The notes beneath the pieces were generated by a model. The model was not told the DNA's origin and did not search any database. It worked only from the letters and a program-made list of their open reading frames with translations. A DNA stretch of 55,200 bases from an uncultured Eubacteriales bacterium (GTDB taxonomy: Bacteria; Acidobacteriota; Aminicenantia; Aminicenantales; UBA8522). Location: positions 1 to 55,200 of the forward strand of contig CAZYWP010000005.1 of NCBI GenBank assembly GCA_964651495.1, written 5' to 3'. The position numbers and the translations under genes were made by a program. Below are positions 1 to 55,200 of this stretch, piece after piece. The stretch's first letter is position 1; every line of letters begins with the position of its first letter.

Positions 1-50
1 GATATTATTAGAGTACGCGACTGTCGCATGTTTATGACTGTCGAACGTGG

Positions 51-62
51 GATAATATTATC
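51..62. promoter_or_regulatory. Perfect 12-bp AT-rich palindrome GATAATATTATC, candidate regulator site
   Basis: Read directly; self-complementary; lies about 110 bp upstream of the CDS at 170. Confidence 0.35.
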
Positions 63-121
63 TCTTGAAATTGGCCCGTCTCCATAGGATTTGGCTCGAT
101 TTGATCATCAGCCAAAATTCC

Positions 122-138
122 AACTATTGACAATAGTT
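122..138. promoter_or_regulatory. 8-1-8 palindrome AACTATTG-A-CAATAGTT overlapping a TTGACA -35 hexamer; candidate operator/promoter of 170..625
   Basis: Perfect inverted repeat read directly; TTGACA at 127-132; only a weak -10 downstream. Confidence 0.5.
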
Positions 139-169
139 CGGATATCTTAAAAATAGGGAATGAAACCCC

Positions 170-625
170 ATGTCGAAAACGAAGCGGATAATCGAAATTG
201 CCTTTGTCGCCGTGGTCGTTTTCCTGGTTCTCACTCAGGCGGCATCACTGTATCTTCGCTGGCGGGAGGGAAAGCAGATCCGGGAGGAAATCTGGAAGGG
301 CGCCCGCGTCACGGTCGTCAAAACCGACCCGCAGTTCCCGCCCGGGCTTCTCGTCGAGTATGAAAACGCCAGCCCTTATGCGGTCGAGAAGACCCACTTC
401 AGGCTGGCTTTTTCAATCAACGGTCTCGAAGTCGCCAGGACGGACAGAGATTACCTGAAAGAGCTGAAGCCCGGGCAAAAAGAACGGATTCTGCTGAAAT
501 CCGGGTCAACCGTTCCCACCGGTCAGACGTATGGCCCGCCGACGAAAGCGACTTATCTCCTCCTCGCTTTTCCCAACATGAAGAAACCCCTGCCCGAGCT
601 CAGGGGCGAAATCGAGCTGCGGTGA
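170..625 (+). CDS. Hypothetical protein with N-terminal membrane anchor and beta-rich (Ig/FxLYD-like) soluble domain
   Basis: 151-aa ORF; basic N-terminus plus hydrophobic IIEIAFVAVVVFLVL; alternating beta-strand pattern ending LKELKPGQK. Confidence 0.65.
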   Translation: MSKTKRIIEIAFVAVVVFLVLTQAASLYLRWREGKQIREEIWKGARVTVVKTDPQFPPGLLVEYENASPYAVEKTHFRLAFSINGLEVARTDRDYLKELKPGQKERILLKSGSTVPTGQTYGPPTKATYLLLAFPNMKKPLPELRGEIELR

Positions 626-658
626 GGTCACTCAGGCCTGTTTTTCTCGATCCTTCCA

Positions 659-676
659 TTTAGCCGTTTGGCTAAA
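659..676. terminator. Small hairpin TTTAGCC-GTTT-GGCTAAA between convergent genes
   Basis: 7-bp perfect stem in the 626-710 convergent gap; short stem and no clear U-tract. Confidence 0.25.
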
Positions 677-710
677 CTGCCGGATGCGTGATATGTGGGC
701 CTGTCCGTGC

Positions 711-2006
711 TCATCTCCGCGCGGAGAGATGATCGAGGATGACGGCGGACATGACCTTGACTCCGATCGGGATGCTGCCTTCGTCGGCGATGAAGGTCGG
801 CGAATGCACTTGTGTGCTCTCCACATCGGCGGGCACGACGCCAAGCCAGAGCATCACTGAGGGGACCTGGCGCGAGAAATAGCTGAAATCCTCGCCCCCC
901 ATCTCCGGCAGAACCTCCCGGATGAAATGTTTCCCGCCGAGGACTCTCTCGACGGTCGGCAGGATCTCCCGCAGCAGGCGCGGGTCATTATAGACGGAGG
1001 GAGTCCCGATCTGATAATCGAGCTCGTATGGAGCGCCGGCCGCCTCACAGATGTTTTTGACCAGCCTCTCCACTTTCTCCTTGATCAGCATCCTCTGGTC
1101 CTCGCCGTAATTCCGGACCGTGGCCTTGAGCTCGGCGCGCTCGGGAATGATGTTCGGCGCTGTCCCGGCATGAAAAGTGCCCACGGTAATGACCGCGTTG
1201 TGATTGACATCGATCTCCCGCGCCACCATGACCTGAAGGGCGGTGACGATCTGCGCTCCGACGACGATGGGATCAACGCACGACCAGGGAGAGGCACCAT
1301 GGCAGCCCGCGGATTCAACGGTCAAATCAAAACCGTCCACGTTGGCGGTCATGTCCCCCGGACAGAAGGCGATATGCCCGGCCTTGAACCTGTCGTCCAC
1401 GTGGTAGGCGAACATGGCCTCCGGCTTGATGTCCTTGAACAGCCCGGCTTTGAGCAGGTCATTCGCACCGTCACCGTGTTCCTCGGCCGGCTGGGCCACG
1501 AAGAGGACGATCCCGGGGAGGTCTCTTTTGAACTCCGAAAGCACATGGGCGACGCCGAGCAGCAGCGTCGTGTGAATGTCGTGACCGCAGGCGTGCATGA
1601 TGCCCACTTCCCGGCCGTCACGGACTCCCTTCTCTTTCGAAGCAAAGGAGAGATTTGTCTCCTCGACAATGGGCAGAGCGTCCATATCTCCTCTCATTCC
1701 CACGACCGCACCCGGCTTCCCGCCGCGGAGGATGCCCAGCACACCCGTTCCCCCGATTCCGGTCCTGACCTCGAGCCCGAGCTTCTCGAAGTAGGCGGCC
1801 ACGAGCGCCGCGGTCCGCGTCTCCTCCATCGAGAGCTCCGGGTGGCAGTGGATGTCCCGCCGGATGTCGATTAGCGAGGGCGTGATTCGGGTGACGATGG
1901 CACCCACCCTGTCGTCCATCTTTTGATCAACAGCCAGCAACGCGTGACCGGAGAAGAAGATGATGTTCAACATCAAGCTCAGCAGCCGAGTTCTTTTTTT
2001 TATCAT
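711..2006 (-). CDS. M20D-family amidohydrolase with signal peptide
   Basis: Motifs RRDIHCHPELS, RGDMDALP, MHACGHD, FQPAEE-like AQPAEE, GGEDFSYF, HSP.F; GGAGG RBS. Confidence 0.92.
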   Translation of the reverse strand: MIKKRTRLLSLMLNIIFFSGHALLAVDQKMDDRVGAIVTRITPSLIDIRRDIHCHPELSMEETRTAALVAAYFEKLGLEVRTGIGGTGVLGILRGGKPGAVVGMRGDMDALPIVEETNLSFASKEKGVRDGREVGIMHACGHDIHTTLLLGVAHVLSEFKRDLPGIVLFVAQPAEEHGDGANDLLKAGLFKDIKPEAMFAYHVDDRFKAGHIAFCPGDMTANVDGFDLTVESAGCHGASPWSCVDPIVVGAQIVTALQVMVAREIDVNHNAVITVGTFHAGTAPNIIPERAELKATVRNYGEDQRMLIKEKVERLVKNICEAAGAPYELDYQIGTPSVYNDPRLLREILPTVERVLGGKHFIREVLPEMGGEDFSYFSRQVPSVMLWLGVVPADVESTQVHSPTFIADEGSIPIGVKVMSAVILDHLSARR

Positions 2007-2127
2007 CCTGCCTCCTTGGCTTGGATCAAATTCAAGTCCCCCATCTTATCGCGCCGGGTCGATTCTTTCAAATTTCTTAAAAAATGAGATTCTGATAAAA
2101 GAGTGACAATCAAATCGGGACGAAAGA

Positions 2128-3534
2128 TCATAAACCAAATTTCTTTTCTGGTTCTCCCTTTCCCCTCTTTTCCAGGTTTTTGCGTCGGACGTAAGAAAAG
2201 AGCCCCAGCAACTGGCCGCGGGTGATCCCGGAAGTTTCGATGGCGAAGGCGGAGGAGCGGTAGAGGTTCCAGTCGTCCTTAATGGCGGGCGGCACGTCCA
2301 TCTCCTCGTAAAGGCGGCTTCCCGGCGCCAGATAGAAGACCGACGGCCCGACGAGCACGCCCAGCCCCAAGAGATAATCGATGCTCTCTTTCACCTCGGC
2401 GTAGGACTGTCCCGGCAGGCCGAGGATGACATAAACAGTGATAAAAAAGGAGAGCTCTTGAGCCGCCCTGATAAGGCTATCAAATCGATCGATCCGATCG
2501 AATAAGTATGGCCTACGATATCGCTTCTGCAGCTCCCGGTTCTGCGTGACCAAAGATAGGTTGATCTCCCGGAACCCGGCCCGCCTCATCGCCGCGAGCA
2601 CTTCTTCATCGAGCGTGTTGGCGCAGAGGCCGTTCATCGCGGTGAGCTCGATTCCTTTCATCTCCCGATCGGACGCCACGGCCGTGAGAAATTCCAGGAA
2701 CCAGCGCCTGTCGTAGGACAGGTTGTCGTCCTCGAAATTGAAAAGGCGCGTATCTTTCCGCGCATGATTCGTCCGCATCTCCGCCAGGACCGCGTCGATC
2801 GCACGGTAGCGGATGTCCCGGCCGAACATCCGGTGGACGCTGCAGAAGTCGCAAGCGTAAGGACAGCCGCGGCTGGCGCTGAGAGAGATATATTTTTTGC
2901 GCCCGATCCGGTAGTCCTCTCCTCGAAGAAGATGGTGCGCGGGCTGAATTTTCCGCCAATCCGGCCGTTCCATCAGGACGGTTTTATCTAACTCCCCCTC
3001 TGCCCGCCCGTCCTTTTTCTGCGCTTCCGGCCACAGGCCGATTCCTGTCAGGAACGGGGGCAGGCAATCCTCCGCCGGGCCTTCCACCACGAAATCGATC
3101 ACCGGCGTGCGGCGCCGAATCTCCGCCGCGAATACGGTGGCGTGATTCCCGCCGATGAAAATGGGAAGGCCGAACTCCTGCTTAATCATTCGGGCCAGCT
3201 CTTCGACGTTTTTGTAATATGCCGTAAATTGAGAGGAGATGCCGACGAGGTCCGGCGAAAATTTGCCGATGCGCTCGATGATCTCTTCATTCGTCAGCCC
3301 GAAGCGGTAATAGCCCTTAAAAAAATACGGCACCTGGTCAAGCGGCGGAAGATAGCCGAAGCTCGCCGGAACCCGAATCTTTCGTTTTTTAAGCGGCGCC
3401 AGGCAATCGAGAAGGCCGACGGTCACGCCCCCCTCCTCCAGCACCCGCGCCGCGTACAGGAGCCCCAGAGGATAAAGGCGGATGGGCGTGGTGTAGAAAT
3501 CCTCGATCGGCGGCTGGACCAGCAGTACTCTCAT
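2128..3534 (-). CDS. Cobalamin-binding (class B-type) radical SAM protein
   Basis: N-terminal B12-binding domain (PLGLLYAA, LVGISS, IGGNHAT) followed by SRGCPYACDFC (CX3CX2C) and FEDDN. Confidence 0.9.
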   Translation of the reverse strand: MRVLLVQPPIEDFYTTPIRLYPLGLLYAARVLEEGGVTVGLLDCLAPLKKRKIRVPASFGYLPPLDQVPYFFKGYYRFGLTNEEIIERIGKFSPDLVGISSQFTAYYKNVEELARMIKQEFGLPIFIGGNHATVFAAEIRRRTPVIDFVVEGPAEDCLPPFLTGIGLWPEAQKKDGRAEGELDKTVLMERPDWRKIQPAHHLLRGEDYRIGRKKYISLSASRGCPYACDFCSVHRMFGRDIRYRAIDAVLAEMRTNHARKDTRLFNFEDDNLSYDRRWFLEFLTAVASDREMKGIELTAMNGLCANTLDEEVLAAMRRAGFREINLSLVTQNRELQKRYRRPYLFDRIDRFDSLIRAAQELSFFITVYVILGLPGQSYAEVKESIDYLLGLGVLVGPSVFYLAPGSRLYEEMDVPPAIKDDWNLYRSSAFAIETSGITRGQLLGLFSYVRRKNLEKRGKGEPEKKFGL

Positions 3535-3556
3535 TAATGGAAAAAACCCTCGGCGC

Positions 3557-6502
3557 TTATTTTGATATGACGATCCTCACGGTCTGGATGCCGAACGCTT
3601 TAACCGGAACCGCAATCCCGTCCGCTGAAGCGGGAGCCGGTTTCTCGTCCCCTTCCGCTATATCAGTCAGCATCGCGGAAATCTTTCTCCCCTGCCAGAG
3701 CGCGCTCTTGACGCGGACTTCGGTGTCCCGGCCGGCGATCTCCCGCAGCCTCAAGATAAGCCCGCGGCCGTCTTCGGCCCGCTTTAAAGCCTGGAGGATG
3801 ACGCTGGGCTGGTCGACCTGGAAAAAGGATGCCTCCATCGCCTCCAGAGTTCCTATGGATTCTTCCGGGATCCATCCCGCCACAAGAGGCGTGTGAACTT
3901 CCCAGCCGAACCGGCCGGACTGGACAGGGTCCGCTCCTCCGGCCCGGGAGGTGATCGCGTACCGGAAAGTGGTCAAGCCACCCTGGCTCGCCTTGAAATT
4001 CGTCATCCAGTAGTTATTCATGGCGTAAGAAAAGAGCGATGATTTGGGGATCTCGAGTGTTTTGAGCCACTTGCCGGTGTTGATATCGCCGAACTGGATG
4101 AGCGGCGCTTCAACCGATGACCAGACGATGCTGCGCTCCGCGTTGGACGCTTCGACCCAATGCTGGACGGTGTGCCAGTCGCGGGTCGTCCCGGGGAGCT
4201 GTTCGATTTCGGGCCGCATCATGCCGTCGGCGATCTCAAAAACGAATTTCCCTCCGTCCACGTTGAAGGGAAAAGCGAAATAAACGGCCTCGGGGATCGC
4301 CGTATCCTCCTTGCGCAGCCGGTTGACGATGTCCACCCTCTTGATCCCCTCATAGAGGATAATTTCGCTTTCGATTTCGCGGCAGCCCGGCGCCGTCATC
4401 CGGGCTATCAGGCTTGAGGCGACCGGACCCTGCCACCCCGGCAGGAGATCGGCCGAGGTCGGACTGGCCCGTCTGAAGACGGCCCTTTTTTCCATGTTGT
4501 CGACGGCCTTGCGCCCGCCCTCCGGGTTTTCGTAGATGTATTGGTTCAAACGAAAGGGGCTCGAGCTGTCGACACATTCCGCCCGCAGGGTTTTATCGAA
4601 CAGGCTCTTGATGCCGCCGCTCGCTTGGTCTACAACAATCCTGTAAAAGCTGTTATCGAGCGACTTCACGGCCGGCCCGGGCTTTGTTTCTGTCCGCGCC
4701 GGCGCTCCGTTGACGGAAACGGTATAAACCACATATCCGAAGGCCGGGATATCCCGGGCCAGAAAGAGGATCGTCCGGTCGTCGATGGACTGATAGACCA
4801 CTTCATCGCCGCTGCGGCCGTCGTGGAGCCGGAAATTCCTCTTTTTCTCGGCCAGCTTCTCAGGCAGAAAAACCCGAACGATATCCGTCCGCTCCCAGGA
4901 GAGCGGGTTGAAGACGGCCAGGGAAAATTCCGCCGGCGATCGAATCCGGCCGGCCACGGCCCCGAGGCCTTTCTCAAGCAGGGTCCGGCTGGTCTCGCTC
5001 GCTTCGTAGGCAAAACCCGATTTGTGGGCCCACTGGCTGCGGGCCAGCTCGGAGTCCGGGTCGTCGATGCTGTTGTGGGCGCCCCAGGTGTGCTCGTCGT
5101 AGAACATCGACCGGTTGTAGCCCTCGCCGATCTCGGCGCCGGGATAGACGAATTCCGGGTCGACCTCACCCGCCAGGGCCGCCAGTTTCTCCGCCGTCAG
5201 AAGAGTGTTGTGGGCCAGACGGTTGAGCCCGGTCTCATAGGCCGTGGAGGCGACTCCGTCCGTCCAGTAGTCCGGCCAGCCGAGTCTGTGCACCGAGATT
5301 GCGGCGGCGTATTTTTTCTCCAAAGCCTCGAAGAACTCGCCCATCGTCGCCAGCCTCAACCGCGGATAGGCCCAGCGGGCGTTCCAATCGCGGACGATAT
5401 CGGAGAGCTTCCGGCCCGGCGGGCAGTTGTCGGTCACCCAGGCGCTGATGTTGAAAGCGATGAGGTCAAAGGGATAGTCGCCGCGCTCCTCCAGCCCGGC
5501 CAGATACCCGGCCACCTGGGGCACGCTCTTCTCCTCGGCCTCATGGAGTCGCAACCCGTAATTGGAAAAAAGATAGTGCTCTCCGTTCCAGTGGAGGATG
5601 CGGCTTCCGTCGGGAGACTCCCAGTAAAAGGCGCAGGGCCGGCGGAGCGGCGCCCGGGAGCGGGTCTCGTTGATGCCGGTGGCGAAATAGCGCACCCCGG
5701 ACCGGCTCAGGATCTGCGGCGAGGCCCAGCTGAACCCGGTCACATCGTTGTTCATGGCGCCCGTGACCGTGATGCCGTATTTTCTGTTCAACTCGCGGGC
5801 GAAATAGACGGCCCGGATGAGCTCCTCGTGGGCGAACGTGTCCGAGAGCTGGAGATACCAGGCGCCGACTTCGACTCGCCCTTCTTTAATGAGCTCGACG
5901 AGCTCTTCCACCTTGCTCTCCGGTCTCTGCCGGATGTAGTTTTGGATGCTCCAGGCGGTCTCGGCATTCCAGCGGAAGCGGGCATCGTCGGGATAGCCGT
6001 CCGTCTCGCGGCAGTATTTGATCACATCATCGAGATACTCCGCGTGCTTCTTGTAGATGCGCGTTTGGAGCTCGGTATAGCCGATATCGGTGTGAGAATG
6101 GTGGAAAAGATAGATCATCCACTTCCGCTGCGGCCGGAGCGTTTTCTCGGCCGAGAGGATTTTCGTCCCAACCTTCAGTTTGATTTTCGCCGCCGCGGGC
6201 TGAGTAATTTCCGGGATGTAGAAAGCGCGCTCGCTCTTCCCCGGCGGAATCCGGTCCAGCGGCCAGCGCCGTTCGACCGTTCCGATATTCGCCTCGAGTT
6301 CACCGGATATCTCCGCTCCAGCGTTCTCCAGGAGGACTCGGAGCATCTGCTTGAGCTCGCCGCCCTCGCGGATGAAAAAGGGCGCCGGGACGACATCGAA
6401 CTTCAGGGCCGGCGCCGTCTCAGCGGGGGAAGCGGCTGCGCCGGCCGCGAGCGCTGACAGAGAGACGAGCAGGCAAAGAAAATTCCCTCGAGTGAATTTC
6501 AT
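3557..6502 (-). CDS. Secreted GH38-like (alpha-mannosidase-type) glycoside hydrolase
   Basis: Signal peptide; HSHTDIGY metal motif, WNAE, NDVTGFSW, FYWESPDGS, DEHTWG; C-terminal beta-sandwich region. Confidence 0.85.
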   Translation of the reverse strand: MKFTRGNFLCLLVSLSALAAGAAASPAETAPALKFDVVPAPFFIREGGELKQMLRVLLENAGAEISGELEANIGTVERRWPLDRIPPGKSERAFYIPEITQPAAAKIKLKVGTKILSAEKTLRPQRKWMIYLFHHSHTDIGYTELQTRIYKKHAEYLDDVIKYCRETDGYPDDARFRWNAETAWSIQNYIRQRPESKVEELVELIKEGRVEVGAWYLQLSDTFAHEELIRAVYFARELNRKYGITVTGAMNNDVTGFSWASPQILSRSGVRYFATGINETRSRAPLRRPCAFYWESPDGSRILHWNGEHYLFSNYGLRLHEAEEKSVPQVAGYLAGLEERGDYPFDLIAFNISAWVTDNCPPGRKLSDIVRDWNARWAYPRLRLATMGEFFEALEKKYAAAISVHRLGWPDYWTDGVASTAYETGLNRLAHNTLLTAEKLAALAGEVDPEFVYPGAEIGEGYNRSMFYDEHTWGAHNSIDDPDSELARSQWAHKSGFAYEASETSRTLLEKGLGAVAGRIRSPAEFSLAVFNPLSWERTDIVRVFLPEKLAEKKRNFRLHDGRSGDEVVYQSIDDRTILFLARDIPAFGYVVYTVSVNGAPARTETKPGPAVKSLDNSFYRIVVDQASGGIKSLFDKTLRAECVDSSSPFRLNQYIYENPEGGRKAVDNMEKRAVFRRASPTSADLLPGWQGPVASSLIARMTAPGCREIESEIILYEGIKRVDIVNRLRKEDTAIPEAVYFAFPFNVDGGKFVFEIADGMMRPEIEQLPGTTRDWHTVQHWVEASNAERSIVWSSVEAPLIQFGDINTGKWLKTLEIPKSSLFSYAMNNYWMTNFKASQGGLTTFRYAITSRAGGADPVQSGRFGWEVHTPLVAGWIPEESIGTLEAMEASFFQVDQPSVILQALKRAEDGRGLILRLREIAGRDTEVRVKSALWQGRKISAMLTDIAEGDEKPAPASADGIAVPVKAFGIQTVRIVISK

Positions 6503-6514
6503 TTGATCCTCCGG

Positions 6515-7975
6515 TCAATATGGCTGCTTCTGTCTGAGCTTGCTTTTGCGGATGCCGTAGAAGAAATAGATGACCAGGCCAAGCCCCATCCAGCCGAGCA
6601 GCCGGACCCAGGTGTCCTTGGGCAGGCCGATCATCAGGTAAAAGCAGGACAGGATCCCCAGGATCGGGATGAACGGCACGCCCGGGGTCTTGAACGGCCG
6701 CGGGATCTCGGGATGGGTGTAGCGGAGGACGAGGACGCCGCTGCAGACGATGATAAAGGCGAGCAGCGTCCCGATGCTGACCAGTTCACCGACGATGCCA
6801 ATGGGGAGAAGCGCCGCCGCGACGGCCACCGCGCTGCCGGTGGCGATCGTGGTCACGTAGGGGGTCCGGTATTTCGGGTGGACTTTGGATGCTGCCCGCG
6901 GCAGGAGGCCGTCGGTCGCCATGGAGAAGAAAATGCGCGGCTGGCCCATGAGCTGGACGATCATGACCGAGATCAGGCCGACCACCGCCGCAACCTTGAT
7001 CAGCGGGGAAAGCCAGAACAGCCGCATGGCGTCGATGGCCACGGCGACCGGAGCGGCCACGTTCAACTCCGTGTAGGAAACGACACCAGTCAGAACGAGC
7101 GAGAAGGCGATGTATATGACTGTGCAGATGACCAGGCTGCCGAGGATCCCTCTGGGCATGTCCTTCTGCGGGTTGCGCGCTTCCTGGGCGAGTGTGGAAA
7201 CCGCGTCGAACCCCAGGTAGGCGAAAAACATCACCCCCGCTCCACGCAGGACCCCGCTCAGGCCGAAGAACCCGAACTGGCCCTGGTTGGCCGGGATGAA
7301 CGGCTGCCAGAGAGACGGTTTAACGAAAAAGACGCCGACTCCGATGAAAACCAGGATGATGGTAATCTTAAGAAAGACGATGACGACATTGACCGTCGCC
7401 GACTCCCGGATGCCGACAACGAGCAGCCCAGTGATGAAAACGACGATCAGGAACGCCGGCAGGTTGAACAGAGCGCCCGTGGCCGTCCAGGCGTGCTGCT
7501 GCGGGTCGAAAGAGAACGGAGCTGCCGCCAGCGCCGCCGGAAACTCGACGCCCAGGTCCTTGAGGAAGCTGACCATGTAGCCCGACCAGCCGATGGACAC
7601 GGCCGTGGCGCCCAGAGAATATTCGAGGATCAGGTCCCAGCCGATGATCCAGGCAAAAAATTCGCCCAGCGTCGCATAGGCATAGGTGTAGGCGCTTCCC
7701 GCGATGGGGATGAGCGAAGCAAACTCCGCATAGCACAGCCCGGCGAAGGAGCAGGTCAGCGCCGCCAGGACGAAGGACAGAGTGACCGCGGGCCCGGCAT
7801 ACTGGGCGGCGGCATGGCCGGTAATGACAAAAATGCCGGCCCCGACGATCGCCCCGATCCCGAGGAAGATGAGATGCCAGGGGCCCAGCACCCTCTTCAG
7901 CCCGTGCGCCGTATCGGAAGCCTCCCGCGAGAGGTCCGCCAGGCTCTTCTTGGCCAGTAGCTTGTTTTTCAGCAA
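6515..7975 (-). CDS. APC-superfamily amino acid permease (cationic amino acid transporter-like)
   Basis: LKRVLG, GIGAIVGAGIF, YAEFAS..P.AGSAY, AYLGFDAVST, RPFK.P motifs. Start reassigned to TTG at 7975 (GAGG RBS, 8 bp after the upstream stop). Confidence 0.92.
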   Translation of the reverse strand: MLKNKLLAKKSLADLSREASDTAHGLKRVLGPWHLIFLGIGAIVGAGIFVITGHAAAQYAGPAVTLSFVLAALTCSFAGLCYAEFASLIPIAGSAYTYAYATLGEFFAWIIGWDLILEYSLGATAVSIGWSGYMVSFLKDLGVEFPAALAAAPFSFDPQQHAWTATGALFNLPAFLIVVFITGLLVVGIRESATVNVVIVFLKITIILVFIGVGVFFVKPSLWQPFIPANQGQFGFFGLSGVLRGAGVMFFAYLGFDAVSTLAQEARNPQKDMPRGILGSLVICTVIYIAFSLVLTGVVSYTELNVAAPVAVAIDAMRLFWLSPLIKVAAVVGLISVMIVQLMGQPRIFFSMATDGLLPRAASKVHPKYRTPYVTTIATGSAVAVAAALLPIGIVGELVSIGTLLAFIIVCSGVLVLRYTHPEIPRPFKTPGVPFIPILGILSCFYLMIGLPKDTWVRLLGWMGLGLVIYFFYGIRKSKLRQKQPY

Positions 7976-7983
7976 CGGTTCCT

Positions 7984-9468
7984 CTACCTTTTCGGGACGA
8001 CCCGGGGCGCAAGGTCCACCGGAAGGGGCGATTTGTACTCGCGGCCCTTCTTTTTCGCCGTCCATTCTTCCCTCATTTTCTGGATCGTCTGGGGCTGGGC
8101 CAGGAAATCCAGGCAGGACGCCGCCATGACCTTGGCCGCGACGGCGAGCGCCTTGTGGCCGATGGACATGCCGGCGCAGGCGACCGCCGACCAGTGATGG
8201 CCGGGCGTGCCGAGCGGCTTGAAGGCGATCCCCAGGCTTGTCGTCGGCGCGAGCCAACTCACTTCCGCCACGTCCGTAGAGCCGCTTCCCCAGCTCCTCT
8301 CGGGGAGGGCAAAGGGCTCGATTTTCGCGCTCAGCCCCTTCGGCTCGACTCCCACGCTCTTCTGGATCTCCTTGGCGAAGGCCTGCTCCTCCTCGCTGAA
8401 CGGCGGCGGCCCCACGAGCAGCAGGTTGGAAAAGACGACCTCGTTTCCGGCGCGGTTGGGGAGCACTTCGTGCACTCCGCTCTTAAAGCGGATTTTGTAG
8501 GTGGTCTCGGTCATCATGGCGGCGCCGTCGATCACCTTGAGGACTCTCTCGTAATCCTTCTCCACGCTCTCCCGGTCGATGTCCCGGACATAATACCAGG
8601 CCCGGGCATAAGCGGGCACGACGTTCGGCGCTCCTCCCCCGTCGAGGATGACATAGTGGATGCGTGCCGTCGGCTGGAGATGCTCGCGCAGGAAATTCAA
8701 GCCGATATCGGCGAGCTCCACGGCGTCGAGGGCGCTGCGGCCGTGCCAGGGGTCGCCGGCGCTGTGGGCGGTCCGGCCGAAAAACTCGACCTCGAACTGG
8801 TTCAGGGCGTTGCTCGAGCCGAGAGAGACATTGTTGTCATCGCTCGGGTGCCACTGGATGCAGCAAGCGAGGCCGTTGAAAACGCCCTCGCGGGCCATAA
8901 AAACTTTTCCCTCGACTGTTTCCTCGGCCGGGCAGCCGAAGATTTTGAGTGTCCCCTTCAGACCGCCTTTTTCCATCGCCTCTTTCGTCGCCACGGCGGC
9001 CGCCACGCTGGCGACGCCGAAAACGTTGTGGCCGCAGCCGTGGCCGGGATCGCCCTCCCGGACCGGCTTCTGGACACTGGTGGCTTCCTGCGAGAGCCCG
9101 GGCAGGGCATCATATTCGGCGAGAAACCCGATGACCGGGTCGCCGGAGCCATAGACGCCCACGAAGGCGGTCGGGAGTCCGGCCACTCCTCTCTCGACCT
9201 TGAATCCGTTCTTTTCGATGTAGGAGGCCAGGGCTTCGGCTGAAAGGTATTCCTTCATGGCGACTTCGGCCGCCTGCCAGATCTCGTCATTCAGCTTTGT
9301 TAAATCCGCCATGTTGGCCTCGACCCAGGCGATGGCCGCTTTCTTGAGTGGAGTGAGCTTGGCGGGCTTAACCAGGATCTGGAGCGGATTATCCTCCGCC
9401 GATAAAAACAGGAGGGGTCCGATCAGCCCCAGAGCGATAAAAAATGTCAATAAAAAGCGTCTCTTCAT
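7984..9468 (-). CDS. AbgB-like M20 amidohydrolase with signal peptide
   Basis: AEYDALPGLSQ, GHGCGHN, GCPAEE, WHP, GRTAHSAGDPW.GRSALDAVEL, GSTDV, HHW motifs. Confidence 0.9.
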   Translation of the reverse strand: MKRRFLLTFFIALGLIGPLLFLSAEDNPLQILVKPAKLTPLKKAAIAWVEANMADLTKLNDEIWQAAEVAMKEYLSAEALASYIEKNGFKVERGVAGLPTAFVGVYGSGDPVIGFLAEYDALPGLSQEATSVQKPVREGDPGHGCGHNVFGVASVAAAVATKEAMEKGGLKGTLKIFGCPAEETVEGKVFMAREGVFNGLACCIQWHPSDDNNVSLGSSNALNQFEVEFFGRTAHSAGDPWHGRSALDAVELADIGLNFLREHLQPTARIHYVILDGGGAPNVVPAYARAWYYVRDIDRESVEKDYERVLKVIDGAAMMTETTYKIRFKSGVHEVLPNRAGNEVVFSNLLLVGPPPFSEEEQAFAKEIQKSVGVEPKGLSAKIEPFALPERSWGSGSTDVAEVSWLAPTTSLGIAFKPLGTPGHHWSAVACAGMSIGHKALAVAAKVMAASCLDFLAQPQTIQKMREEWTAKKKGREYKSPLPVDLAPRVVPKR

Positions 9469-9573
9469 TTCCGCTCCTTTCTTGGAGGGTTACCGGCCGA
9501 TGCCGCGGTCAGCGAATCCGGCTCGGTCAGATCCCAGGCTGGTGCCCTAAATAAGTTCAGCGGCGTGTCCCCC

Positions 9574-10545
9574 TCACGCGGGCTTCAGGGCAAAAATGGG
9601 GTTCAACTCGGCGGCCAGCCGCCGCAGCCTGGCGTCTTCCTCCGGGCTGAGCGGCGAAAACCGGTGGGCCAGCTCGAGCGCTTTTCTGAACAGCCGGGCA
9701 TCGCCCGGCGGGACGGCCGCAGTTACAGGCTGGGAGAGCGTGAAGCGGAGCGAGAGGCCGGCTTCCTCCGAGTCGAGGATCGGCTGATACCAGCACTTGG
9801 GCCACTCTTTTCTCATGTCCTTGTCCGGCCAGGCCTGCCGGGCCAGGGCTTTCAAGGCCAGGATCCCCATCTTTTTTTCTCTGGCCGCGGCGATGACCTG
9901 CGGGCCGAAATCGGATTTGTAAAAACAGGCAAAATTGACCGGGAAGAGGATGGTGTCGAAATCGAACCGCTTCATCGCCAGAAGGGCGTCCTCGGCGGAG
10001 TGGGCGGAGAACCCGATGAACCGGATTTTCCCTTCCTTTTTGGCCTGGAGAAAGGTCTCGATGGCTCCGTTCGGCCCGAGTGCTTGGTCGACATCATCTG
10101 TTTTCGAGATGGCATGGAGCTGGTAGAGGTCGAAGTGATCGGTCTGGAGCTTGAGCAGGGACTGATGGAGCTCCTCCTCTGCGCCCGCCCGGTCCCTTTT
10201 GAGCGTCTTGCAGGCGAGGAAGACGTTCTTCCGGTGGGGCTTGAGCGCCGGTCCCATCCGGTCTTCGGCGTTGCCGTAGCTCGGCGCCACGTCAAAATAG
10301 TTGACCCCGTGCTCGACCGCTTCGCGGACGATCCGGTTGGCGACTTCCTGCTCTTCGTTGGCCAGGACGAGCCCCCCGAGCCCGATGATGGAAAGGGACT
10401 CTCCGGTGCTGCCGAGCGGCCGACGGGGAAGTTTCTCCCCTGCCGCTTCGCCCAGGAAGGCCGGCCGGGAACCTTTCCGGCGCCCGGCGCCCGAGACACT
10501 CAGAAGACCTGCCGAAAAAGCCTGCAGAAATTTTCGTCTTTCCAT
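9574..10545 (-). CDS. Aldo/keto reductase with twin-arginine (Tat) signal
   Basis: MERRKFLQ Tat motif; GVNYFDVAPSYG, LACKT, DLYQLH, GFSAH, ALKALA. Confidence 0.9.
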   Translation of the reverse strand: MERRKFLQAFSAGLLSVSGAGRRKGSRPAFLGEAAGEKLPRRPLGSTGESLSIIGLGGLVLANEEQEVANRIVREAVEHGVNYFDVAPSYGNAEDRMGPALKPHRKNVFLACKTLKRDRAGAEEELHQSLLKLQTDHFDLYQLHAISKTDDVDQALGPNGAIETFLQAKKEGKIRFIGFSAHSAEDALLAMKRFDFDTILFPVNFACFYKSDFGPQVIAAAREKKMGILALKALARQAWPDKDMRKEWPKCWYQPILDSEEAGLSLRFTLSQPVTAAVPPGDARLFRKALELAHRFSPLSPEEDARLRRLAAELNPIFALKPA

Positions 10546-10906
10546 TTTCTCTCCAAAGCTCAGAAGGGCATTCTACCAAAACTCCGCTGATGAGGACAAG
10601 AAAAGCAAACAGGCTGGACCCCAATGCATCCACGATCAATCTCATGAGTGGGTGACCGTCACGCTGGGACACTCTATTGTAGCGGAAAATGCCCGGGCCG
10701 GAAAAGCGAATTTTAGGCCCACCAACTCCGCCCTCCCGGGCCGCCGCCCGGTCGGTTCGCGCCTGCGGGACTCCGTCCTGGGCGATAGGACTGCCCGGAA
10801 CCGGTCAAGAGGCTCCGGGAAGCACTGAGATCTCTAGGGCCCGAACGGAGCTCAGTTCAGAACGCAAACCCTAAATAATGTATATTCGGGGGGTCATCTT
10901 CGAGTT

Positions 10907-10922
10907 TGGCACGATTCTTGAA
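10907..10922 (+). promoter_or_regulatory. Sigma54-like promoter TGGCACG-ATTC-TTGAA upstream of the beta-barrel gene
   Basis: Perfect -24 element TGGCACG with correct spacing; -12 element reads TTGA rather than TTGC. Confidence 0.5.
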
Positions 10923-11045
10923 TTAGTCGGTTTTGAGGCACCGAGCTAAAAATCATACCGGTGCGATCTTGTCTCTCTGAGCCGACGGAGTCCCGGGTTG
11001 CGCTCCGAATTCTGCGGCGGCTCCAGAGATGGAATAGGAGGAGGA

Positions 11046-11609
11046 ATGATGAAACGATGGCTGATTCGAACCTTATGTCTTGGCTTGCTTACGCTACCCA
11101 TGGCCCCTCTCTTCGGGCAGAACGGCTTCTACCTGGGGCTGCAGGCAGGGCTTTCCAACGAGAATCCGAGCGTAGACAAGATCAAATTTGACAGGAACTC
11201 GGCTTTCCTCTACGGCGGCCAAGTCGGATTCCGGATTCATTCGCTGGCCATCGAGGGCCGGTTCTTCCGGGCAGACCATGAGCTGCTCTCCCCAGACCCT
11301 CGGCTGGATAACTATGATGGACTCGGACTCAATTACTATTATCTCGGCGCCAACGCCAAGCTCGGGATCCCCCTGGCAATCATCTATCCATACTTGACTG
11401 TTGGGTACGGGCTCTATGCCGCCAAAGTCGAGGACATTGGCGATGAATCCACAGCATCCTTCAGCGTGGGTGGGGGCGTTGAGCTGACACTGGGTAAAGT
11501 CGGGCTTTTCGCGGAACTTCTGTATATCGATTTTTCGGTTGACCTCACGGGGAAGAGCTGGGACTTCGGCGGAATGAACGTGCACGCCGGCCTCAACTTT
11601 CATTTCTGA
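11046..11609 (+). CDS. Small outer-membrane beta-barrel protein (OmpA/OmpW-like porin family)
   Basis: GGAGGAGG RBS before ATG at 11046; signal peptide; amphipathic strands, YPYLTVGYG, GGGVE; terminal Phe (NFHF). Confidence 0.85.
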   Translation: MMKRWLIRTLCLGLLTLPMAPLFGQNGFYLGLQAGLSNENPSVDKIKFDRNSAFLYGGQVGFRIHSLAIEGRFFRADHELLSPDPRLDNYDGLGLNYYYLGANAKLGIPLAIIYPYLTVGYGLYAAKVEDIGDESTASFSVGGGVELTLGKVGLFAELLYIDFSVDLTGKSWDFGGMNVHAGLNFHF

Positions 11610-11648
11610 CCGACGGTGCGGATGAAAGAGCGGCCTCCGGTCAAATTC

Positions 11649-11807
11649 AGGCGCGGGCGCTGAGGCCGAGCGGGGTGACGACCATCTCCAGGAACTTCTG
11701 GCATTCTGCGCCGACCGGGCAGAACTTCTTAATTTCTTTAGTCCCCATCTGCGCATTGGCGTAAAGCTTGAGGCCGTGGAAGCGCTCGAGCTGCCGCGCC
11801 CGGGCGC
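11649..11807 (-). pseudogene. comM: Orphan 159-bp diverged fragment of the comM 3' region
   Basis: Ungapped alignment to 12544-12702 with 16 mismatches by hand count; bounded by in-frame TAA and TGA. Confidence 0.9.
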
Positions 11808-11984
11808 CTTAATTGAAGGCTCAAATGCTTTGTTCAGAATCCCGTATCTTAGATTATGTGTATTCCCTCAAATGTCTTCTCTATGAGGAAATCTTATGCT
11901 TCAGCTCCAGTTATTCCTCTGGTAGCCATATTTGCATATGACTTCTGGCCTCGGCTCTCCTCTTTCTCGTTTATTTTCGTCTTA

Positions 11985-12221
11985 TTATTTATTTGGATTC
12001 CATTCCTCGGAAATCCCGTTTTCTGATATTCTAACCCCTAAGATGAGTTCTTCGCCTCTAAAAATATAGGAATAACAAGCTCGTAAATTACTGCGCAATT
12101 CATTAATAGCCATCTCTTTTGCGGACAACAAATGATCAGCGCTTATACGATTGATTTCTAAATCTCCAGGATTAAAAAATTTAATGTTATATATTGCGAT
12201 TTTTGCCTCTTTTTTTTTCAA
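11985..12221 (-). CDS. Orphan 78-aa hypothetical protein in AT-rich DNA
   Basis: ORF track only; TTG start; no recognisable motif. Confidence 0.35.
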   Translation of the reverse strand: MKKKEAKIAIYNIKFFNPGDLEINRISADHLLSAKEMAINELRSNLRACYSYIFRGEELILGVRISENGISEEWNPNK

Positions 12222-12427
12222 AAGCTATTTTATATCAGTTTTTCAATTGTCATGTCAAAATTTGCTGGCGATTTACAAACGACCATAAACTTCTTCGGCA
12301 AGCTTCTTGGACTGTTGATAGATCACAACTATGACCTCATGCTGCCCGAGGAGGAAAAACACCCAAGGAGCGATTTCAGGGAAAGGCTGGGCTCAAAGTG
12401 TAAACAACTATGTTCAGTCCCACATTA

Positions 12428-13948
12428 TCAATAGTACCGGTCGATCATCCGGTACTGGATGGCTTCGGAGATGTGGGTGGGCGTGATGTCCGGCTCCCCG
12501 GCGAGGTCGGCGATAGTGCGGGCAACTTTAAGGATGCGGTCGTAGGCGCGGGCGCTGAGGCCGAGCCGCGTCACGGCCATCTCCAGGAGCTTCTGACATT
12601 CGACGCCGACCGGGCAGAATTTCTTAATTTCTTTAGTCCCCATCTGGGCGTTGGCGTAGAGCTTAAGGCCGCGGAAGCGCTCGAGCTGCCTTGCCCGGGC
12701 GCGGCTCACCCGCTCGCGGATTTTCTCCGATCCCTCCCCTTCCCCCTTCGAAACGATATCCCTGAATTTCACTTGAGGCATCTCAACCTGAATATCGATC
12801 CTGTCGAGGAGAGGGCCGGAAATCTTGGCATAATAGCGGCTTCGCTGAGCGTCCGTGCAATCGACCTCGGACCGGGCCAGCCCGCGGAACACATCCTCGC
12901 AGGGGTTCATGGCCGCGACCAGCATGAAAGACGAGGGAAAACTGACGCTCATCGACACCCGCGAAACAAGGACTCTGCCGTCCTCGAGGGGCTGTCTCAG
13001 GTCCTCCAGGACCTGGCGGCGGAATTCGGGGAGTTCGTCAAGGAACAAAACGCCGTTGTGAGCATAGCTGACCTCGCCGGGACGCGGGACCACTCCGCCG
13101 CCGATCAGACCGGCATCGGTGATCGTATGATGGGGAGAGCGAAACGGCCGCCCGTAGATCGCCCCCCTATCCTTGAGCAAACCGGCTGCGCTGTAAATTT
13201 GTGTCACCTCGATGATCTCCTCAAAGGTCATCGGAGGAAGGATGGAGGGAAGCCTCTTCGCCAGCATAGTTTTGCCGGCGCCCGGAGGGCCGATAAGCAG
13301 GATGTTGTGGGAGCCGGCCGCCGCCACCTCCAGGGCGCGCTTAGCGTGCTGCTGTCCTTTCACTTCGGCAAAGTCACCGTCATACGGCGGGGCCGTGAGA
13401 AGAGCGTCCAGGGAATAAGGACACGAAGGAATGCTTTCCGGCTCGTTGAGCAGCCGGTTGACCTGGACAAGATTCTCCAGGCCGTAGACCTCGAGGCCCC
13501 GGACCAGGGCGGCTTCTTTCTCGTTCTCTTTGGGGACGACGATCGCTCTGAATCCCTTTCCCTGGGCCAGGAGCGCGGCCGGGAGGATCCCCCGGACAGG
13601 CTTTAACCGCCCGTCGAGGGCCACTTCGCCCAGGAATAAGTAATCCTTGAGTCTCTCCTGGGGGATGACCCCGAGAAAAGCCAGCAGGCCGATGCTGATG
13701 GGGAGGTCGAACGCCGAACCCTCCTTGCGCCGGTCGGCCGGGGCCAGGTTGATCGTCAATTTTCGAGCGGGGAATTCAAACCCGCAGTTCTTGAGGGCCG
13801 CCCGGACGCGCTCCTTGCTTTCCCGGATGGCCGCATCCGGAAGCCCGACCGTGACAAAACCGGGAAGGCCGCCGGAGATGTCCACCTCGACCTCGACGAG
13901 ATAGGCCTCGATTCCGAGCAGGGCGGCGCTTGAGATTTTGACGAGCAT
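12428..13948 (-). CDS. comM: ComM/YifB Mg-chelatase-like AAA+ ATPase
   Basis: VGLPD.A.RES, INLAPAD.RKEGS.FDLPI, Walker A GPPGAGKT, FRSPHH, Walker B LFLDELPEF, SGPLLDRID, LSARAYDRILKVARTIADL. Confidence 0.96.
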   Translation of the reverse strand: MLVKISSAALLGIEAYLVEVEVDISGGLPGFVTVGLPDAAIRESKERVRAALKNCGFEFPARKLTINLAPADRRKEGSAFDLPISIGLLAFLGVIPQERLKDYLFLGEVALDGRLKPVRGILPAALLAQGKGFRAIVVPKENEKEAALVRGLEVYGLENLVQVNRLLNEPESIPSCPYSLDALLTAPPYDGDFAEVKGQQHAKRALEVAAAGSHNILLIGPPGAGKTMLAKRLPSILPPMTFEEIIEVTQIYSAAGLLKDRGAIYGRPFRSPHHTITDAGLIGGGVVPRPGEVSYAHNGVLFLDELPEFRRQVLEDLRQPLEDGRVLVSRVSMSVSFPSSFMLVAAMNPCEDVFRGLARSEVDCTDAQRSRYYAKISGPLLDRIDIQVEMPQVKFRDIVSKGEGEGSEKIRERVSRARARQLERFRGLKLYANAQMGTKEIKKFCPVGVECQKLLEMAVTRLGLSARAYDRILKVARTIADLAGEPDITPTHISEAIQYRMIDRYY

Positions 13949-14093
13949 GTCCGGCTAAAGGTAAAGACGCCGCCCCCACCGCTTTTTATCACTCTAAAGG
14001 TTGGTTTTTTTCCCCGCCTTCACAATCAAAACATCCTTCGAGAAAAAATGCCTGGTCCTTTCTCCCGTTAATTCAAAGGCTCTAAATTCCAGT

Positions 14094-15263
14094 TCAGTTA
14101 GCGAAATAGCCCACCCGGTGGGTGATCCGGTAATGATTCCCTTTAACTTTGATTGTGATATTCTTGAATTTCTTATCGGCCTTATAATCTCTGGGCTGAT
14201 AATACAGCAAATAATAATTCTCAGAGGCTTCTGTCGCCTTGCGCAAGGCGGATTCGATGTTGGCAGTGCTCTCCATGATTCCTCCCGTGGCGCGCGCGAC
14301 CTCCCGAAAAGCACTGTAGATATCTTCGGATTGCTCCGTCATGGTCACGCCTTGAGCCGGCATCATGTCTGTGATTTCTACCCCGGCAGCCTGCGCCGGC
14401 GCCTTCGTTATGAAAAGGAAGTGGGCGGCGATCGATGAATCCGAAAATGCCTTTCTGACGACGTCGACGTCAAACGTGATATCCCGTTTAAAAAAATGCA
14501 TCAAACTCATCATCTTATAACTTGCCAAGCCCATAATCCTCTTGGCATCGAGTTTTGGAATCATCTCTTTCTGGTAAAACAGGAACACGTGCTTCTGACC
14601 TTCCCTTTTTTTTAAATAAGAGGCGAAATCTAAAAGGCGCTTTTGATCGATAAACCTCATCTGTTCGAGCCTGTCCAGGAACACCTGATATAACTCATCA
14701 GGATCGCCAGCGACCCAGAGGGGATCCTGAGCGCTTAAAATAGACCTAAGATCTCTGATGATTTGCAGATACTCCGACCCTCCCATAACGATATCATGGC
14801 GGAGTTTTTCTAAAAGCTGATCCCTGACTTTTTCCCCGCCAAGAGCGGCCAGCGAATTCCCCTTCAATTTATAAGACTTTAAAGGAGTATAGATTTCCAG
14901 GGTATCCTCGGCCAGGAACACATCTCTAAAAAAATAGTCCATGGCCTTCCGGATTTCCGGGACATATTCGATCATTTGAAAAAGGAAGACGAATTGCCGC
15001 TGCACCGGAGGGGAAAATGTTTTAGGGCCTTCCTCTCGTTCGATTTTCGCCTTCTTGATTAAATAAACTGCCGCGACAGTCTGAGGTTTTCCATCCTCAT
15101 AGACTTCAAAGTCGTCAATCTTTAAATCATCGACAAATTTATCGCCTTGATAGACGCGGACGGGGACAGAGATATTGACTACGGTAACGTCATGGGAAAG
15201 TTCTTGAGAAAATAAGACGGCGCTAAAGACAATGATCCCCACCAAAAAGATTCTTTTTTTCAT
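14094..15263 (-). CDS. Secreted VWA-related (Acidobacterial VWFA-like) protein, paralogue 1
   Basis: Signal peptide; VVNI.VPVRV, DDL...DF...EDGK.Q, A.ATGG, YYLLYYQP, K...I..KV; ATG at 15263 preferred over TTG at 15275. Confidence 0.75.
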   Translation of the reverse strand: MKKRIFLVGIIVFSAVLFSQELSHDVTVVNISVPVRVYQGDKFVDDLKIDDFEVYEDGKPQTVAAVYLIKKAKIEREEGPKTFSPPVQRQFVFLFQMIEYVPEIRKAMDYFFRDVFLAEDTLEIYTPLKSYKLKGNSLAALGGEKVRDQLLEKLRHDIVMGGSEYLQIIRDLRSILSAQDPLWVAGDPDELYQVFLDRLEQMRFIDQKRLLDFASYLKKREGQKHVFLFYQKEMIPKLDAKRIMGLASYKMMSLMHFFKRDITFDVDVVRKAFSDSSIAAHFLFITKAPAQAAGVEITDMMPAQGVTMTEQSEDIYSAFREVARATGGIMESTANIESALRKATEASENYYLLYYQPRDYKADKKFKNITIKVKGNHYRITHRVGYFAN

Positions 15264-15452
15264 CCCATCTTTCAATCGCTTTTGGCCCTTTTTCTGCCTT
15301 TAGAAACGTCTTTTTTGCTGCGATGATAAAGTGGCCGATTGCCTAACGTTATCTGCTTCTTAGATTAAGATCTTTACAGAACAAAATGTCAATCATCGAG
15401 TTCGTTCACGGAAGCATTTCTGTTCGTGTGGAGTAATGAAATGGTGAGTAAC

Positions 15453-15688
15453 GAGGACGGGTGGCATGGCGCCAGTCCCCGCAACGCCCGGAGCGCAGGG
15501 GACCCCTCTCTTGACGGGTGCGGAGCGAGGAGATGGAGGGGGTTCCCAGGGGGCATACCCCCTGGGTCGCAGGATTCTTGTCCGAGAAGGGGAGGCAGTG
15601 AGCTTGGCGAACGTTGGAAGGGGGAAAGTGAAGCTTTCTCCCTCCAAGCGAGGACGGACGGGGACGCGCCATGACAGGACCCGTTCTC
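15453..15688. repeat. MITE/REP-like element, copy 1 (236 bp), with imperfect terminal inverted repeats and internal hairpin CCAGGGGG-CATA-CCCCCTGG
   Basis: Both ends match, in inverted orientation, the ends of 24586-24692. Confidence 0.8.
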
Positions 15689-15719
15689 ATCGCATAAATA
15701 GAAATGGTTCCGAATTCAC

Positions 15720-18155
15720 TCAGCGAAAGCGGCAGGAAATTCGGACGAAGATGCCGAGGAACCGTTTATCTTTACTATTCCGATCTATTTCGTATGGAAA
15801 AAAGCCGCTGCTCTCCTCCACCTCGAGAGCATAAAGGCAACGCCCTTTCCAGCGGACGCCGCGCGGCGAGGTCACACGCAGAACCGTTGGGCTGCTCGAC
15901 GCCGCGGCCCGCTCGATTTTCTGTTGCGCAGTCGCAAGCCGGATCCTCGTCTCCCCTTCGACCGGGCTGGAGAGCGTGAGCAAAAATTCGGAGACCGGCT
16001 TGACCGTCTGGACGACCAGAAACGCGCGGCTCGACCCCTTGACCCAGAACCCGCCGGCCTCTGCTCCATAGCTGTCTCCGTCCTGGGGAAATACGGCGGT
16101 ATTCCCGTCCTCCAGTCGAAATCCGTCGATGAGACGGACATCGCAGAACCGATAAGCCGTGACTAATGCGCCGAGGACGATGACGAGCGCGACATCAGAG
16201 AAGAACGCCAGACGACGGTGCTCCTGGCTATCCTTCCGCCCGGTTCTCCGCCAGAACAGAGTGATCCCCAGGACCGCGGGGATCCAGAAGGCCAACGGAA
16301 CCCAATTTCTGAGCTCCGCCGCCCGGGCGGAGAGCGAAGGAACGAGCTTGGTCCAGTCAACCGCAATGTTGCTCAAACCGGACAGAAATTTGCTGCTCAT
16401 CTCGCCGTCCCTGTCGAACGAGAGCGAGGAAAGGCCTTCGTGGTAGAGCAACCTGGGGTTTCGGACGGCGAAAAAAGTCAAAATCAGGCCGGCGGCAAGC
16501 AGGGCCGCGCCGATGACCCGCCCGGCGCGGCTGGGCACGATAGTGAATGCCCAGGCCAGGAACAACCCCATCACCCAGAGGACCGGAAGAAGCGGCCGGC
16601 CGGGCGGACAGTACCCTCCCCAGTACGGCGTGAAAGAGCAGAACAGCCAAAAAACGGCCAGGAGAGCGAAAAGGATGCCGGACTCCCTCGGGCGGCTCTT
16701 GCGGAGTGCCAGGAACCCGGCCAGGCTGAGAATATAAATGGGAGCAAAGACCATAAACCCCGCCCGCTGATCGAAGAGGAGTCCGAAGAACCGCCGTCCG
16801 AAGTCCACGACATTGGCCGCAAGAATCCGGGAGAGGGAGAAATCCCGGGCAGCGGCGGTTCCCAAGTAAACGCTTTTGGGCGAGAGGCTGCCGAATGACG
16901 ACAATAAAAAATAGAGAAAAAATGCGGCCGACGCGAAAAGCGGCGCGAAGAGGGCCGCCGCCCCGCGCAGACTCCTCCGGCCCGACTGGAAAAAGAGGAC
17001 AAGGATGACCAGGAAAGCCGTCAGCGCCAGGATGAGATATTTCAAGGCGAACCAGGGCAAGAGGCCCATTCCGAGCCCCGCCCAAAACAAATTCCGGGTG
17101 GACAGCCGCTTCTTCAGGACCAACTCCAGCGTTATCCATATCAAAATCAAGGCCGCCGGGATTTCGGGATAAATCAGATGAGAATAGAAAATCAGCGGAG
17201 CGGTGAAGCTGAAAATGATCCAGGCGGTCAGAGCGACAGAATTCCTTTTTGTCAGCTCCCGGACGGAAAGGAAGAAACCGAGGCCGAGCAGGGCGGCTAA
17301 AAGGCAAACCGGCAGACGGATGAAAAAGACCAGGACATCTTTTCGCTCGACGGCCCGACCGGTCAGACGGGAGAGGATGCCCCCCGCTTTTTCGCCCGCC
17401 GCATAGAAGGGGACGATCAGGAGGGGGAGGCCGGGAAAGTGCTTGGAGAAAAGGTATTTCTCCCCTTTCCGGCCGGGATAGGCATGCGGCTCCAGGCGGC
17501 CGCGGTAAAAATCCTCATAATTCCGGTCGAGATAGTCATTAAAGAGGTTGATATCGCCGTCGGCCAGGAGGCTCCTGGCCACGAGGACGTAGTGGGGCTC
17601 ATCTCCGGTCAAGGGCTGGGCCGGGACCACGAGACCGGAATTATAAACCGTGTAGACGCTCAGAGTGATCAGGAAGACGGCAAGGGGAAGCCGGCGGCCG
17701 GCGGTCTTTCCGCCGTCTAACCTGTCCTTCATCTGAGCCGGCAGAGTCCGGCGCGAGGGAATCCATTCGACCCGCATCAGAAAGACGGCCTGAAGGACAA
17801 GAAATCCCAGGGCTGAAACAAGGATGAGCGCGGGGTCGATATCGTTGAGATAGACAAAAGACTGGAGAAACGTCAGGGACAGAAAAAGTAAAGGTGATAA
17901 GGAGAGGGCCAGCGATTTCCTCAGCTCGCTCCGCGGCGCCCCCGTCTTCGATTCCAGGAACCGGGCATAGAGATCCACCGCTTTGAGAATGAGCGCCGCC
18001 GCAACAAGGACGATTCCCCCCAGAACCGGCCAGGCCCAGGCGAGCGGCCTTCCCGCCTCCCGCCATGGGTCCAGGATAAGACTGCGCCAGAGAAAAGAGG
18101 ACAGCGCCAGAATCTCCAACCCTAAAAGAAGACGATCTGTTTGCTTTCTCTTCAC
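15720..18155 (-). CDS. GT-C-fold polytopic membrane glycosyltransferase with C-terminal extracytoplasmic domain
   Basis: Many TM helices; GDEPHY acidic motif in the first loop; YPEIP; soluble beta-rich C-terminus. Confidence 0.75.
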   Translation of the reverse strand: MKRKQTDRLLLGLEILALSSFLWRSLILDPWREAGRPLAWAWPVLGGIVLVAAALILKAVDLYARFLESKTGAPRSELRKSLALSLSPLLFLSLTFLQSFVYLNDIDPALILVSALGFLVLQAVFLMRVEWIPSRRTLPAQMKDRLDGGKTAGRRLPLAVFLITLSVYTVYNSGLVVPAQPLTGDEPHYVLVARSLLADGDINLFNDYLDRNYEDFYRGRLEPHAYPGRKGEKYLFSKHFPGLPLLIVPFYAAGEKAGGILSRLTGRAVERKDVLVFFIRLPVCLLAALLGLGFFLSVRELTKRNSVALTAWIIFSFTAPLIFYSHLIYPEIPAALILIWITLELVLKKRLSTRNLFWAGLGMGLLPWFALKYLILALTAFLVILVLFFQSGRRSLRGAAALFAPLFASAAFFLYFLLSSFGSLSPKSVYLGTAAARDFSLSRILAANVVDFGRRFFGLLFDQRAGFMVFAPIYILSLAGFLALRKSRPRESGILFALLAVFWLFCSFTPYWGGYCPPGRPLLPVLWVMGLFLAWAFTIVPSRAGRVIGAALLAAGLILTFFAVRNPRLLYHEGLSSLSFDRDGEMSSKFLSGLSNIAVDWTKLVPSLSARAAELRNWVPLAFWIPAVLGITLFWRRTGRKDSQEHRRLAFFSDVALVIVLGALVTAYRFCDVRLIDGFRLEDGNTAVFPQDGDSYGAEAGGFWVKGSSRAFLVVQTVKPVSEFLLTLSSPVEGETRIRLATAQQKIERAAASSSPTVLRVTSPRGVRWKGRCLYALEVEESSGFFPYEIDRNSKDKRFLGIFVRISCRFR

Positions 18156-18290
18156 GAGGTGACAGCCCGCCTCTTCAATTCGGGCGACAATGTCAATTTT
18201 CCATTATTTTACGCCAAAAAAGAAAGAATTGGCTAATTGGTATTGTGTCCTGAAAACTGCCGGGAAGTGGATACTGCGTCTCGAGACCCA

Positions 18291-19100
18291 TCAGGTGGGT
18301 TGCGGTTTTTTCGGCTTGATCAGGAACTCCTGGGACAGCTTGTCCAGTTCCATCTCGATCTCTTCGAGGGTTCTGAGCTTCATCCTTTTCTCGTGGGCCT
18401 CGGCGTTATCGAAGGAATGGACGTAACTGGGGTCTTTCTGCGCGGCCTCATTGACCGCTTCCTTGACTTTCTCGGCCTCCTCGGCCAGCTCTTCCTCCTG
18501 CGGCCTGATCCCCAGGACCTTTTCTTTCACCGCCGGGACGGTCAGCTTGGCGATCTCCTTCAGGGTTTCGAAAACACCGACGCCGTTGATCGCCGAGGCT
18601 TCGACCGAGGGCAGATTGAGCGGGTTGAGCAACTGGTTGAAGGTCTCGACCGGGATCAGGTTGTCCAGGTCCCGTTTATTGTACTGGAAGACGAGGGGGA
18701 GGAAATTGATGTCGATATCCAGGGAGAGCAGGTTGCGTCTCAGGTTGTCGAAGCTCTCCAGGTTGGCATCGAGGAGTGGGATCTGGGAATCGGCCACAAA
18801 GACGATCCCGTCCGAACCGCGGAGGACGTTCTTGCGCGAAGCTTCGTAGAAAATCTGCCCGGGCACGGTCATGAGCTGGAAATGAACCCGGTAGTCGCCG
18901 ACCAGGCCGGCCTTGACCGGCAGGAGGTCGAAAAAATAGGTCCGCTCGGTGTCCGTCTCCAGGCAGACAAGGTCCCCGCGCGAGGTCGGGTCGAGCTTGA
19001 AATAAATGCAGCGGAGGTTGGTCGTCTTGCCGCTCAGCCCCGGGCCATAGTAGACGATCTTGATCGCCAGGTTCTTGGTGACGTGGTTGACGAATGCCAT
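18291..19100 (-). CDS. mglA: MglA-family small GTPase with C-terminal extension
   Basis: KIVYYGPGLSGKTTNL, ERTYFFD, TVPGQ..Y, DGIVFVADS, QYNKRD, A.A.NG.GV; start reassigned to ATG at 19100. Confidence 0.88.
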   Translation of the reverse strand: MAFVNHVTKNLAIKIVYYGPGLSGKTTNLRCIYFKLDPTSRGDLVCLETDTERTYFFDLLPVKAGLVGDYRVHFQLMTVPGQIFYEASRKNVLRGSDGIVFVADSQIPLLDANLESFDNLRRNLLSLDIDINFLPLVFQYNKRDLDNLIPVETFNQLLNPLNLPSVEASAINGVGVFETLKEIAKLTVPAVKEKVLGIRPQEEELAEEAEKVKEAVNEAAQKDPSYVHSFDNAEAHEKRMKLRTLEEIEMELDKLSQEFLIKPKKPQPT

Positions 19101-19165
19101 AGCTGCGCCTTTATTTCTCCTCAATCCTTAGCATACATCTCCGGTGATGTCAAACCGCCTCCCGT

Positions 19166-20338
19166 TTAGTCGGACTTCAGGCAACCGAACAGGTTTTCGT
19201 ATTTGGCGATGATGCGGGGCCAGTCGTAGTTCCTCACGACGTAGGAGAATCCGTTGGCGCCGAGAAGCGCCCTCAACTTCGGGTCGCCGAGCAGCAGGCC
19301 GAGGGCCGAGGCGAACTCGGCCGCGGTGGAATAATACAGCCCGCACTGTCCCCGCAGGCAGTGCTCTTTGAGCGGGTCGGCGGCCTCCTGGACCAGGATC
19401 GGGGTCCTGACGGCCAGGGATTCGATCGCCGCCATGCAGAGGCTTTCGAAATGCGAGGGATGCACGGTGACCACGGCGGCGGCCATGGCCTCGTTTTTTT
19501 CCCGGGCCGAAACGAACCCCAGGTAGCGGAGGCGCGGATGCGCCGGCAGGTCCATCAGCAGGTTGCCGATGAGGACCAGGCTGAGGGCGGGATCGGCCTC
19601 GACGAAGGCGAGAAAATAATCCACCAGCTCGCGGCAGCCCTTGCCCGGTTCGATCCGGCCGGCATAGAGGATGAAGGGCTGAGTCAGGCCGAAACGGCTG
19701 CGGAAAGCGGCGGTGTCCAGGCCCTCGGGGAAGTCCACGCCCACCCCGACGATGTCCTGGTATTTTCCGGCAAACGGGAAATACCGGCCCAGCATCTTTC
19801 TCTCGGACTCGGTGTTGAACATGAACGCCGCGGGCGCGGCGAAGACCTCCTTCATGATCCCCAGCCAGAGGGCGGGCTCGTCGTGAGCCGTGGGGACGAG
19901 CGTCTTCTTCCCTCTGATTTTCTTGAGCCCCCAGTAGGTCGTGTAATAAAGATAGGTGAAAAAGATGAAGGCGTCGTGCCCGCCCTCCTCTTTTTCTAGG
20001 GCCGAGAGAAGGTTGGGAGTGACCGGTCCCTGACGATCGATCCACTCGATTTCGTCCTCGGCCGTATGGTCATGGGCAAAAATCCAGTCGGAGTACGCAT
20101 TGAACTCCGCCAGTACTCGGGGTTTTTCAACTTTGTGCCGCTTGACCCGGACTCCGTTGACGACCGCCTCGCCGGCCGGGTACTCGTTTTTCCAGGTGAT
20201 GTAATCCTGAGCGCAGGTCGTATAGACAGTGACCTCGTGGCCGGAGGAGGCCAGCCGCTCGGCGATAAAGCGGCAGTGAAGCTCCGACCCGCCCATGACC
20301 TCCGGGCCGTACCTTTGGACGACGAAGGCAATTTTCAT
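19166..20338 (-). CDS. GT4 glycosyltransferase (type A)
   Basis: VQRYG..V.GG.E N-terminus; [10 protein letters not shown]; ESLCMAAIE (EX7E). Confidence 0.92.
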
Positions 20339-21399
20339 CTCAGTTTCTCGATCATCCGGAGGAGGAACGGTTCGCGCCCCTCGCTCGTCAGCCTCGCCAG
20401 CCGGTCGCGCTGGCCCTTGATTAACTTGGCGCGGACGTTTTGGTCATGGGCGACAATGTCCACGAGCTCGGCCGTCTCCTCCACCTTTTTCCGCCGGAGC
20501 AGGAGGCCGGCCCCAGCGAGGGTGTCGGGGACGGCGGTGGAATCATAGGCGATGACCGGAAGGTCAAAGACCATGCTCTCGACAAGGGGCAGGCAGAAGC
20601 CCTCGTGCTCGCTCAGCGAGAGAAAGACGTCCGCCGCCCGGAAGACGGCGTGCATCTCCTCGTCCGGGATATGGCCGGTAAACTGGATTTCCTCGGGCTT
20701 GAGCAGAAAGTCGTCGGCCAGCTTGACCAGGCTGCCGTAATAGACAGGAAGCGAGCCGGTCTTGCCGACGACGACCAGCCGCACCAGGGAAGAAATGTAC
20801 TTTTTGTAGTAGAAGACGACCCGGATCAGATCCTCGATCTTCTTGTTGGGCACGACCCGGCCGACAAACAGAATATTCGTCCGGTCGTCCCGGAGCAGTT
20901 TATAGACCAGCTCGTTTTTGGGTTTCTTGTATTTTTCCAGGTCGATATAAAGCGGGAAGACCTGCGCCTCCCTGAACCCGAATTCGACGAGCTCCCCGGC
21001 GTTGAAGCGGGAATCCGCCAGCGCGATGTCCACGACCGGCGCCAGCGACCGGAGCTCTTCCCGGCCGAGGCGGCAGAGCCGGGCCATCTCCTCGCTGAAC
21101 CCGGCAAAGAACTCGGGCGCGGTTATGTTGTGGTGGATGATGACTTTTTTCCCGGGAAGCCGGCGAAAAGCCGGGGTGAGCGGAGAGGGCAGGGCGAAAT
21201 GGAGAACCATGATGTCGGACGGCGCCGGCTCGGGGAAGAAGGCGAAATCCGCCGACTCCTGCTCGAGCCCGCGGTCACAGGAGAGGCGATAGATCTCCGA
21301 GTCGAAGCCCTGCGACCGGAAAAACCGCCTCAGGTGCGTGGCCTCGTCACCAATGGCATCCCCCCGGTGGTAGGCGGGAACGAGCTGGTCGATCCTCAT
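20335..21399 (-). CDS. GT4 glycosyltransferase (type B)
   Basis: GDAIGDE N-terminus; [10 protein letters not shown]; [12 protein letters not shown]. Confidence 0.92.
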
Positions 21400-22463
21400 C
21401 CCCGGCTGACCTCTTCAATATGGCGCAGCAGGATGCGGCTGACATTCTCGCAGCTGAATTTCTCCAGGGCGCGGAGCTGTCCCCGGACGACGGCCTCGCG
21501 GAGGGGCGCCTTCTTCACCAGGACATCAACGAGCGCCGCGACGCGGAACAAATCCTTCTCCGCCAGGAGCACTCCCCCCCCGTTCATGGTCTCCTCGACG
21601 GCCCCCGCTCTGAACCCGATGACGGGAATTTTCTGGTAGAAGGCCTCGAGGATCGGCACTCCGAACCCCTCGTGCTCGCTCAGGCTCAGGTAGACGTCGG
21701 CGGCTTCATAGAAAGCCCGCAGCTCGGAGAAATCGCTGTGGCCCGGGAAATGAACGTCCTTGAGGGAGAGCCTCCCGGCCAGCTCCAAAAGGCCGGCGGA
21801 ATACCTCTCCAGCCCGCGGTAGTCTCCGGCCAGGATGAGCCGCGAGTCGGGGTTGAAATACTTTTGGTAAAAATAAAAGGCTTTGATGACTTCCTCGAAC
21901 TTCTTGTTCGGAATGAACCGGCCGACAAAGAGGACTGTCGTCTTGCCGTCGCCGAACAGGCGCCGCCTCACCGGGTCGCCCGGCCGGTCGAACTTGGCAA
22001 AATCCATCAGGATGGGCAGGACGCCGGTTTTTTTATACCCGACCGCCTCGAGCTCCCGCCGGTTGAACTCGGAGTCGCCCAGGGCCAGGTCGACCTTGTC
22101 GACGAAGAGCTTGATCTCCAGCCGTCCCTTGTAGCATTCCCGGGCCAGGATGCGGTGCGCATCGATAAAGTACTGGTGCGGGGTGATGTTGTGGTAGATC
22201 ATGATCTTTTTGTCGGGGACGCGGAAAAACATCTTGGAGACGGGAGACCCGATGGAAAAGTGGAAAATGACGACGTTCGCGAGCGAGCTGTGCTTCCTGT
22301 ACTCCCGGTAATCGCGCCTGGCCCCGGCCGTGCGGGGGTCGAAGAAGCGGGTGAAGATCTCGGAGCGATAGCTGTGCTCACGGAGGACCTTCTGGATCTC
22401 CAGCATCTCGTCCGAGATGGCATCGCCGTAGCTCAGCGAGGTGGCGAACTGGTGGATCTCCAT
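21396..22463 (-). CDS. GT4 glycosyltransferase (type B')
   Basis: GDAISDE; HNITP; FVGRFIPNKK; SEHEGFGVPILE. Confidence 0.92.
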   Translation of the reverse strand: MEIHQFATSLSYGDAISDEMLEIQKVLREHSYRSEIFTRFFDPRTAGARRDYREYRKHSSLANVVIFHFSIGSPVSKMFFRVPDKKIMIYHNITPHQYFIDAHRILARECYKGRLEIKLFVDKVDLALGDSEFNRRELEAVGYKKTGVLPILMDFAKFDRPGDPVRRRLFGDGKTTVLFVGRFIPNKKFEEVIKAFYFYQKYFNPDSRLILAGDYRGLERYSAGLLELAGRLSLKDVHFPGHSDFSELRAFYEAADVYLSLSEHEGFGVPILEAFYQKIPVIGFRAGAVEETMNGGGVLLAEKDLFRVAALVDVLVKKAPLREAVVRGQLRALEKFSCENVSRILLRHIEEVSRG

Positions 22464-23644
22464 CAGGCGGTCCTCCCCTTTTCCAGCTTGTCCAGGATGG
22501 CGAGATACTTTTTCTCGATGATCGGCCAGGTGTAATTAGCGGTGAAATATTTTTTCCCATTCTCCCCCATGGCCAGGCGCAGCCGGGGCGAGCCCAGGAG
22601 CAGGCTCAGCCCTTCCCGGAATTCGTGATAGTTCTCGTAGAAGAGGCCGCCGTTCGAACGTAGGCACTGGCCCTTGAGCACCTCGCAAAGGGCGTTGGCC
22701 AGGACCGGCTTCTCCAGGGCCCAGGCTTCGAGGATGACCATGGAGAGGCTCTCGTAGAACGAGGGCATGACCAGCAGTTCGGCGCCGTCCAGGGCGTTGA
22801 ACTTGTCCTCCTCCAGCATGAACCCAAGATAGAGGATATCGGGATGGGCGGGGACCTGAATCACCGTGCTTCCCGCCAGCACCAGCTTGACCTCCGAACC
22901 GGTCTCCTTTTTATAGCGGAGGAAGTATTCGAAGAGCCGGTGGCAGCCTTTGTTCTCGTCCACCCGCCCGAGGTAGATAATATAAGGGCCGCTCACTTTA
23001 AACTTCCGACGGAACACCTCAGCGGAATGCCGGGCGGGGATTTCGCTCCCCACGCCGACGACATCGCCGAGAACATGGTCATTATGGGAGACGGCGTTGA
23101 TCATCTGGCGTTCTTCAACCGAGTTGTAGATGAAAGCGCGGGGCTTGCCGAAAAGACCCTTGAAGATGCCAAGGTTGATTACCGCGTCGTTCTCAGCCGT
23201 CGGGACGAGGATGCTCTTGTGCGGGACGGCGTGGATGCCCCAGAACGAATGGTAGTAACGATAGCTGAAAAAAAAGAAATAATCATAGTGGCCTTCGGAC
23301 TCCTTGATAGCCCTGATCAGGTCGGGCGCGAGCGGGCCTTCCTCGTCCATCCACTTGAGCTCATCCGCCTCCGTGTGGTCGTTATGGAGGATGTAATCCT
23401 GCAGCCGGCCGAACCGCTGCGGATGCCTCGGCCGGGCCACGGGGAACCTCCTCACCCTGATCCCGTTGACCACTTCCTCGTCTTTGGAGTAGTGATTTTT
23501 CCAGGTGATATAATCGAAAGCCTTGGTCGTCAGCACCTCGGTCTCGTGATATTTTTTCATATGCTCGGCGACCCAGCGACAGTGGAGCTCGGCCCCGCCG
23601 TTGATCTCGAGCCCGTAGCGCTGGACGACAAAGGCCAGCTTCAT
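22463..23644 (-). CDS. GT4 glycosyltransferase (type A')
   Basis: VQRYG.EINGGAE; YLGRVDENKG; ESLSMVILE. Confidence 0.92.
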   Translation of the reverse strand: MKLAFVVQRYGLEINGGAELHCRWVAEHMKKYHETEVLTTKAFDYITWKNHYSKDEEVVNGIRVRRFPVARPRHPQRFGRLQDYILHNDHTEADELKWMDEEGPLAPDLIRAIKESEGHYDYFFFFSYRYYHSFWGIHAVPHKSILVPTAENDAVINLGIFKGLFGKPRAFIYNSVEERQMINAVSHNDHVLGDVVGVGSEIPARHSAEVFRRKFKVSGPYIIYLGRVDENKGCHRLFEYFLRYKKETGSEVKLVLAGSTVIQVPAHPDILYLGFMLEEDKFNALDGAELLVMPSFYESLSMVILEAWALEKPVLANALCEVLKGQCLRSNGGLFYENYHEFREGLSLLLGSPRLRLAMGENGKKYFTANYTWPIIEKKYLAILDKLEKGRTA

Positions 23645-24198
23645 TTGAAGACCTCGTGTTCGACCGCGCGCTCGCGCCGGCCGAGGTGCTCGAAGTCTTT
23701 TTCCATCAGGCTGACATTTGTCTTCAGCGTCTCTTCCTCGATTTTCAACTTGCTGAGCTCAACGACCAGGTTATGACTGAGGAGGTGCAGAAGCTTGGTG
23801 TATTCCTTCAGCCGATCGAGCCTCTCGAACATCAACTTGTGCTCTTTCTCGTGAATGCGGTAGAGGTGGTCGAGCCGTTTGTTCGTCTGGTGGAGGATGC
23901 GGACGGTCTGCTGGTGCTCCTCGTAAACGGGCAGGATGAGGAGCTTGATCAGCGGCCGGAAGGGAGTCATGACCTTGAGGAGAATCGTCCTGATCCTGCC
24001 GCCCCGCCCCGGGGGGGACGATTCTTCCCCGAGGTCAATCTCCGGAGCGGCCTGGTCTTGGCCGGCGGCCGCGGGGAAAGCCTGGCTTTCCAGCCGGGCG
24101 TCTTCCGCCGCTTTCTGTTTGATCTGATCCATGATCCGCGGGACACTGATATTGTCGTAGTCGACCTCGATGTCGTATTTGTCCTTATTTTCATTCAT
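23641..24198 (-). CDS. Hypothetical coiled-coil protein
   Basis: 185 aa; GGAG RBS; 4-bp overlap with the downstream GT4; heptad-rich C-half. Confidence 0.75.
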   Translation of the reverse strand: MNENKDKYDIEVDYDNISVPRIMDQIKQKAAEDARLESQAFPAAAGQDQAAPEIDLGEESSPPGRGGRIRTILLKVMTPFRPLIKLLILPVYEEHQQTVRILHQTNKRLDHLYRIHEKEHKLMFERLDRLKEYTKLLHLLSHNLVVELSKLKIEEETLKTNVSLMEKDFEHLGRRERAVEHEVFK

Positions 24199-24231
24199 GG
24201 CTCTCTCCTTGACGGGGGGCTTCCCGCCCGG

Positions 24232-24444
24232 TCAGTTCTCCGCCTCGAACAGATGGTCCTCATAGACGCTCTGGACCTCCTGGATATCGGGCAGGGTGCG
24301 TAGCTTCATCTCCTCGATCTCCCGGATTTCCCGCTCCGTAACCGTCCCGTCCTTGATTTTTTCGCTGATCCTTCTGTCGATTTCTTCCTCCAGCCGCTTT
24401 TGCTCTTCCGGCGTCAGGCTTTTCGCTTCAAAAAATGAGGACAT
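24232..24444 (-). CDS. Small acidic helical hypothetical protein (70 aa)
   Basis: AGGAG RBS, host-like codon usage, same strand as the cluster. Confidence 0.6.
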   Translation of the reverse strand: MSSFFEAKSLTPEEQKRLEEEIDRRISEKIKDGTVTEREIREIEEMKLRTLPDIQEVQSVYEDHLFEAEN

Positions 24445-24585
24445 GGGACTTCTCCTTTTCCAGGCATCCTCTTGATGTCATCCTGAATGTGATTAATAAT
24501 CGCACTGCTTCAGATGGAAATTTTAATCAAATCGGGGCAGACATTCAACCGGGCACTAATAATGTATTCCCGTTCTCTTCTTCAC

Positions 24586-24692
24586 GAGAATGGGTCCTGT
24601 CACGGCGCGTCCCCTTCGCCCTCGCTTAAGACCCCCCCACCCGCCCCATTTCGCTCGGACGATCGGGGACTAACGCCATGCCACCCATTCTC
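24586..24692. repeat. MITE/REP-like element, copy 2 (107 bp), with perfect 10-bp terminal IR GAGAATGGGT/ACCCATTCTC
   Basis: Ends match copy 1 (15453-15688) in inverted orientation. Confidence 0.8.
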
Positions 24693-24712
24693 AAAAAAAA
24701 CGTGATATCAAC

Positions 24713-26143
24713 TCAGGAATCAAAGGGGCAAACATCTTCAGAGAACCTGACTGCTAGCAGCCCTCGGAAATAGTCGCGGACCTGGTTGGCGAAAACCTCG
24801 CGCCGGAATGCCCTCCCCCTTTCATGGGCGCGACCGCTCATCTCTTTAAGCCGGACGGGATTTCCCATAAGGCCCAGGGTATTGGTGACCATCTCTTTCT
24901 CGGAAGAAAACAGGAATCCCGAGATCCCGTCCTCGACGATCTCCGTCTGTCCGCCGCCGCGGAAGACAATCGGCACACTGCCGTTCTGCATGGCCTCGGC
25001 CACGGTCATCCCGAAGTGCTCGACCCTGGCCGGGTCACTCTGCCCGAGGCCGCAGAAATGCCAGAAGATCTTGGCCCGCTCGTAGATGGCCCTGAGGTCG
25101 GAAGCCGTGATGTTGATTTTGAGTTCGACCTCCGCCCCCGGAGTTTGACGGAGACGGTCTTGAATTCTCTCAAGATAAGGGTTTTCCGGGGGGCTCCCCC
25201 CGACCAGGACAAACCTCCAGCCGGCCAATTCCCGGGGACGGCTGTGCGCCAGATCCTGGAACACTTTGATCATCTCCAGTTGCTGCTTATTGCCGCCGAC
25301 GTCGAACCGGGAGACTGAAAGAATGAAGTTCTCCTTCGCTACCGGGAAGGCCGCCGGCTCCATGTCCACGGGCGGGTAGATATGCTTGTGGGGGTGAAGA
25401 TTCCATCGTCTCTCGATCCAGCGGGCCGTGTAGAGGCTGTTGTGGACGATCTCCGTGTAGCGGTCGACATAAAAAAACCGCGACTTTTCTCTCTCCGGAA
25501 AATGGCAGATGAACACCGATGTGTTGGCCAGAGGGTAGACCATCTCCAGCATGCCGTTGTTGACAAATATGTCGTAGCGGCCGCTTTCCCGACTGACGGC
25601 ATGGAAGGGGTTCGGCCCGCTCGTGTTCACTTCCCCCGCGTCGATGATCTGGGGATGGCGGCCTTTCTCTTCGAAATACGGAAGCGGGACGAATTCGAGC
25701 CGGCAGCGGCCAAGGTCGAGATCATACCAGGCTTGGAGATCGGCCAGGCTGACGGGTTTATTGGCCAGGAGAGTGACTTCGAAGTCGTCCTGCAGAGTCT
25801 GGGCCATCGTCAAGCCGTATTTCTGGGCTCCCCCGATGTAGTGAAAGGCATGGTCATAGATCCCGATCCGGGGCTGGCGCAGACGGAGGGCCACCTCCAG
25901 GAAAGAGAGCACGTTCCAGGCGGATTGGACGCTTTTCCGGCGGGCCAGTTCGTCCACCAGCCTGGGCAATAAACGCGAAGTCTGAGCCGGCGGCTGACGT
26001 TTGACCCATCTTAAGACAAGCGCATTCAGGACCGCCTGGGGAATTTCTTTCTTATTATTCAGATAACGCTGGAGAACTCGGCCGAAGTCCCGGGGTGATT
26101 TCTCAGCGGCCAGCCGAAGATCGGAAAATTCCGCCATGACCAT
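24713..26143 (-). CDS. GT4 glycosyltransferase with extra N-terminal helical region
   Basis: GGAQKY; ILSVSRF..GGNKQQ; EHFGMTVAE; GGQTEIVEDG.SG.LF. Confidence 0.88.
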   Translation of the reverse strand: MVMAEFSDLRLAAEKSPRDFGRVLQRYLNNKKEIPQAVLNALVLRWVKRQPPAQTSRLLPRLVDELARRKSVQSAWNVLSFLEVALRLRQPRIGIYDHAFHYIGGAQKYGLTMAQTLQDDFEVTLLANKPVSLADLQAWYDLDLGRCRLEFVPLPYFEEKGRHPQIIDAGEVNTSGPNPFHAVSRESGRYDIFVNNGMLEMVYPLANTSVFICHFPEREKSRFFYVDRYTEIVHNSLYTARWIERRWNLHPHKHIYPPVDMEPAAFPVAKENFILSVSRFDVGGNKQQLEMIKVFQDLAHSRPRELAGWRFVLVGGSPPENPYLERIQDRLRQTPGAEVELKINITASDLRAIYERAKIFWHFCGLGQSDPARVEHFGMTVAEAMQNGSVPIVFRGGGQTEIVEDGISGFLFSSEKEMVTNTLGLMGNPVRLKEMSGRAHERGRAFRREVFANQVRDYFRGLLAVRFSEDVCPFDS

Positions 26144-26155
26144 TTGGGTTCGAGG

Positions 26156-26593
26156 TTATTCCTGTTTTTCCTGGGTGATCGGCGGCGCCTTGGCCGCCAG
26201 GGCTTCGAGCTTCTCTTTCATCTTCTCCATTCGCAGCAGGTTCGCCAGTTGAAACTGGACGAGCTCGCGGTCGAAGCGGCTCTGCCGCTCCAGGATCATC
26301 TTGGCATAGGGACGCATCAAGGCGCGCCAAACCTTTTTGCCAAGGATGATGACCCGGCCGACGAGCCGGCGGCGGGAGGTGATCGGCCCCTCCTCGAGGC
26401 AGTCTTTGTTTTTCTCCAAGAAAAAGAAAGAGTCCCAGGCTACTTTCTCCAGAGCTTTTTCGCTGAGGCCCCAGAGCTCCCCCTCAATCTTCTCTCCGCT
26501 AAGGGCCTCGACGTCCTGGATGGCCTCTCGCTTTTCTGCTAGAGCCGTTTTAATTTTTTGAATTTGCTTCTCGATCTCCCGGCTGTCTTTCAT
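26156..26593 (-). CDS. Hypothetical coiled-coil protein
   Basis: 145 aa; charged heptads; ITSRRRLVG...RPY...Q.RFD segment. Confidence 0.75.
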   Translation of the reverse strand: MKDSREIEKQIQKIKTALAEKREAIQDVEALSGEKIEGELWGLSEKALEKVAWDSFFFLEKNKDCLEEGPITSRRRLVGRVIILGKKVWRALMRPYAKMILERQSRFDRELVQFQLANLLRMEKMKEKLEALAAKAPPITQEKQE

Positions 26594-26699
26594 CGGCTCC
26601 CTCTCTCAGGTCCAATAGTCTGGATTATTCCTATTTCGCTCATCAATGCTCTCCTGCCCCCGCTCTCATTCTTGATTGAATTCGGGCAGCGTCTCTCAC

Positions 26700-27890
26700 T
26701 CATCGCTTATCTCCGACCCCGGCATTGGACGTAATGAAGTCGGCATAACTCCGGACGCATTTTTCCATATCGCCCTCGTTCCGAACATAAGAGGAGGCCT
26801 CTCTTCCCACGGACAGGCGAAGATCCCGGTCCTCGATCAGAGCGGCGAGATAGGCCTTGAGCATCGCCAGTTCGTCGATATCCGGATCGATCTTGAGGGC
26901 CGCCCAATCCGGGATCTCGGCATAGGATCCGAAGTTCGTGATCAGGGTTGGCCTGGCGTAGCCCATCTGCCGCAGCAGGGCCGCCGAGCTCTCCCCCATC
27001 GTTGGATACCGGAGGTTGACGCAGATGTCGGAGGCGGAAATCAGGCTCTCCAGCCTCTCCAGAGGAAGGAAGCTCAGAACGGAGATCTGGCCGCGAGAGG
27101 CGGCGACAAGATCCCGGAGCAACTTTCCCCGGTCTTCTCCCGCAATGATATATTTGAGGCGGGGATCGGCAAGCTCGCCGAGAGCGGCGATGACGAGGTC
27201 ATATCGTCTGTTGCGGTTGACGAACCCTACAGAGGAGATCAGGATATCGTCCGGGGCGACTCCCCACTCTTTTCTTTCGGCGGTCCGGTCAAAAGTCTTG
27301 AGAACATGGTCGTGAAGGGGGATCCTGACGACCGGCTTGCTGGTCTTTCTTTCCACCCGCTTCTTGACAAAATCAGAATGGACGATGACGGCGGTGGACA
27401 GGTCGAGGGTCTCCTCGTTCAGGGGAAAGTCGAGTGCTTCTTCGTTTTCCCAAATCGGGGGGTAAACTCGGCGGGCGACAACCTCGGCGACTTCCAGCCC
27501 TCTTTTTCCATAGTATCGTTGGAGGAGCTCTTGGTAATCCTTGAAATTCTTCTCCACCTCTGCCCTCTCCACATAGAATCCCTGGAGAACGTAGTCGTGA
27601 AGAACGACGATGCCGGGGAATTTTCTCAGAGCCTCATAGACAAAGCGGTGAGCTCGATAATAATTCCCCATGTGGTAGAGGATGGCATCGTAACTGGAGG
27701 CGGGAAAGGAGGCCGGTTCGAAGGGAAAGACACGGAACTGGGCCCGAATAGACGGGCTTGTCGGGACGTGCCGGGGATCGAAATAGAGGTCGATCTCAAA
27801 GTATTTTTTGAGCAGAGGGAGCATCTCTTCGGTGTAATCGGCGATGCCGCTCTTCATCGGATGGAGCGGGCTGAACAGCGCTATCTTCAT
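26700..27890 (-). CDS. GT4 glycosyltransferase
   Basis: MKIALFSP.HP.KSGIADY; YHMGN; LHD; SDICVNLRYPTMGESS (EX7Q rather than EX7E); start reassigned to ATG at 27890. Confidence 0.88.
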   Translation of the reverse strand: MKIALFSPLHPMKSGIADYTEEMLPLLKKYFEIDLYFDPRHVPTSPSIRAQFRVFPFEPASFPASSYDAILYHMGNYYRAHRFVYEALRKFPGIVVLHDYVLQGFYVERAEVEKNFKDYQELLQRYYGKRGLEVAEVVARRVYPPIWENEEALDFPLNEETLDLSTAVIVHSDFVKKRVERKTSKPVVRIPLHDHVLKTFDRTAERKEWGVAPDDILISSVGFVNRNRRYDLVIAALGELADPRLKYIIAGEDRGKLLRDLVAASRGQISVLSFLPLERLESLISASDICVNLRYPTMGESSAALLRQMGYARPTLITNFGSYAEIPDWAALKIDPDIDELAMLKAYLAALIEDRDLRLSVGREASSYVRNEGDMEKCVRSYADFITSNAGVGDKR

Positions 27891-27895
27891 CGAGT

Positions 27896-28996
27896 TCACC
27901 CGCCGACCAGGGTCTCGATCACCGTATCCCAGTTGATGTCTTTGACCTTTTCCAACCCGGCCTGGCCGAAGCTGCGGCATTTTTCTTTGTTGAAGAAGAG
28001 TTCCTCGGATTTGGCGGCCAGGTCCCTCTCCTCCGCAGATTGGATAACGATGCCGGTCCGTCCGTCCTCGACGAATTCCAGGGGACCGCCGGAGTCGAGT
28101 CTGGTAATGACGGCCTTGCCGGAGAGGAAAGCCTCCAGGGTGACATAGCCGTAATCTTCGTCCAGCGGGGCAAAATAAACCTCCGTGGCATGGGCGTAGA
28201 GAGCCAGGAGTTCATCGTTCGGGACAAAACCCAAAAATTCCACGCGCTCGGCCACACCGCATTCCCGGGCCAGCTGTTGCAGGTTCTTGAGCTCAGGCCC
28301 GCTGCCAGCGATTTTGCATTTGATCCGGCGATCCATCCAGCGCAAAGACCGGAGGAGAAAATCGATTCTTTTCAAGCGCTCCAGACGACCCACCGAAAGA
28401 ATATAGCCACGGTCTTCGCCGGCAAAGTACTGTCCGGCGAGATGGGGCGGATGATAGAGCGGGACGGAGTCGATGCCGTTGTACTTTTTCAGCCGGGCGG
28501 CCGTGTTCTTGGAGTTGGTGTAAATCCGTTTGTAGGTCTTGAGGACCTCCGTATCCAGCTTGATCAGCTTGTCCCGGAACCTTCGGTCGGTCTCCCGGGA
28601 GGGATCGAAGTCTGAGTAAGGAGTTCCCCAGAGATCGTAGATATGCCTGAACTGGTGGATGAGCCAGAGGACCTTATGAGGGTGCTCGGCAAAGTAAGAG
28701 GGAAATTTGGTGGTGATGATCATATCGATCGGTTTATCGTTGGACTCGCTGAGGTCAAGCAGGCGCCAGATCTCCAGGCTCTGCAAGAGCTGGACGCGGG
28801 GGTACCATTTATAGGGAATATTGATCAGGTCGACTTCATACTGCCTCTTGGCCAGCTCCCGGATCAGCCCGCTGACGTGGGCTTCCGCGCCACCCTCGAA
28901 GAAGGGGACCTGGGCAGCACAGACCGCGATGGTCTGGACGGGCCTTTCGTCTCTGGAAAATTCGAGTTTTGCCTTGATCTTAGTCAGCAGGCCCAT
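27896..28996 (-). CDS. GT4 glycosyltransferase
   Basis: AQVPF..GGAE; TKFPSY; WLIHQ.R; SVGRLE.LKR; EDYGYVTLE. Confidence 0.92.
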   Translation of the reverse strand: MGLLTKIKAKLEFSRDERPVQTIAVCAAQVPFFEGGAEAHVSGLIRELAKRQYEVDLINIPYKWYPRVQLLQSLEIWRLLDLSESNDKPIDMIITTKFPSYFAEHPHKVLWLIHQFRHIYDLWGTPYSDFDPSRETDRRFRDKLIKLDTEVLKTYKRIYTNSKNTAARLKKYNGIDSVPLYHPPHLAGQYFAGEDRGYILSVGRLERLKRIDFLLRSLRWMDRRIKCKIAGSGPELKNLQQLARECGVAERVEFLGFVPNDELLALYAHATEVYFAPLDEDYGYVTLEAFLSGKAVITRLDSGGPLEFVEDGRTGIVIQSAEERDLAAKSEELFFNKEKCRSFGQAGLEKVKDINWDTVIETLVGG

Positions 28997-29306
28997 GGGT
29001 CTTGTGATCTTCGTCGGTCGGACCGCGTTGCTGGGTGGAGAGGATCTCTCTGAGGAGCTCGATTTCCTTGAGAAAGCGGAGGTTGATCTCTTTCTGGTTG
29101 TCCAGGATGGGCTGGAGGATCAGGCTCACTTCCAGGATCAGACGTTTTCTGATCTTTTGCGGTATGATCCGGAAGATGGCCTTGCGGTGGGAACCATGGA
29201 GGTGAAATTTCCTCTCCATAATCTTGGCCCGGAGATGGTTGAGCTGATCCTTCTCGACTTCCTTCCGGATTTCCTTGATTTTTTTCAGGATCTCTTCGCG
29301 GTCCAT
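28980..29306 (-). CDS. Hypothetical coiled-coil protein, first gene of the GT operon
   Basis: ATG at 29306 has a GAGG RBS; the track start at 29339 lies inside the -10 box; SHRK...QPILDNQKEIN segment. Confidence 0.7.
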   Translation of the reverse strand: MDREEILKKIKEIRKEVEKDQLNHLRAKIMERKFHLHGSHRKAIFRIIPQKIRKRLILEVSLILQPILDNQKEINLRFLKEIELLREILSTQQRGPTDEDHKTHGPAD

Positions 29307-29337
29307 TTTCCTCAAACCCGCCAAACGATTTTTCCCC

Positions 29338-29367
29338 ATTATAATTATCCCCTTCCGCTAATGTCAA
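29338..29367 (-). promoter_or_regulatory. Consensus sigma70 promoter TTGACA-N18-TATAAT for the glycosyltransferase operon
   Basis: Both hexamers are perfect on the minus strand. Confidence 0.8.
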
Positions 29368-29422
29368 CTTCCGTCAGGCTCAGCAAGTATCTCCCTTTCT
29401 GTGACGGCGAGGCTTCGGCAAT

Positions 29423-29461
29423 CCCCCCTCACCTCCATCCTCTCCCGCCGGGGGCGAGGAG
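29423..29461. repeat. REP-like element CCCCCCTCACCTCCATCCTCTCCC-GCCG-GGGGCGAGGAG
   Basis: Resembles the widespread CCCTCACCCxxxCCCTCTCCC...GGGAGAGG intergenic palindrome type; imperfect hairpin; single copy in this window. Confidence 0.5.
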
Positions 29462-29644
29462 AATGAAAATGTCCCTCTGGGAAGCGACGGTTTCGCGCCG
29501 GAGCGGCGGTCTCATTGACCTTTGTTTCGTCCAGATAGAAATCAAGAGCCATATTCTATATAATGAATCAGCATTTTAAGAACCTTGATTCGGTTCGAAA
29601 TGCTGGAACCGAATAAGGTTGGGAAGATGTGAGCAGGATGTCGA

Positions 29645-30997
29645 ATGGATAGCGAAAAAACTTTCGCCCTGCCCGATGAAGAATTCATCAAAGCGATATA
29701 CCGGGAGCTTCTCGGAAGGGAAGCAGACCCGGACGGCATGGGCTACTATCTCAAGATTCTACGCCAGAAAAGATATCCCCGGAAATTCGTGGTCAGGTCC
29801 ATCAAGGACTCCTGGGAATACCGCCTGGGCCAGGCCAAGTCCGACGTCCCGAAACTCGTGGCCGAGAACAAGAAGCTCAATGAACAGGAGGTGGCGGCCG
29901 GGAAGACAGTCCTGCAGTCGACGCCCATCGCCTTCAACCTGGACCTCATCGGCGTCTGCAACATGAAGCCGCCCTGCGGCATGTGCCTGAACTGGGTGGA
30001 CGACACGGGACCGCGCTATCATCCGGGGCTTACGGCCGACGACTTCCGGGCTTTCGGCGATCCCCTCCGCCTGGCCTGGGACGTCATCAATTGCAGCATC
30101 GGCGAGCCCCTCATCCTGAAAGACCTCCTGCCGGTCCTCGATCTTCTGTCGTCCTGGGAGAAACCGTTCGGGATCAACAGCAACGGCCTGGCCTTGACGC
30201 CGCAGCTCACAGACAAGCTGAGGCCTTTTTTCGAAATCCTGACCATCACCTTTTCCCTGGACGCAGCCACTCCGGAAACCTACGCCAAAATCCGCGGGCC
30301 GCATTTCCTGAAGGTCATCGAAAACATCGCCTATTACTGCGAGAGGCGGCGACAGGTCTTCCCCGAAGGGGCCGCCTCAAAGACCGGCACGGTCATGCTT
30401 CCCATGAAACTCAACCGACACGAAGTCAGCGGTTTCATCCGGCTGGCCGCCTGGCTGGGCCTGGACGTCGTGGAGCTTCGTCAGCTCAACGAGTACGGCG
30501 GCGAGTGGAAGGTGGACAAGGGGGGATTCCTTTTCGATTATCAGGAGCAGGTCCTCCCTCCCCGGGAGCTCGAGGAAGTCCGGGAAGAAGCGGAGGAAAC
30601 AGCGGCCGAGTGCGGCATCATCCTCGACTGCCAGTACCAGGTCTCGGGGGAGAGGACGTATGAGGCCTTTCTCCCCGAAGACAAGCAAGAGGGCAAAATC
30701 AAGTGCATCCAGCCGTGGCATTTTATCCTGCCCTATCAGAATGGGGACACCGCTGGCTGCTGCTATATGGGGAAATCGCTGGGGAATTGGCGGGAAGGGG
30801 GGTTGGAGAGCCTGTGGAACGGGGACCGCATGCAGCAGATCCGGAAAGAGATGGCGGAGGGGAAGCTGCCCCGGGAATGCCGCCAGTACATCTCCTGCCC
30901 TGTCGTCAGAGCCAACCTTGACCCCCGGCCCGGGAGAGACAAGAGAAAACGCGCCGGGACAATCAATTTTCTTAGCCTTCCGGTCAGGCGACGATGA
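29645..30997 (+). CDS. DUF4214-radical SAM-SPASM/Twitch protein
   Basis: N-terminal EFIKAIYRELLGREADPDG; CNMKPPCGMC; SIGEP, NSNG, SLDA; C-terminal CIQPW...GCC...GN...LWNG...C....SC. Confidence 0.85.
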   Translation: MDSEKTFALPDEEFIKAIYRELLGREADPDGMGYYLKILRQKRYPRKFVVRSIKDSWEYRLGQAKSDVPKLVAENKKLNEQEVAAGKTVLQSTPIAFNLDLIGVCNMKPPCGMCLNWVDDTGPRYHPGLTADDFRAFGDPLRLAWDVINCSIGEPLILKDLLPVLDLLSSWEKPFGINSNGLALTPQLTDKLRPFFEILTITFSLDAATPETYAKIRGPHFLKVIENIAYYCERRRQVFPEGAASKTGTVMLPMKLNRHEVSGFIRLAAWLGLDVVELRQLNEYGGEWKVDKGGFLFDYQEQVLPPRELEEVREEAEETAAECGIILDCQYQVSGERTYEAFLPEDKQEGKIKCIQPWHFILPYQNGDTAGCCYMGKSLGNWREGGLESLWNGDRMQQIRKEMAEGKLPRECRQYISCPVVRANLDPRPGRDKRKRAGTINFLSLPVRRR

Positions 30998-32859
30998 AGA
31001 CGGCGTTTCGTATCGTTTCGTCCCTTGTCATTGCCCTGGTCTTTGGCCTCGTCCTCCACGAATTCTCCTTTCGCGAACTCCAGAAAAAGGTGGTCCGGGT
31101 TTCGGGGAGCCGAGAGAGCCGGGCCCGCCAGGTCAGGAAGGATTTCTTCCTCGAGGGGGTGCGGGATAACGATGTTTACGTCCTCGAGGCTGTCTTCTTC
31201 GAAAGACGTCGGGACGCTCTCAACCTGAATCTTTTTCTTAACGAAACCCGGGTCCTTTCCTTTGCCGCCGACCAGAAGGCCAAAATCATCGATATCCCGG
31301 CCTCATTCCTGAGAAACGGCAAAAACTCCCTGGCGGTCACGGCGGACAGAGCCTGGAATTTCAAATCCCTGCGCTTGAAAAATATCTACGGGTACTCATC
31401 CGGATTTCCCAAGCTGACGGTCATCCCCAAAAAGAATGAATTCCGGACTTCCGGCTCGCCCCGGGACGCTTCATTCTACCTGATTTTCCTGATCCTCTTT
31501 CTCTCCTCCGTTTTCGCTTTGAACCTCAAGGCCGGCGAGGAAAAGGTCCCCTCTCCCAAAAAGGTTCGGGTCGTTCGAAGCCTGAGGCACGTTGTTCTAT
31601 TCCTGTTCGCTCTCGTACTGATCATCCCCCTGGTAACCAAATACAGGGTCGTCCTGGGCTTCAGGTCAGTCCTGCATCTGGCCGCCATCTACCTGGGCCT
31701 TTTATATTTGGCGAAGATAAAGAATTTCCTGGCCGGGGCGGCCAAGGGATTTCTCCGCTTCGTCACCGCCTGGCAGGAGCCGATGGCCCTCTTCGTGATC
31801 ACCAGGCTGGGCATCTACGGGCTGGGGTATCTCTCTTCCTTAGCCATCAACAAGGGCGCCTGGTTCTCCACCCATCTGCCCTCCTACTTCCTCAACCTTT
31901 TTTTCAATTGGGACTCCTTCTGGCATCACGGGATCGCCGAGCTCGGCTATTATTTCATCCCGGGGAAGCCTTCGAACATCGCCTTTTTCCCGCTCTATCC
32001 GATGACGGTCCAGTTTTCAAGCTTCATAGTGGGTGGACTGCGGACCAACGGTTTCATCATCTCCAACCTGGCCCTGTTTCTGGCCGTCTTCTATCTGGTG
32101 AAGCTCGTCCGCCTGGAATTCGGCGACGATTCGATCGCGGGCCGGTCGGCATTGTACCTGCTCGTTTTTCCCGGAAGCCTGTTTTTCTCCTATTTCTATT
32201 CCGAGGGGCTTTTTCTTTTTCTTTCACTTGCCGCTTTTTACGGGGCCAGGAAGAAGCGATGGCTGTCGGCTTCGATCTTGGGATGCCTCGCGGCCCTCAC
32301 CAAGATCATCGGCGTTCTTATCGTCATCCCCCTGCTGATCGAATACTTCGAGCCTCGTCTTCGAGCCCGCAAAATCAAACTCAACCCGGCCAAACTCGAG
32401 GCCCTGTCCCTGCTCCTAGTTCCCCTGGGCCTGCTAAGCTTCATGACCTACTGCGGTATTAAGTTCGGAGACCCGTTAGCCTTCATCCATGCTCAGGCCG
32501 CCTGGGGAACCAAGGCTGTGACGCCTGCAGGTAGCTTGGCAAAGATCAGTATGTTTCCCCCGTTCTTCAAGATGCTCTACCCAGGATTTCTGGTCTTTGC
32601 TCTCTTGGTAATCGTGGCAATGATCCTTAATAAGCTCAGGACAAGCTATATTGTCTACGCCGGCCTGCTTCTTCTGGCATACCTATCCTCAAATAACCTC
32701 GAGGCTGTGCCCCGGCAGCTCAGCGTAGTGTTTCCGCTATTTATCGGAATGGCTTTCCTGGGGAAGAACAGGCTGGCCCATCATGTCATTGTTTTTATTT
32801 CCATCGCCCTGCTCACCGTATTCACCGTCCTGTCGGCCAACGGGTACTGGTTCGTCTGA
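30994..32859 (+). CDS. PIG-V-like (GT-C) membrane mannosyltransferase-type protein with N-terminal extracytoplasmic domain
   Basis: WDS.W...IAE.GY, AFFPLYP, YSEGLFL, AALTK..G, PR...V.FP motifs; multiple TM helices. Confidence 0.8.
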   Translation: MKTAFRIVSSLVIALVFGLVLHEFSFRELQKKVVRVSGSRESRARQVRKDFFLEGVRDNDVYVLEAVFFERRRDALNLNLFLNETRVLSFAADQKAKIIDIPASFLRNGKNSLAVTADRAWNFKSLRLKNIYGYSSGFPKLTVIPKKNEFRTSGSPRDASFYLIFLILFLSSVFALNLKAGEEKVPSPKKVRVVRSLRHVVLFLFALVLIIPLVTKYRVVLGFRSVLHLAAIYLGLLYLAKIKNFLAGAAKGFLRFVTAWQEPMALFVITRLGIYGLGYLSSLAINKGAWFSTHLPSYFLNLFFNWDSFWHHGIAELGYYFIPGKPSNIAFFPLYPMTVQFSSFIVGGLRTNGFIISNLALFLAVFYLVKLVRLEFGDDSIAGRSALYLLVFPGSLFFSYFYSEGLFLFLSLAAFYGARKKRWLSASILGCLAALTKIIGVLIVIPLLIEYFEPRLRARKIKLNPAKLEALSLLLVPLGLLSFMTYCGIKFGDPLAFIHAQAAWGTKAVTPAGSLAKISMFPPFFKMLYPGFLVFALLVIVAMILNKLRTSYIVYAGLLLLAYLSSNNLEAVPRQLSVVFPLFIGMAFLGKNRLAHHVIVFISIALLTVFTVLSANGYWFV

Positions 32860-32909
32860 AGTCCGCGCCGACGCTTGATCTCGCGCTAAACACCGGGGCA
32901 AAATCCCAT

Positions 32910-32937
32910 TTGCCAAGGCCTTGCGGGCTGTGATAAT
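32910..32937 (+). promoter_or_regulatory. Possible sigma70 promoter TTGCCA-N16-GATAAT with extended TGn
   Basis: Read directly upstream of an AGGAG RBS and ATG at 32962. Confidence 0.45.
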
Positions 32938-32961
32938 AAAAGGAGACAGAGGATAATCCCA

Positions 32962-33438
32962 ATGCGTGAATTGAGAAGACGGATCCGGGTCGGGGTCATC
33001 GGGGGAAGCTCTTCCGACAACCGGTCGCTGCTCGCGGCGTACAAAGTGGGACAATTGATCGCTCAGTCGGGAGCCATCCTGGTCTGCGGCGGTCTGGGCG
33101 GGGTCATGGAGGCCGCCGCCTCCGGCGCCAAGAGCGCCGAAGGGACGACCATCGGTATCATCCCGGGGAACAACACCTCCGAAGCCAACCCGCACATCGA
33201 CGTCCCGATCGCTACGGGCCTGGGATATACGCGTAACTCTCTGGTCGCCATGAACGCCGATGCCCTGATCGCGATCGCGGGAGAGTACGGCACCCTCTCC
33301 GAAATCGCTTACGGTAACATTTACGGCAAGAAAGTCATCGGCCTGGGATCCTGGGAGGTCAAAGGGGTCGTCAAGGCCGCTTCGCCCGAAGAGGCGGTCG
33401 AGCTGGCGCTCCGTGACTTCAAAACTATCAATAGATAG
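32962..33438 (+). CDS. TIGR00725-family (LOG/SLOG-like Rossmann) protein
   Basis: IGVIGG, LVCGGLGGVMEAA..GAK, IGIIPG, RN, GEYGTLSEIA. Confidence 0.9.
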   Translation: MRELRRRIRVGVIGGSSSDNRSLLAAYKVGQLIAQSGAILVCGGLGGVMEAAASGAKSAEGTTIGIIPGNNTSEANPHIDVPIATGLGYTRNSLVAMNADALIAIAGEYGTLSEIAYGNIYGKKVIGLGSWEVKGVVKAASPEEAVELALRDFKTINR

Positions 33439-33458
33439 ATAGATAGATAGATAGATAG
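33431..33458 (+). repeat. (ATAG)7 tetranucleotide microsatellite overlapping the stop codon
   Basis: Seven perfect ATAG units counted directly. Confidence 0.95.
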
Positions 33459-33482
33459 AGAACTCTACGGATACGGACAGCA

Positions 33483-34217
33483 ATGGGACTCGCCGCCTAT
33501 AAACTCGTCCTCAGCTACGATGGCACGGATTTCTGCGGCTGGCAGAGACAGCCGAACAACCGGACTGTTCAGGGTGTGATCGAGCAGGCCCTGGCCAGGA
33601 TCACGGGTAAAAAGATCTCCGTAACCGGGGCCGGCCGGACCGATGCCGGCGTGCACGCCCTGGGCCAGGCGGCCAGTTTCAGAGCCGACCTCCGGTTGAA
33701 AAAAGCTGAGCTTCAACGCGCCCTCAATGCGGTCCTTCCCGAGGACGTCCGCGTTCTCTCCGTCCGGAAGGCGCCGCCGGACTTCAATGCCCGAAAAATG
33801 GCCAAAGCGAAAGTCTACCGCTATCGCCTCTTCAACGGGCGCCGGGTCAGCCCGTTTCTTGTTCGCTATGTCCTTCACTGGCCCGGGCGCCTCGATATCG
33901 CGAAAATGTCCGAAGCCGCGCGTCTGTTCGTCCGCGAAGCGGATTTCACGGCGTTTTCTTCCAACCGCTTGCTCCACCCGGTTCGCCGAATCATCCGATC
34001 GGAAATCAAGACAAGAGGTCCCGAGATCACCTATACGGTCGAGGCGACGGGCTTTCTCAGATATATGGTCAGGACGATAATGGGAACGCTGCTCGAGGTG
34101 GGAAGGGGAAAAATGGAACCGCAGCGGGTCGAAGAAATCTTCCGCCAGAACAGGCGCTCGCTGGCCGGCCCCACCGCCCCCGCCAAGGGCTTATGCCTAG
34201 TCAAGGTGATTTATTAA
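33483..34217 (+). CDS. truA: tRNA pseudouridine(38-40) synthase
   Basis: YDGTDFCGWQRQ, GAGRTDAGVHA.GQ, F.AR, Y.Y, FLRYMVR, TAP..GL.L..V.Y. Confidence 0.96.
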   Translation: MGLAAYKLVLSYDGTDFCGWQRQPNNRTVQGVIEQALARITGKKISVTGAGRTDAGVHALGQAASFRADLRLKKAELQRALNAVLPEDVRVLSVRKAPPDFNARKMAKAKVYRYRLFNGRRVSPFLVRYVLHWPGRLDIAKMSEAARLFVREADFTAFSSNRLLHPVRRIIRSEIKTRGPEITYTVEATGFLRYMVRTIMGTLLEVGRGKMEPQRVEEIFRQNRRSLAGPTAPAKGLCLVKVIY

Positions 34218-35393
34218 TCAGTTGGCGAAATAGCCGGCGCGGTGGGTGACGGAGGTGCCGTCTTTTTTGACTTTGACCTTGATCTCCCGGAATCGTCCGT
34301 CCACCTTGTCATCGACGGGTTGATAATACAGTAGGTAATAATTCTCTGAAGCCTCGACCGCCTTTCGAAACGCGGCCGAAGCGTTGGCCGAGCTCTCGGT
34401 CAGACCGCCGGTCGCCAGGGCGACCTCGCGAAAGGCGCTGAAAATGTCCTCGGACTGCTCGGTCATGACCATTCCCGACGGCCGCATTCTCGTGGCATCC
34501 AAGTTGACTGGCGGCGTCTTGGTGATGAGCAAGAAATGAACGACCAGCGAAGAATCGGCAAATGATCTCTTGACCAGGTCGACATCAAACGTGATTTCCC
34601 GCTTGAAGTGGTCAAGAAGGCCCATCAGCTCCATGGCAAACCCGATCGTCTCGGCGTCGGGCTCAGCCAACGGCAGTTGCGTGCTCAAGGGCAGTTTGGG
34701 AACCATCTCCTTCTGATAAAAAAGATAGATATATTTTTGCCCTTCCCGTCCCTTCAAGAATTCGGCAAAATCCTGTAGTTTTTTCTGGTCGACCACACGG
34801 AGTTTTTCCAGTTGATCCAGGAGATCGCGGAAGATTTGAAGCTGTTCTGTGTTTGTCGGAGGGGTATCTTCGAGTTCCCTGACGAGAGTCTTGTATTCTG
34901 CTCCTCCTTGCGTGATATCCTTTCTGAGGATTCCGGCGAGCTGCTCTCTGATTCGATTCTTGGGCATGATTCCGAATGTCTCGTTCTTGAGGTTGTATGT
35001 TTTGACGGGAGTGATGACGATCAGGCTGTCCTGGGCGGACAGGACATTCTCGAAGAAGTAATTTAGGGCCTTGTCAATTTCCGGCATATAATCAATCATC
35101 TGGAAAAGGAAAACAAACGTTCTTTGGACTTTCGGCTCCCCCCCGCTTTTTCCTTCTTCCCTCTCGACCGATGTTTTTTTGATCAGGTAGACGCTCTCGA
35201 TTTTTTGGAGCTTCCCGTCCTCGGTGAGCTCGAAATCCTCGAGCTTCAGGTCATCGACAAAAGCGCCTCCCTTGAAAACGCGCACCGGGACTTCGATGTT
35301 GACGACCCGGACTTCGTGCTGAAGCTCCTGGGCAGAAAGAGCGAGGACAAGGCCCAGGCAAAAAAAGAAACAGGCGGATTTGGCTGACCGCAT
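34218..35393 (-). CDS. Secreted VWA-related protein, paralogue 2
   Basis: Collinear with 14094..15263 (QEL.H.V.VVNI.VPVRV ... SEDI.SAFREVA.ATGG ... YYLLYYQP ... HR.GYFAN). Confidence 0.8.
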   Translation of the reverse strand: MRSAKSACFFFCLGLVLALSAQELQHEVRVVNIEVPVRVFKGGAFVDDLKLEDFELTEDGKLQKIESVYLIKKTSVEREEGKSGGEPKVQRTFVFLFQMIDYMPEIDKALNYFFENVLSAQDSLIVITPVKTYNLKNETFGIMPKNRIREQLAGILRKDITQGGAEYKTLVRELEDTPPTNTEQLQIFRDLLDQLEKLRVVDQKKLQDFAEFLKGREGQKYIYLFYQKEMVPKLPLSTQLPLAEPDAETIGFAMELMGLLDHFKREITFDVDLVKRSFADSSLVVHFLLITKTPPVNLDATRMRPSGMVMTEQSEDIFSAFREVALATGGLTESSANASAAFRKAVEASENYYLLYYQPVDDKVDGRFREIKVKVKKDGTSVTHRAGYFAN

Positions 35394-35425
35394 AAGGTGA
35401 TAATTATACCCCGGGAATCTCGAAT

Positions 35426-35454
35426 TTGACAGAATGCCCGCGGGTTTGTATAAA
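35426..35454 (+). promoter_or_regulatory. Sigma70 promoter TTGACA-N17-TATAAA
   Basis: Read directly; AAGGAGG RBS and ATG at 35486 downstream. Confidence 0.8.
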
Positions 35455-35485
35455 TAGTCCTCAGTTTATGTAAAGGAGGTCTCGG

Positions 35486-37240
35486 ATGAAGTTGAAAAAA
35501 ACTTATTGGCTTTGTTTATTTGCCCTTCTCGCTTTTGTTTTCATCGGCGCTTCTCAAACCGCCGAAGACAAGGCTTGTGTCTCGTGCCGGGCCGAACTGG
35601 CCTCCGAAGCCTGCACCGTGATTATCGTGGGCAAGAACGCCTCGACGGACGGCTCGGTCATGACCACGCACACCTGCGATTGCGGCCTCTGCGACTGGAC
35701 CTTTCGCTACATCCCGGCCGCCGATTGGCCGGCCGGATCGACCCGCAAGATCTACCACATCGACCAGTTCACGGCCTTCCCGCCGGAAGTCGGGCTGAAG
35801 TGGGAAAAAATCAGGGACAATTTCACCGGACTGGAAATCCCCCAGCCCGCCCATACTTTCGGCTATATCCACGGCGCCTTCGGCTACATGAACGACAACC
35901 AGGTGGCCATCGGCGAGTCCACCATCGGCAACCAGAATAAGATGGAAAATAAAACGCCGACGCCCAAGTTCGATATCACCATGCTGACCTTGATCGCCAT
36001 GGAGAGGGCGACGACGGCCCGCGAGGCCATCAAGATCATGGGCGAGCTGGCCGAGAAATATGGCTATGGTTTCACCGATGAGGGCGAGATGCTGGCCGTG
36101 GCCGACCCCAACGAGGCCTGGATTTTTGAGGTCATGCCGGTCGGACCTCTGTGGACGCCGCAGAGCGGCAAGCCCGGCACTGTCTGGTGTGCCCAGAGGG
36201 TGCCCGACGACCACGTCAGCGTCTGCCCGAATGAGTCCCGCATCGGCGAGATCGACCAGAAGAATCCCAACTATTTCCTGTTCTCTCCGAACGTCGTCTC
36301 CTTCGCCGTCGACCAGAAGCTCTATGATCCCAAGAGCGACAAGCCGTTCAACTGGAAGAGGGCCTATTCTCCGAACGAAGTCAGCGCCGCCTCAACCAAC
36401 GGCTCGCGGGTCCGCCTATGGCGGTTCTTCGACCTGGTGGCGCCGGCGCAGAAGTTCAACCCGGAAACACCGAACATGGACCTCCCCTTCTCCGTCAAGC
36501 CGGAGAAGCAGCTCTCCGTCCACGATGTGATGGAGATGACGCGGGACAAATGCGAAGGCACCCCGTTCTACACCGCCCGCGGCCTGCAGGGAGGACCTTT
36601 TTCCAACCCGAATTATCTCCCCCGCCCATTCAAATTCGAAGGCCAGACGTATAACACATCGCGCGTCATCGGCGTCAACCGCGCTGAGTATGTCACCGTG
36701 ACCCAGTCCCGGGGCTGGCTGCCCAATCCGATCGGAGGGATCGTCTGGCTGGCCTGGGGCGCCCAGGACACCTCCTGCTTCCTGCCCCTTTACGCCGGCA
36801 TTACCGAGATCCCCAGGTCCTTCCAGATCGGCGACCACTGGGTCTTCAACCGCGAGTCCGCCCGCTGGGCTTTCGATTATGCCGATTTCCACACCCAGGT
36901 GATGTATTCCTATGCCATTCAAGATGTCCGCGAGGCTCAGAAAAAGTGGGAGAAACCGGCCGTGGACAGGACGCCGAACATCGACCAATGGGCCCTGGAT
37001 CTCTATAAGAAGGACCCCGCCCAAGCCCGCCAGTTCCTGACGGACTACTGCCTCAACCACGCCAACAATGTCATCGACGCCTGGTGGGATCTCGGAAATC
37101 AGCTTCTGGTCAAGTACAACCACCTGTGGATCTACGATGTCAAGACGAGAAAGCAGAGCCGAGCGGAATTCCCCGACTGGTACCTGAAGCTGCTGATCGA
37201 TTACAACAAGATCCCGCCCCAACCGCAGGAGAAAAAATAG
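35486..37240 (+). CDS. Secreted C69-family (Ntn) dipeptidase
   Basis: Signal peptide; CTVIIVGKNASTDGS, N..QVAIGEST, TAREAI..MG.L.E.YG, GE...VAD..E.W.FE, WCAQRVPDD. Confidence 0.9.
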   Translation: MKLKKTYWLCLFALLAFVFIGASQTAEDKACVSCRAELASEACTVIIVGKNASTDGSVMTTHTCDCGLCDWTFRYIPAADWPAGSTRKIYHIDQFTAFPPEVGLKWEKIRDNFTGLEIPQPAHTFGYIHGAFGYMNDNQVAIGESTIGNQNKMENKTPTPKFDITMLTLIAMERATTAREAIKIMGELAEKYGYGFTDEGEMLAVADPNEAWIFEVMPVGPLWTPQSGKPGTVWCAQRVPDDHVSVCPNESRIGEIDQKNPNYFLFSPNVVSFAVDQKLYDPKSDKPFNWKRAYSPNEVSAASTNGSRVRLWRFFDLVAPAQKFNPETPNMDLPFSVKPEKQLSVHDVMEMTRDKCEGTPFYTARGLQGGPFSNPNYLPRPFKFEGQTYNTSRVIGVNRAEYVTVTQSRGWLPNPIGGIVWLAWGAQDTSCFLPLYAGITEIPRSFQIGDHWVFNRESARWAFDYADFHTQVMYSYAIQDVREAQKKWEKPAVDRTPNIDQWALDLYKKDPAQARQFLTDYCLNHANNVIDAWWDLGNQLLVKYNHLWIYDVKTRKQSRAEFPDWYLKLLIDYNKIPPQPQEKK

Positions 37241-37346
37241 AGGAAAACCAGCCTAGGAAAAGATCAGTCGGTTCCTCTCCCGGACGTGCCGCTGCTGCGG
37301 CACACAGAATAATCATTTTTAGGCGGCAAAACTCGGGAAAGTCGAG

Positions 37347-38351
37347 ATGAAAAAAGAATGTTTCCCGGGCTGGCTGCTCATGGCCGCCCTGGGCGTCGTG
37401 TCCATGGTCCTCTCGAACCTCGTCGTCGCCGGCGGCAAGCATCCGCTCGAGGCGACGGCGGTCGCCGTTGTCCTCGGCCTCCTCGTCCGAAACCTGGGGC
37501 TCGTTCCTGGTCTCTTCCATCCCGGGATCCGGCAGTTCGAAAAATTCCTCATCTGGGGCGTCATCCTCATCGGCGCCACCCTGAACTTCAAGGACATCGG
37601 CTCGCAGGGCCCCCGGATGCTGGCCATCATCCTGGTCACCATGGCGGTCAGCTATTTCGTCATCTATGGACTCGGCCGGCTGTTCCAGCTCTCCCCCACT
37701 CTATCGACGCTCCTTTCGGTCGGGACGACTATCTGCGGCGGCTCGGCCATCGCCGTTACCGCGCCGCTCATTAAGGCCAAGGAAGAAGAGACAAGCTACG
37801 CCATCGGCACGATCACGCTGTGGGGGCTGGCGGCCATCCTGTTCTATCCGAAAATCGCCCAGGCCTTCGATGTGGGTGACATCGCTTTCGGCGTCTTCGC
37901 CGGAACGGCCATCCACGCCACACCCCAGGTTGTCGGGGCCGGGTTTATCTACTCCGACCTGGCCGGAAAGACGGCCACGGCGGTCAAGCTCGTCCGCAAC
38001 TGCTTCCTGGCGCCGCTGGCCTTCCTCATCGCCGCCTGGTTCACCAGGGCTTATCTCCAGGAGGCGGCGCAAGAAAAAAGAAAGGTCAACTGGGCCAAGG
38101 CGTTCCCCTGGTTCCTCTTCGGCTACTTCATAATGGCCGGGCTCAACACCGCCGGCTATTTCTCGGCCAAGGGAATCAGCGGACTGACCTGGCTGGGGCG
38201 GTTCCTGATCGTGGTTTCCATGGCCGGGATCGGCCTGAACACCCTCTTCGGCGCCTTCAAGAAAGTCGGGCTTAAACCTCTGCTGGTGGGCCTTCTCGGC
38301 GCCCTGGTGGTGGCCGGCGTGAGCATTGTCCTGATCAGCGGGCTTCTCTGA
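37347..38351 (+). CDS. YeiH-like putative sulfate exporter family transporter
   Basis: About 10 TM helices; GTTICGGSAI, AIH..PQV.GAG, VKL.R, PWFL.G, MAGIGL.T. Confidence 0.88.
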   Translation: MKKECFPGWLLMAALGVVSMVLSNLVVAGGKHPLEATAVAVVLGLLVRNLGLVPGLFHPGIRQFEKFLIWGVILIGATLNFKDIGSQGPRMLAIILVTMAVSYFVIYGLGRLFQLSPTLSTLLSVGTTICGGSAIAVTAPLIKAKEEETSYAIGTITLWGLAAILFYPKIAQAFDVGDIAFGVFAGTAIHATPQVVGAGFIYSDLAGKTATAVKLVRNCFLAPLAFLIAAWFTRAYLQEAAQEKRKVNWAKAFPWFLFGYFIMAGLNTAGYFSAKGISGLTWLGRFLIVVSMAGIGLNTLFGAFKKVGLKPLLVGLLGALVVAGVSIVLISGLL

Positions 38352-38375
38352 ATAGCGAGTCCGCCTCTTGTTGTC

Positions 38376-40775
38376 TCATTTTGTATAGATTTTCATCTCC
38401 GCCACTTGCCAGGGAAGAGAGTCATCATACCCGATCTGGATAATTTTCAGATGTCTGACCTTATCCTTGAGCGGATAGATGTTCTGCCCCAAGCCCTGAG
38501 GCGACCGCGCTAAATCCCGGACAAACTCGCCGGGGTGATACACGCTATCGAGATGTTCCCATCTTCGGCCGTCCGCAGAGGTCTCCACATGGATATCCTT
38601 GGCGAATCCGCCGGTAAATGGACCAAGCAAGAGAGACACTTTGGTCACATCAGTCGGCTGCAGAAACTCTACCCAGAGGAATTGCCCGTCTCCCTTCGGG
38701 GTATCGGCGCTCCAGATGGTCTCGAGGTCGTTGTCTCTCAACAAACCCACGAAGCCTTCGTTCTGGCAGGCCCTAACGCTCCATTCCGAAACAGGGATTT
38801 CACGATACGTCCCTGCCTCTCTTTTTGCCGGGCCGTCTTCCTCCTGAACAACCTCGTAAATCTGGTCGTGACCGAAGAACTCGGCCAGGTCGGTCGGGTT
38901 CTTAAAGCTATAGGTGAAGTCCTGAACCAATTTTAAATCGTCCCGAAACTGTTCCCGAATTCTCCGAACTCTCCGTTCGGCCGTCTCCTCATCCCACATC
39001 TTCAGATGGAGAACGACATATTGAATTTTGACCGCCTTCAGGATGTCGAGGCACTCTCCGGAAGGGAAATTCTCAAACTGGTCTCGGAACCCAAATTCAT
39101 AGACGGGAGGCCAAAAACCGCTGTAGCCGTTGACGATGTTCTTTTTATGAAAAATTGAAAAAAGCATGTAGCCGGTCTCATCGCCGACATCCGGGAAGAA
39201 GGGAAGCTCGAGGACTGCCGGACGGCCCGTCTTGGCTTTCAGCCAGTGATAGGTCGGCGGGATATCTCTCCCGGTCGGGATGGTCTCCATTGCCTTGGGA
39301 AGAGAAAGATATTCGAGATTCAGGAAGAGAATCAGAGCCGCCCCCATGACAACCTGAATCTCTCGCGTCCGCCATCGGCTGCTCAGAAGCTTGATTCCAT
39401 AACCGGCCAGCACAACCAAGGAAAAGATGACGAAAATGGCGTACCGCGATGGCTCCCGGATACCCTTGAACCCGGGGAAATAATTCCTGAAGAACTGAAA
39501 AGGCATCGGGAAAACCCCGGTCGAATGGCCGAGGAAAGACACCTTTGTGCCGAACGACAATAAGAGAGCCCATAAAGACAGGGTGAGATACAAGACAAAT
39601 ATCCCAGCCTCCCGGGACCTTGGCTGTTTCTCTCTCCAGAGATAGCCAAACAAAGAGATAGCCACATACAAGACGGAGGGCACGATTATGTAGAGCAAGA
39701 GCTTGGCCGGGTTGGAAAACGAAACGGAAGCGAAGCCCAATCGCCACGACCAAGCCCCTCCGATCAAGCGGGCAGCCATCAGGGCGACGCCGAGAGAGAT
39801 CAGCGCCAGAAAAGAAATTCTCAGGGCTTTCGGAGGCCGTCTGAAAATGGCGCTTTGTCTGATCGCTGCGAGGCCGGCAAAAAAGAGGGCCAGGATGCCC
39901 GGAAACAGCCAGTGCTCGTGCCGGCCCAGCTTGGACAGGGATTTCAAGAAGACATTCCCGTCGAAGGCCGCCAGATAATGGAGGAACTCCGCACCCTCCT
40001 GAGCCCCCCGGTCTAGGCCGAAAGTCCTGGCAAAGGCAAAGTAAGGGAGCGCAAAGACAGCCAGGACGGCCCCGGCAACGGACATGGGGAGAACGAGCTT
40101 CGTTAAGCAGGAAAAACGGATCGGCCGGCGAGAGATTAAAATAGCCAGGGGGAGACCGACCGTCAAAATAGAGATCATAAACAGCCCGTAATAGATGCAG
40201 GCCAGCGCTTGAAGAGAGAAAAACAGAGAGAACAAAATGGCATTCCGGATCCTCTTATCCTCCAGGAATTTATGGAGGTAAAGGAAAGTGAGGGGGATCA
40301 ATCCCGAGCTCAAGAGCTGGAGATGAGCAATGTGATTCATCAAGTACGAGTTGAAGGCGAACATGACGCCGCAGGCCAGCCCCGCCAGAGAATTCTTTGT
40401 CAGATAGCAGACAAGTAGGAACATGCCCCAGGCGTTGAGAAAATGGGAGAGAAAAAAGACGAAGTTGTAGACGAGCACTGGGTTCCCGGAGATGAGCCGG
40501 AGCGGAAGGGAAATCATCGCTTGAGGGAAGAGATGTTCGGAGAAACTGAGAGTGTTTTTGGCCGGATAGAAAATATTGGCGTCGAACATCTTCAGCGGAT
40601 CAGAAAAAATTTGGGACTGAACCCAGGAGATGATCCAGGTGTTGAGCAGGCAGTCGTACCTGTCGAAGAGAGCATCGGCCGGGTGAAGCGACAGGGGCAG
40701 GAGTTGAATGAAAGTCAGCAGCAAAAAGAGCGTGATGACGCCGATTTTGGATTTGAGGCTCAGCTCCAATTTCAA
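38376..40775 (-). CDS. GT-C-like (YfhO-type) polytopic membrane protein with C-terminal discoidin-like domain
   Basis: D..LN.WI..W, NIFYP...TL.FSEH, PGF.GIREP.R, VNGYSGF.P; C-terminal D.DLET.W...Q.L.V.F...ETSADG..W. Start uncertain (TTG at 40775). Confidence 0.7.
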   Translation of the reverse strand: MKLELSLKSKIGVITLFLLLTFIQLLPLSLHPADALFDRYDCLLNTWIISWVQSQIFSDPLKMFDANIFYPAKNTLSFSEHLFPQAMISLPLRLISGNPVLVYNFVFFLSHFLNAWGMFLLVCYLTKNSLAGLACGVMFAFNSYLMNHIAHLQLLSSGLIPLTFLYLHKFLEDKRIRNAILFSLFFSLQALACIYYGLFMISILTVGLPLAILISRRPIRFSCLTKLVLPMSVAGAVLAVFALPYFAFARTFGLDRGAQEGAEFLHYLAAFDGNVFLKSLSKLGRHEHWLFPGILALFFAGLAAIRQSAIFRRPPKALRISFLALISLGVALMAARLIGGAWSWRLGFASVSFSNPAKLLLYIIVPSVLYVAISLFGYLWREKQPRSREAGIFVLYLTLSLWALLLSFGTKVSFLGHSTGVFPMPFQFFRNYFPGFKGIREPSRYAIFVIFSLVVLAGYGIKLLSSRWRTREIQVVMGAALILFLNLEYLSLPKAMETIPTGRDIPPTYHWLKAKTGRPAVLELPFFPDVGDETGYMLFSIFHKKNIVNGYSGFWPPVYEFGFRDQFENFPSGECLDILKAVKIQYVVLHLKMWDEETAERRVRRIREQFRDDLKLVQDFTYSFKNPTDLAEFFGHDQIYEVVQEEDGPAKREAGTYREIPVSEWSVRACQNEGFVGLLRDNDLETIWSADTPKGDGQFLWVEFLQPTDVTKVSLLLGPFTGGFAKDIHVETSADGRRWEHLDSVYHPGEFVRDLARSPQGLGQNIYPLKDKVRHLKIIQIGYDDSLPWQVAEMKIYTK

Positions 40776-40824
40776 GAACTCTCTTTTATGAGGATAGCGC
40801 AAAAAAGCTTCTTTATGAAATTTC

Positions 40825-41256
40825 CTAGTCCAGATGCAGGGCAAAGACGAAGGCGTCCTCGGGCGGGTAGGCATAATAGCCCTTCCGGACGGAGATCATT
40901 CTGAACCCGAGCTTTTTATAGAGATGAAGGGCTCCCGTGTTGGAGGGCCGGACTTCCAGCGTGATCAGTTTCCCCCCCCGGAATTTGATCTCTTCGATGA
41001 CCTGCCTCAGGACCTGCTCGCCGATTCCCAGCCGGCGAAAGTCGGGATGGACGGCGATGTTGCTGACCTGGACCTCCTCGCCGATCTGCCAGTAAATGAT
41101 ATAGCCGATGACCCTGTTCAGCCTCGAATGGACAACGACCAGGGGATAGGAAATCGGGCGGTGTTGAATCTCGCCGCGGAAGGTGCTCTCCTGCCAGGGA
41201 CTGGGAAAGGAGATCCGCTCGATCACCAGGACGGAAGGGACATCCCCCTGCTCCAT
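40825..41256 (-). CDS. rimI: Ribosomal protein S18 alanine N-acetyltransferase (GNAT); true start probably upstream, up to 41301
   Basis: NIAVHPDFRRLGIG, LEVRPSN..A..LY.K.GF....RKGYY..P.EDA; directly downstream of tsaB. Confidence 0.9.
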   Translation of the reverse strand: MEQGDVPSVLVIERISFPSPWQESTFRGEIQHRPISYPLVVVHSRLNRVIGYIIYWQIGEEVQVSNIAVHPDFRRLGIGEQVLRQVIEEIKFRGGKLITLEVRPSNTGALHLYKKLGFRMISVRKGYYAYPPEDAFVFALHLD

Positions 41257-41297
41257 CCTGCGGAGGAAATAAAACTTCTGGGGCAGCTTTTCTCTTT

Positions 41298-41978
41298 CTA
41301 TTTTTTCTCCTCCGCCTGGGATTTTCGGAAATAGAGGGGGACGAGGGCTTCTCCGCTGACCCCCTGTCCTTTTTTTAATGCTTCATATCCGAGCACTCCG
41401 ACTTCATAGCCGATGAAATGGGAACGCGCCGAGAAGCGGGCTTTGTCCTTGAGGTAGGCCAGGATCTTCTCCTTGAAGACTCCGACGCCGCTGCCGATGA
41501 AATAGACGACGCGGTGCGCCGGCAGGAGGGAGAAAAACCGGTCGGGCGCGTACGCTCCCTGCGGGATGACCTCGACAAGCCCGTGGCCCCGGGATTCGAA
41601 GAGGGCGCTGAAGACCTCGCCCTTCTTGGCATCGATGAGCGGACAAAACAGCCGGCCCGCGGTTTCGCGGAGCTTCAAGGCCAGGGCCTCCAGGCTCGAG
41701 ACCGGGGCCACACGTTTGCCCGAAGCGAAAGCCAGAGCTTTGATCGTGCTCATCCCGATCCGGATGCCGGTGAAGGAGCCGGGGCCGGCCGCTACGGCGA
41801 AGCCCTCGATATCCCTGGCTTCAAGGCCGTTGGACTTCAACAGGTGGTCCACCGCACGGAGCAGGCGGGCGGAATGGGTGGTCGCCGCTTCGGCGTTGTC
41901 CTCGGCGACCAGCCTGGTGCTGTCGAGCAGGGCGACCGACCCGCTGCTCGTGGTCGTGTCCAGGGCCAGGATGTGCAT
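41298..41978 (-). CDS. tsaB: t6A biosynthesis protein TsaB
   Basis: ILALDTTT, HS..LL, GPGSFTG.RIG, P.IDAK.GEV, P.Y.R.SQAE. Confidence 0.95.
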   Translation of the reverse strand: MHILALDTTTSSGSVALLDSTRLVAEDNAEAATTHSARLLRAVDHLLKSNGLEARDIEGFAVAAGPGSFTGIRIGMSTIKALAFASGKRVAPVSSLEALALKLRETAGRLFCPLIDAKKGEVFSALFESRGHGLVEVIPQGAYAPDRFFSLLPAHRVVYFIGSGVGVFKEKILAYLKDKARFSARSHFIGYEVGVLGYEALKKGQGVSGEALVPLYFRKSQAEEKK

Positions 41979-41979
41979 C

Positions 41980-42528
41980 TCAGCCTCCCCCGCCCGTCTT
42001 CCGGCCGAAGGCGAACAGGCTTCCGGCGCGGAAGATCTCGCGCTGGACGGCGCTCATGGGCTCCGCGGCAAAAGAAACGTTTTTGTTCAGGTTCCGGGCC
42101 TTCCCGGAAATAAGATCGATTTCCACCTCGTCGCCCGTCTCCAGGAGGCGGCCGGTCGTCAGACTCCCGAGCTCTGAACAGCGGAGAACCGGCAGCCCGG
42201 AATTGACGGCGTTCCGGAAGTAGATCGAAGAGTAGGACGGCGCCAGGATGGCCCCGATTTTCAGGGCGATGAAACAGTCGACGGCCTGCTGCCGGGAGGA
42301 GCCGGCGCCGAAATTCCGACCGGCGGCAATGATATCACCGGGCTTCGCTCTGGCCGGAAAATCCTTCCACCCTTCCAGGTTGCCAAAGGCATGCCGTCCC
42401 ATCTCGGAGAGGTCGGTGATGTGGAGGAAGGCGTTATGGAAGATCTGGTCGGTATCGATGTCTTCGATCAGGTTTCTCCCCTGATCGGTCAGAACCCAAA
42501 GGCGGCCGCGGTGCGCAGTCTCTTCCAT
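41980..42528 (-). CDS. Aconitase-family hydro-lyase small subunit (LeuD/HacB-like), pair 1
   Basis: DIDTDQI, NFGAGSSRQQA, IYFRNAVN.GLP. Confidence 0.88.
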   Translation of the reverse strand: MEETAHRGRLWVLTDQGRNLIEDIDTDQIFHNAFLHITDLSEMGRHAFGNLEGWKDFPARAKPGDIIAAGRNFGAGSSRQQAVDCFIALKIGAILAPSYSSIYFRNAVNSGLPVLRCSELGSLTTGRLLETGDEVEIDLISGKARNLNKNVSFAAEPMSAVQREIFRAGSLFAFGRKTGGGG

Positions 42529-43779
42529 TTACAGGTCCTCCGGGCCGGCGATCTGTCCCAAGACGCAGGAGGCGGCGACGACGGCCGGGCCAGCCAAATA
42601 GGTCTGGCCTTTCCCCTGTTTGCCGGCGAAATTGCGGTTTCCCGTACTGATCTGGACTTCCCCCCGGCCGGTCAGCCCGACATGGCCCTCGGCGCAGCCG
42701 CCGCAGCCGGGGTTGACGATTATGGCTCCGGCCTCGAATAAATTCTGGAGAATCCTATTTTCCAGGAGCTTTTCATAAACGCGGCGGGTCGCCGGAACGA
42801 TTTTCAGCATGATCCCTTTTTTGACCTTCCGGCCCTTGAGGAGACGGGCCGCCTCGGCGAAGTCCTCCAGCCGGCCGTTGGTGCAGGAGCCGATGAACCC
42901 GGAATCGATTTTCGTTCCCCGAAGCTCCGCCACAGGCCTGACGTTCGTCGGGGAAGGCGGGGCCGCCGCCTGCGGAGTGAGCCCCTGGATGTCGATTTCA
43001 AGGGTCTCGGCGTAGGCGGCATCGGCATCGGCCGCCACGGGCGAAAAGGGCACGCCGGCGTATTTCTCAATCTCTTTTCTTGCTTCCTGGCCGCACTCCG
43101 GTATGAACCCGATGATGCCAGCCATCTCGGTGACCATGCTGCAGAGCGTCAAGCGGCCGGCCAGGGTCAGGCCGGCCAGGGCCGGCCCATAAAACTCGGC
43201 CGATTTCAGGGCGATCTTCTTTGTCCCCAGCTCTCTGAGCAGGAACAGAGTAAGGTCTTTCGCCGAGGCGGGCTGATTCAAATTCCCTTTGATGACCACC
43301 CGAACCGATTCCGGGACCTCAAACCAGGTCCGGCCGGTCCGGAAGGCAAAGGTGATATCGACGTCGCCCATCCCCTGGCCGAAACACCCGATGGCCCCCA
43401 GGATGTTCATATGGCTGTCGGTGCCGACAACGATGGCGTTCGGACGGGCCAGCCCCTCTTCCATCAGCACGTGGGTGCCGATGCCGCTGTCGACGTCAAA
43501 GACTCCGGCGCCGTGCTTCCGGGCGAAATCGCGGCAGGCCTGCTGGTTGTCGGCGTAGCTGAGCGTGCAGGCGGGCGCACAGAGGTCGAAGGTGAAAAAC
43601 GTCCTGGCCGGGTCGGCCAGACCAAGGCCGGCGTATTCCCGTTCGTAATTCTTGACCACATTCGGGCCGCCGAAATCGCGGGCCGAGCGGACGTCCAGGT
43701 CCAGCCAGACAATCCGGCCGGGCGCCACATCGTCACCGGTGTGGGCCCGGATGATCTTTTCGATGATCGTTTTGCCCAT
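42529..43779 (-). CDS. Aconitase-family hydro-lyase large subunit (LeuC/HacA-like), pair 1, divergent active site
   Basis: GTDSH, GSCTNGRLED, NPGCGGC, STGNRNF.G.QG; start ATG at 43779. Confidence 0.88.
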   Translation of the reverse strand: MGKTIIEKIIRAHTGDDVAPGRIVWLDLDVRSARDFGGPNVVKNYEREYAGLGLADPARTFFTFDLCAPACTLSYADNQQACRDFARKHGAGVFDVDSGIGTHVLMEEGLARPNAIVVGTDSHMNILGAIGCFGQGMGDVDITFAFRTGRTWFEVPESVRVVIKGNLNQPASAKDLTLFLLRELGTKKIALKSAEFYGPALAGLTLAGRLTLCSMVTEMAGIIGFIPECGQEARKEIEKYAGVPFSPVAADADAAYAETLEIDIQGLTPQAAAPPSPTNVRPVAELRGTKIDSGFIGSCTNGRLEDFAEAARLLKGRKVKKGIMLKIVPATRRVYEKLLENRILQNLFEAGAIIVNPGCGGCAEGHVGLTGRGEVQISTGNRNFAGKQGKGQTYLAGPAVVAASCVLGQIAGPEDL

Positions 43780-43794
43780 TAGCCGCCTCAAAAC

Positions 43795-44910
43795 TCAGAG
43801 CTTGGCGCCAACTGCCTGCCCAATTTCAAGCGTGGTTGAAGTCCCGCCCATATCATAAGTCCGGGCTTGGCCTTCCCTGATCACCTCGGCGACGGCCTCC
43901 TCCAACCGTCTCCCTTTTTCCGTTTCTCCCAGCCATTCAAGCATCATCTTGGCGGCCAGGAGGGTGGCGATCGGGTTGACTTTGTACTGGCCGGCGTATT
44001 TGGGCGCCGAGCCGTGGGTCGGCTCGAAGACGGCGTATTTGTCGCCGATGTTCCCGGCCGAGGCGAACCCCAGCCCTCCGACCAGCTGGGCGGCGAGGTC
44101 GGAGATGATATCGCCGAACAGGTTTTCGGCCACGAGGATGTCGTAATCGTGCGGGTTCTTGACCAGCCACATGCACATGGCGTCCACGTTGGCCTCCTTG
44201 AGCGGGACCTGCGGATATTCCCTGGCGATCTTCCTGGCGAGGCCGAGCATCAGCCCGCCCGTTTCCCGCAGCACGTTCGGCTTTTCGACCACGGTCACCG
44301 AGCGGCGGCCAGCGTTGAGGGCGTATTCGAAGGCCGCCCGGACTATCCGCTCGCAGCCTTTTTTGGTCATGATCCGGGTCGAAAGGGCGATTTCATCGAG
44401 GGGAGTCGCCGCGAACGCCTTCATTTTGGGGTGGATGAGTAACGCGTCTCTCACAGACTGGGGCAGGGGAAAAAATTCCACGCCGGCATACATGCCCTCG
44501 GTGTTCTCGCGGAAGATCACCAGATCGATATTGTCGCGGTAGTTGAGGGGATTGCCCGGGTAGGCCCGGCAGGGCCTCATGTTGGTGTAGAGGTCGAATT
44601 CCTGGCGCAGCCGGACGATCGGGCTGAAATAGGACAACCCTTTGCCCTGCAGCGCGGGATCGAGCTCAGCGGCGGAGTCTTCCTTGGGCTTCGAGGTGAT
44701 CGCGCCGAACAGGCAGGCGTCGGTCGCCTTGAGCATCGCGATCGTGCGGTCGGGCAGGGCGTTGCCCTCCCGGCGCCAGAATTCCCAGCCGATATCGCCG
44801 TAAATATACTCGGCGTCGACTTCGAGCTTATTCAGGACGATCATGGCGGCCTCGATTACGTCCCGGCCTACTCCATCTCCCGGTAGGACGGCGATTCGGT
44901 ATTTAGGCAT
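43795..44910 (-). CDS. Isocitrate/isopropylmalate (beta-hydroxyacid decarboxylating) dehydrogenase family protein
   Basis: IAVLPGDGVG, LRQEFDLY.N.RP, RENTEG.Y, K.NVL, NLFGDIISDL.A.L.GGLG, FEPTHGSAP..AG....NP.A. Confidence 0.92.
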   Translation of the reverse strand: MPKYRIAVLPGDGVGRDVIEAAMIVLNKLEVDAEYIYGDIGWEFWRREGNALPDRTIAMLKATDACLFGAITSKPKEDSAAELDPALQGKGLSYFSPIVRLRQEFDLYTNMRPCRAYPGNPLNYRDNIDLVIFRENTEGMYAGVEFFPLPQSVRDALLIHPKMKAFAATPLDEIALSTRIMTKKGCERIVRAAFEYALNAGRRSVTVVEKPNVLRETGGLMLGLARKIAREYPQVPLKEANVDAMCMWLVKNPHDYDILVAENLFGDIISDLAAQLVGGLGFASAGNIGDKYAVFEPTHGSAPKYAGQYKVNPIATLLAAKMMLEWLGETEKGRRLEEAVAEVIREGQARTYDMGGTSTTLEIGQAVGAKL

Positions 44911-45133
44911 GCGCGGCTCCTTTCCTCGTCGAAGAAGAATTTACCATAATGCGATTTGGCGGGCAACCCGGCCGCTGTCCAGCGGCAATTTGGCGATTGC
45001 TTTCCATCTTTACACGGGCAGCGAAAATAAATAGAATTGGCCTCACCGATCCTGCTGCGGCCGGACTTCGACAAGTCCATGATCTCGGCGGCGGGGGAAT
45101 GTCGGTAAAACGAGCGTTCAGGAGAGGTGAAGA

Positions 45134-46387
45134 ATGAAAAAACAGAGATTGGGCGTCGGACTCATCGGCGGCGGGTTCGTGGCCAGGTTCCACATCCGGG
45201 CCTGGACCGGAGTCCGCGATGGCGACATTCTCGGGATCGTGGACAAAGACAAGAAAAGGGCGGAGGAGGCCGCGGCGCTGGCTAAGAAACTGGATGTCGG
45301 GAAGACAAAGGTTTATGGCTCGATCACCGAGATGGTTTCCGACCCGGCGATCGACGCCGTCTGGATCTGCTCCCCGAATTTCACGCGGCTGGAGGTCATG
45401 GAGGAAATCGTCCATGCTCTCCAAAAAGGAAAGGGGGCGCTTTTAGGCGTCTGCTGCGAGAAGCCGCTCGGCCGGAACGCCAAAGAGGCACGGCAGATGC
45501 TGGCCCTCGCCCAGAAGGGCAAACTCCTCGACGGCTATCTTGAAAACCAGGTCTTCGCCCCCTCGGTCGTCAGAGGCAAGCAGATCGTTTGGACCAGGGG
45601 CGCGGCTTTATCCGGGCGGCCCTACCTGGCCAGGGCGGCCGAGGAGCACAGCGGACCGCACATGCCTTGGTTCTGGGAAGGAAGCCTCCAGGGCGGCGGG
45701 GTCCTCAACGACATGATGTGCCATTCGGTCGAGGTGGCCCGCTTTTTGCTGACACCGCCCAAAGCCGACCGGAGCGTCCTCACTCCGTCAAAAGTCACGG
45801 CCTATGCCTCCTGCCTAAAATGGCAGATTCCTGAATATGCCAAAGTCCTTTGGGAACAAAGCGGCGGCAAGACCGACTATCTCAAGAGGCCGGCTGAGGA
45901 CTTTGCCCAGTCGCTGATTGAATACAGGGATGAAAAAGGAAGCCCCATCGTTGTCGAGACGACCACCTCGTGGTGCTATGTCGGCGCCGGGCTCCGCCTG
46001 AGCATGGAGCTCCTCGGCCCGGAATACGCCCTCCAGATCAACACCCTCGACGCCGACCTCAAAGTTTTCTTCAGCCGGAAGGTCCAGGGAAAAGCGGGAG
46101 AAGACCTGGTGGAGAAACAGAATGCCGAGGTCGGGCTGATGCCGGTCGTCAGCGACGAGGAAAACGTCTATGGCTACACGGCGGAAGACAGGCATATGGT
46201 CCAGTCATTCCTCAAAGGAGATCGTCCGAGCGAGAATTTCAGCGACGGCGTCAACGTGACCGAGCTTCTGATGACGGCCTACATGAGCGTGGAGAAGGAT
46301 AAGTCCCTCCCCTTCCCGCCCCCCGGCCTGGCGAATTTCGTCCCGGCCGCGGCGAAAGGGACCTGGAATCCGAAGAAAGGCCGGTAA
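45134..46387 (+). CDS. Gfo/Idh/MocA-family NAD(P)-dependent oxidoreductase
   Basis: GVGLIGGGFVARFH, D.V.IC.PN..R, CEKP, GGGVL.DM.CH; AGGAG RBS. Confidence 0.9.
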   Translation: MKKQRLGVGLIGGGFVARFHIRAWTGVRDGDILGIVDKDKKRAEEAAALAKKLDVGKTKVYGSITEMVSDPAIDAVWICSPNFTRLEVMEEIVHALQKGKGALLGVCCEKPLGRNAKEARQMLALAQKGKLLDGYLENQVFAPSVVRGKQIVWTRGAALSGRPYLARAAEEHSGPHMPWFWEGSLQGGGVLNDMMCHSVEVARFLLTPPKADRSVLTPSKVTAYASCLKWQIPEYAKVLWEQSGGKTDYLKRPAEDFAQSLIEYRDEKGSPIVVETTTSWCYVGAGLRLSMELLGPEYALQINTLDADLKVFFSRKVQGKAGEDLVEKQNAEVGLMPVVSDEENVYGYTAEDRHMVQSFLKGDRPSENFSDGVNVTELLMTAYMSVEKDKSLPFPPPGLANFVPAAAKGTWNPKKGR

Positions 46388-46814
46388 CTGCCCCTCATCC
46401 TCCAAAAATTTAAGTTGAAGCCGCCGAAAAAACTAAAGATCAATTCCCGCTTGCAGTGAAGACTCGACGGTAGTTTTGGTGAAATTAAAAGAGTTAATCC
46501 TGCCAAGTGTCAAACTTGGATTAGCCTCCTCCTTTTAGAGGAAGAGAAGCAAACCAAAAATCACCCCTTAAATCATCCAGAAAGACTGAGATAAAGAGCG
46601 AAGGATCTTGAAGGAGCAACCGCTGTCCACGGCGAGTTCCCATCCACCACTCTCCTGGCCACCGATTTCTTTTCCAGCTCGCTTCGGAGCTTTCGAGCAC
46701 GAAGCGAGCCGCCCCGCGATTCTCACTTTGTAATTATTAAGGAGGATTGTAAATACCCAAAAAAGGTTATTTTGGAGGTTATTTTAGATTAGCAAATATG
46801 AAAATGGGTAATGG

Positions 46815-47090
46815 CTATCTATACGCGTCCCCTCTTGGGAGTATCGCCACGATTTCAACGATCTTTCTCTCTTTGAAGAGCCGATAGATCAGCCGCCAGT
46901 CCCCAATTCTGTATCGAATAAGCCCTTTCAACTGTCCTGTAAGAGGTTTAATGTTATTCCCATATATCGGGTTCTTTTCCAAATCTTCAAAACAACCGTC
47001 AAGTCTTTGCTGGATATCCCTGGACGCTTTATCATAGACTCTTTTCGCCGGTTTCGTAAGGACTATTTCCCAGATGTCTTTTTGCGCCAC
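46815..47090 (-). CDS. RelE/ParE-family type II toxin
   Basis: W.I..T..A, L..NP, KPLTG.L.GL.RYRIGDWR.IY, I.PRGDAY. Confidence 0.88.
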   Translation of the reverse strand: MAQKDIWEIVLTKPAKRVYDKASRDIQQRLDGCFEDLEKNPIYGNNIKPLTGQLKGLIRYRIGDWRLIYRLFKERKIVEIVAILPRGDAYR

Positions 47091-47305
47091 TTAACAATCT
47101 CGCCTTTTTCTGAAGCTTTTAATCCCTGTTGGATGGCATCCATCCAGTCGGGTCGGGAAAGAATCTCGAGAGTCTCTTGGTGTCTTTCTAAATATTCTTC
47201 AATGAGCTCTGAGAGTATTTCCTTGATGTTCCTTTTCTCAACACTGGCAATGATTTTGAGGGTGTCTCTCTTGTCCTCAGAAATTCTTACGGTTGTTGTA
47301 GACAT
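47063..47305 (-). CDS. Cognate antitoxin (RHH-like N-terminus, YefM-like C-terminus)
   Basis: TTTVRISE, ELIEEYLE, ETLEILS.PD.MD.I..G; upstream of and overlapping the toxin. Confidence 0.8.
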   Translation of the reverse strand: MSTTTVRISEDKRDTLKIIASVEKRNIKEILSELIEEYLERHQETLEILSRPDWMDAIQQGLKASEKGEIVKWRKKTSGK

Positions 47306-47323
47306 ATTCGCTCTCCTGAAATT

Positions 47324-47352
47324 AGTCTACTTGTTTCAGTTTTTGTTGTCAA
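47324..47352 (-). promoter_or_regulatory. Sigma70 promoter TTGACA-N17-TAGACT of the TA operon
   Basis: Read directly on the minus strand; AGGAG RBS downstream. Confidence 0.75.
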
Positions 47353-47374
47353 GTCCAGGGCGCAAGAAATTCAG

Positions 47375-48036
47375 TTACAGTTTGGCGATGCCTTCTTTTA
47401 TCGCGTAGCGGACTAGGTCAGCCTGCTTGTGGAAGCAGAGCTTGCGCATGATGTTTTTCCTGTGGACGAGGGCGGTGTTTAAGCATAAATCCAGCTTCGA
47501 GGCGATCTCTTTCACGGTCAGCCCCTCGGCGATAAGCTGGAGGATTCCTCTTTCCCGCGGGGTGAGGGCCGAGGGTGCTCTGACCGCATCCCGGCTGTGC
47601 GTCTTGCTCTTCCCGCACAGAAAGCCGTGGACAAGAAACCCGGAGATGGCCGGGCTGACATAGTATCTTCCATTGCTCACTTCGCGGATGGCCTGAATCA
47701 CCTCATCGGTGGCGCTCTCCTTGAGCAGGTAGCCATGGGCGCTGCTGAGGAAGGCCTTCTCGACAATCGAGCGGCTGTCGTGGACGCTGAGAATGATGAC
47801 CTTGCTCCGGGGGTCCTTTCTGATGAACCTTGGGTAGTCTCGATGCCGTTGAGAACGGGCATGGACACATCCAGGATATAGACATCGACGCCGAGTTTCC
47901 CGGCCGTCTCCAGGGTGGCCAGGCCGGCAGATGCTTCGCCGACAATCTGGATATCGCTGCTCCCGGCCTCAATGGCGAAGCGCAGCCCTTCCCTGACGAT
48001 AGGGTGGTCATCAGCAAGAAAGACGCGGATGCTCAT
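47375..48036 (-). pseudogene. NarL/LuxR-family response regulator split by a 1-bp deletion
   Basis: REC start (LADDH.IVREG, LDVSMP.LNG) in one frame; IILSVH...GYLLK and the LuxR HTH (LTPRE..IL.LIAEG...KEIA..L) in another; 662 nt, one base short of 221 codons. Confidence 0.85.
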
Positions 48037-49574
48037 CTCCCGCGCCTCCCAAATAGGGGATCGGACTTCGGCGCAGACTCTGGTGCGGGCGTTGCTCCAC
48101 CGGCCGCCTCCGCGCGGAGACCGGAGTCGCGCTCCGCAGGCCTCTCGGCAGGCAGGGTAACAAGGATCTTTGTCCCTTTGCCCGGTGAGGAGTGGATTTC
48201 AAGCGTCCCATTCAGGGACTCGACCATTTCTCTGATCAGCCGGAGGCCCATCGCGGATTCTCCACCCTGACTATTTTTCTTAGGGTCAAATCCAAGCCCA
48301 TTATCTTTGATGGCCAGGCTTATCGTTCTTCTCTGGGATTTGAGGACAACTATTACTCTATTCGCGCGCGAATGTTTGAGGATGTTGTTGACGGCTTCCT
48401 GGACGATTCGGAAGACGACGATCGGCAGGTTGCCCTGAATTTTTTTATCATTTACGCTTGATCGAAAGTCAATCCTGAGGCCTGTCTTTTTTTCAATGTT
48501 TGAAAGGTAATGACCAAGCGCGCTCGAAAGGCCCAGGATATCCAGCTCGGGCGGCCGCATTTCGAGCGCCAGCCTCCTGAGATTTGAGACAAAATCATTG
48601 AATATGGCCCTGAATTTCTGGCAGGACTCCAGGGCCGCTTTCAGATTGTTGTTCTTTATATTTTTTTCCAGCGAACCCGAAAGCAAGTTTATCGCACCCG
48701 TGATATGGCCGATCTCCCCGTGAAGGTTCAGCGAAATTCTTCTCTTTTCTTCTTCTCTTGCCAGAAAAATCCGGCGGGCAAAATGCTTGAGCGCCTTATG
48801 CTGCCGGAGGATTATTTCATGGGCCTGCTTTTGGGCACTGATGTCATAGGAGATTCCGACGAAACCAACGAGATTCTCCTTAGGATCGCGGAGGGGGGTA
48901 ATGGAGACCATCGCCGGAAAGGCTGTTCCATCTTTGCGGCGGACGAGAATCTCACCGCTTCTGGTCTCCTTCCTTCCAAGTCTCTTCTTGGCAGTTCTGT
49001 CATCATCAACCCATGTTTTTATCGGAATGTTATCCCTGAGCTTGGCCCCGATTATTTCTGAAGCCTTCCAGCCATAAAGGGTCTCGGCAAACTTGTTCCA
49101 GTAGATAATCCTGCCCTTGAGGTCGGTGGCGAGGACGGCCTGGCTGACCGCGTCGAGGAGGTTCGATTGGAAACGGAAGCATATCTCTGCCAGCTTCCGG
49201 ATGGTCACATCATGGATCAGGGCAAGAGCCAGGTTTTTATCGCCGTATTTCACGGGAAAGCCCTGGACCTCGACAAAAACCTGGCTTCCGTCTTTTCGGT
49301 TCAATATGTACTCATTGGGTCCGCTCGGCTTGCCCTTTTTCCAATTATTGATAGAGGATTCAAGTTTAGCTAATTGATTGGGGGTTATGATGTTGAGCTC
49401 GGAAACTTTTTTCCCTTTTAGCTCCTCACGAGAGTAGCCGAAGAGCTTAGCCGCCGCTTCGTTGACGTCGATCAAGACACCGGTTAGGTCAACCAGGTAG
49501 TAGGCGACTGGAGAAGATTCGAATATTGTCCTCAGCCAGATTTCCGCCTCTCCAAGCCCTCCTCTCCTAATCAA
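48033..49574 (-). CDS. Cytoplasmic PAS-PAS HisKA_3 sensor histidine kinase
   Basis: Two PAS/PAC repeats (VNEAA..LFGYS.EEL; WN..AE.LYGW), LHGEIG, LRP..L..LGL, EAVNN..KH, DNG.GFD, MGL..IRE, S.PG.GT; start uncertain. Confidence 0.88.
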   Translation of the reverse strand: MIRRGGLGEAEIWLRTIFESSPVAYYLVDLTGVLIDVNEAAAKLFGYSREELKGKKVSELNIITPNQLAKLESSINNWKKGKPSGPNEYILNRKDGSQVFVEVQGFPVKYGDKNLALALIHDVTIRKLAEICFRFQSNLLDAVSQAVLATDLKGRIIYWNKFAETLYGWKASEIIGAKLRDNIPIKTWVDDDRTAKKRLGRKETRSGEILVRRKDGTAFPAMVSITPLRDPKENLVGFVGISYDISAQKQAHEIILRQHKALKHFARRIFLAREEEKRRISLNLHGEIGHITGAINLLSGSLEKNIKNNNLKAALESCQKFRAIFNDFVSNLRRLALEMRPPELDILGLSSALGHYLSNIEKKTGLRIDFRSSVNDKKIQGNLPIVVFRIVQEAVNNILKHSRANRVIVVLKSQRRTISLAIKDNGLGFDPKKNSQGGESAMGLRLIREMVESLNGTLEIHSSPGKGTKILVTLPAERPAERDSGLRAEAAGGATPAPESAPKSDPLFGRRGR

Positions 49575-49829
49575 GGTCTATCTCTGTCTCTGAAGCGTGT
49601 TTTCTGGTTCGAAAACCTGAGCAGACCCATCGCGGCCCAAAATATTGCGAATATCCGGTGGCAAGGCTGACCAACTTTCTTTTGCTTTTTGTCGGTCTCA
49701 TCAACTTTTAAGACCGTAACGTGTTTATAGTATAAAATAGCTATTGGAAAATCAAGGACTTATTAACTTAATGTGACGATTTTCCCATCCTACCATCGTG
49801 GGGAACTGTAAATCACGGCTAAAATGATA

Positions 49830-52800
49830 TCAATGCAACCCATGAGGCGAGGAGGATGGAGTGAGGCGCTTCTTCGCATCTACCAACTCAGGAATGCCCG
49901 GGTCGGCGTCTTTCCACAGCTCAAGGAATCTCGTATACTCTCTTCTTGCCTCTTCCTTCAAGCTTTTCTGCTCGTACAATTTTGCCGCTCGATAATGATA
50001 GATGGGATTATGCATCCTGCGGTCCTGGCTCGCCGGGTCGAAGGTAACTAATTTCTTGTATTCGTCGATCGCCCCGTCCAAGTTCCCCATCTTCTGATGG
50101 GCCCGCGCCAGGACGTCCTGGTCCAGCGGAAAGTTATACCAGGTGAATGTCCGAGCATAGGCCGGGTTGAAGATGGGGATATTCAAGGCGAACTCTTTTT
50201 CCATAAAGCTTATAGCCTCGTCCGCTTTCCCTTCAGACAGCATAATTTCCGCCTGAAGGATGCGGTAGTTTTTCTGGAGCTGCAGGTAAAGGTTGCGTTG
50301 ATTTCCAGGGAATCCTGCCATCAACGACCGGATTTCGTCGACCCTTTGCTTGGCTTCTCTGGTCTGCCCCCTTTTCCATTCGACAAATCCAAGCCAAAGG
50401 CTGTTTTCTACGGGAATCAACCATTCGAGTTGGGGCAGGGCTTCTTTGGCATCCTTCTGGTATTCTGAAAACCGCTTGACAGCCGCATCAAACTCGCCCC
50501 GTTCCAAATAAAAATTGGCCTGGACGAGTTTGGCCAAGGCGGTCCCGTATGCATCTCCGATCGATTCCCAGGCTACCCTGACTCGTTCCATTTCCACCCC
50601 GGCCTGCTCTCGTTTGCCCAGGACATAGTTAAAAATCGCTTTCCACCAGTAACCGAGGCTCTGGACGCTCTTGGATGGTGCGGCGAGAATGAATTGGTCC
50701 AGCCAGCCCATCGCCTCTGCGTAAGCTCCCTTGACGGCATAAATATTGGCGATGATATCCTCGGAACCAAAATCCGGCTTGATCCGCACCGCTTCTCTGT
50801 ATTGGGCGACCGCCTCATCGAGCCGGCCGGTGAGGAAGTAGAGTTGCCCCAGAGAATCCAAGGGATTGGCGTCTTCCGGAGCCACGGAAACGGCCTTTTT
50901 CAGGTATTCTTCCGCTTTGCCGAGATCCCCCGTCTCCATATACAAATAGCCAAGCTGATTCAGGATGGTTGCCCACTGGGGATCCAGCTCCAGGGCTTTG
51001 CTTGCTTCTGCGATCGCTTCCGGATACATCTTTTTCTGTTGGTAAATCCCAAAAAGTGTACTGTGGACTTCCTTTTCCTTGGGATATTTGGCGGCGATTT
51101 CCTGGAGGATGCCGAAATCTTTATCGGCATTTTTCTCCACCCTCCTGGCATAGGTGGCCTCGATGTACAATCGCTCTTTTTCGGCCGCCCTTCCGGAATG
51201 AGCCTTGGCTTTCTCCAGAGCCTCGGCTGCCAGCTGAGGCCTATTTAAATATCGGTAGACTTGATAAAGGGACAGATAGGCCACGGCGAATTGGGGATCG
51301 AGCTCTACGGCTTTTTCCAGGTTATTGCGAGCATCTTCGAAGTACATTTTGTCCAAATTTTCCCGCCCTTCGAGGAAATACTTGTAGGCATCCAGCGAAG
51401 GCGTTTGCACCGGCGCCGAGTCCCGGCTTGTCTCTTCGGCCGCCTTCTGGGACAGGCCGACGCCGCGGGATATTTCCCGGCTCAGTTGGCCGATTTGCTT
51501 GTCCAGGATGCTCTGCGCCCCCTCCCCTCTGGCGGTGGCACTTCTCAGCAATTTCCTGGTCTGGACGTCAAACATCTTCACGTCCGTGGCAAACGTCTCG
51601 CCCGCCTTGACATAGCTGCCCAGGACGAGAGCATCGACATTGTCCTTCTTACACAGTTCAAAACCGAGCTCGCTGTCGATGATGTCGGCCTGTTCCTTCC
51701 CCACCTGCCTGAGGAGGTCGCGCAGCCGTTCGAAGGTCGTGACGTGGAGATATTTTGACTGTTCCAGGCTGGTGATCAAAAGGTTGGGGATGGCGGCCTG
51801 GAGGTAATCGTAGGCCTGGTCCCCCGTTTGATTTTGAAAAGTGATGACCGCTATAGCCCTCTCCACGGCTTTCGCTCTAAAAACAACACGCCAGAGCACG
51901 AGCCCGACGACGACTATCCCTGCAACCGCCAGAATGGGGATCAAGAGTCTCTTCAGCCCGAAAGTCACCGTGATTTCTCTGGAGGTCAGGGCTTTTTTCT
52001 TGGGTTTATCTCTTTCGGCAGAGGGGAATCCTTTTTCGATGGCCTCAATCTCTGCGCGCAGCTCATCGGCCGTCTGAAACCTCTTCTCTTTTTCTTTTTC
52101 CAGGCACCTGAGGATCAGCCGGCTGAGGGCTGCGGGAAGCTGCGGGTTCCATTCCTTTGGATCCCTGGGCTTCTCGCCCTTATGCTTCATGGCTACGCTG
52201 AGCGGTGTCTCGCCTTCGAAAGGAACGCGGCCGGTGACCATCTCGTAGAGGATGACTCCCAGCGAATAAATATCCGACCGGCCGTCCACCTCTTTCGCTT
52301 CCGCCTGCTCCGGTGACATGTAGTCGGGTGTCCCGATGATGAACCCGGTCCCGGTGATCGCCTCTGTCCTGAGCGAGCGGGCGATCCCGAAGTCCATGAT
52401 CTTGGCGTTTCCCTCGCGGTCGATCATGATGTTGCCGGGCTTGAGATCGCGGTGGACGACGCCCAGCCGGTGGGCTTCGGCCAAGCCTTCCGCGACCTGG
52501 CCAGCGATGAAAAGCGCTTTGGCCGAAGGCAGTTGGCCGATCCTTTTGATCAAGCTTTTCAGGTCCTCCCCGGCGACATATTCCATGGTGATGAAGTGGA
52601 CTCCGCCGGATTCTCCCAGGTCATGCATGCGGCAGACGTTGCGGTGCGAGATTTTACGGGCGATCTTTAATTCCTGATTGAACCTGGCGATGATCTTCCG
52701 GTCCGAGGAGATCTGGGGATTGATCAGCTTAAGTGCGATTTCCTCGCTAATTTTTTTGTCTTCGGCTCGATAGACGGCGCCCATGCCGCCCCGCCCCAGC

Positions 52801-52994
52801 TCTTCGATGATCTCGTACCGGCCGGCGAAGACCGTCCCGCGGGCAAGGTCCAATTGGGGCATACTCAACGTCTCGGTCGTGGAAACCGAGAATTCCGGAG
52901 AAGACGGAAGCGGAGTCCCGCACTTGCCGCAATAAAAGGTATCAGGGGGGTTATCAAACTCGCATTTCGGACAGCTGACGGGTTCTTTTTTCAC
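49830..52994 (-). CDS. Zinc-ribbon / Hanks Ser/Thr kinase / TM / TolB-like / TPR protein
   Basis: CPKC...CGKC; GRGGMG.VY, ALK, HRDLKPGN, DFG, GTPDYMSPEQ, DIYSLG; TM helix; TPR repeats; GTG at 52994 preferred. Confidence 0.92.
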   Translation of the reverse strand: MKKEPVSCPKCEFDNPPDTFYCGKCGTPLPSSPEFSVSTTETLSMPQLDLARGTVFAGRYEIIEELGRGGMGAVYRAEDKKISEEIALKLINPQISSDRKIIARFNQELKIARKISHRNVCRMHDLGESGGVHFITMEYVAGEDLKSLIKRIGQLPSAKALFIAGQVAEGLAEAHRLGVVHRDLKPGNIMIDREGNAKIMDFGIARSLRTEAITGTGFIIGTPDYMSPEQAEAKEVDGRSDIYSLGVILYEMVTGRVPFEGETPLSVAMKHKGEKPRDPKEWNPQLPAALSRLILRCLEKEKEKRFQTADELRAEIEAIEKGFPSAERDKPKKKALTSREITVTFGLKRLLIPILAVAGIVVVGLVLWRVVFRAKAVERAIAVITFQNQTGDQAYDYLQAAIPNLLITSLEQSKYLHVTTFERLRDLLRQVGKEQADIIDSELGFELCKKDNVDALVLGSYVKAGETFATDVKMFDVQTRKLLRSATARGEGAQSILDKQIGQLSREISRGVGLSQKAAEETSRDSAPVQTPSLDAYKYFLEGRENLDKMYFEDARNNLEKAVELDPQFAVAYLSLYQVYRYLNRPQLAAEALEKAKAHSGRAAEKERLYIEATYARRVEKNADKDFGILQEIAAKYPKEKEVHSTLFGIYQQKKMYPEAIAEASKALELDPQWATILNQLGYLYMETGDLGKAEEYLKKAVSVAPEDANPLDSLGQLYFLTGRLDEAVAQYREAVRIKPDFGSEDIIANIYAVKGAYAEAMGWLDQFILAAPSKSVQSLGYWWKAIFNYVLGKREQAGVEMERVRVAWESIGDAYGTALAKLVQANFYLERGEFDAAVKRFSEYQKDAKEALPQLEWLIPVENSLWLGFVEWKRGQTREAKQRVDEIRSLMAGFPGNQRNLYLQLQKNYRILQAEIMLSEGKADEAISFMEKEFALNIPIFNPAYARTFTWYNFPLDQDVLARAHQKMGNLDGAIDEYKKLVTFDPASQDRRMHNPIYHYRAAKLYEQKSLKEEARREYTRFLELWKDADPGIPELVDAKKRLTPSSSPHGLH

Positions 52995-53066
52995 TTTTCT
53001 GCTTGTTGGCAAGAAGATATCAACTCTGCGAAAATTAGTCAACCGGCTGGTGACGGCTGACTTACC

Positions 53067-53609
53067 CTAGCGCTCTATTCTCTCCAGCCGCTGAACAATG
53101 GCCGTGTACTTCTCGTGGATCATGCGGCGGTCAAACTCCCGCATCTCCTCCAACATTGCATCCTGCTCCTCGCGGCTGAAGTACTTCAATGAGGCGGGAA
53201 AAAACACCTTGTCTTCCTTCCTGATGTGCTCGGGATAGAAACTGGCCAAGCCGGCCATCCTTTCGGCTGCTGCGCCAACAGCTCTCTTGTCTCCAGAAAG
53301 GCAGCGCTCCTTGGCTTCCACCAGCTCGGCGACTATCTTGCGCGCATAGGCATGCTCGTCAACCAGCTCCTGCATGACCCGGCGGTCCTCTGTTGATAGA
53401 TTTTTTTGAGCGAGATCTCTAAACAGGATGTTCTCTTCCTTTCCATGATGCGTCCGGTCGGCATACACCCGGATGAAATCCACGAGAGTGTCGATGAGCA
53501 GTGGATCCACTTTGCCATTCCGGGCTATTCTCTCCGCTTCTTGGCGCAGAACCTCAATCCCTTTCTCGATGAGCCGGTGCTCAATCATTAGCGGGCCAAT
53601 CGTTAACAT
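53067..53609 (-). CDS. Hemerythrin/HHE cation-binding domain protein
   Basis: EHRLI, HH.KEE..LF, EH, HI.KED.VFFP. Confidence 0.9.
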   Translation of the reverse strand: MLTIGPLMIEHRLIEKGIEVLRQEAERIARNGKVDPLLIDTLVDFIRVYADRTHHGKEENILFRDLAQKNLSTEDRRVMQELVDEHAYARKIVAELVEAKERCLSGDKRAVGAAAERMAGLASFYPEHIRKEDKVFFPASLKYFSREEQDAMLEEMREFDRRMIHEKYTAIVQRLERIER

Positions 53610-53637
53610 GGCTGAATCTCCTTAACTCGGCATCCGA

Positions 53638-54129
53638 CTATTTCTTTCCCAGCTTTTTTTTCGTGTATTCGATCAGGCCGCCGGCCTCAATAATACCAAT
53701 GACGGACTCGGGAAGCGGGAAAAACTTGAAGACGCGCTCGCCCGCAATGATCTTCCCTCCCGCGAAGTCGATTTCGACCTCGTCGCCCGTCTTCAGCGCC
53801 TCCGACGCCTCCTCGCACTGAAGAACGGCCAGCCCCAGGTTGATGGCGTTGCGGAAATAGATTCGGGCGAAGGATTGTGCGACCACGGCCTGAACCCCGG
53901 CCGCCCTCAGGCAGCTCGCCGCCTGCTCCCGCGAACTCCCGCAGCCGAAATTCTTCCCCCCCACGATGACATCGCCGGGCTTCACGTTTTTGGCGAACTC
54001 GGGTTCGAGGTCCTCCATGGCGTGCTTGGCCATCTCGGCCGGCTCCATGAGCTGGTAAGTGTACCGCCCCGGAAAAATGACATCGGTGTTGACGTCGTCC
54101 CCGTACCTCCAAACGCGTCCTTTGCTCAT
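53638..54129 (-). CDS. Aconitase-family hydro-lyase small subunit (LeuD/HacB-like), pair 2
   Basis: [44 protein letters not shown]; true ATG at 54129. Confidence 0.92.
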
Positions 54130-55200
54130 AGGAGTTTCCTCGGGTCTGTGATCTTGCCTTCCAGGGCTGAGGCTGCGGCCGTCGCCGGAGAAGCCAAGTA
54201 GATCTCGGAGTCGCGGTTTCCCATCCGGCCCCGGAAATTGCGGTTCGAGGTGCTGACCACGACCTCGCCCGCCGCCAGCAGGCCTTCGTGAGCGCCGAGA
54301 CAGGGCCCGCAGCCGGGGTTGAGGATGACACAGCCGGCCTCGGACAGGGTTTCGAGGAGGCCCTTTCGCATCGCCTCGAGGTAGACCTCTCGCGACGCCG
54401 GGAGTACGAGAGCGCGGACGCGCGGATGGACTTTCTTGCCTTTGACGATCCGGGCCGCGACCTCGAGGTCCTCCAGGCGGCCGTTCGTACATGTGCCGAT
54501 GAGGGCCTGGTGGAAGGGCTTGCCCTCCGCTTCGCGCACGGGCTTGACGTTGTCCACGGTGTGCGGGCAGGCGACCTGCGGCTCGATCGCAGACAGATCG
54601 TACTTCAGGATAGCTTCGTACTTGGCGCCGGGATCCGATCTCACGATCTCATAGTCGGCCCGCGCCCGCGCTTTCACCCACTCGAGAGTCTTTCCGTCCG
54701 GCTCGAAATAGCCGTTCTTGGCGCCCATCTCGGCAGCCATGTTCGCCATCACCATACGCGAGGCCAGGCTGAAATCGCCGGCCGCCGGCCCCGAGAACTC
54801 TATGGCTTCGTAGTTAGCCCGGTCGGCGCCGTGGTCGCCGATGATTTTGAGGATGGCATCCTTGGCATAGACGCCGGCCGGCAGCTTTCCGGAAAACTCT
54901 ACCCGCAGCGTCTCCGGCACACGCAGCCAGATCTCGTCCGTGGCCCAGATGCTGGCCGTCTCGGTCCGGCCGATGCCGGCGGCAAACGCCCCGAACGCCC
55001 CGTAGGTCGTCGTATGGGAATCGCTCCCGACGATGAGTTTTCCCGGCAGGGCGAAGCTCGCCTCGCTCAGGACTTGGTGGCAGACGCCGTGCTGGATATC
55101 GAAGAAATGCGGGATGCCCTGCGCCGCCACAAACTCGCGGATCGTCTTGTGGTTCTGGGCGTATTTCTCGTCGGCGGCCGGGACGATGTGGTCGAGGACG
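54126..55200 (-). CDS. Aconitase-family hydro-lyase large subunit (LeuC/HacA-like), pair 2, 5'-truncated by the window edge
   Basis: Frame open to the window end (VLDHIVPA); GVCHQV, GSDSHTTTYGA, GTCTNGRLED, NPGCGPC, STSNRNF.GRMG. Confidence 0.92.
   Translation of the reverse strand, partial: VLDHIVPAADEKYAQNHKTIREFVAAQGIPHFFDIQHGVCHQVLSEASFALPGKLIVGSDSHTTTYGAFGAFAAGIGRTETASIWATDEIWLRVPETLRVEFSGKLPAGVYAKDAILKIIGDHGADRANYEAIEFSGPAAGDFSLASRMVMANMAAEMGAKNGYFEPDGKTLEWVKARARADYEIVRSDPGAKYEAILKYDLSAIEPQVACPHTVDNVKPVREAEGKPFHQALIGTCTNGRLEDLEVAARIVKGKKVHPRVRALVLPASREVYLEAMRKGLLETLSEAGCVILNPGCGPCLGAHEGLLAAGEVVVSTSNRNFRGRMGNRDSEIYLASPATAAASALEGKITDPRKLL

Follow-up and report, generated by a model that had tools for sequence, protein, structure and literature searches.

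A putative twitch-type radical SAM enzyme with a CX5CX2C cluster motif and its association with a conserved GT4 glycosyltransferase cassette

Introduction

What would a radical SAM enzyme do beside a set of glycosyltransferase genes? The question is raised by a gene in a 55,200-nucleotide stretch of DNA from an uncultured bacterium, the whole of which is here called the window. To our knowledge, radical SAM enzymes whose targets are glycans or glycolipids of the cell surface have received little characterisation, and those known to act on sugars belong to antibiotic pathways. The prototype of the twitch radical SAM enzymes is BtrN, a 2-deoxy-scyllo-inosamine dehydrogenase; related carbohydrate-acting twitch enzymes are the epimerases HygY and NeoN and the dehydrogenase SpeY.

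Results

Domain layout and predicted fold

The gene (29645-30997, forward strand), an ORF with an ATG start that is present once in the source genome, encodes 450 amino acids, for which an AlphaFold2 model was obtained (pLDDT 90.2, pTM 0.89). Three Pfam matches exceed their gathering cut-offs: DUF4214 (PF13946, residues 9-58; 29669-29818, forward strand; 30.3 versus 23.2 bits), Radical_SAM (PF04055, residues 103-253; 35.7 versus 29.5 bits), which places the protein in the superfamily, and SPASM (residues 354-413; 30.1 versus 21.5 bits). This confirms the combination of DUF4214, radical SAM and auxiliary-cluster modules in one protein that an earlier note on this DNA had read from the sequence. 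In the model the DUF4214 module is all-helical (helices at residues 11-23, 29-40 and 46-54); it is present in 6 of 63 family representatives. A second DUF4214 protein is encoded in the source genome and is interrupted by the end of a contig. Ahead of strand 1 lies a further helix (residues 68-84; 29846-29896, forward strand), seen both in the model and in alignments A1 and A4, where N75, L78, N79 and E82 are invariant or nearly invariant family columns; relatives without DUF4214 have the same conserved helix. A partial TIM-barrel fold is supported by Foldseek: PDB matches at E ≤ 0.001 number 98, and the best 50 of them are all radical SAM proteins.

The cluster motif and its loop length

The SAM-cluster motif, C105-NMKPP-C111-GM-C114 (29957-29986, forward strand), is encoded by tgc aac atg aag ccg ccc tgc ggc atg tgc, and its cluster loop is two residues (Pro-Pro) longer than that of the canonical CX3CX2C. 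Both the DNA reading and the conservation among homologues agree with the earlier note, which had remarked on this substitution. In an alignment of 130 representatives (the nearest 50%-identity cluster representatives of the enzyme), all 130 have C105, C111 and C114, and the variation is confined to the spacing between them. CX5CX2C is neither a chance occurrence nor an error, because it recurs in all full-length homologues within the top 120 matches, down to 26% identity. Its description as rare holds for the literature only; in the enzyme's own family it is the majority state, with five residues between the first two cysteines in 96 of the 130 representatives, three in 26, six in 1, seven in 4 and eight in 3. 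Relatives with CX3, CX6, CX7 and CX8 are interspersed on the tree, with at least four to five changes of loop length. We take the longer loop for a trait of the family, to which no special chemistry has been linked.

The published case of CX5CX2C is HcgA/HmdB, which serves in maturation of the [Fe]-hydrogenase cofactor and has the same spacing as the enzyme. HmdB differs in domain set and context, the enzyme's host is no methanogen, and no HmdB model is among the enzyme's 18 NCBIfam matches at E ≤ 0.1, so that the two are unrelated. Since CX3 relatives are interleaved in the enzyme's family tree, the shared spacing is convergent, with an independent origin.

The core motifs GEP, NG and SLD, which had been reported as intact, are so: across 117-130 homologues, G153-E154-P155, N180-G181 and S204-x-D206 vary little or not at all, as expected of SAM-binding motifs. 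The 'GGE-type' SAM-binding motif lies, in the alignment, within N149-C150-S-I-G153-E154-P155 (30089-30109, forward strand), together with a preceding clade-specific cysteine. Residue 150 is Cys in 70 of the 130 representatives, His in 22 and another residue in 38, and Cys150 is a marker of the 83-row clade that holds the enzyme. Raw counts seem to tie it to the loop (Cys150 in 69 of 104 long-loop rows versus 1 of 26 CX3 rows), but a functional coupling was rejected: on the tree the association reduces to a few clades (independent-pairs test, p = 1), and a second CX5 clade, which bears His150, also counts against it.

The auxiliary Fe-S domain

Cysteine conservation and the Pfam SPASM match delimit a C-terminal auxiliary Fe-S domain of twitch type, C354-X17-C372(C373)-X38-C412-X5-C418 (30704-30898, forward strand). 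C354, C372, C412 and C418 are kept in all but a few of the domain-bearing representatives, and C373 in 88 of 108. As twitch we counted a domain with three to four conserved cysteines C-terminal to the barrel, the first half being of the CX9-15GX4C type; the enzyme has C354-X12-G367-X4-C372 and then C412-X5-C418, from which cluster binding is predicted. A SPASM domain, with two auxiliary clusters, has seven or eight conserved cysteines including CX2CX5CX3C (PMC9477430). That block is absent from the enzyme's C-terminal domain, which has four to five conserved cysteines, and its match to the Pfam SPASM model comes solely from the first half, which both domain types share. By its cysteine pattern, then, the domain is twitch-like, with one predicted cluster, and no full seven-Cys SPASM; of the 'SPASM/Twitch' set earlier called intact, the twitch part stands and the SPASM part is incomplete. 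Collectively, sequence, model and comparison show a functional-looking twitch-type radical SAM enzyme.

Relation to known radical SAM families

No NCBIfam model scored above its cut-off for the enzyme. The top-scoring curated models for the enzyme or its relatives were N_Twi_rSAM (NF033640), rSAM_Geo_metal (TIGR04311) and W_rSAM_matur (TIGR04317), which gave the enzyme 54.8, 49.4 and 28.5 bits against cut-offs of 170, 400 and 380 respectively; the best curated-model score among 63 relatives was 196.7 bits, against a cut-off of 380. A PDB profile search returned only weak generic radical SAM matches, BlsE and MoaA among the few, and a search of the literature yielded nothing relevant on DUF4214 with radical SAM, or on twitch with glycosyltransferase and polysaccharide. 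Thus, no curated family, solved structure or paper was found that covers the enzyme, whose family is large and unstudied. The earlier note had asked whether a characterised family would claim the protein, and on these three lines of search none fits.

Foldseek gave a probability of 1.0 to SuiB, DesII, SkfB, BlsE, CteB, viperin, MoaA and anSME, all radical SAM/SPASM-twitch structures, with the peptide-modifying SuiB, SkfB and CteB ranked ahead of the sugar-acting enzymes. BtrN was absent from the best 50 of the 98 matches and from the PDB profile search. The enzyme is nevertheless like BtrN in its radical SAM core, in a C-terminal domain with about four cysteines for one auxiliary [4Fe-4S] cluster and in its sugar-pathway context, and its C-X17-C...C-X5-C resembles the auxiliary pattern of BtrN, C-X18-C...C-X2-C. 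Unlike BtrN, which has CX3CX2C and belongs to an aminoglycoside cluster, it has CX5CX2C, an N-terminal DUF4214 and a glycosyltransferase cassette.

Neighbours of the enzyme gene

The next gene downstream (30994-32859, forward strand) encodes a 621-aa polytopic membrane glycosyltransferase of the PIG-V/PMT_2-like (GT-C) type, which matches PF04188 with 31 bits against a cut-off of 22.4 and whose homologues carry PF04188 and PF13231. The stop codon of the enzyme overlaps the GT-C start in an ATGA at 30994-30997, which suggests translational coupling. To this extent the GT-C is the operon partner that the earlier note had seen in it. It is not, however, a conserved partner across ortholog loci: outside the window, it adjoins the enzyme at L009, L010 and L011 alone, which together with the window are the four closest loci, and it is missing from five of the seven other genomes that have an enzyme ortholog. 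For this reason it cannot carry a functional inference, and as a general statement its role as functional partner was rejected. Neither the membrane protein encoded downstream of the homologue in locus L008 nor an 811-aa protein of the window has homology to the window's GT-C.

Instead, the partner conserved with the enzyme is a cytoplasmic cassette of GT4 enzymes and two coiled-coil proteins, S1-GTa-GTb-S2-GTc, transcribed divergently in the window (all on the reverse strand). The operon starts with S1, a small coiled-coil protein (28980-29306) recognised by fusion-partner homology and synteny. It is followed by GTa, a GT4 glycosyltransferase of 366 aa (27896-28996; Glycos_transf_1, 103 bits); by GTb, a divergent GT4-like glycosyltransferase (26700-27980; 30 bits to the same model, and conserved in the cassette), whose true start is probably later, at MKIALFSP; by S2, a second small coiled-coil protein (26156-26593), which has no Pfam or NCBIfam match and a conserved position in the cassette; and by GTc, a GT4 glycosyltransferase of 476 aa with an N-terminal extension (24713-26143; 60 bits, likewise conserved). 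A consensus scan found a perfect TTGACA-18-TATAAT (12/12 matches) facing the GT4 operon (29338-29367, reverse strand); it overlaps the S1 start of the longest ORF, so the real start is probably the ATG at 29306. A promoter-like TAGAAA-17-TATAAT (29536-29564, forward strand; 10/12 matches in the scan, which does not by itself show function) stands 80 nt ahead of the enzyme ATG.

In uncultured Aminicenantes bacteria, 14 distinct loci carry enzyme orthologs of at least 50% identity, and in 12 of them the gene adjoins S1-GTa-GTb-(S2)-GTc; the adjacency persists through three gene orders (divergent, downstream and upstream) down to 52% identity; the GTa orthologs beside them are 48-81% identical to that of the window. 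In one ortholog, P0032, S1 is fused to the C-terminus of the enzyme, and the window's S1 matches this tail (residues 433-526) with 50% identity over 94 aa (E = 3e-24). The association is not absolute. At L002, which has an enzyme ortholog, the cassette is not within 8 kb, and L092, L093, L095 and L096 have the cassette but no enzyme gene; among 121 genomes of the class, enzyme orthologs are present in 4 and GTa orthologs in about 10. As the cassette also occurs alone, the enzyme seems to serve in accessory tailoring.

The wider family

The L008 homologue (46% identity) lies in a Wzm/Wzt glycan locus and adjoins a GT4-radical SAM fusion. Elsewhere in the family, GT4 fusions occur in 8 of 63 representatives and fall in the His150 clade, not in the Cys150 clade of the enzyme. 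The family also includes TPR fusions and two aminotransferase fusions, one of which, P0147, adds an aldo-keto reductase domain; the pairing of aminotransferase and aldo-keto reductase fits carbonyl-forming chemistry. Around relatives of ~30% identity, a GT4 was nearby in 3 of 47 loci, i.e. 0.06 per 20 kb versus 0.10 genome-wide in the source genome, as counted with a crude HMM built from seven sequences and thus of limited sensitivity. With no GT4 enrichment by this measure, the glycan link cannot be extended to the family as a whole. The contexts of two further homologues, at L020 (41% identity) and L021 (33%), look unrelated to glycans.

Discussion

We put at roughly 55% the probability that the enzyme is a twitch radical SAM oxidoreductase or epimerase that acts on the glycoconjugate of the GT4 cassette or on its sugar precursor; synteny and gene fusions make radical sugar modification the most plausible reading, most likely on a sugar-bearing molecule of the envelope. 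The [4Fe-4S] cluster for binding and reductive cleavage of SAM would be coordinated by C105, C111 and C114, and a single auxiliary [4Fe-4S] cluster by C354, C372 (C373), C412 and C418. The 5'-deoxyadenosyl radical would take a hydrogen from a sugar C-H. The substrate radical may then be quenched from the opposite face, giving epimerisation, or undergo oxidation by way of the auxiliary cluster, which would turn an alcohol into a ketone as BtrN does. The substrate would be a glycoconjugate, or a sugar precursor, from S1-GTa-GTb-S2-GTc, to which the S1 coiled coil, and perhaps also the DUF4214 module, may recruit the enzyme as an optional tailoring step rather than a core part of the cassette. 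More tentatively, these features could describe a dockable radical module on a cytoplasmic glycosyltransferase assembly line, held by S1 and editing a sugar already incorporated in the growing glycoconjugate by O2-independent in-chain oxidation or epimerisation.

Alternatively, the enzyme could alter a soluble nucleotide-sugar donor before transfer and so supply one glycosyltransferase with an unusual donor, which we consider somewhat unlikely. In DesII, BlsE and viperin the substrate is nucleotide-linked, and the best structural matches include DesII (8hzv), BlsE (7vob), viperin and MoaA, of which BlsE and MoaA are also among the few from the PDB profile search; the aminotransferase and aldo-keto reductase fusions, too, resemble small-molecule sugar pathways. 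DesII and BlsE, at Foldseek ranks 6-13 and 15-17% identity, have a sugar context in common with the enzyme and differ from it in auxiliary domain, in cluster motif and in belonging to antibiotic pathways rather than to a GT4 cassette. However, the conserved cassette has no nucleotidyltransferase or other sugar-activation gene, and the S1 fusion together with the GT4 fusions of the family fits work at a transferase complex better.

A further candidate is a maturase of peptides or proteins, of the RiPP or anSME kind, with S1, S2, one of the glycosyltransferases or some other protein as its substrate. SuiB, SkfB and CteB are RiPP maturases and the best Foldseek matches (E = 2.5e-12 to 6e-08, TM about 0.5), with the same layout of N-terminal accessory domain, radical SAM core and C-terminal cluster domain; small ORFs flank the enzyme gene, and the family includes TPR fusions. 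We nonetheless judge this reading unlikely. Identity to these maturases is 11-17%, and in place of a RiPP recognition element the enzyme has the all-helical DUF4214, no PqqD-like element being detected by Pfam or in the model. SuiB and CteB have seven auxiliary cysteines against the enzyme's four to five. Unlike their clusters, its locus has no precursor peptide, protease or exporter genes, and the adjoining small proteins are conserved coiled-coil proteins, present in enzyme-free cassettes too. Scores to curated maturase models are nowhere near their cut-offs. As for anSME, it ranks lower (38-40, 11-13% identity), gives no curated match and differs in that the enzyme lacks the SPASM cysteine set; a sulfatase gene is absent from the conserved cassette.

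It is quite unlikely that the neighbourhood is incidental or regulatory, with the enzyme's substrate being a metabolite, a lipid or a cofactor that has nothing to do with the neighbouring genes, as may be so for the stand-alone relatives at 30% identity. Those distant relatives do lie in varied contexts not enriched in GT4, and L002 does without the cassette, but chance is hard to invoke for an adjacency kept through three gene orders together with an S1 fusion. A role in anti-phage defence, as a viperin-like nucleotide modifier with 'conflict-system' GT4s, is effectively refuted: against a weak pVip match (28 bits, PADLOC, confined to the core) and a match of GTe to PF20706 GT4-conflict (27.6 bits, cut-off 26) stand a viperin NCBIfam score of 24.6 bits, far under the cut-off of 180 and spanning only the generic radical SAM core, and the lack of any PADLOC match among nine neighbours tested.

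Whatever its substrate, the enzyme belongs to a clade in which evolution has repeatedly altered the spacing of the first two cluster cysteines (3, 5, 6, 7 or 8 residues), and annotation rules or searches tied to CX3CX2C will miss some of these enzymes or label them wrongly. If the proposed sugar modification is true, recruitment of a radical enzyme to a glycosyltransferase cassette would represent oxygen-independent diversification of envelope sugars in anaerobes, for which a single-copy enzyme of 450 aa with a five-gene partner cassette would provide a tractable test case.

Sequence and predicted structure of the enzyme

The enzyme gene is an ORF at 29645–30997 on the forward strand, with an ATG start, and encodes 450 aa. 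Its SAM-cluster motif, C-N-M-K-P-P-C-G-M-C (29957–29986, forward strand), reads from the DNA as C105-X5-C111-X2-C114, and Pfam places DUF4214 at residues 9–58, Radical_SAM at residues 103–253 and SPASM at residues 354–413, all above the gathering score. The feature thus lies where the earlier note had located it. A promoter-like site is found 80 nt 5′ of the gene. The genome (3.09 Mb, 88% complete) has one copy of the gene.

An AlphaFold2 model built with a 117-sequence alignment (mean pLDDT 90.2, pTM 0.89) starts with an all-helical module, followed by a conserved helix (68–84), a beta/alpha core and a C-terminal hairpin-plus-helix domain. Only radical SAM enzymes appeared among the best 50 of 98 Foldseek matches in the PDB (11–17% identity, TM ∼0.5), including SuiB, DesII, SkfB, BlsE, CteB, viperins, NifB, MoaA, PqqE and anSME; searching the PDB by sequence and by profile gave only weak generic matches. 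No NCBIfam model came near its cut-off for the enzyme (best 54.8 bits vs 170) or for 63 relatives (best 196.7 vs 380), and a literature search found no paper on a DUF4214–radical SAM protein or on this family. By the tests run, the enzyme is outside the HmdB, anSME and viperin families and every family of RiPP maturases; BtrN was absent from the 50 best Foldseek matches and from the profile hits in the PDB.

Little or no variation is seen at G153-E154-P155, N180-G181, S204-x-D206, Y213, R217, M254, N257, F297 and Y299. In the C-terminal domain, C354, C372, C412 and C418 are conserved, C373 is present in 88 of 108 rows of the alignment, and the first half matches CX12GX4C; the alignment rows lack the CX2CX5CX3C block that SPASM domains have. 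SPASM domains bind two clusters with seven or eight Cys, twitch domains one cluster with three or four (PMC9477430); by this definition, the four to five conserved Cys and the missing block class the domain as twitch-type on sequence. Of the 'SPASM/Twitch' set previously called intact, the twitch part therefore stands and the SPASM part does not. Collectively, the protein has a conserved radical SAM core with an invariant, variant-spaced three-Cys motif, a twitch-type Cys set and a confident fold.

Cluster-loop length varies across the family

The 120 best homologues, down to 26% identity, carry CN[MVI]xP[PA]CxxC wherever the protein is full-length. When 1.84 billion cluster representatives were scanned in full with HMMER, 897 relatives passed E ≤ 1e-10, of which 68 passed E ≤ 1e-30. 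Across 130 of them that we aligned, all three motif Cys are invariant, and the first two are separated by five residues in 96 rows, three in 26, six in one, seven in four and eight in three. A maximum-likelihood tree made without the loop columns, from a quick search that left many forks unsupported, intermixes CX3 with longer-loop forms, which requires at least four to five length changes; CX7 and CX8 forms are nested in a CX5 clade, as is the CX3 protein P0133, a reversion. The CX8 loop CNIPETSQAC and the CX7 loop CNIANDKPC occur among P0163/P0218/P0237 and P0196/P0200/P0243/P0252, in one clade.

From these counts and the tree, CX5CX2C is the majority state of a large family with a length-prone cluster loop rather than a singular oddity. 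The spacing had been called rare, which is true in print, where it is linked only to HcgA/HmdB and one RadicalSAM.org megacluster, but not within its own family. Since no HmdB model among the NCBIfam models matched the window protein at E ≤ 0.1, the likeness to HmdB is convergent.

Residue 150, directly before GEP, is Cys in 70 of the 130 rows, His in 22 and another residue in 38; Cys150 marks an 83-row clade that includes the window protein, and His a second CX5 clade. A correlation between long loops and Cys150, apparent in the counts, failed a phylogenetic test.

The enzyme gene adjoins a GT4 cassette

Divergent from the enzyme gene and 5′ of it runs a reverse-strand operon in the order S1, GTa, GTb, S2, GTc (GTa–c being GT4 genes), four more GT4 genes and further genes. 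S1, a coiled-coil protein of about 108–119 aa, heads it (longest ORF 28980–29339); its true start is probably the ATG at 29306 (MDREEIL...), the point from which homologues are similar. A perfect TTGACA-18-TATAAT (29338–29367, reverse strand), oriented away from the enzyme and into the operon, covers the longest-ORF start at 29339. S2 (145 aa) lies between GTb and GTc. Among the four extra genes, that at 21396–22460 (reverse strand) matches PF20706, 'GT4 in conflict systems', with 27.6 bits vs 26; PADLOC gave no support for such a role. The far end encodes a small GTPase-like protein with a weak EF-G-type match (18291–19121) and a membrane protein of 811 aa that weakly matches the LA_3751/LA_3752 putative glycosyltransferases (15720–18152), both on the reverse strand. 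A crude HMM counts 15 GT4-like ORFs in the genome, seven of them in the window and a second group of four on another contig (C97).

In MAG contigs, we found 14 distinct loci with an ortholog of ≥ 50% identity, and the cassette S1-GTa-GTb-(S2)-GTc adjoins it in 12; of the other two, one ends with its contig just past S1 and one (L002) is without the cassette. Adjacency is kept in three arrangements, divergent, cassette downstream and cassette upstream. In P0032, S1 is fused to the enzyme's C-terminus (residues 433–526, 50% identity over 94 aa, E 3e-24); P0042 and P0038 have a similar S1-like tail plus a separate S1 gene. The reverse association is looser: elsewhere in the class, the cassette is found without the enzyme in four or more genomes, among them L092, L093, L095 and L096. 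In these four, S1-GTa-GTb-S2-GTc forms a self-contained five-gene unit between unrelated housekeeping genes; flippase, polymerase, ABC exporter and radical SAM genes are all absent nearby, so the cassette may make something other than a classical exported polysaccharide.

On the 3′ side, the enzyme's stop codon overlaps, in the ATGA at 30994–30997, the start of the GT-C gene (30994–32859, forward strand), which is translationally coupled to it and encodes a 621-aa PIG-V/PMT_2-like membrane protein of GT-C type. The coupling bears out GT-C as the operon partner in the window, but not as a general one: it adjoins the enzyme only here and in the three next-closest loci, and five other enzyme-plus-cassette genomes, one a complete chromosome, have no homologue at E ≤ 1e-10. 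Further downstream, a perfect (ATAG)7 microsatellite (33431–33459) lies between a SLOG-family gene (32962–33438) and truA (33483–34217).

Distribution and the wider family

The family is concentrated in Acidobacteriota; of 121 genomes of the class that we sampled, only 4 have an ortholog, and a 100% identical fragment lies in a Candidatus Aminicenantes MAG. Several public MAGs (L010, L011, L014–L016, L018, L019) are titled Clostridiales, Eubacteriales or Clostridia, labels that look unreliable; their orthologs are 52–89% identical and their cassette is the one found in Aminicenantes genomes.

Relatives of ∼30% identity stand alone in varied gene contexts; most have 570–620 aa and an N-terminal domain that is unassigned. 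The crude HMM found no GT4 enrichment near them (3 of 47 loci, 0.06 per 20 kb, vs 0.10 per 20 kb in the window's genome). The glycan link is thus established within the ortholog group and in some fused branches, but not family-wide. Fusions among 63 larger representatives involve GT4 (eight), TPR repeats (six), DUF4214 (six) and class-III aminotransferases (two). A homologue of 46% identity without DUF4214 (L008) lies in a Wzm/Wzt glycan locus beside two B12-radical SAM genes and a GT4/beta-sandwich/radical SAM fusion that likewise has CX5CX2C and is of the His150 type. This fusion (797 aa, beta-sandwich GWYEIE...FVWS) and a following 77-aa ORF with twitch cysteines, within L008 5400–9101, may be one split or frameshifted gene; a second CX5CX2C paralogue comes next.

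Both aminotransferase fusions, P0147 (1636 aa) and P0167 (963 aa), carry a CX5CX2C/Cys150 radical SAM–twitch module and fall in the sister clade of the window's clade. P0147 has an extra aldo-keto reductase domain, a pairing consistent with transamination after a carbonyl-forming radical step; it suggests a hydroxyl-to-carbonyl-to-amine route in that sister clade.

A proposed role in glycan tailoring

The genetic linkage and fusion of the enzyme to the GT4 cassette are robust. We consider it somewhat better than an even chance (about 55%) that the enzyme, working at the transferase complex, has the cassette's glycoconjugate or a sugar precursor as its substrate. That it uses a soluble NDP-sugar instead is unlikely; a peptide or protein substrate seems more doubtful still, and a substrate unrelated to any of these slightly more so again. 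A defence function is highly improbable, as PADLOC gave only a 28-bit core match and the neighbours had none.

In acting on the cassette's glycoconjugate or precursor, the enzyme would be recruited through S1, cleave SAM reductively and abstract hydrogen from a sugar carbon. BtrN-like oxidation via the auxiliary cluster could follow, or hydrogen return, that is, epimerisation, with Cys150 as candidate donor. The enzyme would work like a BtrN-type twitch radical SAM enzyme. The dependence runs one way, the enzyme accompanying the cassette and not the reverse, as would be expected of an optional tailoring enzyme.

Follow-up and report, generated by a model that had tools for sequence, protein, structure and literature searches.

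The window, the whole 55,200-nucleotide stretch analyzed here from an uncultured Aminicenantales bacterium, carries two large- and small-subunit pairs of the aconitase family on its minus strand (Table 1). Pair 1 lies in a tight run of genes, with gaps of 15 nt between the dehydrogenase and the large subunit, 0 nt between the large and small subunits and 1 nt between the small subunit and tsaB. The open reading frame of the large subunit extends to a TTG at 43791, and the ATG at 43779 fits the MGKT start of its orthologues. A reading of the sequence made without database searches (the sequence-only reading) had placed pair 1 in an operon with a decarboxylating dehydrogenase, and the short gap and the intact catalytic residues of that enzyme agree. 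It had also proposed co-transcription with tsaB-rimI, which is plausible from the tight adjacency. The tsaB gene is probably co-transcribed with pair 1 but functionally unrelated to it. The arrangement, in which tsaB-rimI adjoins pair 1 only at the Aminicenantes-type loci L007 and L008, is probably incidental to function.

Table 1. Genes and active-site codons of the two aconitase-family pairs and their neighbors in the window.
Feature	Coordinates	Strand	Evidence or remark
IDH/IPMDH-family beta-decarboxylating dehydrogenase, 371 aa	43795..44910	-	Pfam Iso_dh, E 7e-89
Pair 1 large subunit, His-less aconitase family, 416 aa from ATG	42529..43779	-	Pfam Aconitase, E 2e-68
Pair 1 small subunit, 182 aa	41980..42528	-	Pfam Aconitase_C
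tsaB	41298..41978	-	Pfam TsaD family
rimI-like GNAT acetyltransferase, last gene of the run	40825..41256	-	Pfam Acetyltransf_1
Leu codon CTC at the aconitase His101 position, within F-D-L-C-A-P-A-C	43582..43584	-	Alignments to pair 2 and to solved large subunits
Thr-His in place of His147-Gln148	43471..43476	-	Canonical His gone, new His one residue later
Ser at the Asn258 position	43138..43140	-	Clade alignment
Lys at the Arg452 position (NRNFAGK)	42619..42621	-	Clade alignment
Pair 2 large subunit, canonical-type partner, cut by the contig end	54126..55200	-	Tree and residues
Pair 2 small subunit; start overlaps the large-subunit stop (ATGA)	53638..54129	-	Profile and loop

The first ~80 codons of the pair 2 large subunit were found at the start of contig C4, which repeats VLDHIVPAADEKYAQNHK. 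With C4 joined to the end of the window, CcsA-CcsB-Ccl-HD lies directly upstream of pair 2, and the locus then holds the full module: the two citryl-CoA enzymes (synthetase and lyase), the HD protein, and both aconitase-family pairs with the IDH-like dehydrogenase between them. The pair 2 large subunit has all canonical active-site residues. Pair 2, the reference of the sequence-only reading, is not an independent, canonical LeuCD but the conserved partner of pair 1 within one module.

The central observation of the sequence-only reading was that the two large subunits align without gaps, with D-L in pair 1 where pair 2 has D-H. Our alignments and the sequence agree with it: the Leu of pair 1 stands opposite the conserved D-H histidine of pair 2 and of the solved Methanocaldococcus jannaschii IPMI and homoaconitase large subunits, again without gaps. 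Asp100, the partner residue, is kept, and His101 is Leu. The second His motif (GIGTHV versus GVCHQV) and the small-subunit loop (GAGSSRQQA versus GCGSSREQA) differ as reported. In aconitase, His147 belongs, like Asp165 and His167, to the hydrogen-bond network of Fe4, and Asn258 and Arg452 contact the cluster and the substrate. The proton for the leaving hydroxyl comes from aconitase His101, which pairs with Asp100 (PMC8184944). Retained in pair 1 are the NRNF motif, Asp165-Ser166-His167 (DSH), Glu262, Arg447, the GSSR serine loop with the equivalents of aconitase Ser642 and Arg644, and the three cluster cysteines C358, C421 and C424 in GSCTNG and GCGGC. We found further changes that the earlier reading had missed, namely N258S, R452K, DSH-MNIL versus DSH-T(C/T)T(Y/H), and a small-subunit loop, IFHNAFLHIT. 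The clade-specific loop of the small subunit reads DTDQIFHNAFLHIT, accompanied by GSSRQQ.

Pair 1 passed the Pfam gathering scores (PF00330, 232 bits; PF00694, 42.9 bits). Among the NCBIfam profiles, its large subunit passed only the generic subfamily NF001614 (399.8 versus a cut-off of 385) and fell below every LeuC, HacA and aconitase equivalog cut-off. The scores of pair 1 were 303 versus 610.65 (TIGR02083), 143 versus 560 (TIGR00170) and 103.8 versus 245.85 (TIGR02084) for LeuCD; 306.6 versus 550 (NF040615), 95 versus 230 (NF040604) and 86.6 versus 229 (PRK14023) for homoaconitase; and 232.7 versus 612 (PRK07229) for aconitate hydratase, with the AcnA and AcnB models far under their cut-offs. 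The small subunit passed the generic LeuD/DmdB model TIGR02087 (LEUD_arch; 116.5 versus 108.95), fell under the LeuD and HacB equivalog cut-offs, and has FLHI instead of the YLRT specificity loop. A genomic association with LeuA/LeuB was likewise absent, no HMGL-like gene being found in this 88%-complete genome; in genome G001, the leu operon is separate from the module.

Loss of the histidine is conserved. Among 120 orthologues (73 to 92% identity), the His101 motif was FDLCAP in 113, FDLCVP in 2, FDLSAP in 1 and FDVSVP in 3, with one sequence unmatched by the search pattern; Leu thus occupied the position in 116 of the 120. The single-base sequencing or assembly error (CTC for CAC) raised earlier as a caveat is ruled out by these orthologues and by a clade devoid of His. 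In the phylogenetic tree, 38 His-less sequences from more than 10 phyla were set apart as one clade (SH-aLRT, 100). The partner sequences of the pair 2 type formed another (17 rows; SH-aLRT, 98), with similar internal branching. Position 101 across the His-less clade was occupied by Cys (27), Leu (5), Thr (3) or Tyr (2) and never by His (0/37), whereas His was present in 62/62 partner and other LeuC/HacA-type sequences. Position 147 was T, S or Q in the clade, with His in none. Position 258 was Ser in 38/38 versus Asn in 62/62 of the others, and position 452, at which 36 His-less sequences had an aligned residue, was Lys in all 36 versus Arg in 62/62.

Despite only ~45 to 50% identity among the 38 sequences, the three cysteines, D165/S166/H167, E262, R447 and the GSSR loop were invariant, as were the new residues G146, H148 (both 38/38), N169, S258, K452 and a small-subunit His; the small subunits share the motifs I(F/Y)H(N/G) and GSSRQQAVDCF. 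Conservation of both old and new active-site residues among such divergent members argues that the branch is functional. Pair 1 represents a real, widely conserved but unstudied branch of the aconitase family. Both His101 and the second His motif are truly lost throughout this branch, so its active site is organized differently from the canonical one. The new Cys pair noticed near the site is a feature of Aminicenantes only. Across the clade, one Cys, at position 101 itself, is the usual state, and in some sequences that position has no Cys. Without clade-wide conservation, the extra cysteines are unlikely to be catalytic.

The dehydrogenase has a clear Iso_dh domain (PF00180, 299 bits). Its catalytic Tyr, Lys and Asp and its substrate Arg align with those of solved HICDH and ICDH structures, in the motifs ENTEGMY, VEKPNV, NVDAM, NLFGDIISD and RLRQ...RP...FRE. 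It fell under the cut-off in all 16 NCBIfam models, the best being AksF2 (344 versus 540). Judged by sequence, it belongs to a separate clade that occurs together with the module; members of this clade have in common SPIV ahead of their first substrate Arg and an insertion of their own. Val occupies the position of Thermus HICDH Arg85 and Ile that of Escherichia coli ICDH Asn115, both of which we take to be specificity sites.

Among ~37 loci from genomes and 80 from metagenomes, the His-less gene was adjoined by a partner gene in 16 and 34; IDH-like genes were present in 11 and 34 and HD genes in 11 and 43, respectively, many contigs being too short to reveal neighbors. Partner and His-less genes are side by side in many phyla. 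Three citrate-cleaving systems were attached to the module: a CitD-E fusion with CitF, CitF with citryl-CoA lyase, and CcsAB with Ccl. CitF passed its own equivalog (524 versus 501), Ccl passed citryl-CoA-lyase subfamily models, and CcsA has the citrate-binding domain of ATP-citrate lyase. The partner small-subunit loop reads (K/R)YTY(T/Q) or NLTY. The module is additional to standard genes: G001 further encodes a leu operon, an aconitase of 757 aa, DapA and LysA, and G000 carries AcnB and ICDH on contig C20.

Several loci tie the module to lysine. In the cultured Carboxylicivirga caseinilyticus (L038), whose His-less enzyme is a fused protein, a P6C/aminoadipate-semialdehyde dehydrogenase gene (equivalog score, 819 versus 730) starts 21 nt past the partner gene and is followed by lysine-ketoglutarate-reductase-like (LKR) and saccharopine dehydrogenase (SDH) genes, an order shared by L093 and L104. 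Three more loci (L101, L108 and L111) have another order, with LKR/SDH genes upstream that are only 30 to 38% identical. Lysine genes adjoin the module at only ~6 loci, in two or three arrangements. Genome-wide, Sacchrp_dh_C-family genes were found in 4/5 earlier and 31/33 further carriers. The ~450-aa SDH type occurred in at least 28 of 39 carriers versus 92 of 401 sampled Bacteroidota (Fisher p ~1e-9, kinship ignored), and the P6C dehydrogenase equivalog in 12/34 and 3/5 carriers versus 1/14 control genomes. The window's own genome has LKR/SDH-like genes on contig C12, away from the module, and a profile search there found no P6C dehydrogenase equivalog. The sequence-only reading had suggested a route resembling 2-oxoacid chain elongation. 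A pathway of the elongation/shortening type still fits. The module is accompanied by citrate-lyase or citryl-CoA-lyase enzymes and an HD protein, however, and not by a LeuA-type synthase. Its context points to lysine/2-oxoadipate catabolism, a chain shortening rather than a biosynthetic elongation. The module probably acts in an undescribed anaerobic route of lysine breakdown.

The reading we favor, with slightly less than even confidence, takes pair 1 for a catalytically active [4Fe-4S] hydro-lyase that would form, together with pair 2, a two-enzyme isomerase of a citrate homologue in a 2-oxoadipate route. In the pair 1 branch, the acid/base network around the cluster would have been rebuilt with His148 and the small-subunit His as new elements. 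The IDH-like enzyme would interconvert 2-oxoadipate plus CO2 and homoisocitrate; pair 2 would interconvert homoisocitrate and cis-homoaconitate (the secondary-alcohol half), and pair 1 cis-homoaconitate and homocitrate (the tertiary-alcohol half). A citrate-lyase-type system, here citryl-CoA synthetase and citryl-CoA lyase and elsewhere CitDEF or CitF plus Ccl, would then split homocitrate into an acetyl unit and 2-oxoglutarate. Such a pathway could provide anaerobes with an outlet for 2-aminoadipate formed from lysine by the saccharopine pathway. We infer the activity of pair 1, the half-reaction of each enzyme, the substrate and the direction from sequence and gene context. The HD protein has no part in this four-step scheme, and no aminotransferase was seen in the module clusters.

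Several observations speak against this reading, among them the missing role of the HD protein and the lack of an aminotransferase. Lysine genes adjoin few of the module loci, and the window's own genome has its LKR/SDH-like genes elsewhere. The partner loop and the dehydrogenase SPIV motif lack an Arg that would recognize the distal carboxylate, presumably the role of YLRT in M. jannaschii HacB and of Arg85 in Thermus HICDH. The lyase genes match citrate-lyase or citryl-CoA-lyase models and CcsA has its citrate-binding domain, which would suit plain citrate just as well.

The strongest competing explanation, to which we give clearly less credence, has the same two enzymes acting on citrate, cis-aconitate and isocitrate, as a split aconitase tied with isocitrate dehydrogenase to citrate cleavage. 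Its task would be a reductive TCA-type segment or the removal of glutamate/2-oxoglutarate through reductive carboxylation to citrate and cleavage to acetyl plus oxaloacetate. The matches of CitF and Ccl to citrate-enzyme models and the citrate-binding domain of CcsA agree with this, and lysine (saccharopine) and histidine catabolism both end in glutamate and 2-oxoglutarate; L093 has upstream hut genes. The tie to lysine could therefore reflect a citrate/2-oxoglutarate route. CCS/CCL-like genes of Planctomycetes and their relatives have likewise been interpreted as reductive-TCA genes (PMC5459899). However, a single aconitase is enough for citrate, and carriers own standard enzymes (AcnB and ICDH in G000; aconitases of 757 to 759 aa in G001 and G002). 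The partner small subunit also lacks an equivalent of aconitase Arg580; the dehydrogenase has Ile at E. coli ICDH Asn115; and 2-aminoadipate from the adjacent P6C dehydrogenase would be left without an onward route.

Improbable is a different 2-oxoacid pair, for example pyruvate plus acetyl leading through citramalate, citraconate and 3-methylmalate to 2-oxobutyrate, in isoleucine supply or threonine/methionine catabolism, or else another uncharged or short-chain homologue. The partner YTYT and the dehydrogenase SPIV are closer to the hydrophobic IPMI/IPMDH patterns than to those of HACN, HICDH or ICDH; CitE-family lyases include citramalyl-CoA lyases (RipC_Ccl, 168 bits), and no HMGL-like (LeuA/CimA) gene was found in this genome. 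Yet ~117 loci contained no ilv, threonine or methionine neighbors while the saccharopine-pathway link recurs, and G001 has several HMGL-like genes in addition to a normal leu operon.

We consider it more doubtful still that the His-less protein catalyzes another reaction, either a cis/trans or positional isomerization of an aconitate-type intermediate, as in the methylaconitate isomerization by AcnD and PrpF, or chemistry on a CoA thioester, for instance citryl-CoA. The His that protonates the hydroxyl has been lost, as have two residues in contact with carboxylate or cluster (R452K and N258S), and CoA-transferase, CoA-ligase or lyase genes are always nearby, but the serine base of the GSSR loop, D165/H167/E262 and the three-Cys pattern of an open-site hydro-lyase are kept, and such a reaction has no known precedent in the LeuCD-type subfamily. 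Substitutions of His101 cripple mitochondrial aconitase, and CTC is one base from CAC. Inactive aconitase paralogues are known, such as Aspergillus AcoB (PMC3556520), but a dead or regulatory paralogue, or a miscalled codon, is very improbable against Leu in nearly all orthologues, a whole clade without His101, invariant ligands, Ser loop and new residues across more than 10 phyla, and conserved gene order and translational coupling to the partner enzymes.

The solved structures closest to pair 1 are M. jannaschii MJ0499/MJ1277 and HacAB (PDB 4KP1, 4NQY, 4KP2, 3VBA and 2PKP; E 4e-80 for the large and 2e-24 for the small subunit), a reference set of archaeal-type isopropylmalate/citramalate isomerase and homoaconitase. 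Pair 1 shares with them the two subunits, cluster cysteines, DSH, E262, R447 and GSSR loop. It differs in lacking His101 and His147, in having H148, S258, K452 and DSH-x-N-(I/L)-(L/M), in a small-subunit loop of the type IFHN(R/A)(Y/F)L rather than IIPGPYLRT or ILPARYLVY, and in a context without a LeuA- or AksA-type synthase.

In the methylcitrate cycle, the product of a citrate-synthase-type (si) condensation is not known to be dehydrated by ordinary aconitase; a special dehydratase acts first, and canonical aconitase then rehydrates the cis-alkene. That cycle (PrpD, or AcnD and PrpF, with AcnB) offers a functional analogy for a module with si-type lyases, which might need a special first hydro-lyase. 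PrpD, however, has no Fe-S cluster and an unrelated fold, AcnD keeps the canonical aconitase residues, unlike pair 1, and the cycle has no dehydrogenase step. The citryl-CoA synthetase/lyase and CitDEF citrate (pro-3S)-lyase systems match the C-C enzymes of the module at the family or equivalog level, but the known ones act on citrate beside an ordinary aconitase, whereas those here go with two enzymes of LeuCD type, the HD protein and a dehydrogenase other than ICDH.

The division of labor has a precedent in the alpha-aminoadipate pathway of fungi and Thermus, where homocitrate is converted to homoisocitrate by two aconitase-family enzymes (Aco2p/AcoA and Lys4/LysTU) and a homoisocitrate-type dehydrogenase follows (PMC3556520). 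Aco2p is tuned toward homoaconitate by an active-site Arg-to-Lys change (PMC3556520), and pair 1 carries such a change in the putative homocitrate-side enzyme as well. There, however, the first step falls to a canonical, full-length aconitase that retains every His, rather than to a LeuCD-type protein without His101 and His147. That pathway is also biosynthetic and starts from a LeuA-type homocitrate synthase, whereas the module combines a C-C enzyme of the citrate-lyase/citryl-CoA-lyase type with a catabolic context.

A bolder version of the scheme, which we regard as unlikely, sees in the His-less enzymes aconitase-type hydratases of inverted stereochemistry. With the partner, the dehydrogenase and the lyase, they would make up a hitherto unknown reverse-aminoadipate (homocitrate) pathway of lysine degradation in anaerobes of more than 10 phyla. 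With C-C enzymes of pro-3S (si) type, the module would be expected to make or cleave (S)-homocitrate. By our own CIP reasoning, its acetate arm should lie in the pro-S-like position, whereas canonical aconitase and homoaconitase would take only the (R)-enantiomer, with the acetate arm pro-R-like. Loss of His101 and His147, together with His148, the small-subunit His, K452 and S258, would then direct water onto the opposite face of cis-homoaconitate. Neither 2-oxoadipate dehydrogenase nor glutaryl-CoA would then be required to turn lysine into acetate and glutamate/2-oxoglutarate.

His-Asp pairs at the open iron of the cluster belong to the textbook picture of aconitase. The His-less clade, which does without two of them while strongly conserving the rest, is a natural test of which residues Fe-S hydro-lyase chemistry requires and how it can be rerouted. 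At present, every clade member is labeled "3-isopropylmalate dehydratase" or a generic aconitase-family protein; metabolic reconstructions therefore misassign them to leucine synthesis or the TCA cycle, which touches Aminicenantes, Thermoplasmatota, Cloacimonadota, Marinimicrobia, environmental Bacteroidales and others. From the attached CCS/CCL genes, autotrophy has been deduced. If the link to lysine holds, the module would provide a hitherto missing type of enzyme on the homocitrate side of the isomerization and would give protein-degrading anaerobes an oxygen-independent, CoA-sparing degradation of lysine, an idea directly testable in a cultured carrier, C. caseinilyticus A049.

The CTC codon at 43582-43584 encodes the leucine (residue 66) of FDLCAPAC in the large subunit of pair 1, the aconitase-family pair of the window that lies beside a dehydrogenase gene. 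In a gap-free BLASTP alignment, this leucine falls opposite the histidine of the conserved Asp-His of pair 2, the canonical-type pair at 55200-53638. It also falls opposite that histidine in the solved large subunits of the M. jannaschii isopropylmalate/citramalate isomerase and homoaconitase (FDHQVPA and FDHNVPP; HMMER alignments). The three alignments agree with the claim of the sequence-only reading that the leucine replaces aconitase His101 (residue numbers are those of mitochondrial-type aconitase), which protonates the leaving hydroxyl (PMC8184944). In aconitase, Ser642 is the base, Cys358, Cys421, and Cys424 are the cluster ligands, and Asp165, His167, and His147 form the hydrogen-bond network of the open iron (PMC8184944). 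The second histidine motif, also called altered in that reading, is GIGTHV versus the canonical G(V/I)CHQV; by alignment, His147 is replaced with threonine, and a histidine occurs one residue later. Further changes are Asn258 to Ser, Arg452 to Lys (NRNFAGK versus NRNF(R/K)GR), and MNIL after DSH versus T(C/T)T(Y/H) in canonical enzymes. The small subunit contains DTDQIFHNAFLHIT and GSSRQQ. The features reported as intact are indeed present, namely, the three Fe-S cysteines, Asp165-Ser166-His167, and Asn446-Arg447, and Asp100, Glu262, and the GSSR loop are retained as well.

A sequencing error at the leucine codon was ruled out by orthologues. Among the best 120 database relatives (73-92% identity; those with names are labelled Aminicenantes), the His101 region reads FDLCAP in 113, FDLCVP in 2, FDLSAP in 1, and FDVSVP in 3, and 1 did not match the search pattern. 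The histidine is absent from all of the matched patterns, 116 of the 120 relatives having leucine, and the remaining substitutions of pair 1 are common to all of these relatives. The same signature reaches proteins of only 41-57% identity in a search of 50%-identity representatives; some distant relatives are large-plus-small fusions of about 600-640 aa.

A maximum-likelihood tree built from 100 large subunits placed the 38 His-less sequences in a single clade (SH-aLRT 100). Surveyed with one genome per species, the clade was found in Aminicenantes/Acidobacteriota, Thermoplasmatota (including Aciduliprofundum), Spirochaetota, Planctomycetota, Fibrobacterota, Krumholzibacteriota, Eisenbacteria, Zixibacteria, Chloroflexota (Anaerolineae), Marinimicrobia, Cloacimonadota, Chlorobiota, and many environmental Bacteroidales/Marinilabiliales, among which Carboxylicivirga caseinilyticus A049 is a cultured carrier. 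The gene is rare, being present in 2 of 401 evenly sampled Bacteroidota genomes.

Residues in the His-less clade and in 62 other sequences (partner, i.e., pair 2 type, and other LeuC/HacA-type)
Position	His-less clade	Other 62
101	C27, L5, T3, Y2	H
146	G 38/38	C in 43, E in 13, others in 6
147	T33, S3, Q2	H
148	H 38/38	Q in 48; A, V or T in 14
169	N 38/38	C in 48; T, S, V or P in 14
258	S 38/38	N
452	K 36/36	R

Residue 101 varies within the clade, and several members lack cysteine at 101/102 (101 being L, T, or Y, and 102 being V, Q, or another residue). The extra cysteines near the site, listed earlier as a new pair, are therefore not a conserved catalytic feature, and on the same grounds a role for cysteine as fourth ligand of the cluster or as a thiol essential to catalysis was rejected. 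The conserved novelties are His148 (residue 103 of the pair 1 large subunit) and a histidine (residue 31 of its small subunit) in the small-subunit/domain-4 loop I(F/Y)H(N/G), the latter present in all members, the basal Anaerolineae one included. We infer that this pair of residues offers the obvious candidates for taking over from the acid/base histidines that were lost. P0131, a relative of the clade, has also lost Asp165-Ser166-His167 (GCSLAAL), Asn446, and Lys452, with the three cysteines kept; it may be an offshoot that has degenerated or taken on another specialisation.

The genes from the dehydrogenase through the large and small subunits to tsaB are separated by 15, 0, and 1 nt, and a 223-bp divergent intergenic region lies between the dehydrogenase and a plus-strand Gfo/Idh/MocA oxidoreductase gene. 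No convincing internal terminator was found. With such tight spacing, the proposed co-transcription is plausible, as one transcript extending through tsaB-rimI. A functional coupling to tsaB/rimI was rejected, the adjacency being lineage-specific.

Features of the pair 1 operon, the pair 2 join, and the lysine-type gene pair in the same genome
Feature	Position	Strand	Remark
IDH/IPMDH-family dehydrogenase gene	44910-43795	minus	
Aconitase-family large subunit, pair 1	43779-42529	minus	ORF opens at TTG 43791; orthologues begin at MGKT, encoded from 43779
Aconitase-family small subunit, pair 1	42528-41980	minus	
tsaB	41978-41298	minus	
rimI-like gene	41256-40825	minus	
Overlap of window with contig C4	window 55146-55200; start of C4 (locus L087, C4 1-4255)		about 55 bases
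Citryl-CoA-synthetase-like large subunit	C4, upstream of pair 2	same as pair 2	ATP-grasp and ACL citrate-binding domains
Citryl-CoA-synthetase-like small subunit	C4, upstream of pair 2	same as pair 2	CoA-ligase
Citryl-CoA lyase	C4, upstream of pair 2	same as pair 2	truncated citrate-synthase fold
HD/HDIG protein, 177 aa	C4, upstream of pair 2	same as pair 2	
AlaDH/PNT-like and saccharopine-dehydrogenase-like (LKR/SDH-like) pair	contig C12 914-3570 (L088)		30% and 38% identical to the Carboxylicivirga pair

The window ends at its contig end, and its last 55 bases (VLDHIVPAADEKYAQNHK) are repeated by the first bases of contig C4 of the same genome. C4 therefore continues the pair 2 locus and encodes the N-terminal part of its large subunit. 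In the related Aminicenantes MAG UBA8522 (L007), only a Gfo-like gene lies between pair 2 and the dehydrogenase/pair 1 operon. The window has a 7-kb run (~46400-53609) of hemerythrin(-like), Ser/Thr kinase-TPR, PAS histidine kinase, LuxR regulator, and toxin-antitoxin genes, which is absent at the syntenic UBA8522 locus, where pair 2 abuts the Gfo-like gene. This absence makes the run look like an insertion that split one module into two halves.

Pair 2 had been taken as the reference for pair 1. A canonical-type large subunit adjoins the His-less gene at 16 of ~37 loci from genomes and 34 of 80 from metagenomes, with many of the contigs too short to show a neighbour, and these neighbours and pair 2 form a clade of their own (17 rows, SH-aLRT 98). 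Pair 2 is thus a partner, not a control. The branching of the partner clade resembles that of the His-less clade. The dehydrogenase likewise belongs to a module-specific group, with a conserved insertion and SPIV before the first substrate arginine. The place between the dehydrogenase and the His-less gene is usually taken by an HD protein (at 11 loci from genomes and 43 of 80 from metagenomes). This protein had no match among solved structures, and a generic HD/HDIG domain alone was detected in it.

The module is not always contiguous, since in the Bacteroidota genome G046 (contig C19 134793-136595, L091) a fused His-less gene stands alone, and no dehydrogenase, HD, partner, or lyase gene was found within 9 kb. 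In one Bacteroidales sublineage (L030, L032, L039, and the metagenome loci L141, L142, L152, L163, L168, L169, and L171), the His-less/partner genes are always preceded, immediately upstream, by a BrkB/YihY-family gene and a divergent gene for BioG (pimeloyl-ACP methyl esterase), and the dehydrogenase and HD genes do not adjoin them. In two Bacteroidales MAGs, AsnA (aspartate-ammonia ligase) is found between the His-less and partner genes (L033 9819-10853, L040 4413-5447). BioG/BrkB and AsnA were rejected as module components, being neighbours confined to sublineages. In a spirochaetal lineage comprising Spirochaetales and a rumen MAG (L010 7986-12016 and L011), the His-less large subunit occurs without a His-less small subunit; between it and a partner-type small subunit (GKYTYT) lie genes for a GT4 glycosyltransferase and a SPOR-domain protein. 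This lineage may pair the subunits or use the enzyme differently.

Three nonidentical citrate-cleaving systems are attached to the module, by lineage. These are a CitD-CitE fusion with CitF, the latter passing the citrate-lyase alpha equivalog (524 versus 501); CitF with citryl-CoA lyase in Thermoplasmatales; and CcsAB with Ccl in Aminicenantes, Anaerolineae, and Planctomycetes. At L108 (4256-7384), two tandem CitF (citrate lyase alpha/CoA-transferase) genes lie between CitDE and the dehydrogenase. A unit that combines a lyase with two hydro-lyases and a decarboxylating dehydrogenase implies a linear path. As read from these gene families, it would link a 2-oxoacid with the next shorter 2-oxoacid and an acetyl unit; its intermediates would be a tertiary alcohol resembling citrate, an alkene, and a secondary alcohol.

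The module exists in addition to standard enzymes. The window genome also encodes AcnB, beside ICDH on contig C20, and has an IPMDH-like gene that is its third; its 88%-complete assembly yielded no HMGL-like gene of the LeuA/CimA type. Carboxylicivirga combines the module with DapA, LysA, an aconitase of 757 aa, and a normal leu operon. Leucine biosynthesis was rejected because the LeuA-type gene was not found in the window genome and carriers hold a separate leu operon. Lysine biosynthesis via the aminoadipate route was rejected given DapA and LysA in Carboxylicivirga, the near-threshold DapA/LysA matches in the window genome, and a catabolic aldehyde dehydrogenase adjacent to the module. The third IPMDH-family gene of the window genome (contig C58 942-3567, L089) overlaps an aldehyde dehydrogenase gene and falls below the cut-off of the leuB model (240 versus 353); the two are possibly a further hydroxyacid or aldehyde oxidation pair.

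In Carboxylicivirga (L038), the operon order is CitDE, CitF, dehydrogenase, HD, His-less, and partner, the last two encoding fused proteins (7998-9809 and 9866-11650). An L-piperideine-6-carboxylate (P6C)/aminoadipate-semialdehyde dehydrogenase (equivalog 819 versus 730) begins 21 nt past the partner, followed by an AlaDH/PNT-type (lysine-ketoglutarate-reductase-like) gene and then saccharopine dehydrogenase. This order is repeated on the metagenome contigs L093 and L104; L093 has a histidine-utilisation operon just upstream, its genes assigned from N-terminal sequences only. L101, L108, and L111 have a different SDH/LKR pair, only 30-38% identical, upstream of CitDE-CitF, which makes a second, independent arrangement. 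Sacchrp_dh_C-family genes occur in 4 of the 5 carriers examined first and in 31 of the 33 added later. The ~450-aa SDH type occurs in at least 28 of 39 carriers versus 92 of 401 sampled Bacteroidota (Fisher p ~1e-9, uncorrected for shared ancestry), and the P6C-dehydrogenase equivalog in 12 of 34 plus 3 of 5 carriers versus 1 of 14 control genomes. This equivalog was not found in the window genome, whose LKR/SDH-like pair adjoins AmmeMemoRadiSam B and hrcA.

The end product of the saccharopine pathway, 2-aminoadipate, is a single transamination away from 2-oxoadipate, and the gene context suggests that the module would be a 2-oxoadipate shortening route. The dehydrogenase would convert 2-oxoadipate, CO2, and NAD(P)H to homoisocitrate, which would give cis-homoaconitate and then homocitrate; cleavage would yield acetate or acetyl-CoA and 2-oxoglutarate, the co-substrate consumed by the saccharopine steps. 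The chain-elongation-like route proposed earlier keeps its 2-oxoacid path but probably runs in the shortening direction, as catabolism is favoured over lysine synthesis by the aldehyde dehydrogenase and by the presence of the DAP pathway. In an Anaerolineae locus (L021 12793-13368), a gene with hexapeptide repeats as its sole Pfam match follows the module dehydrogenase; its N-terminal sequence was judged gamma-carbonic-anhydrase-like, which, if correct, would suit the carboxylating direction.

Fungal and Thermus homoaconitases carry out the homoaconitate/homoisocitrate half only, and a second aconitase-family enzyme does the homocitrate half; in yeast Aco2p, an Arg-to-Lys change moves the preference from aconitate to homoaconitate (PMC3556520). 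By analogy with this two-enzyme system, the canonical partner would serve the secondary-alcohol half and the His-less enzyme the tertiary-alcohol half. More speculatively, the His-less enzyme could be an opposite-face hydratase. The module lyases are of the pro-3S (si) type (model TIGR01588 is named citrate (pro-3S)-lyase). By CIP reasoning, natural (R)-homocitrate would have its acetate arm in the pro-R-like position, where aconitase-type enzymes act, and a pro-3S-type lyase could release this arm only from (S)-homocitrate. To form that enantiomer from cis-homoaconitate, water would have to be added to the opposite face, which would explain the wholesale rearrangement of residues near the open iron. 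The methylcitrate cycle is a functional precedent for a special first hydro-lyase beside a si-type enzyme: there, the product of the si-type synthase needs PrpD, or AcnD and PrpF, before normal aconitase continues.

Several points sit poorly with the proposed homocitrate route. Lysine genes adjoin the module in only a handful of loci, and no saccharopine dehydrogenase was found in the spirochaetal lineage (L010 and L011). In M. jannaschii HacB and Thermus HICDH, arginines recognise the distal carboxylate; unlike these, the partner small-subunit loop, (K/R)YTY(T/Q) or NLTY, and the SPIV of the dehydrogenase lack such arginines. The proposed path gives the HD protein no role. Since lysine and histidine breakdown both give glutamate, action of the module on citrate/2-oxoglutarate instead stays a serious rival, and the module lyases resemble citrate enzymes.

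With either substrate, the part of the sequence-only reading that suggested a different mechanism fits an active site rebuilt at His101, His147, Asn258, and Arg452; its part on a different substrate is a suggestion from the lysine-gene context. A full-text search of the literature returned nothing relevant on the module, a reverse homocitrate route, or His-less LeuCD-type enzymes, and the His-less group has no characterised member. By fold and cluster ligands, pair 1 belongs to the aconitase superfamily; it fails the features at those four positions, and in profile scoring it satisfied no LeuC/LeuD, HacA/HacB, or aconitase equivalog model. On these sequence features, pair 1 should carry none of the labels LeuCD, homoaconitase, and aconitase.
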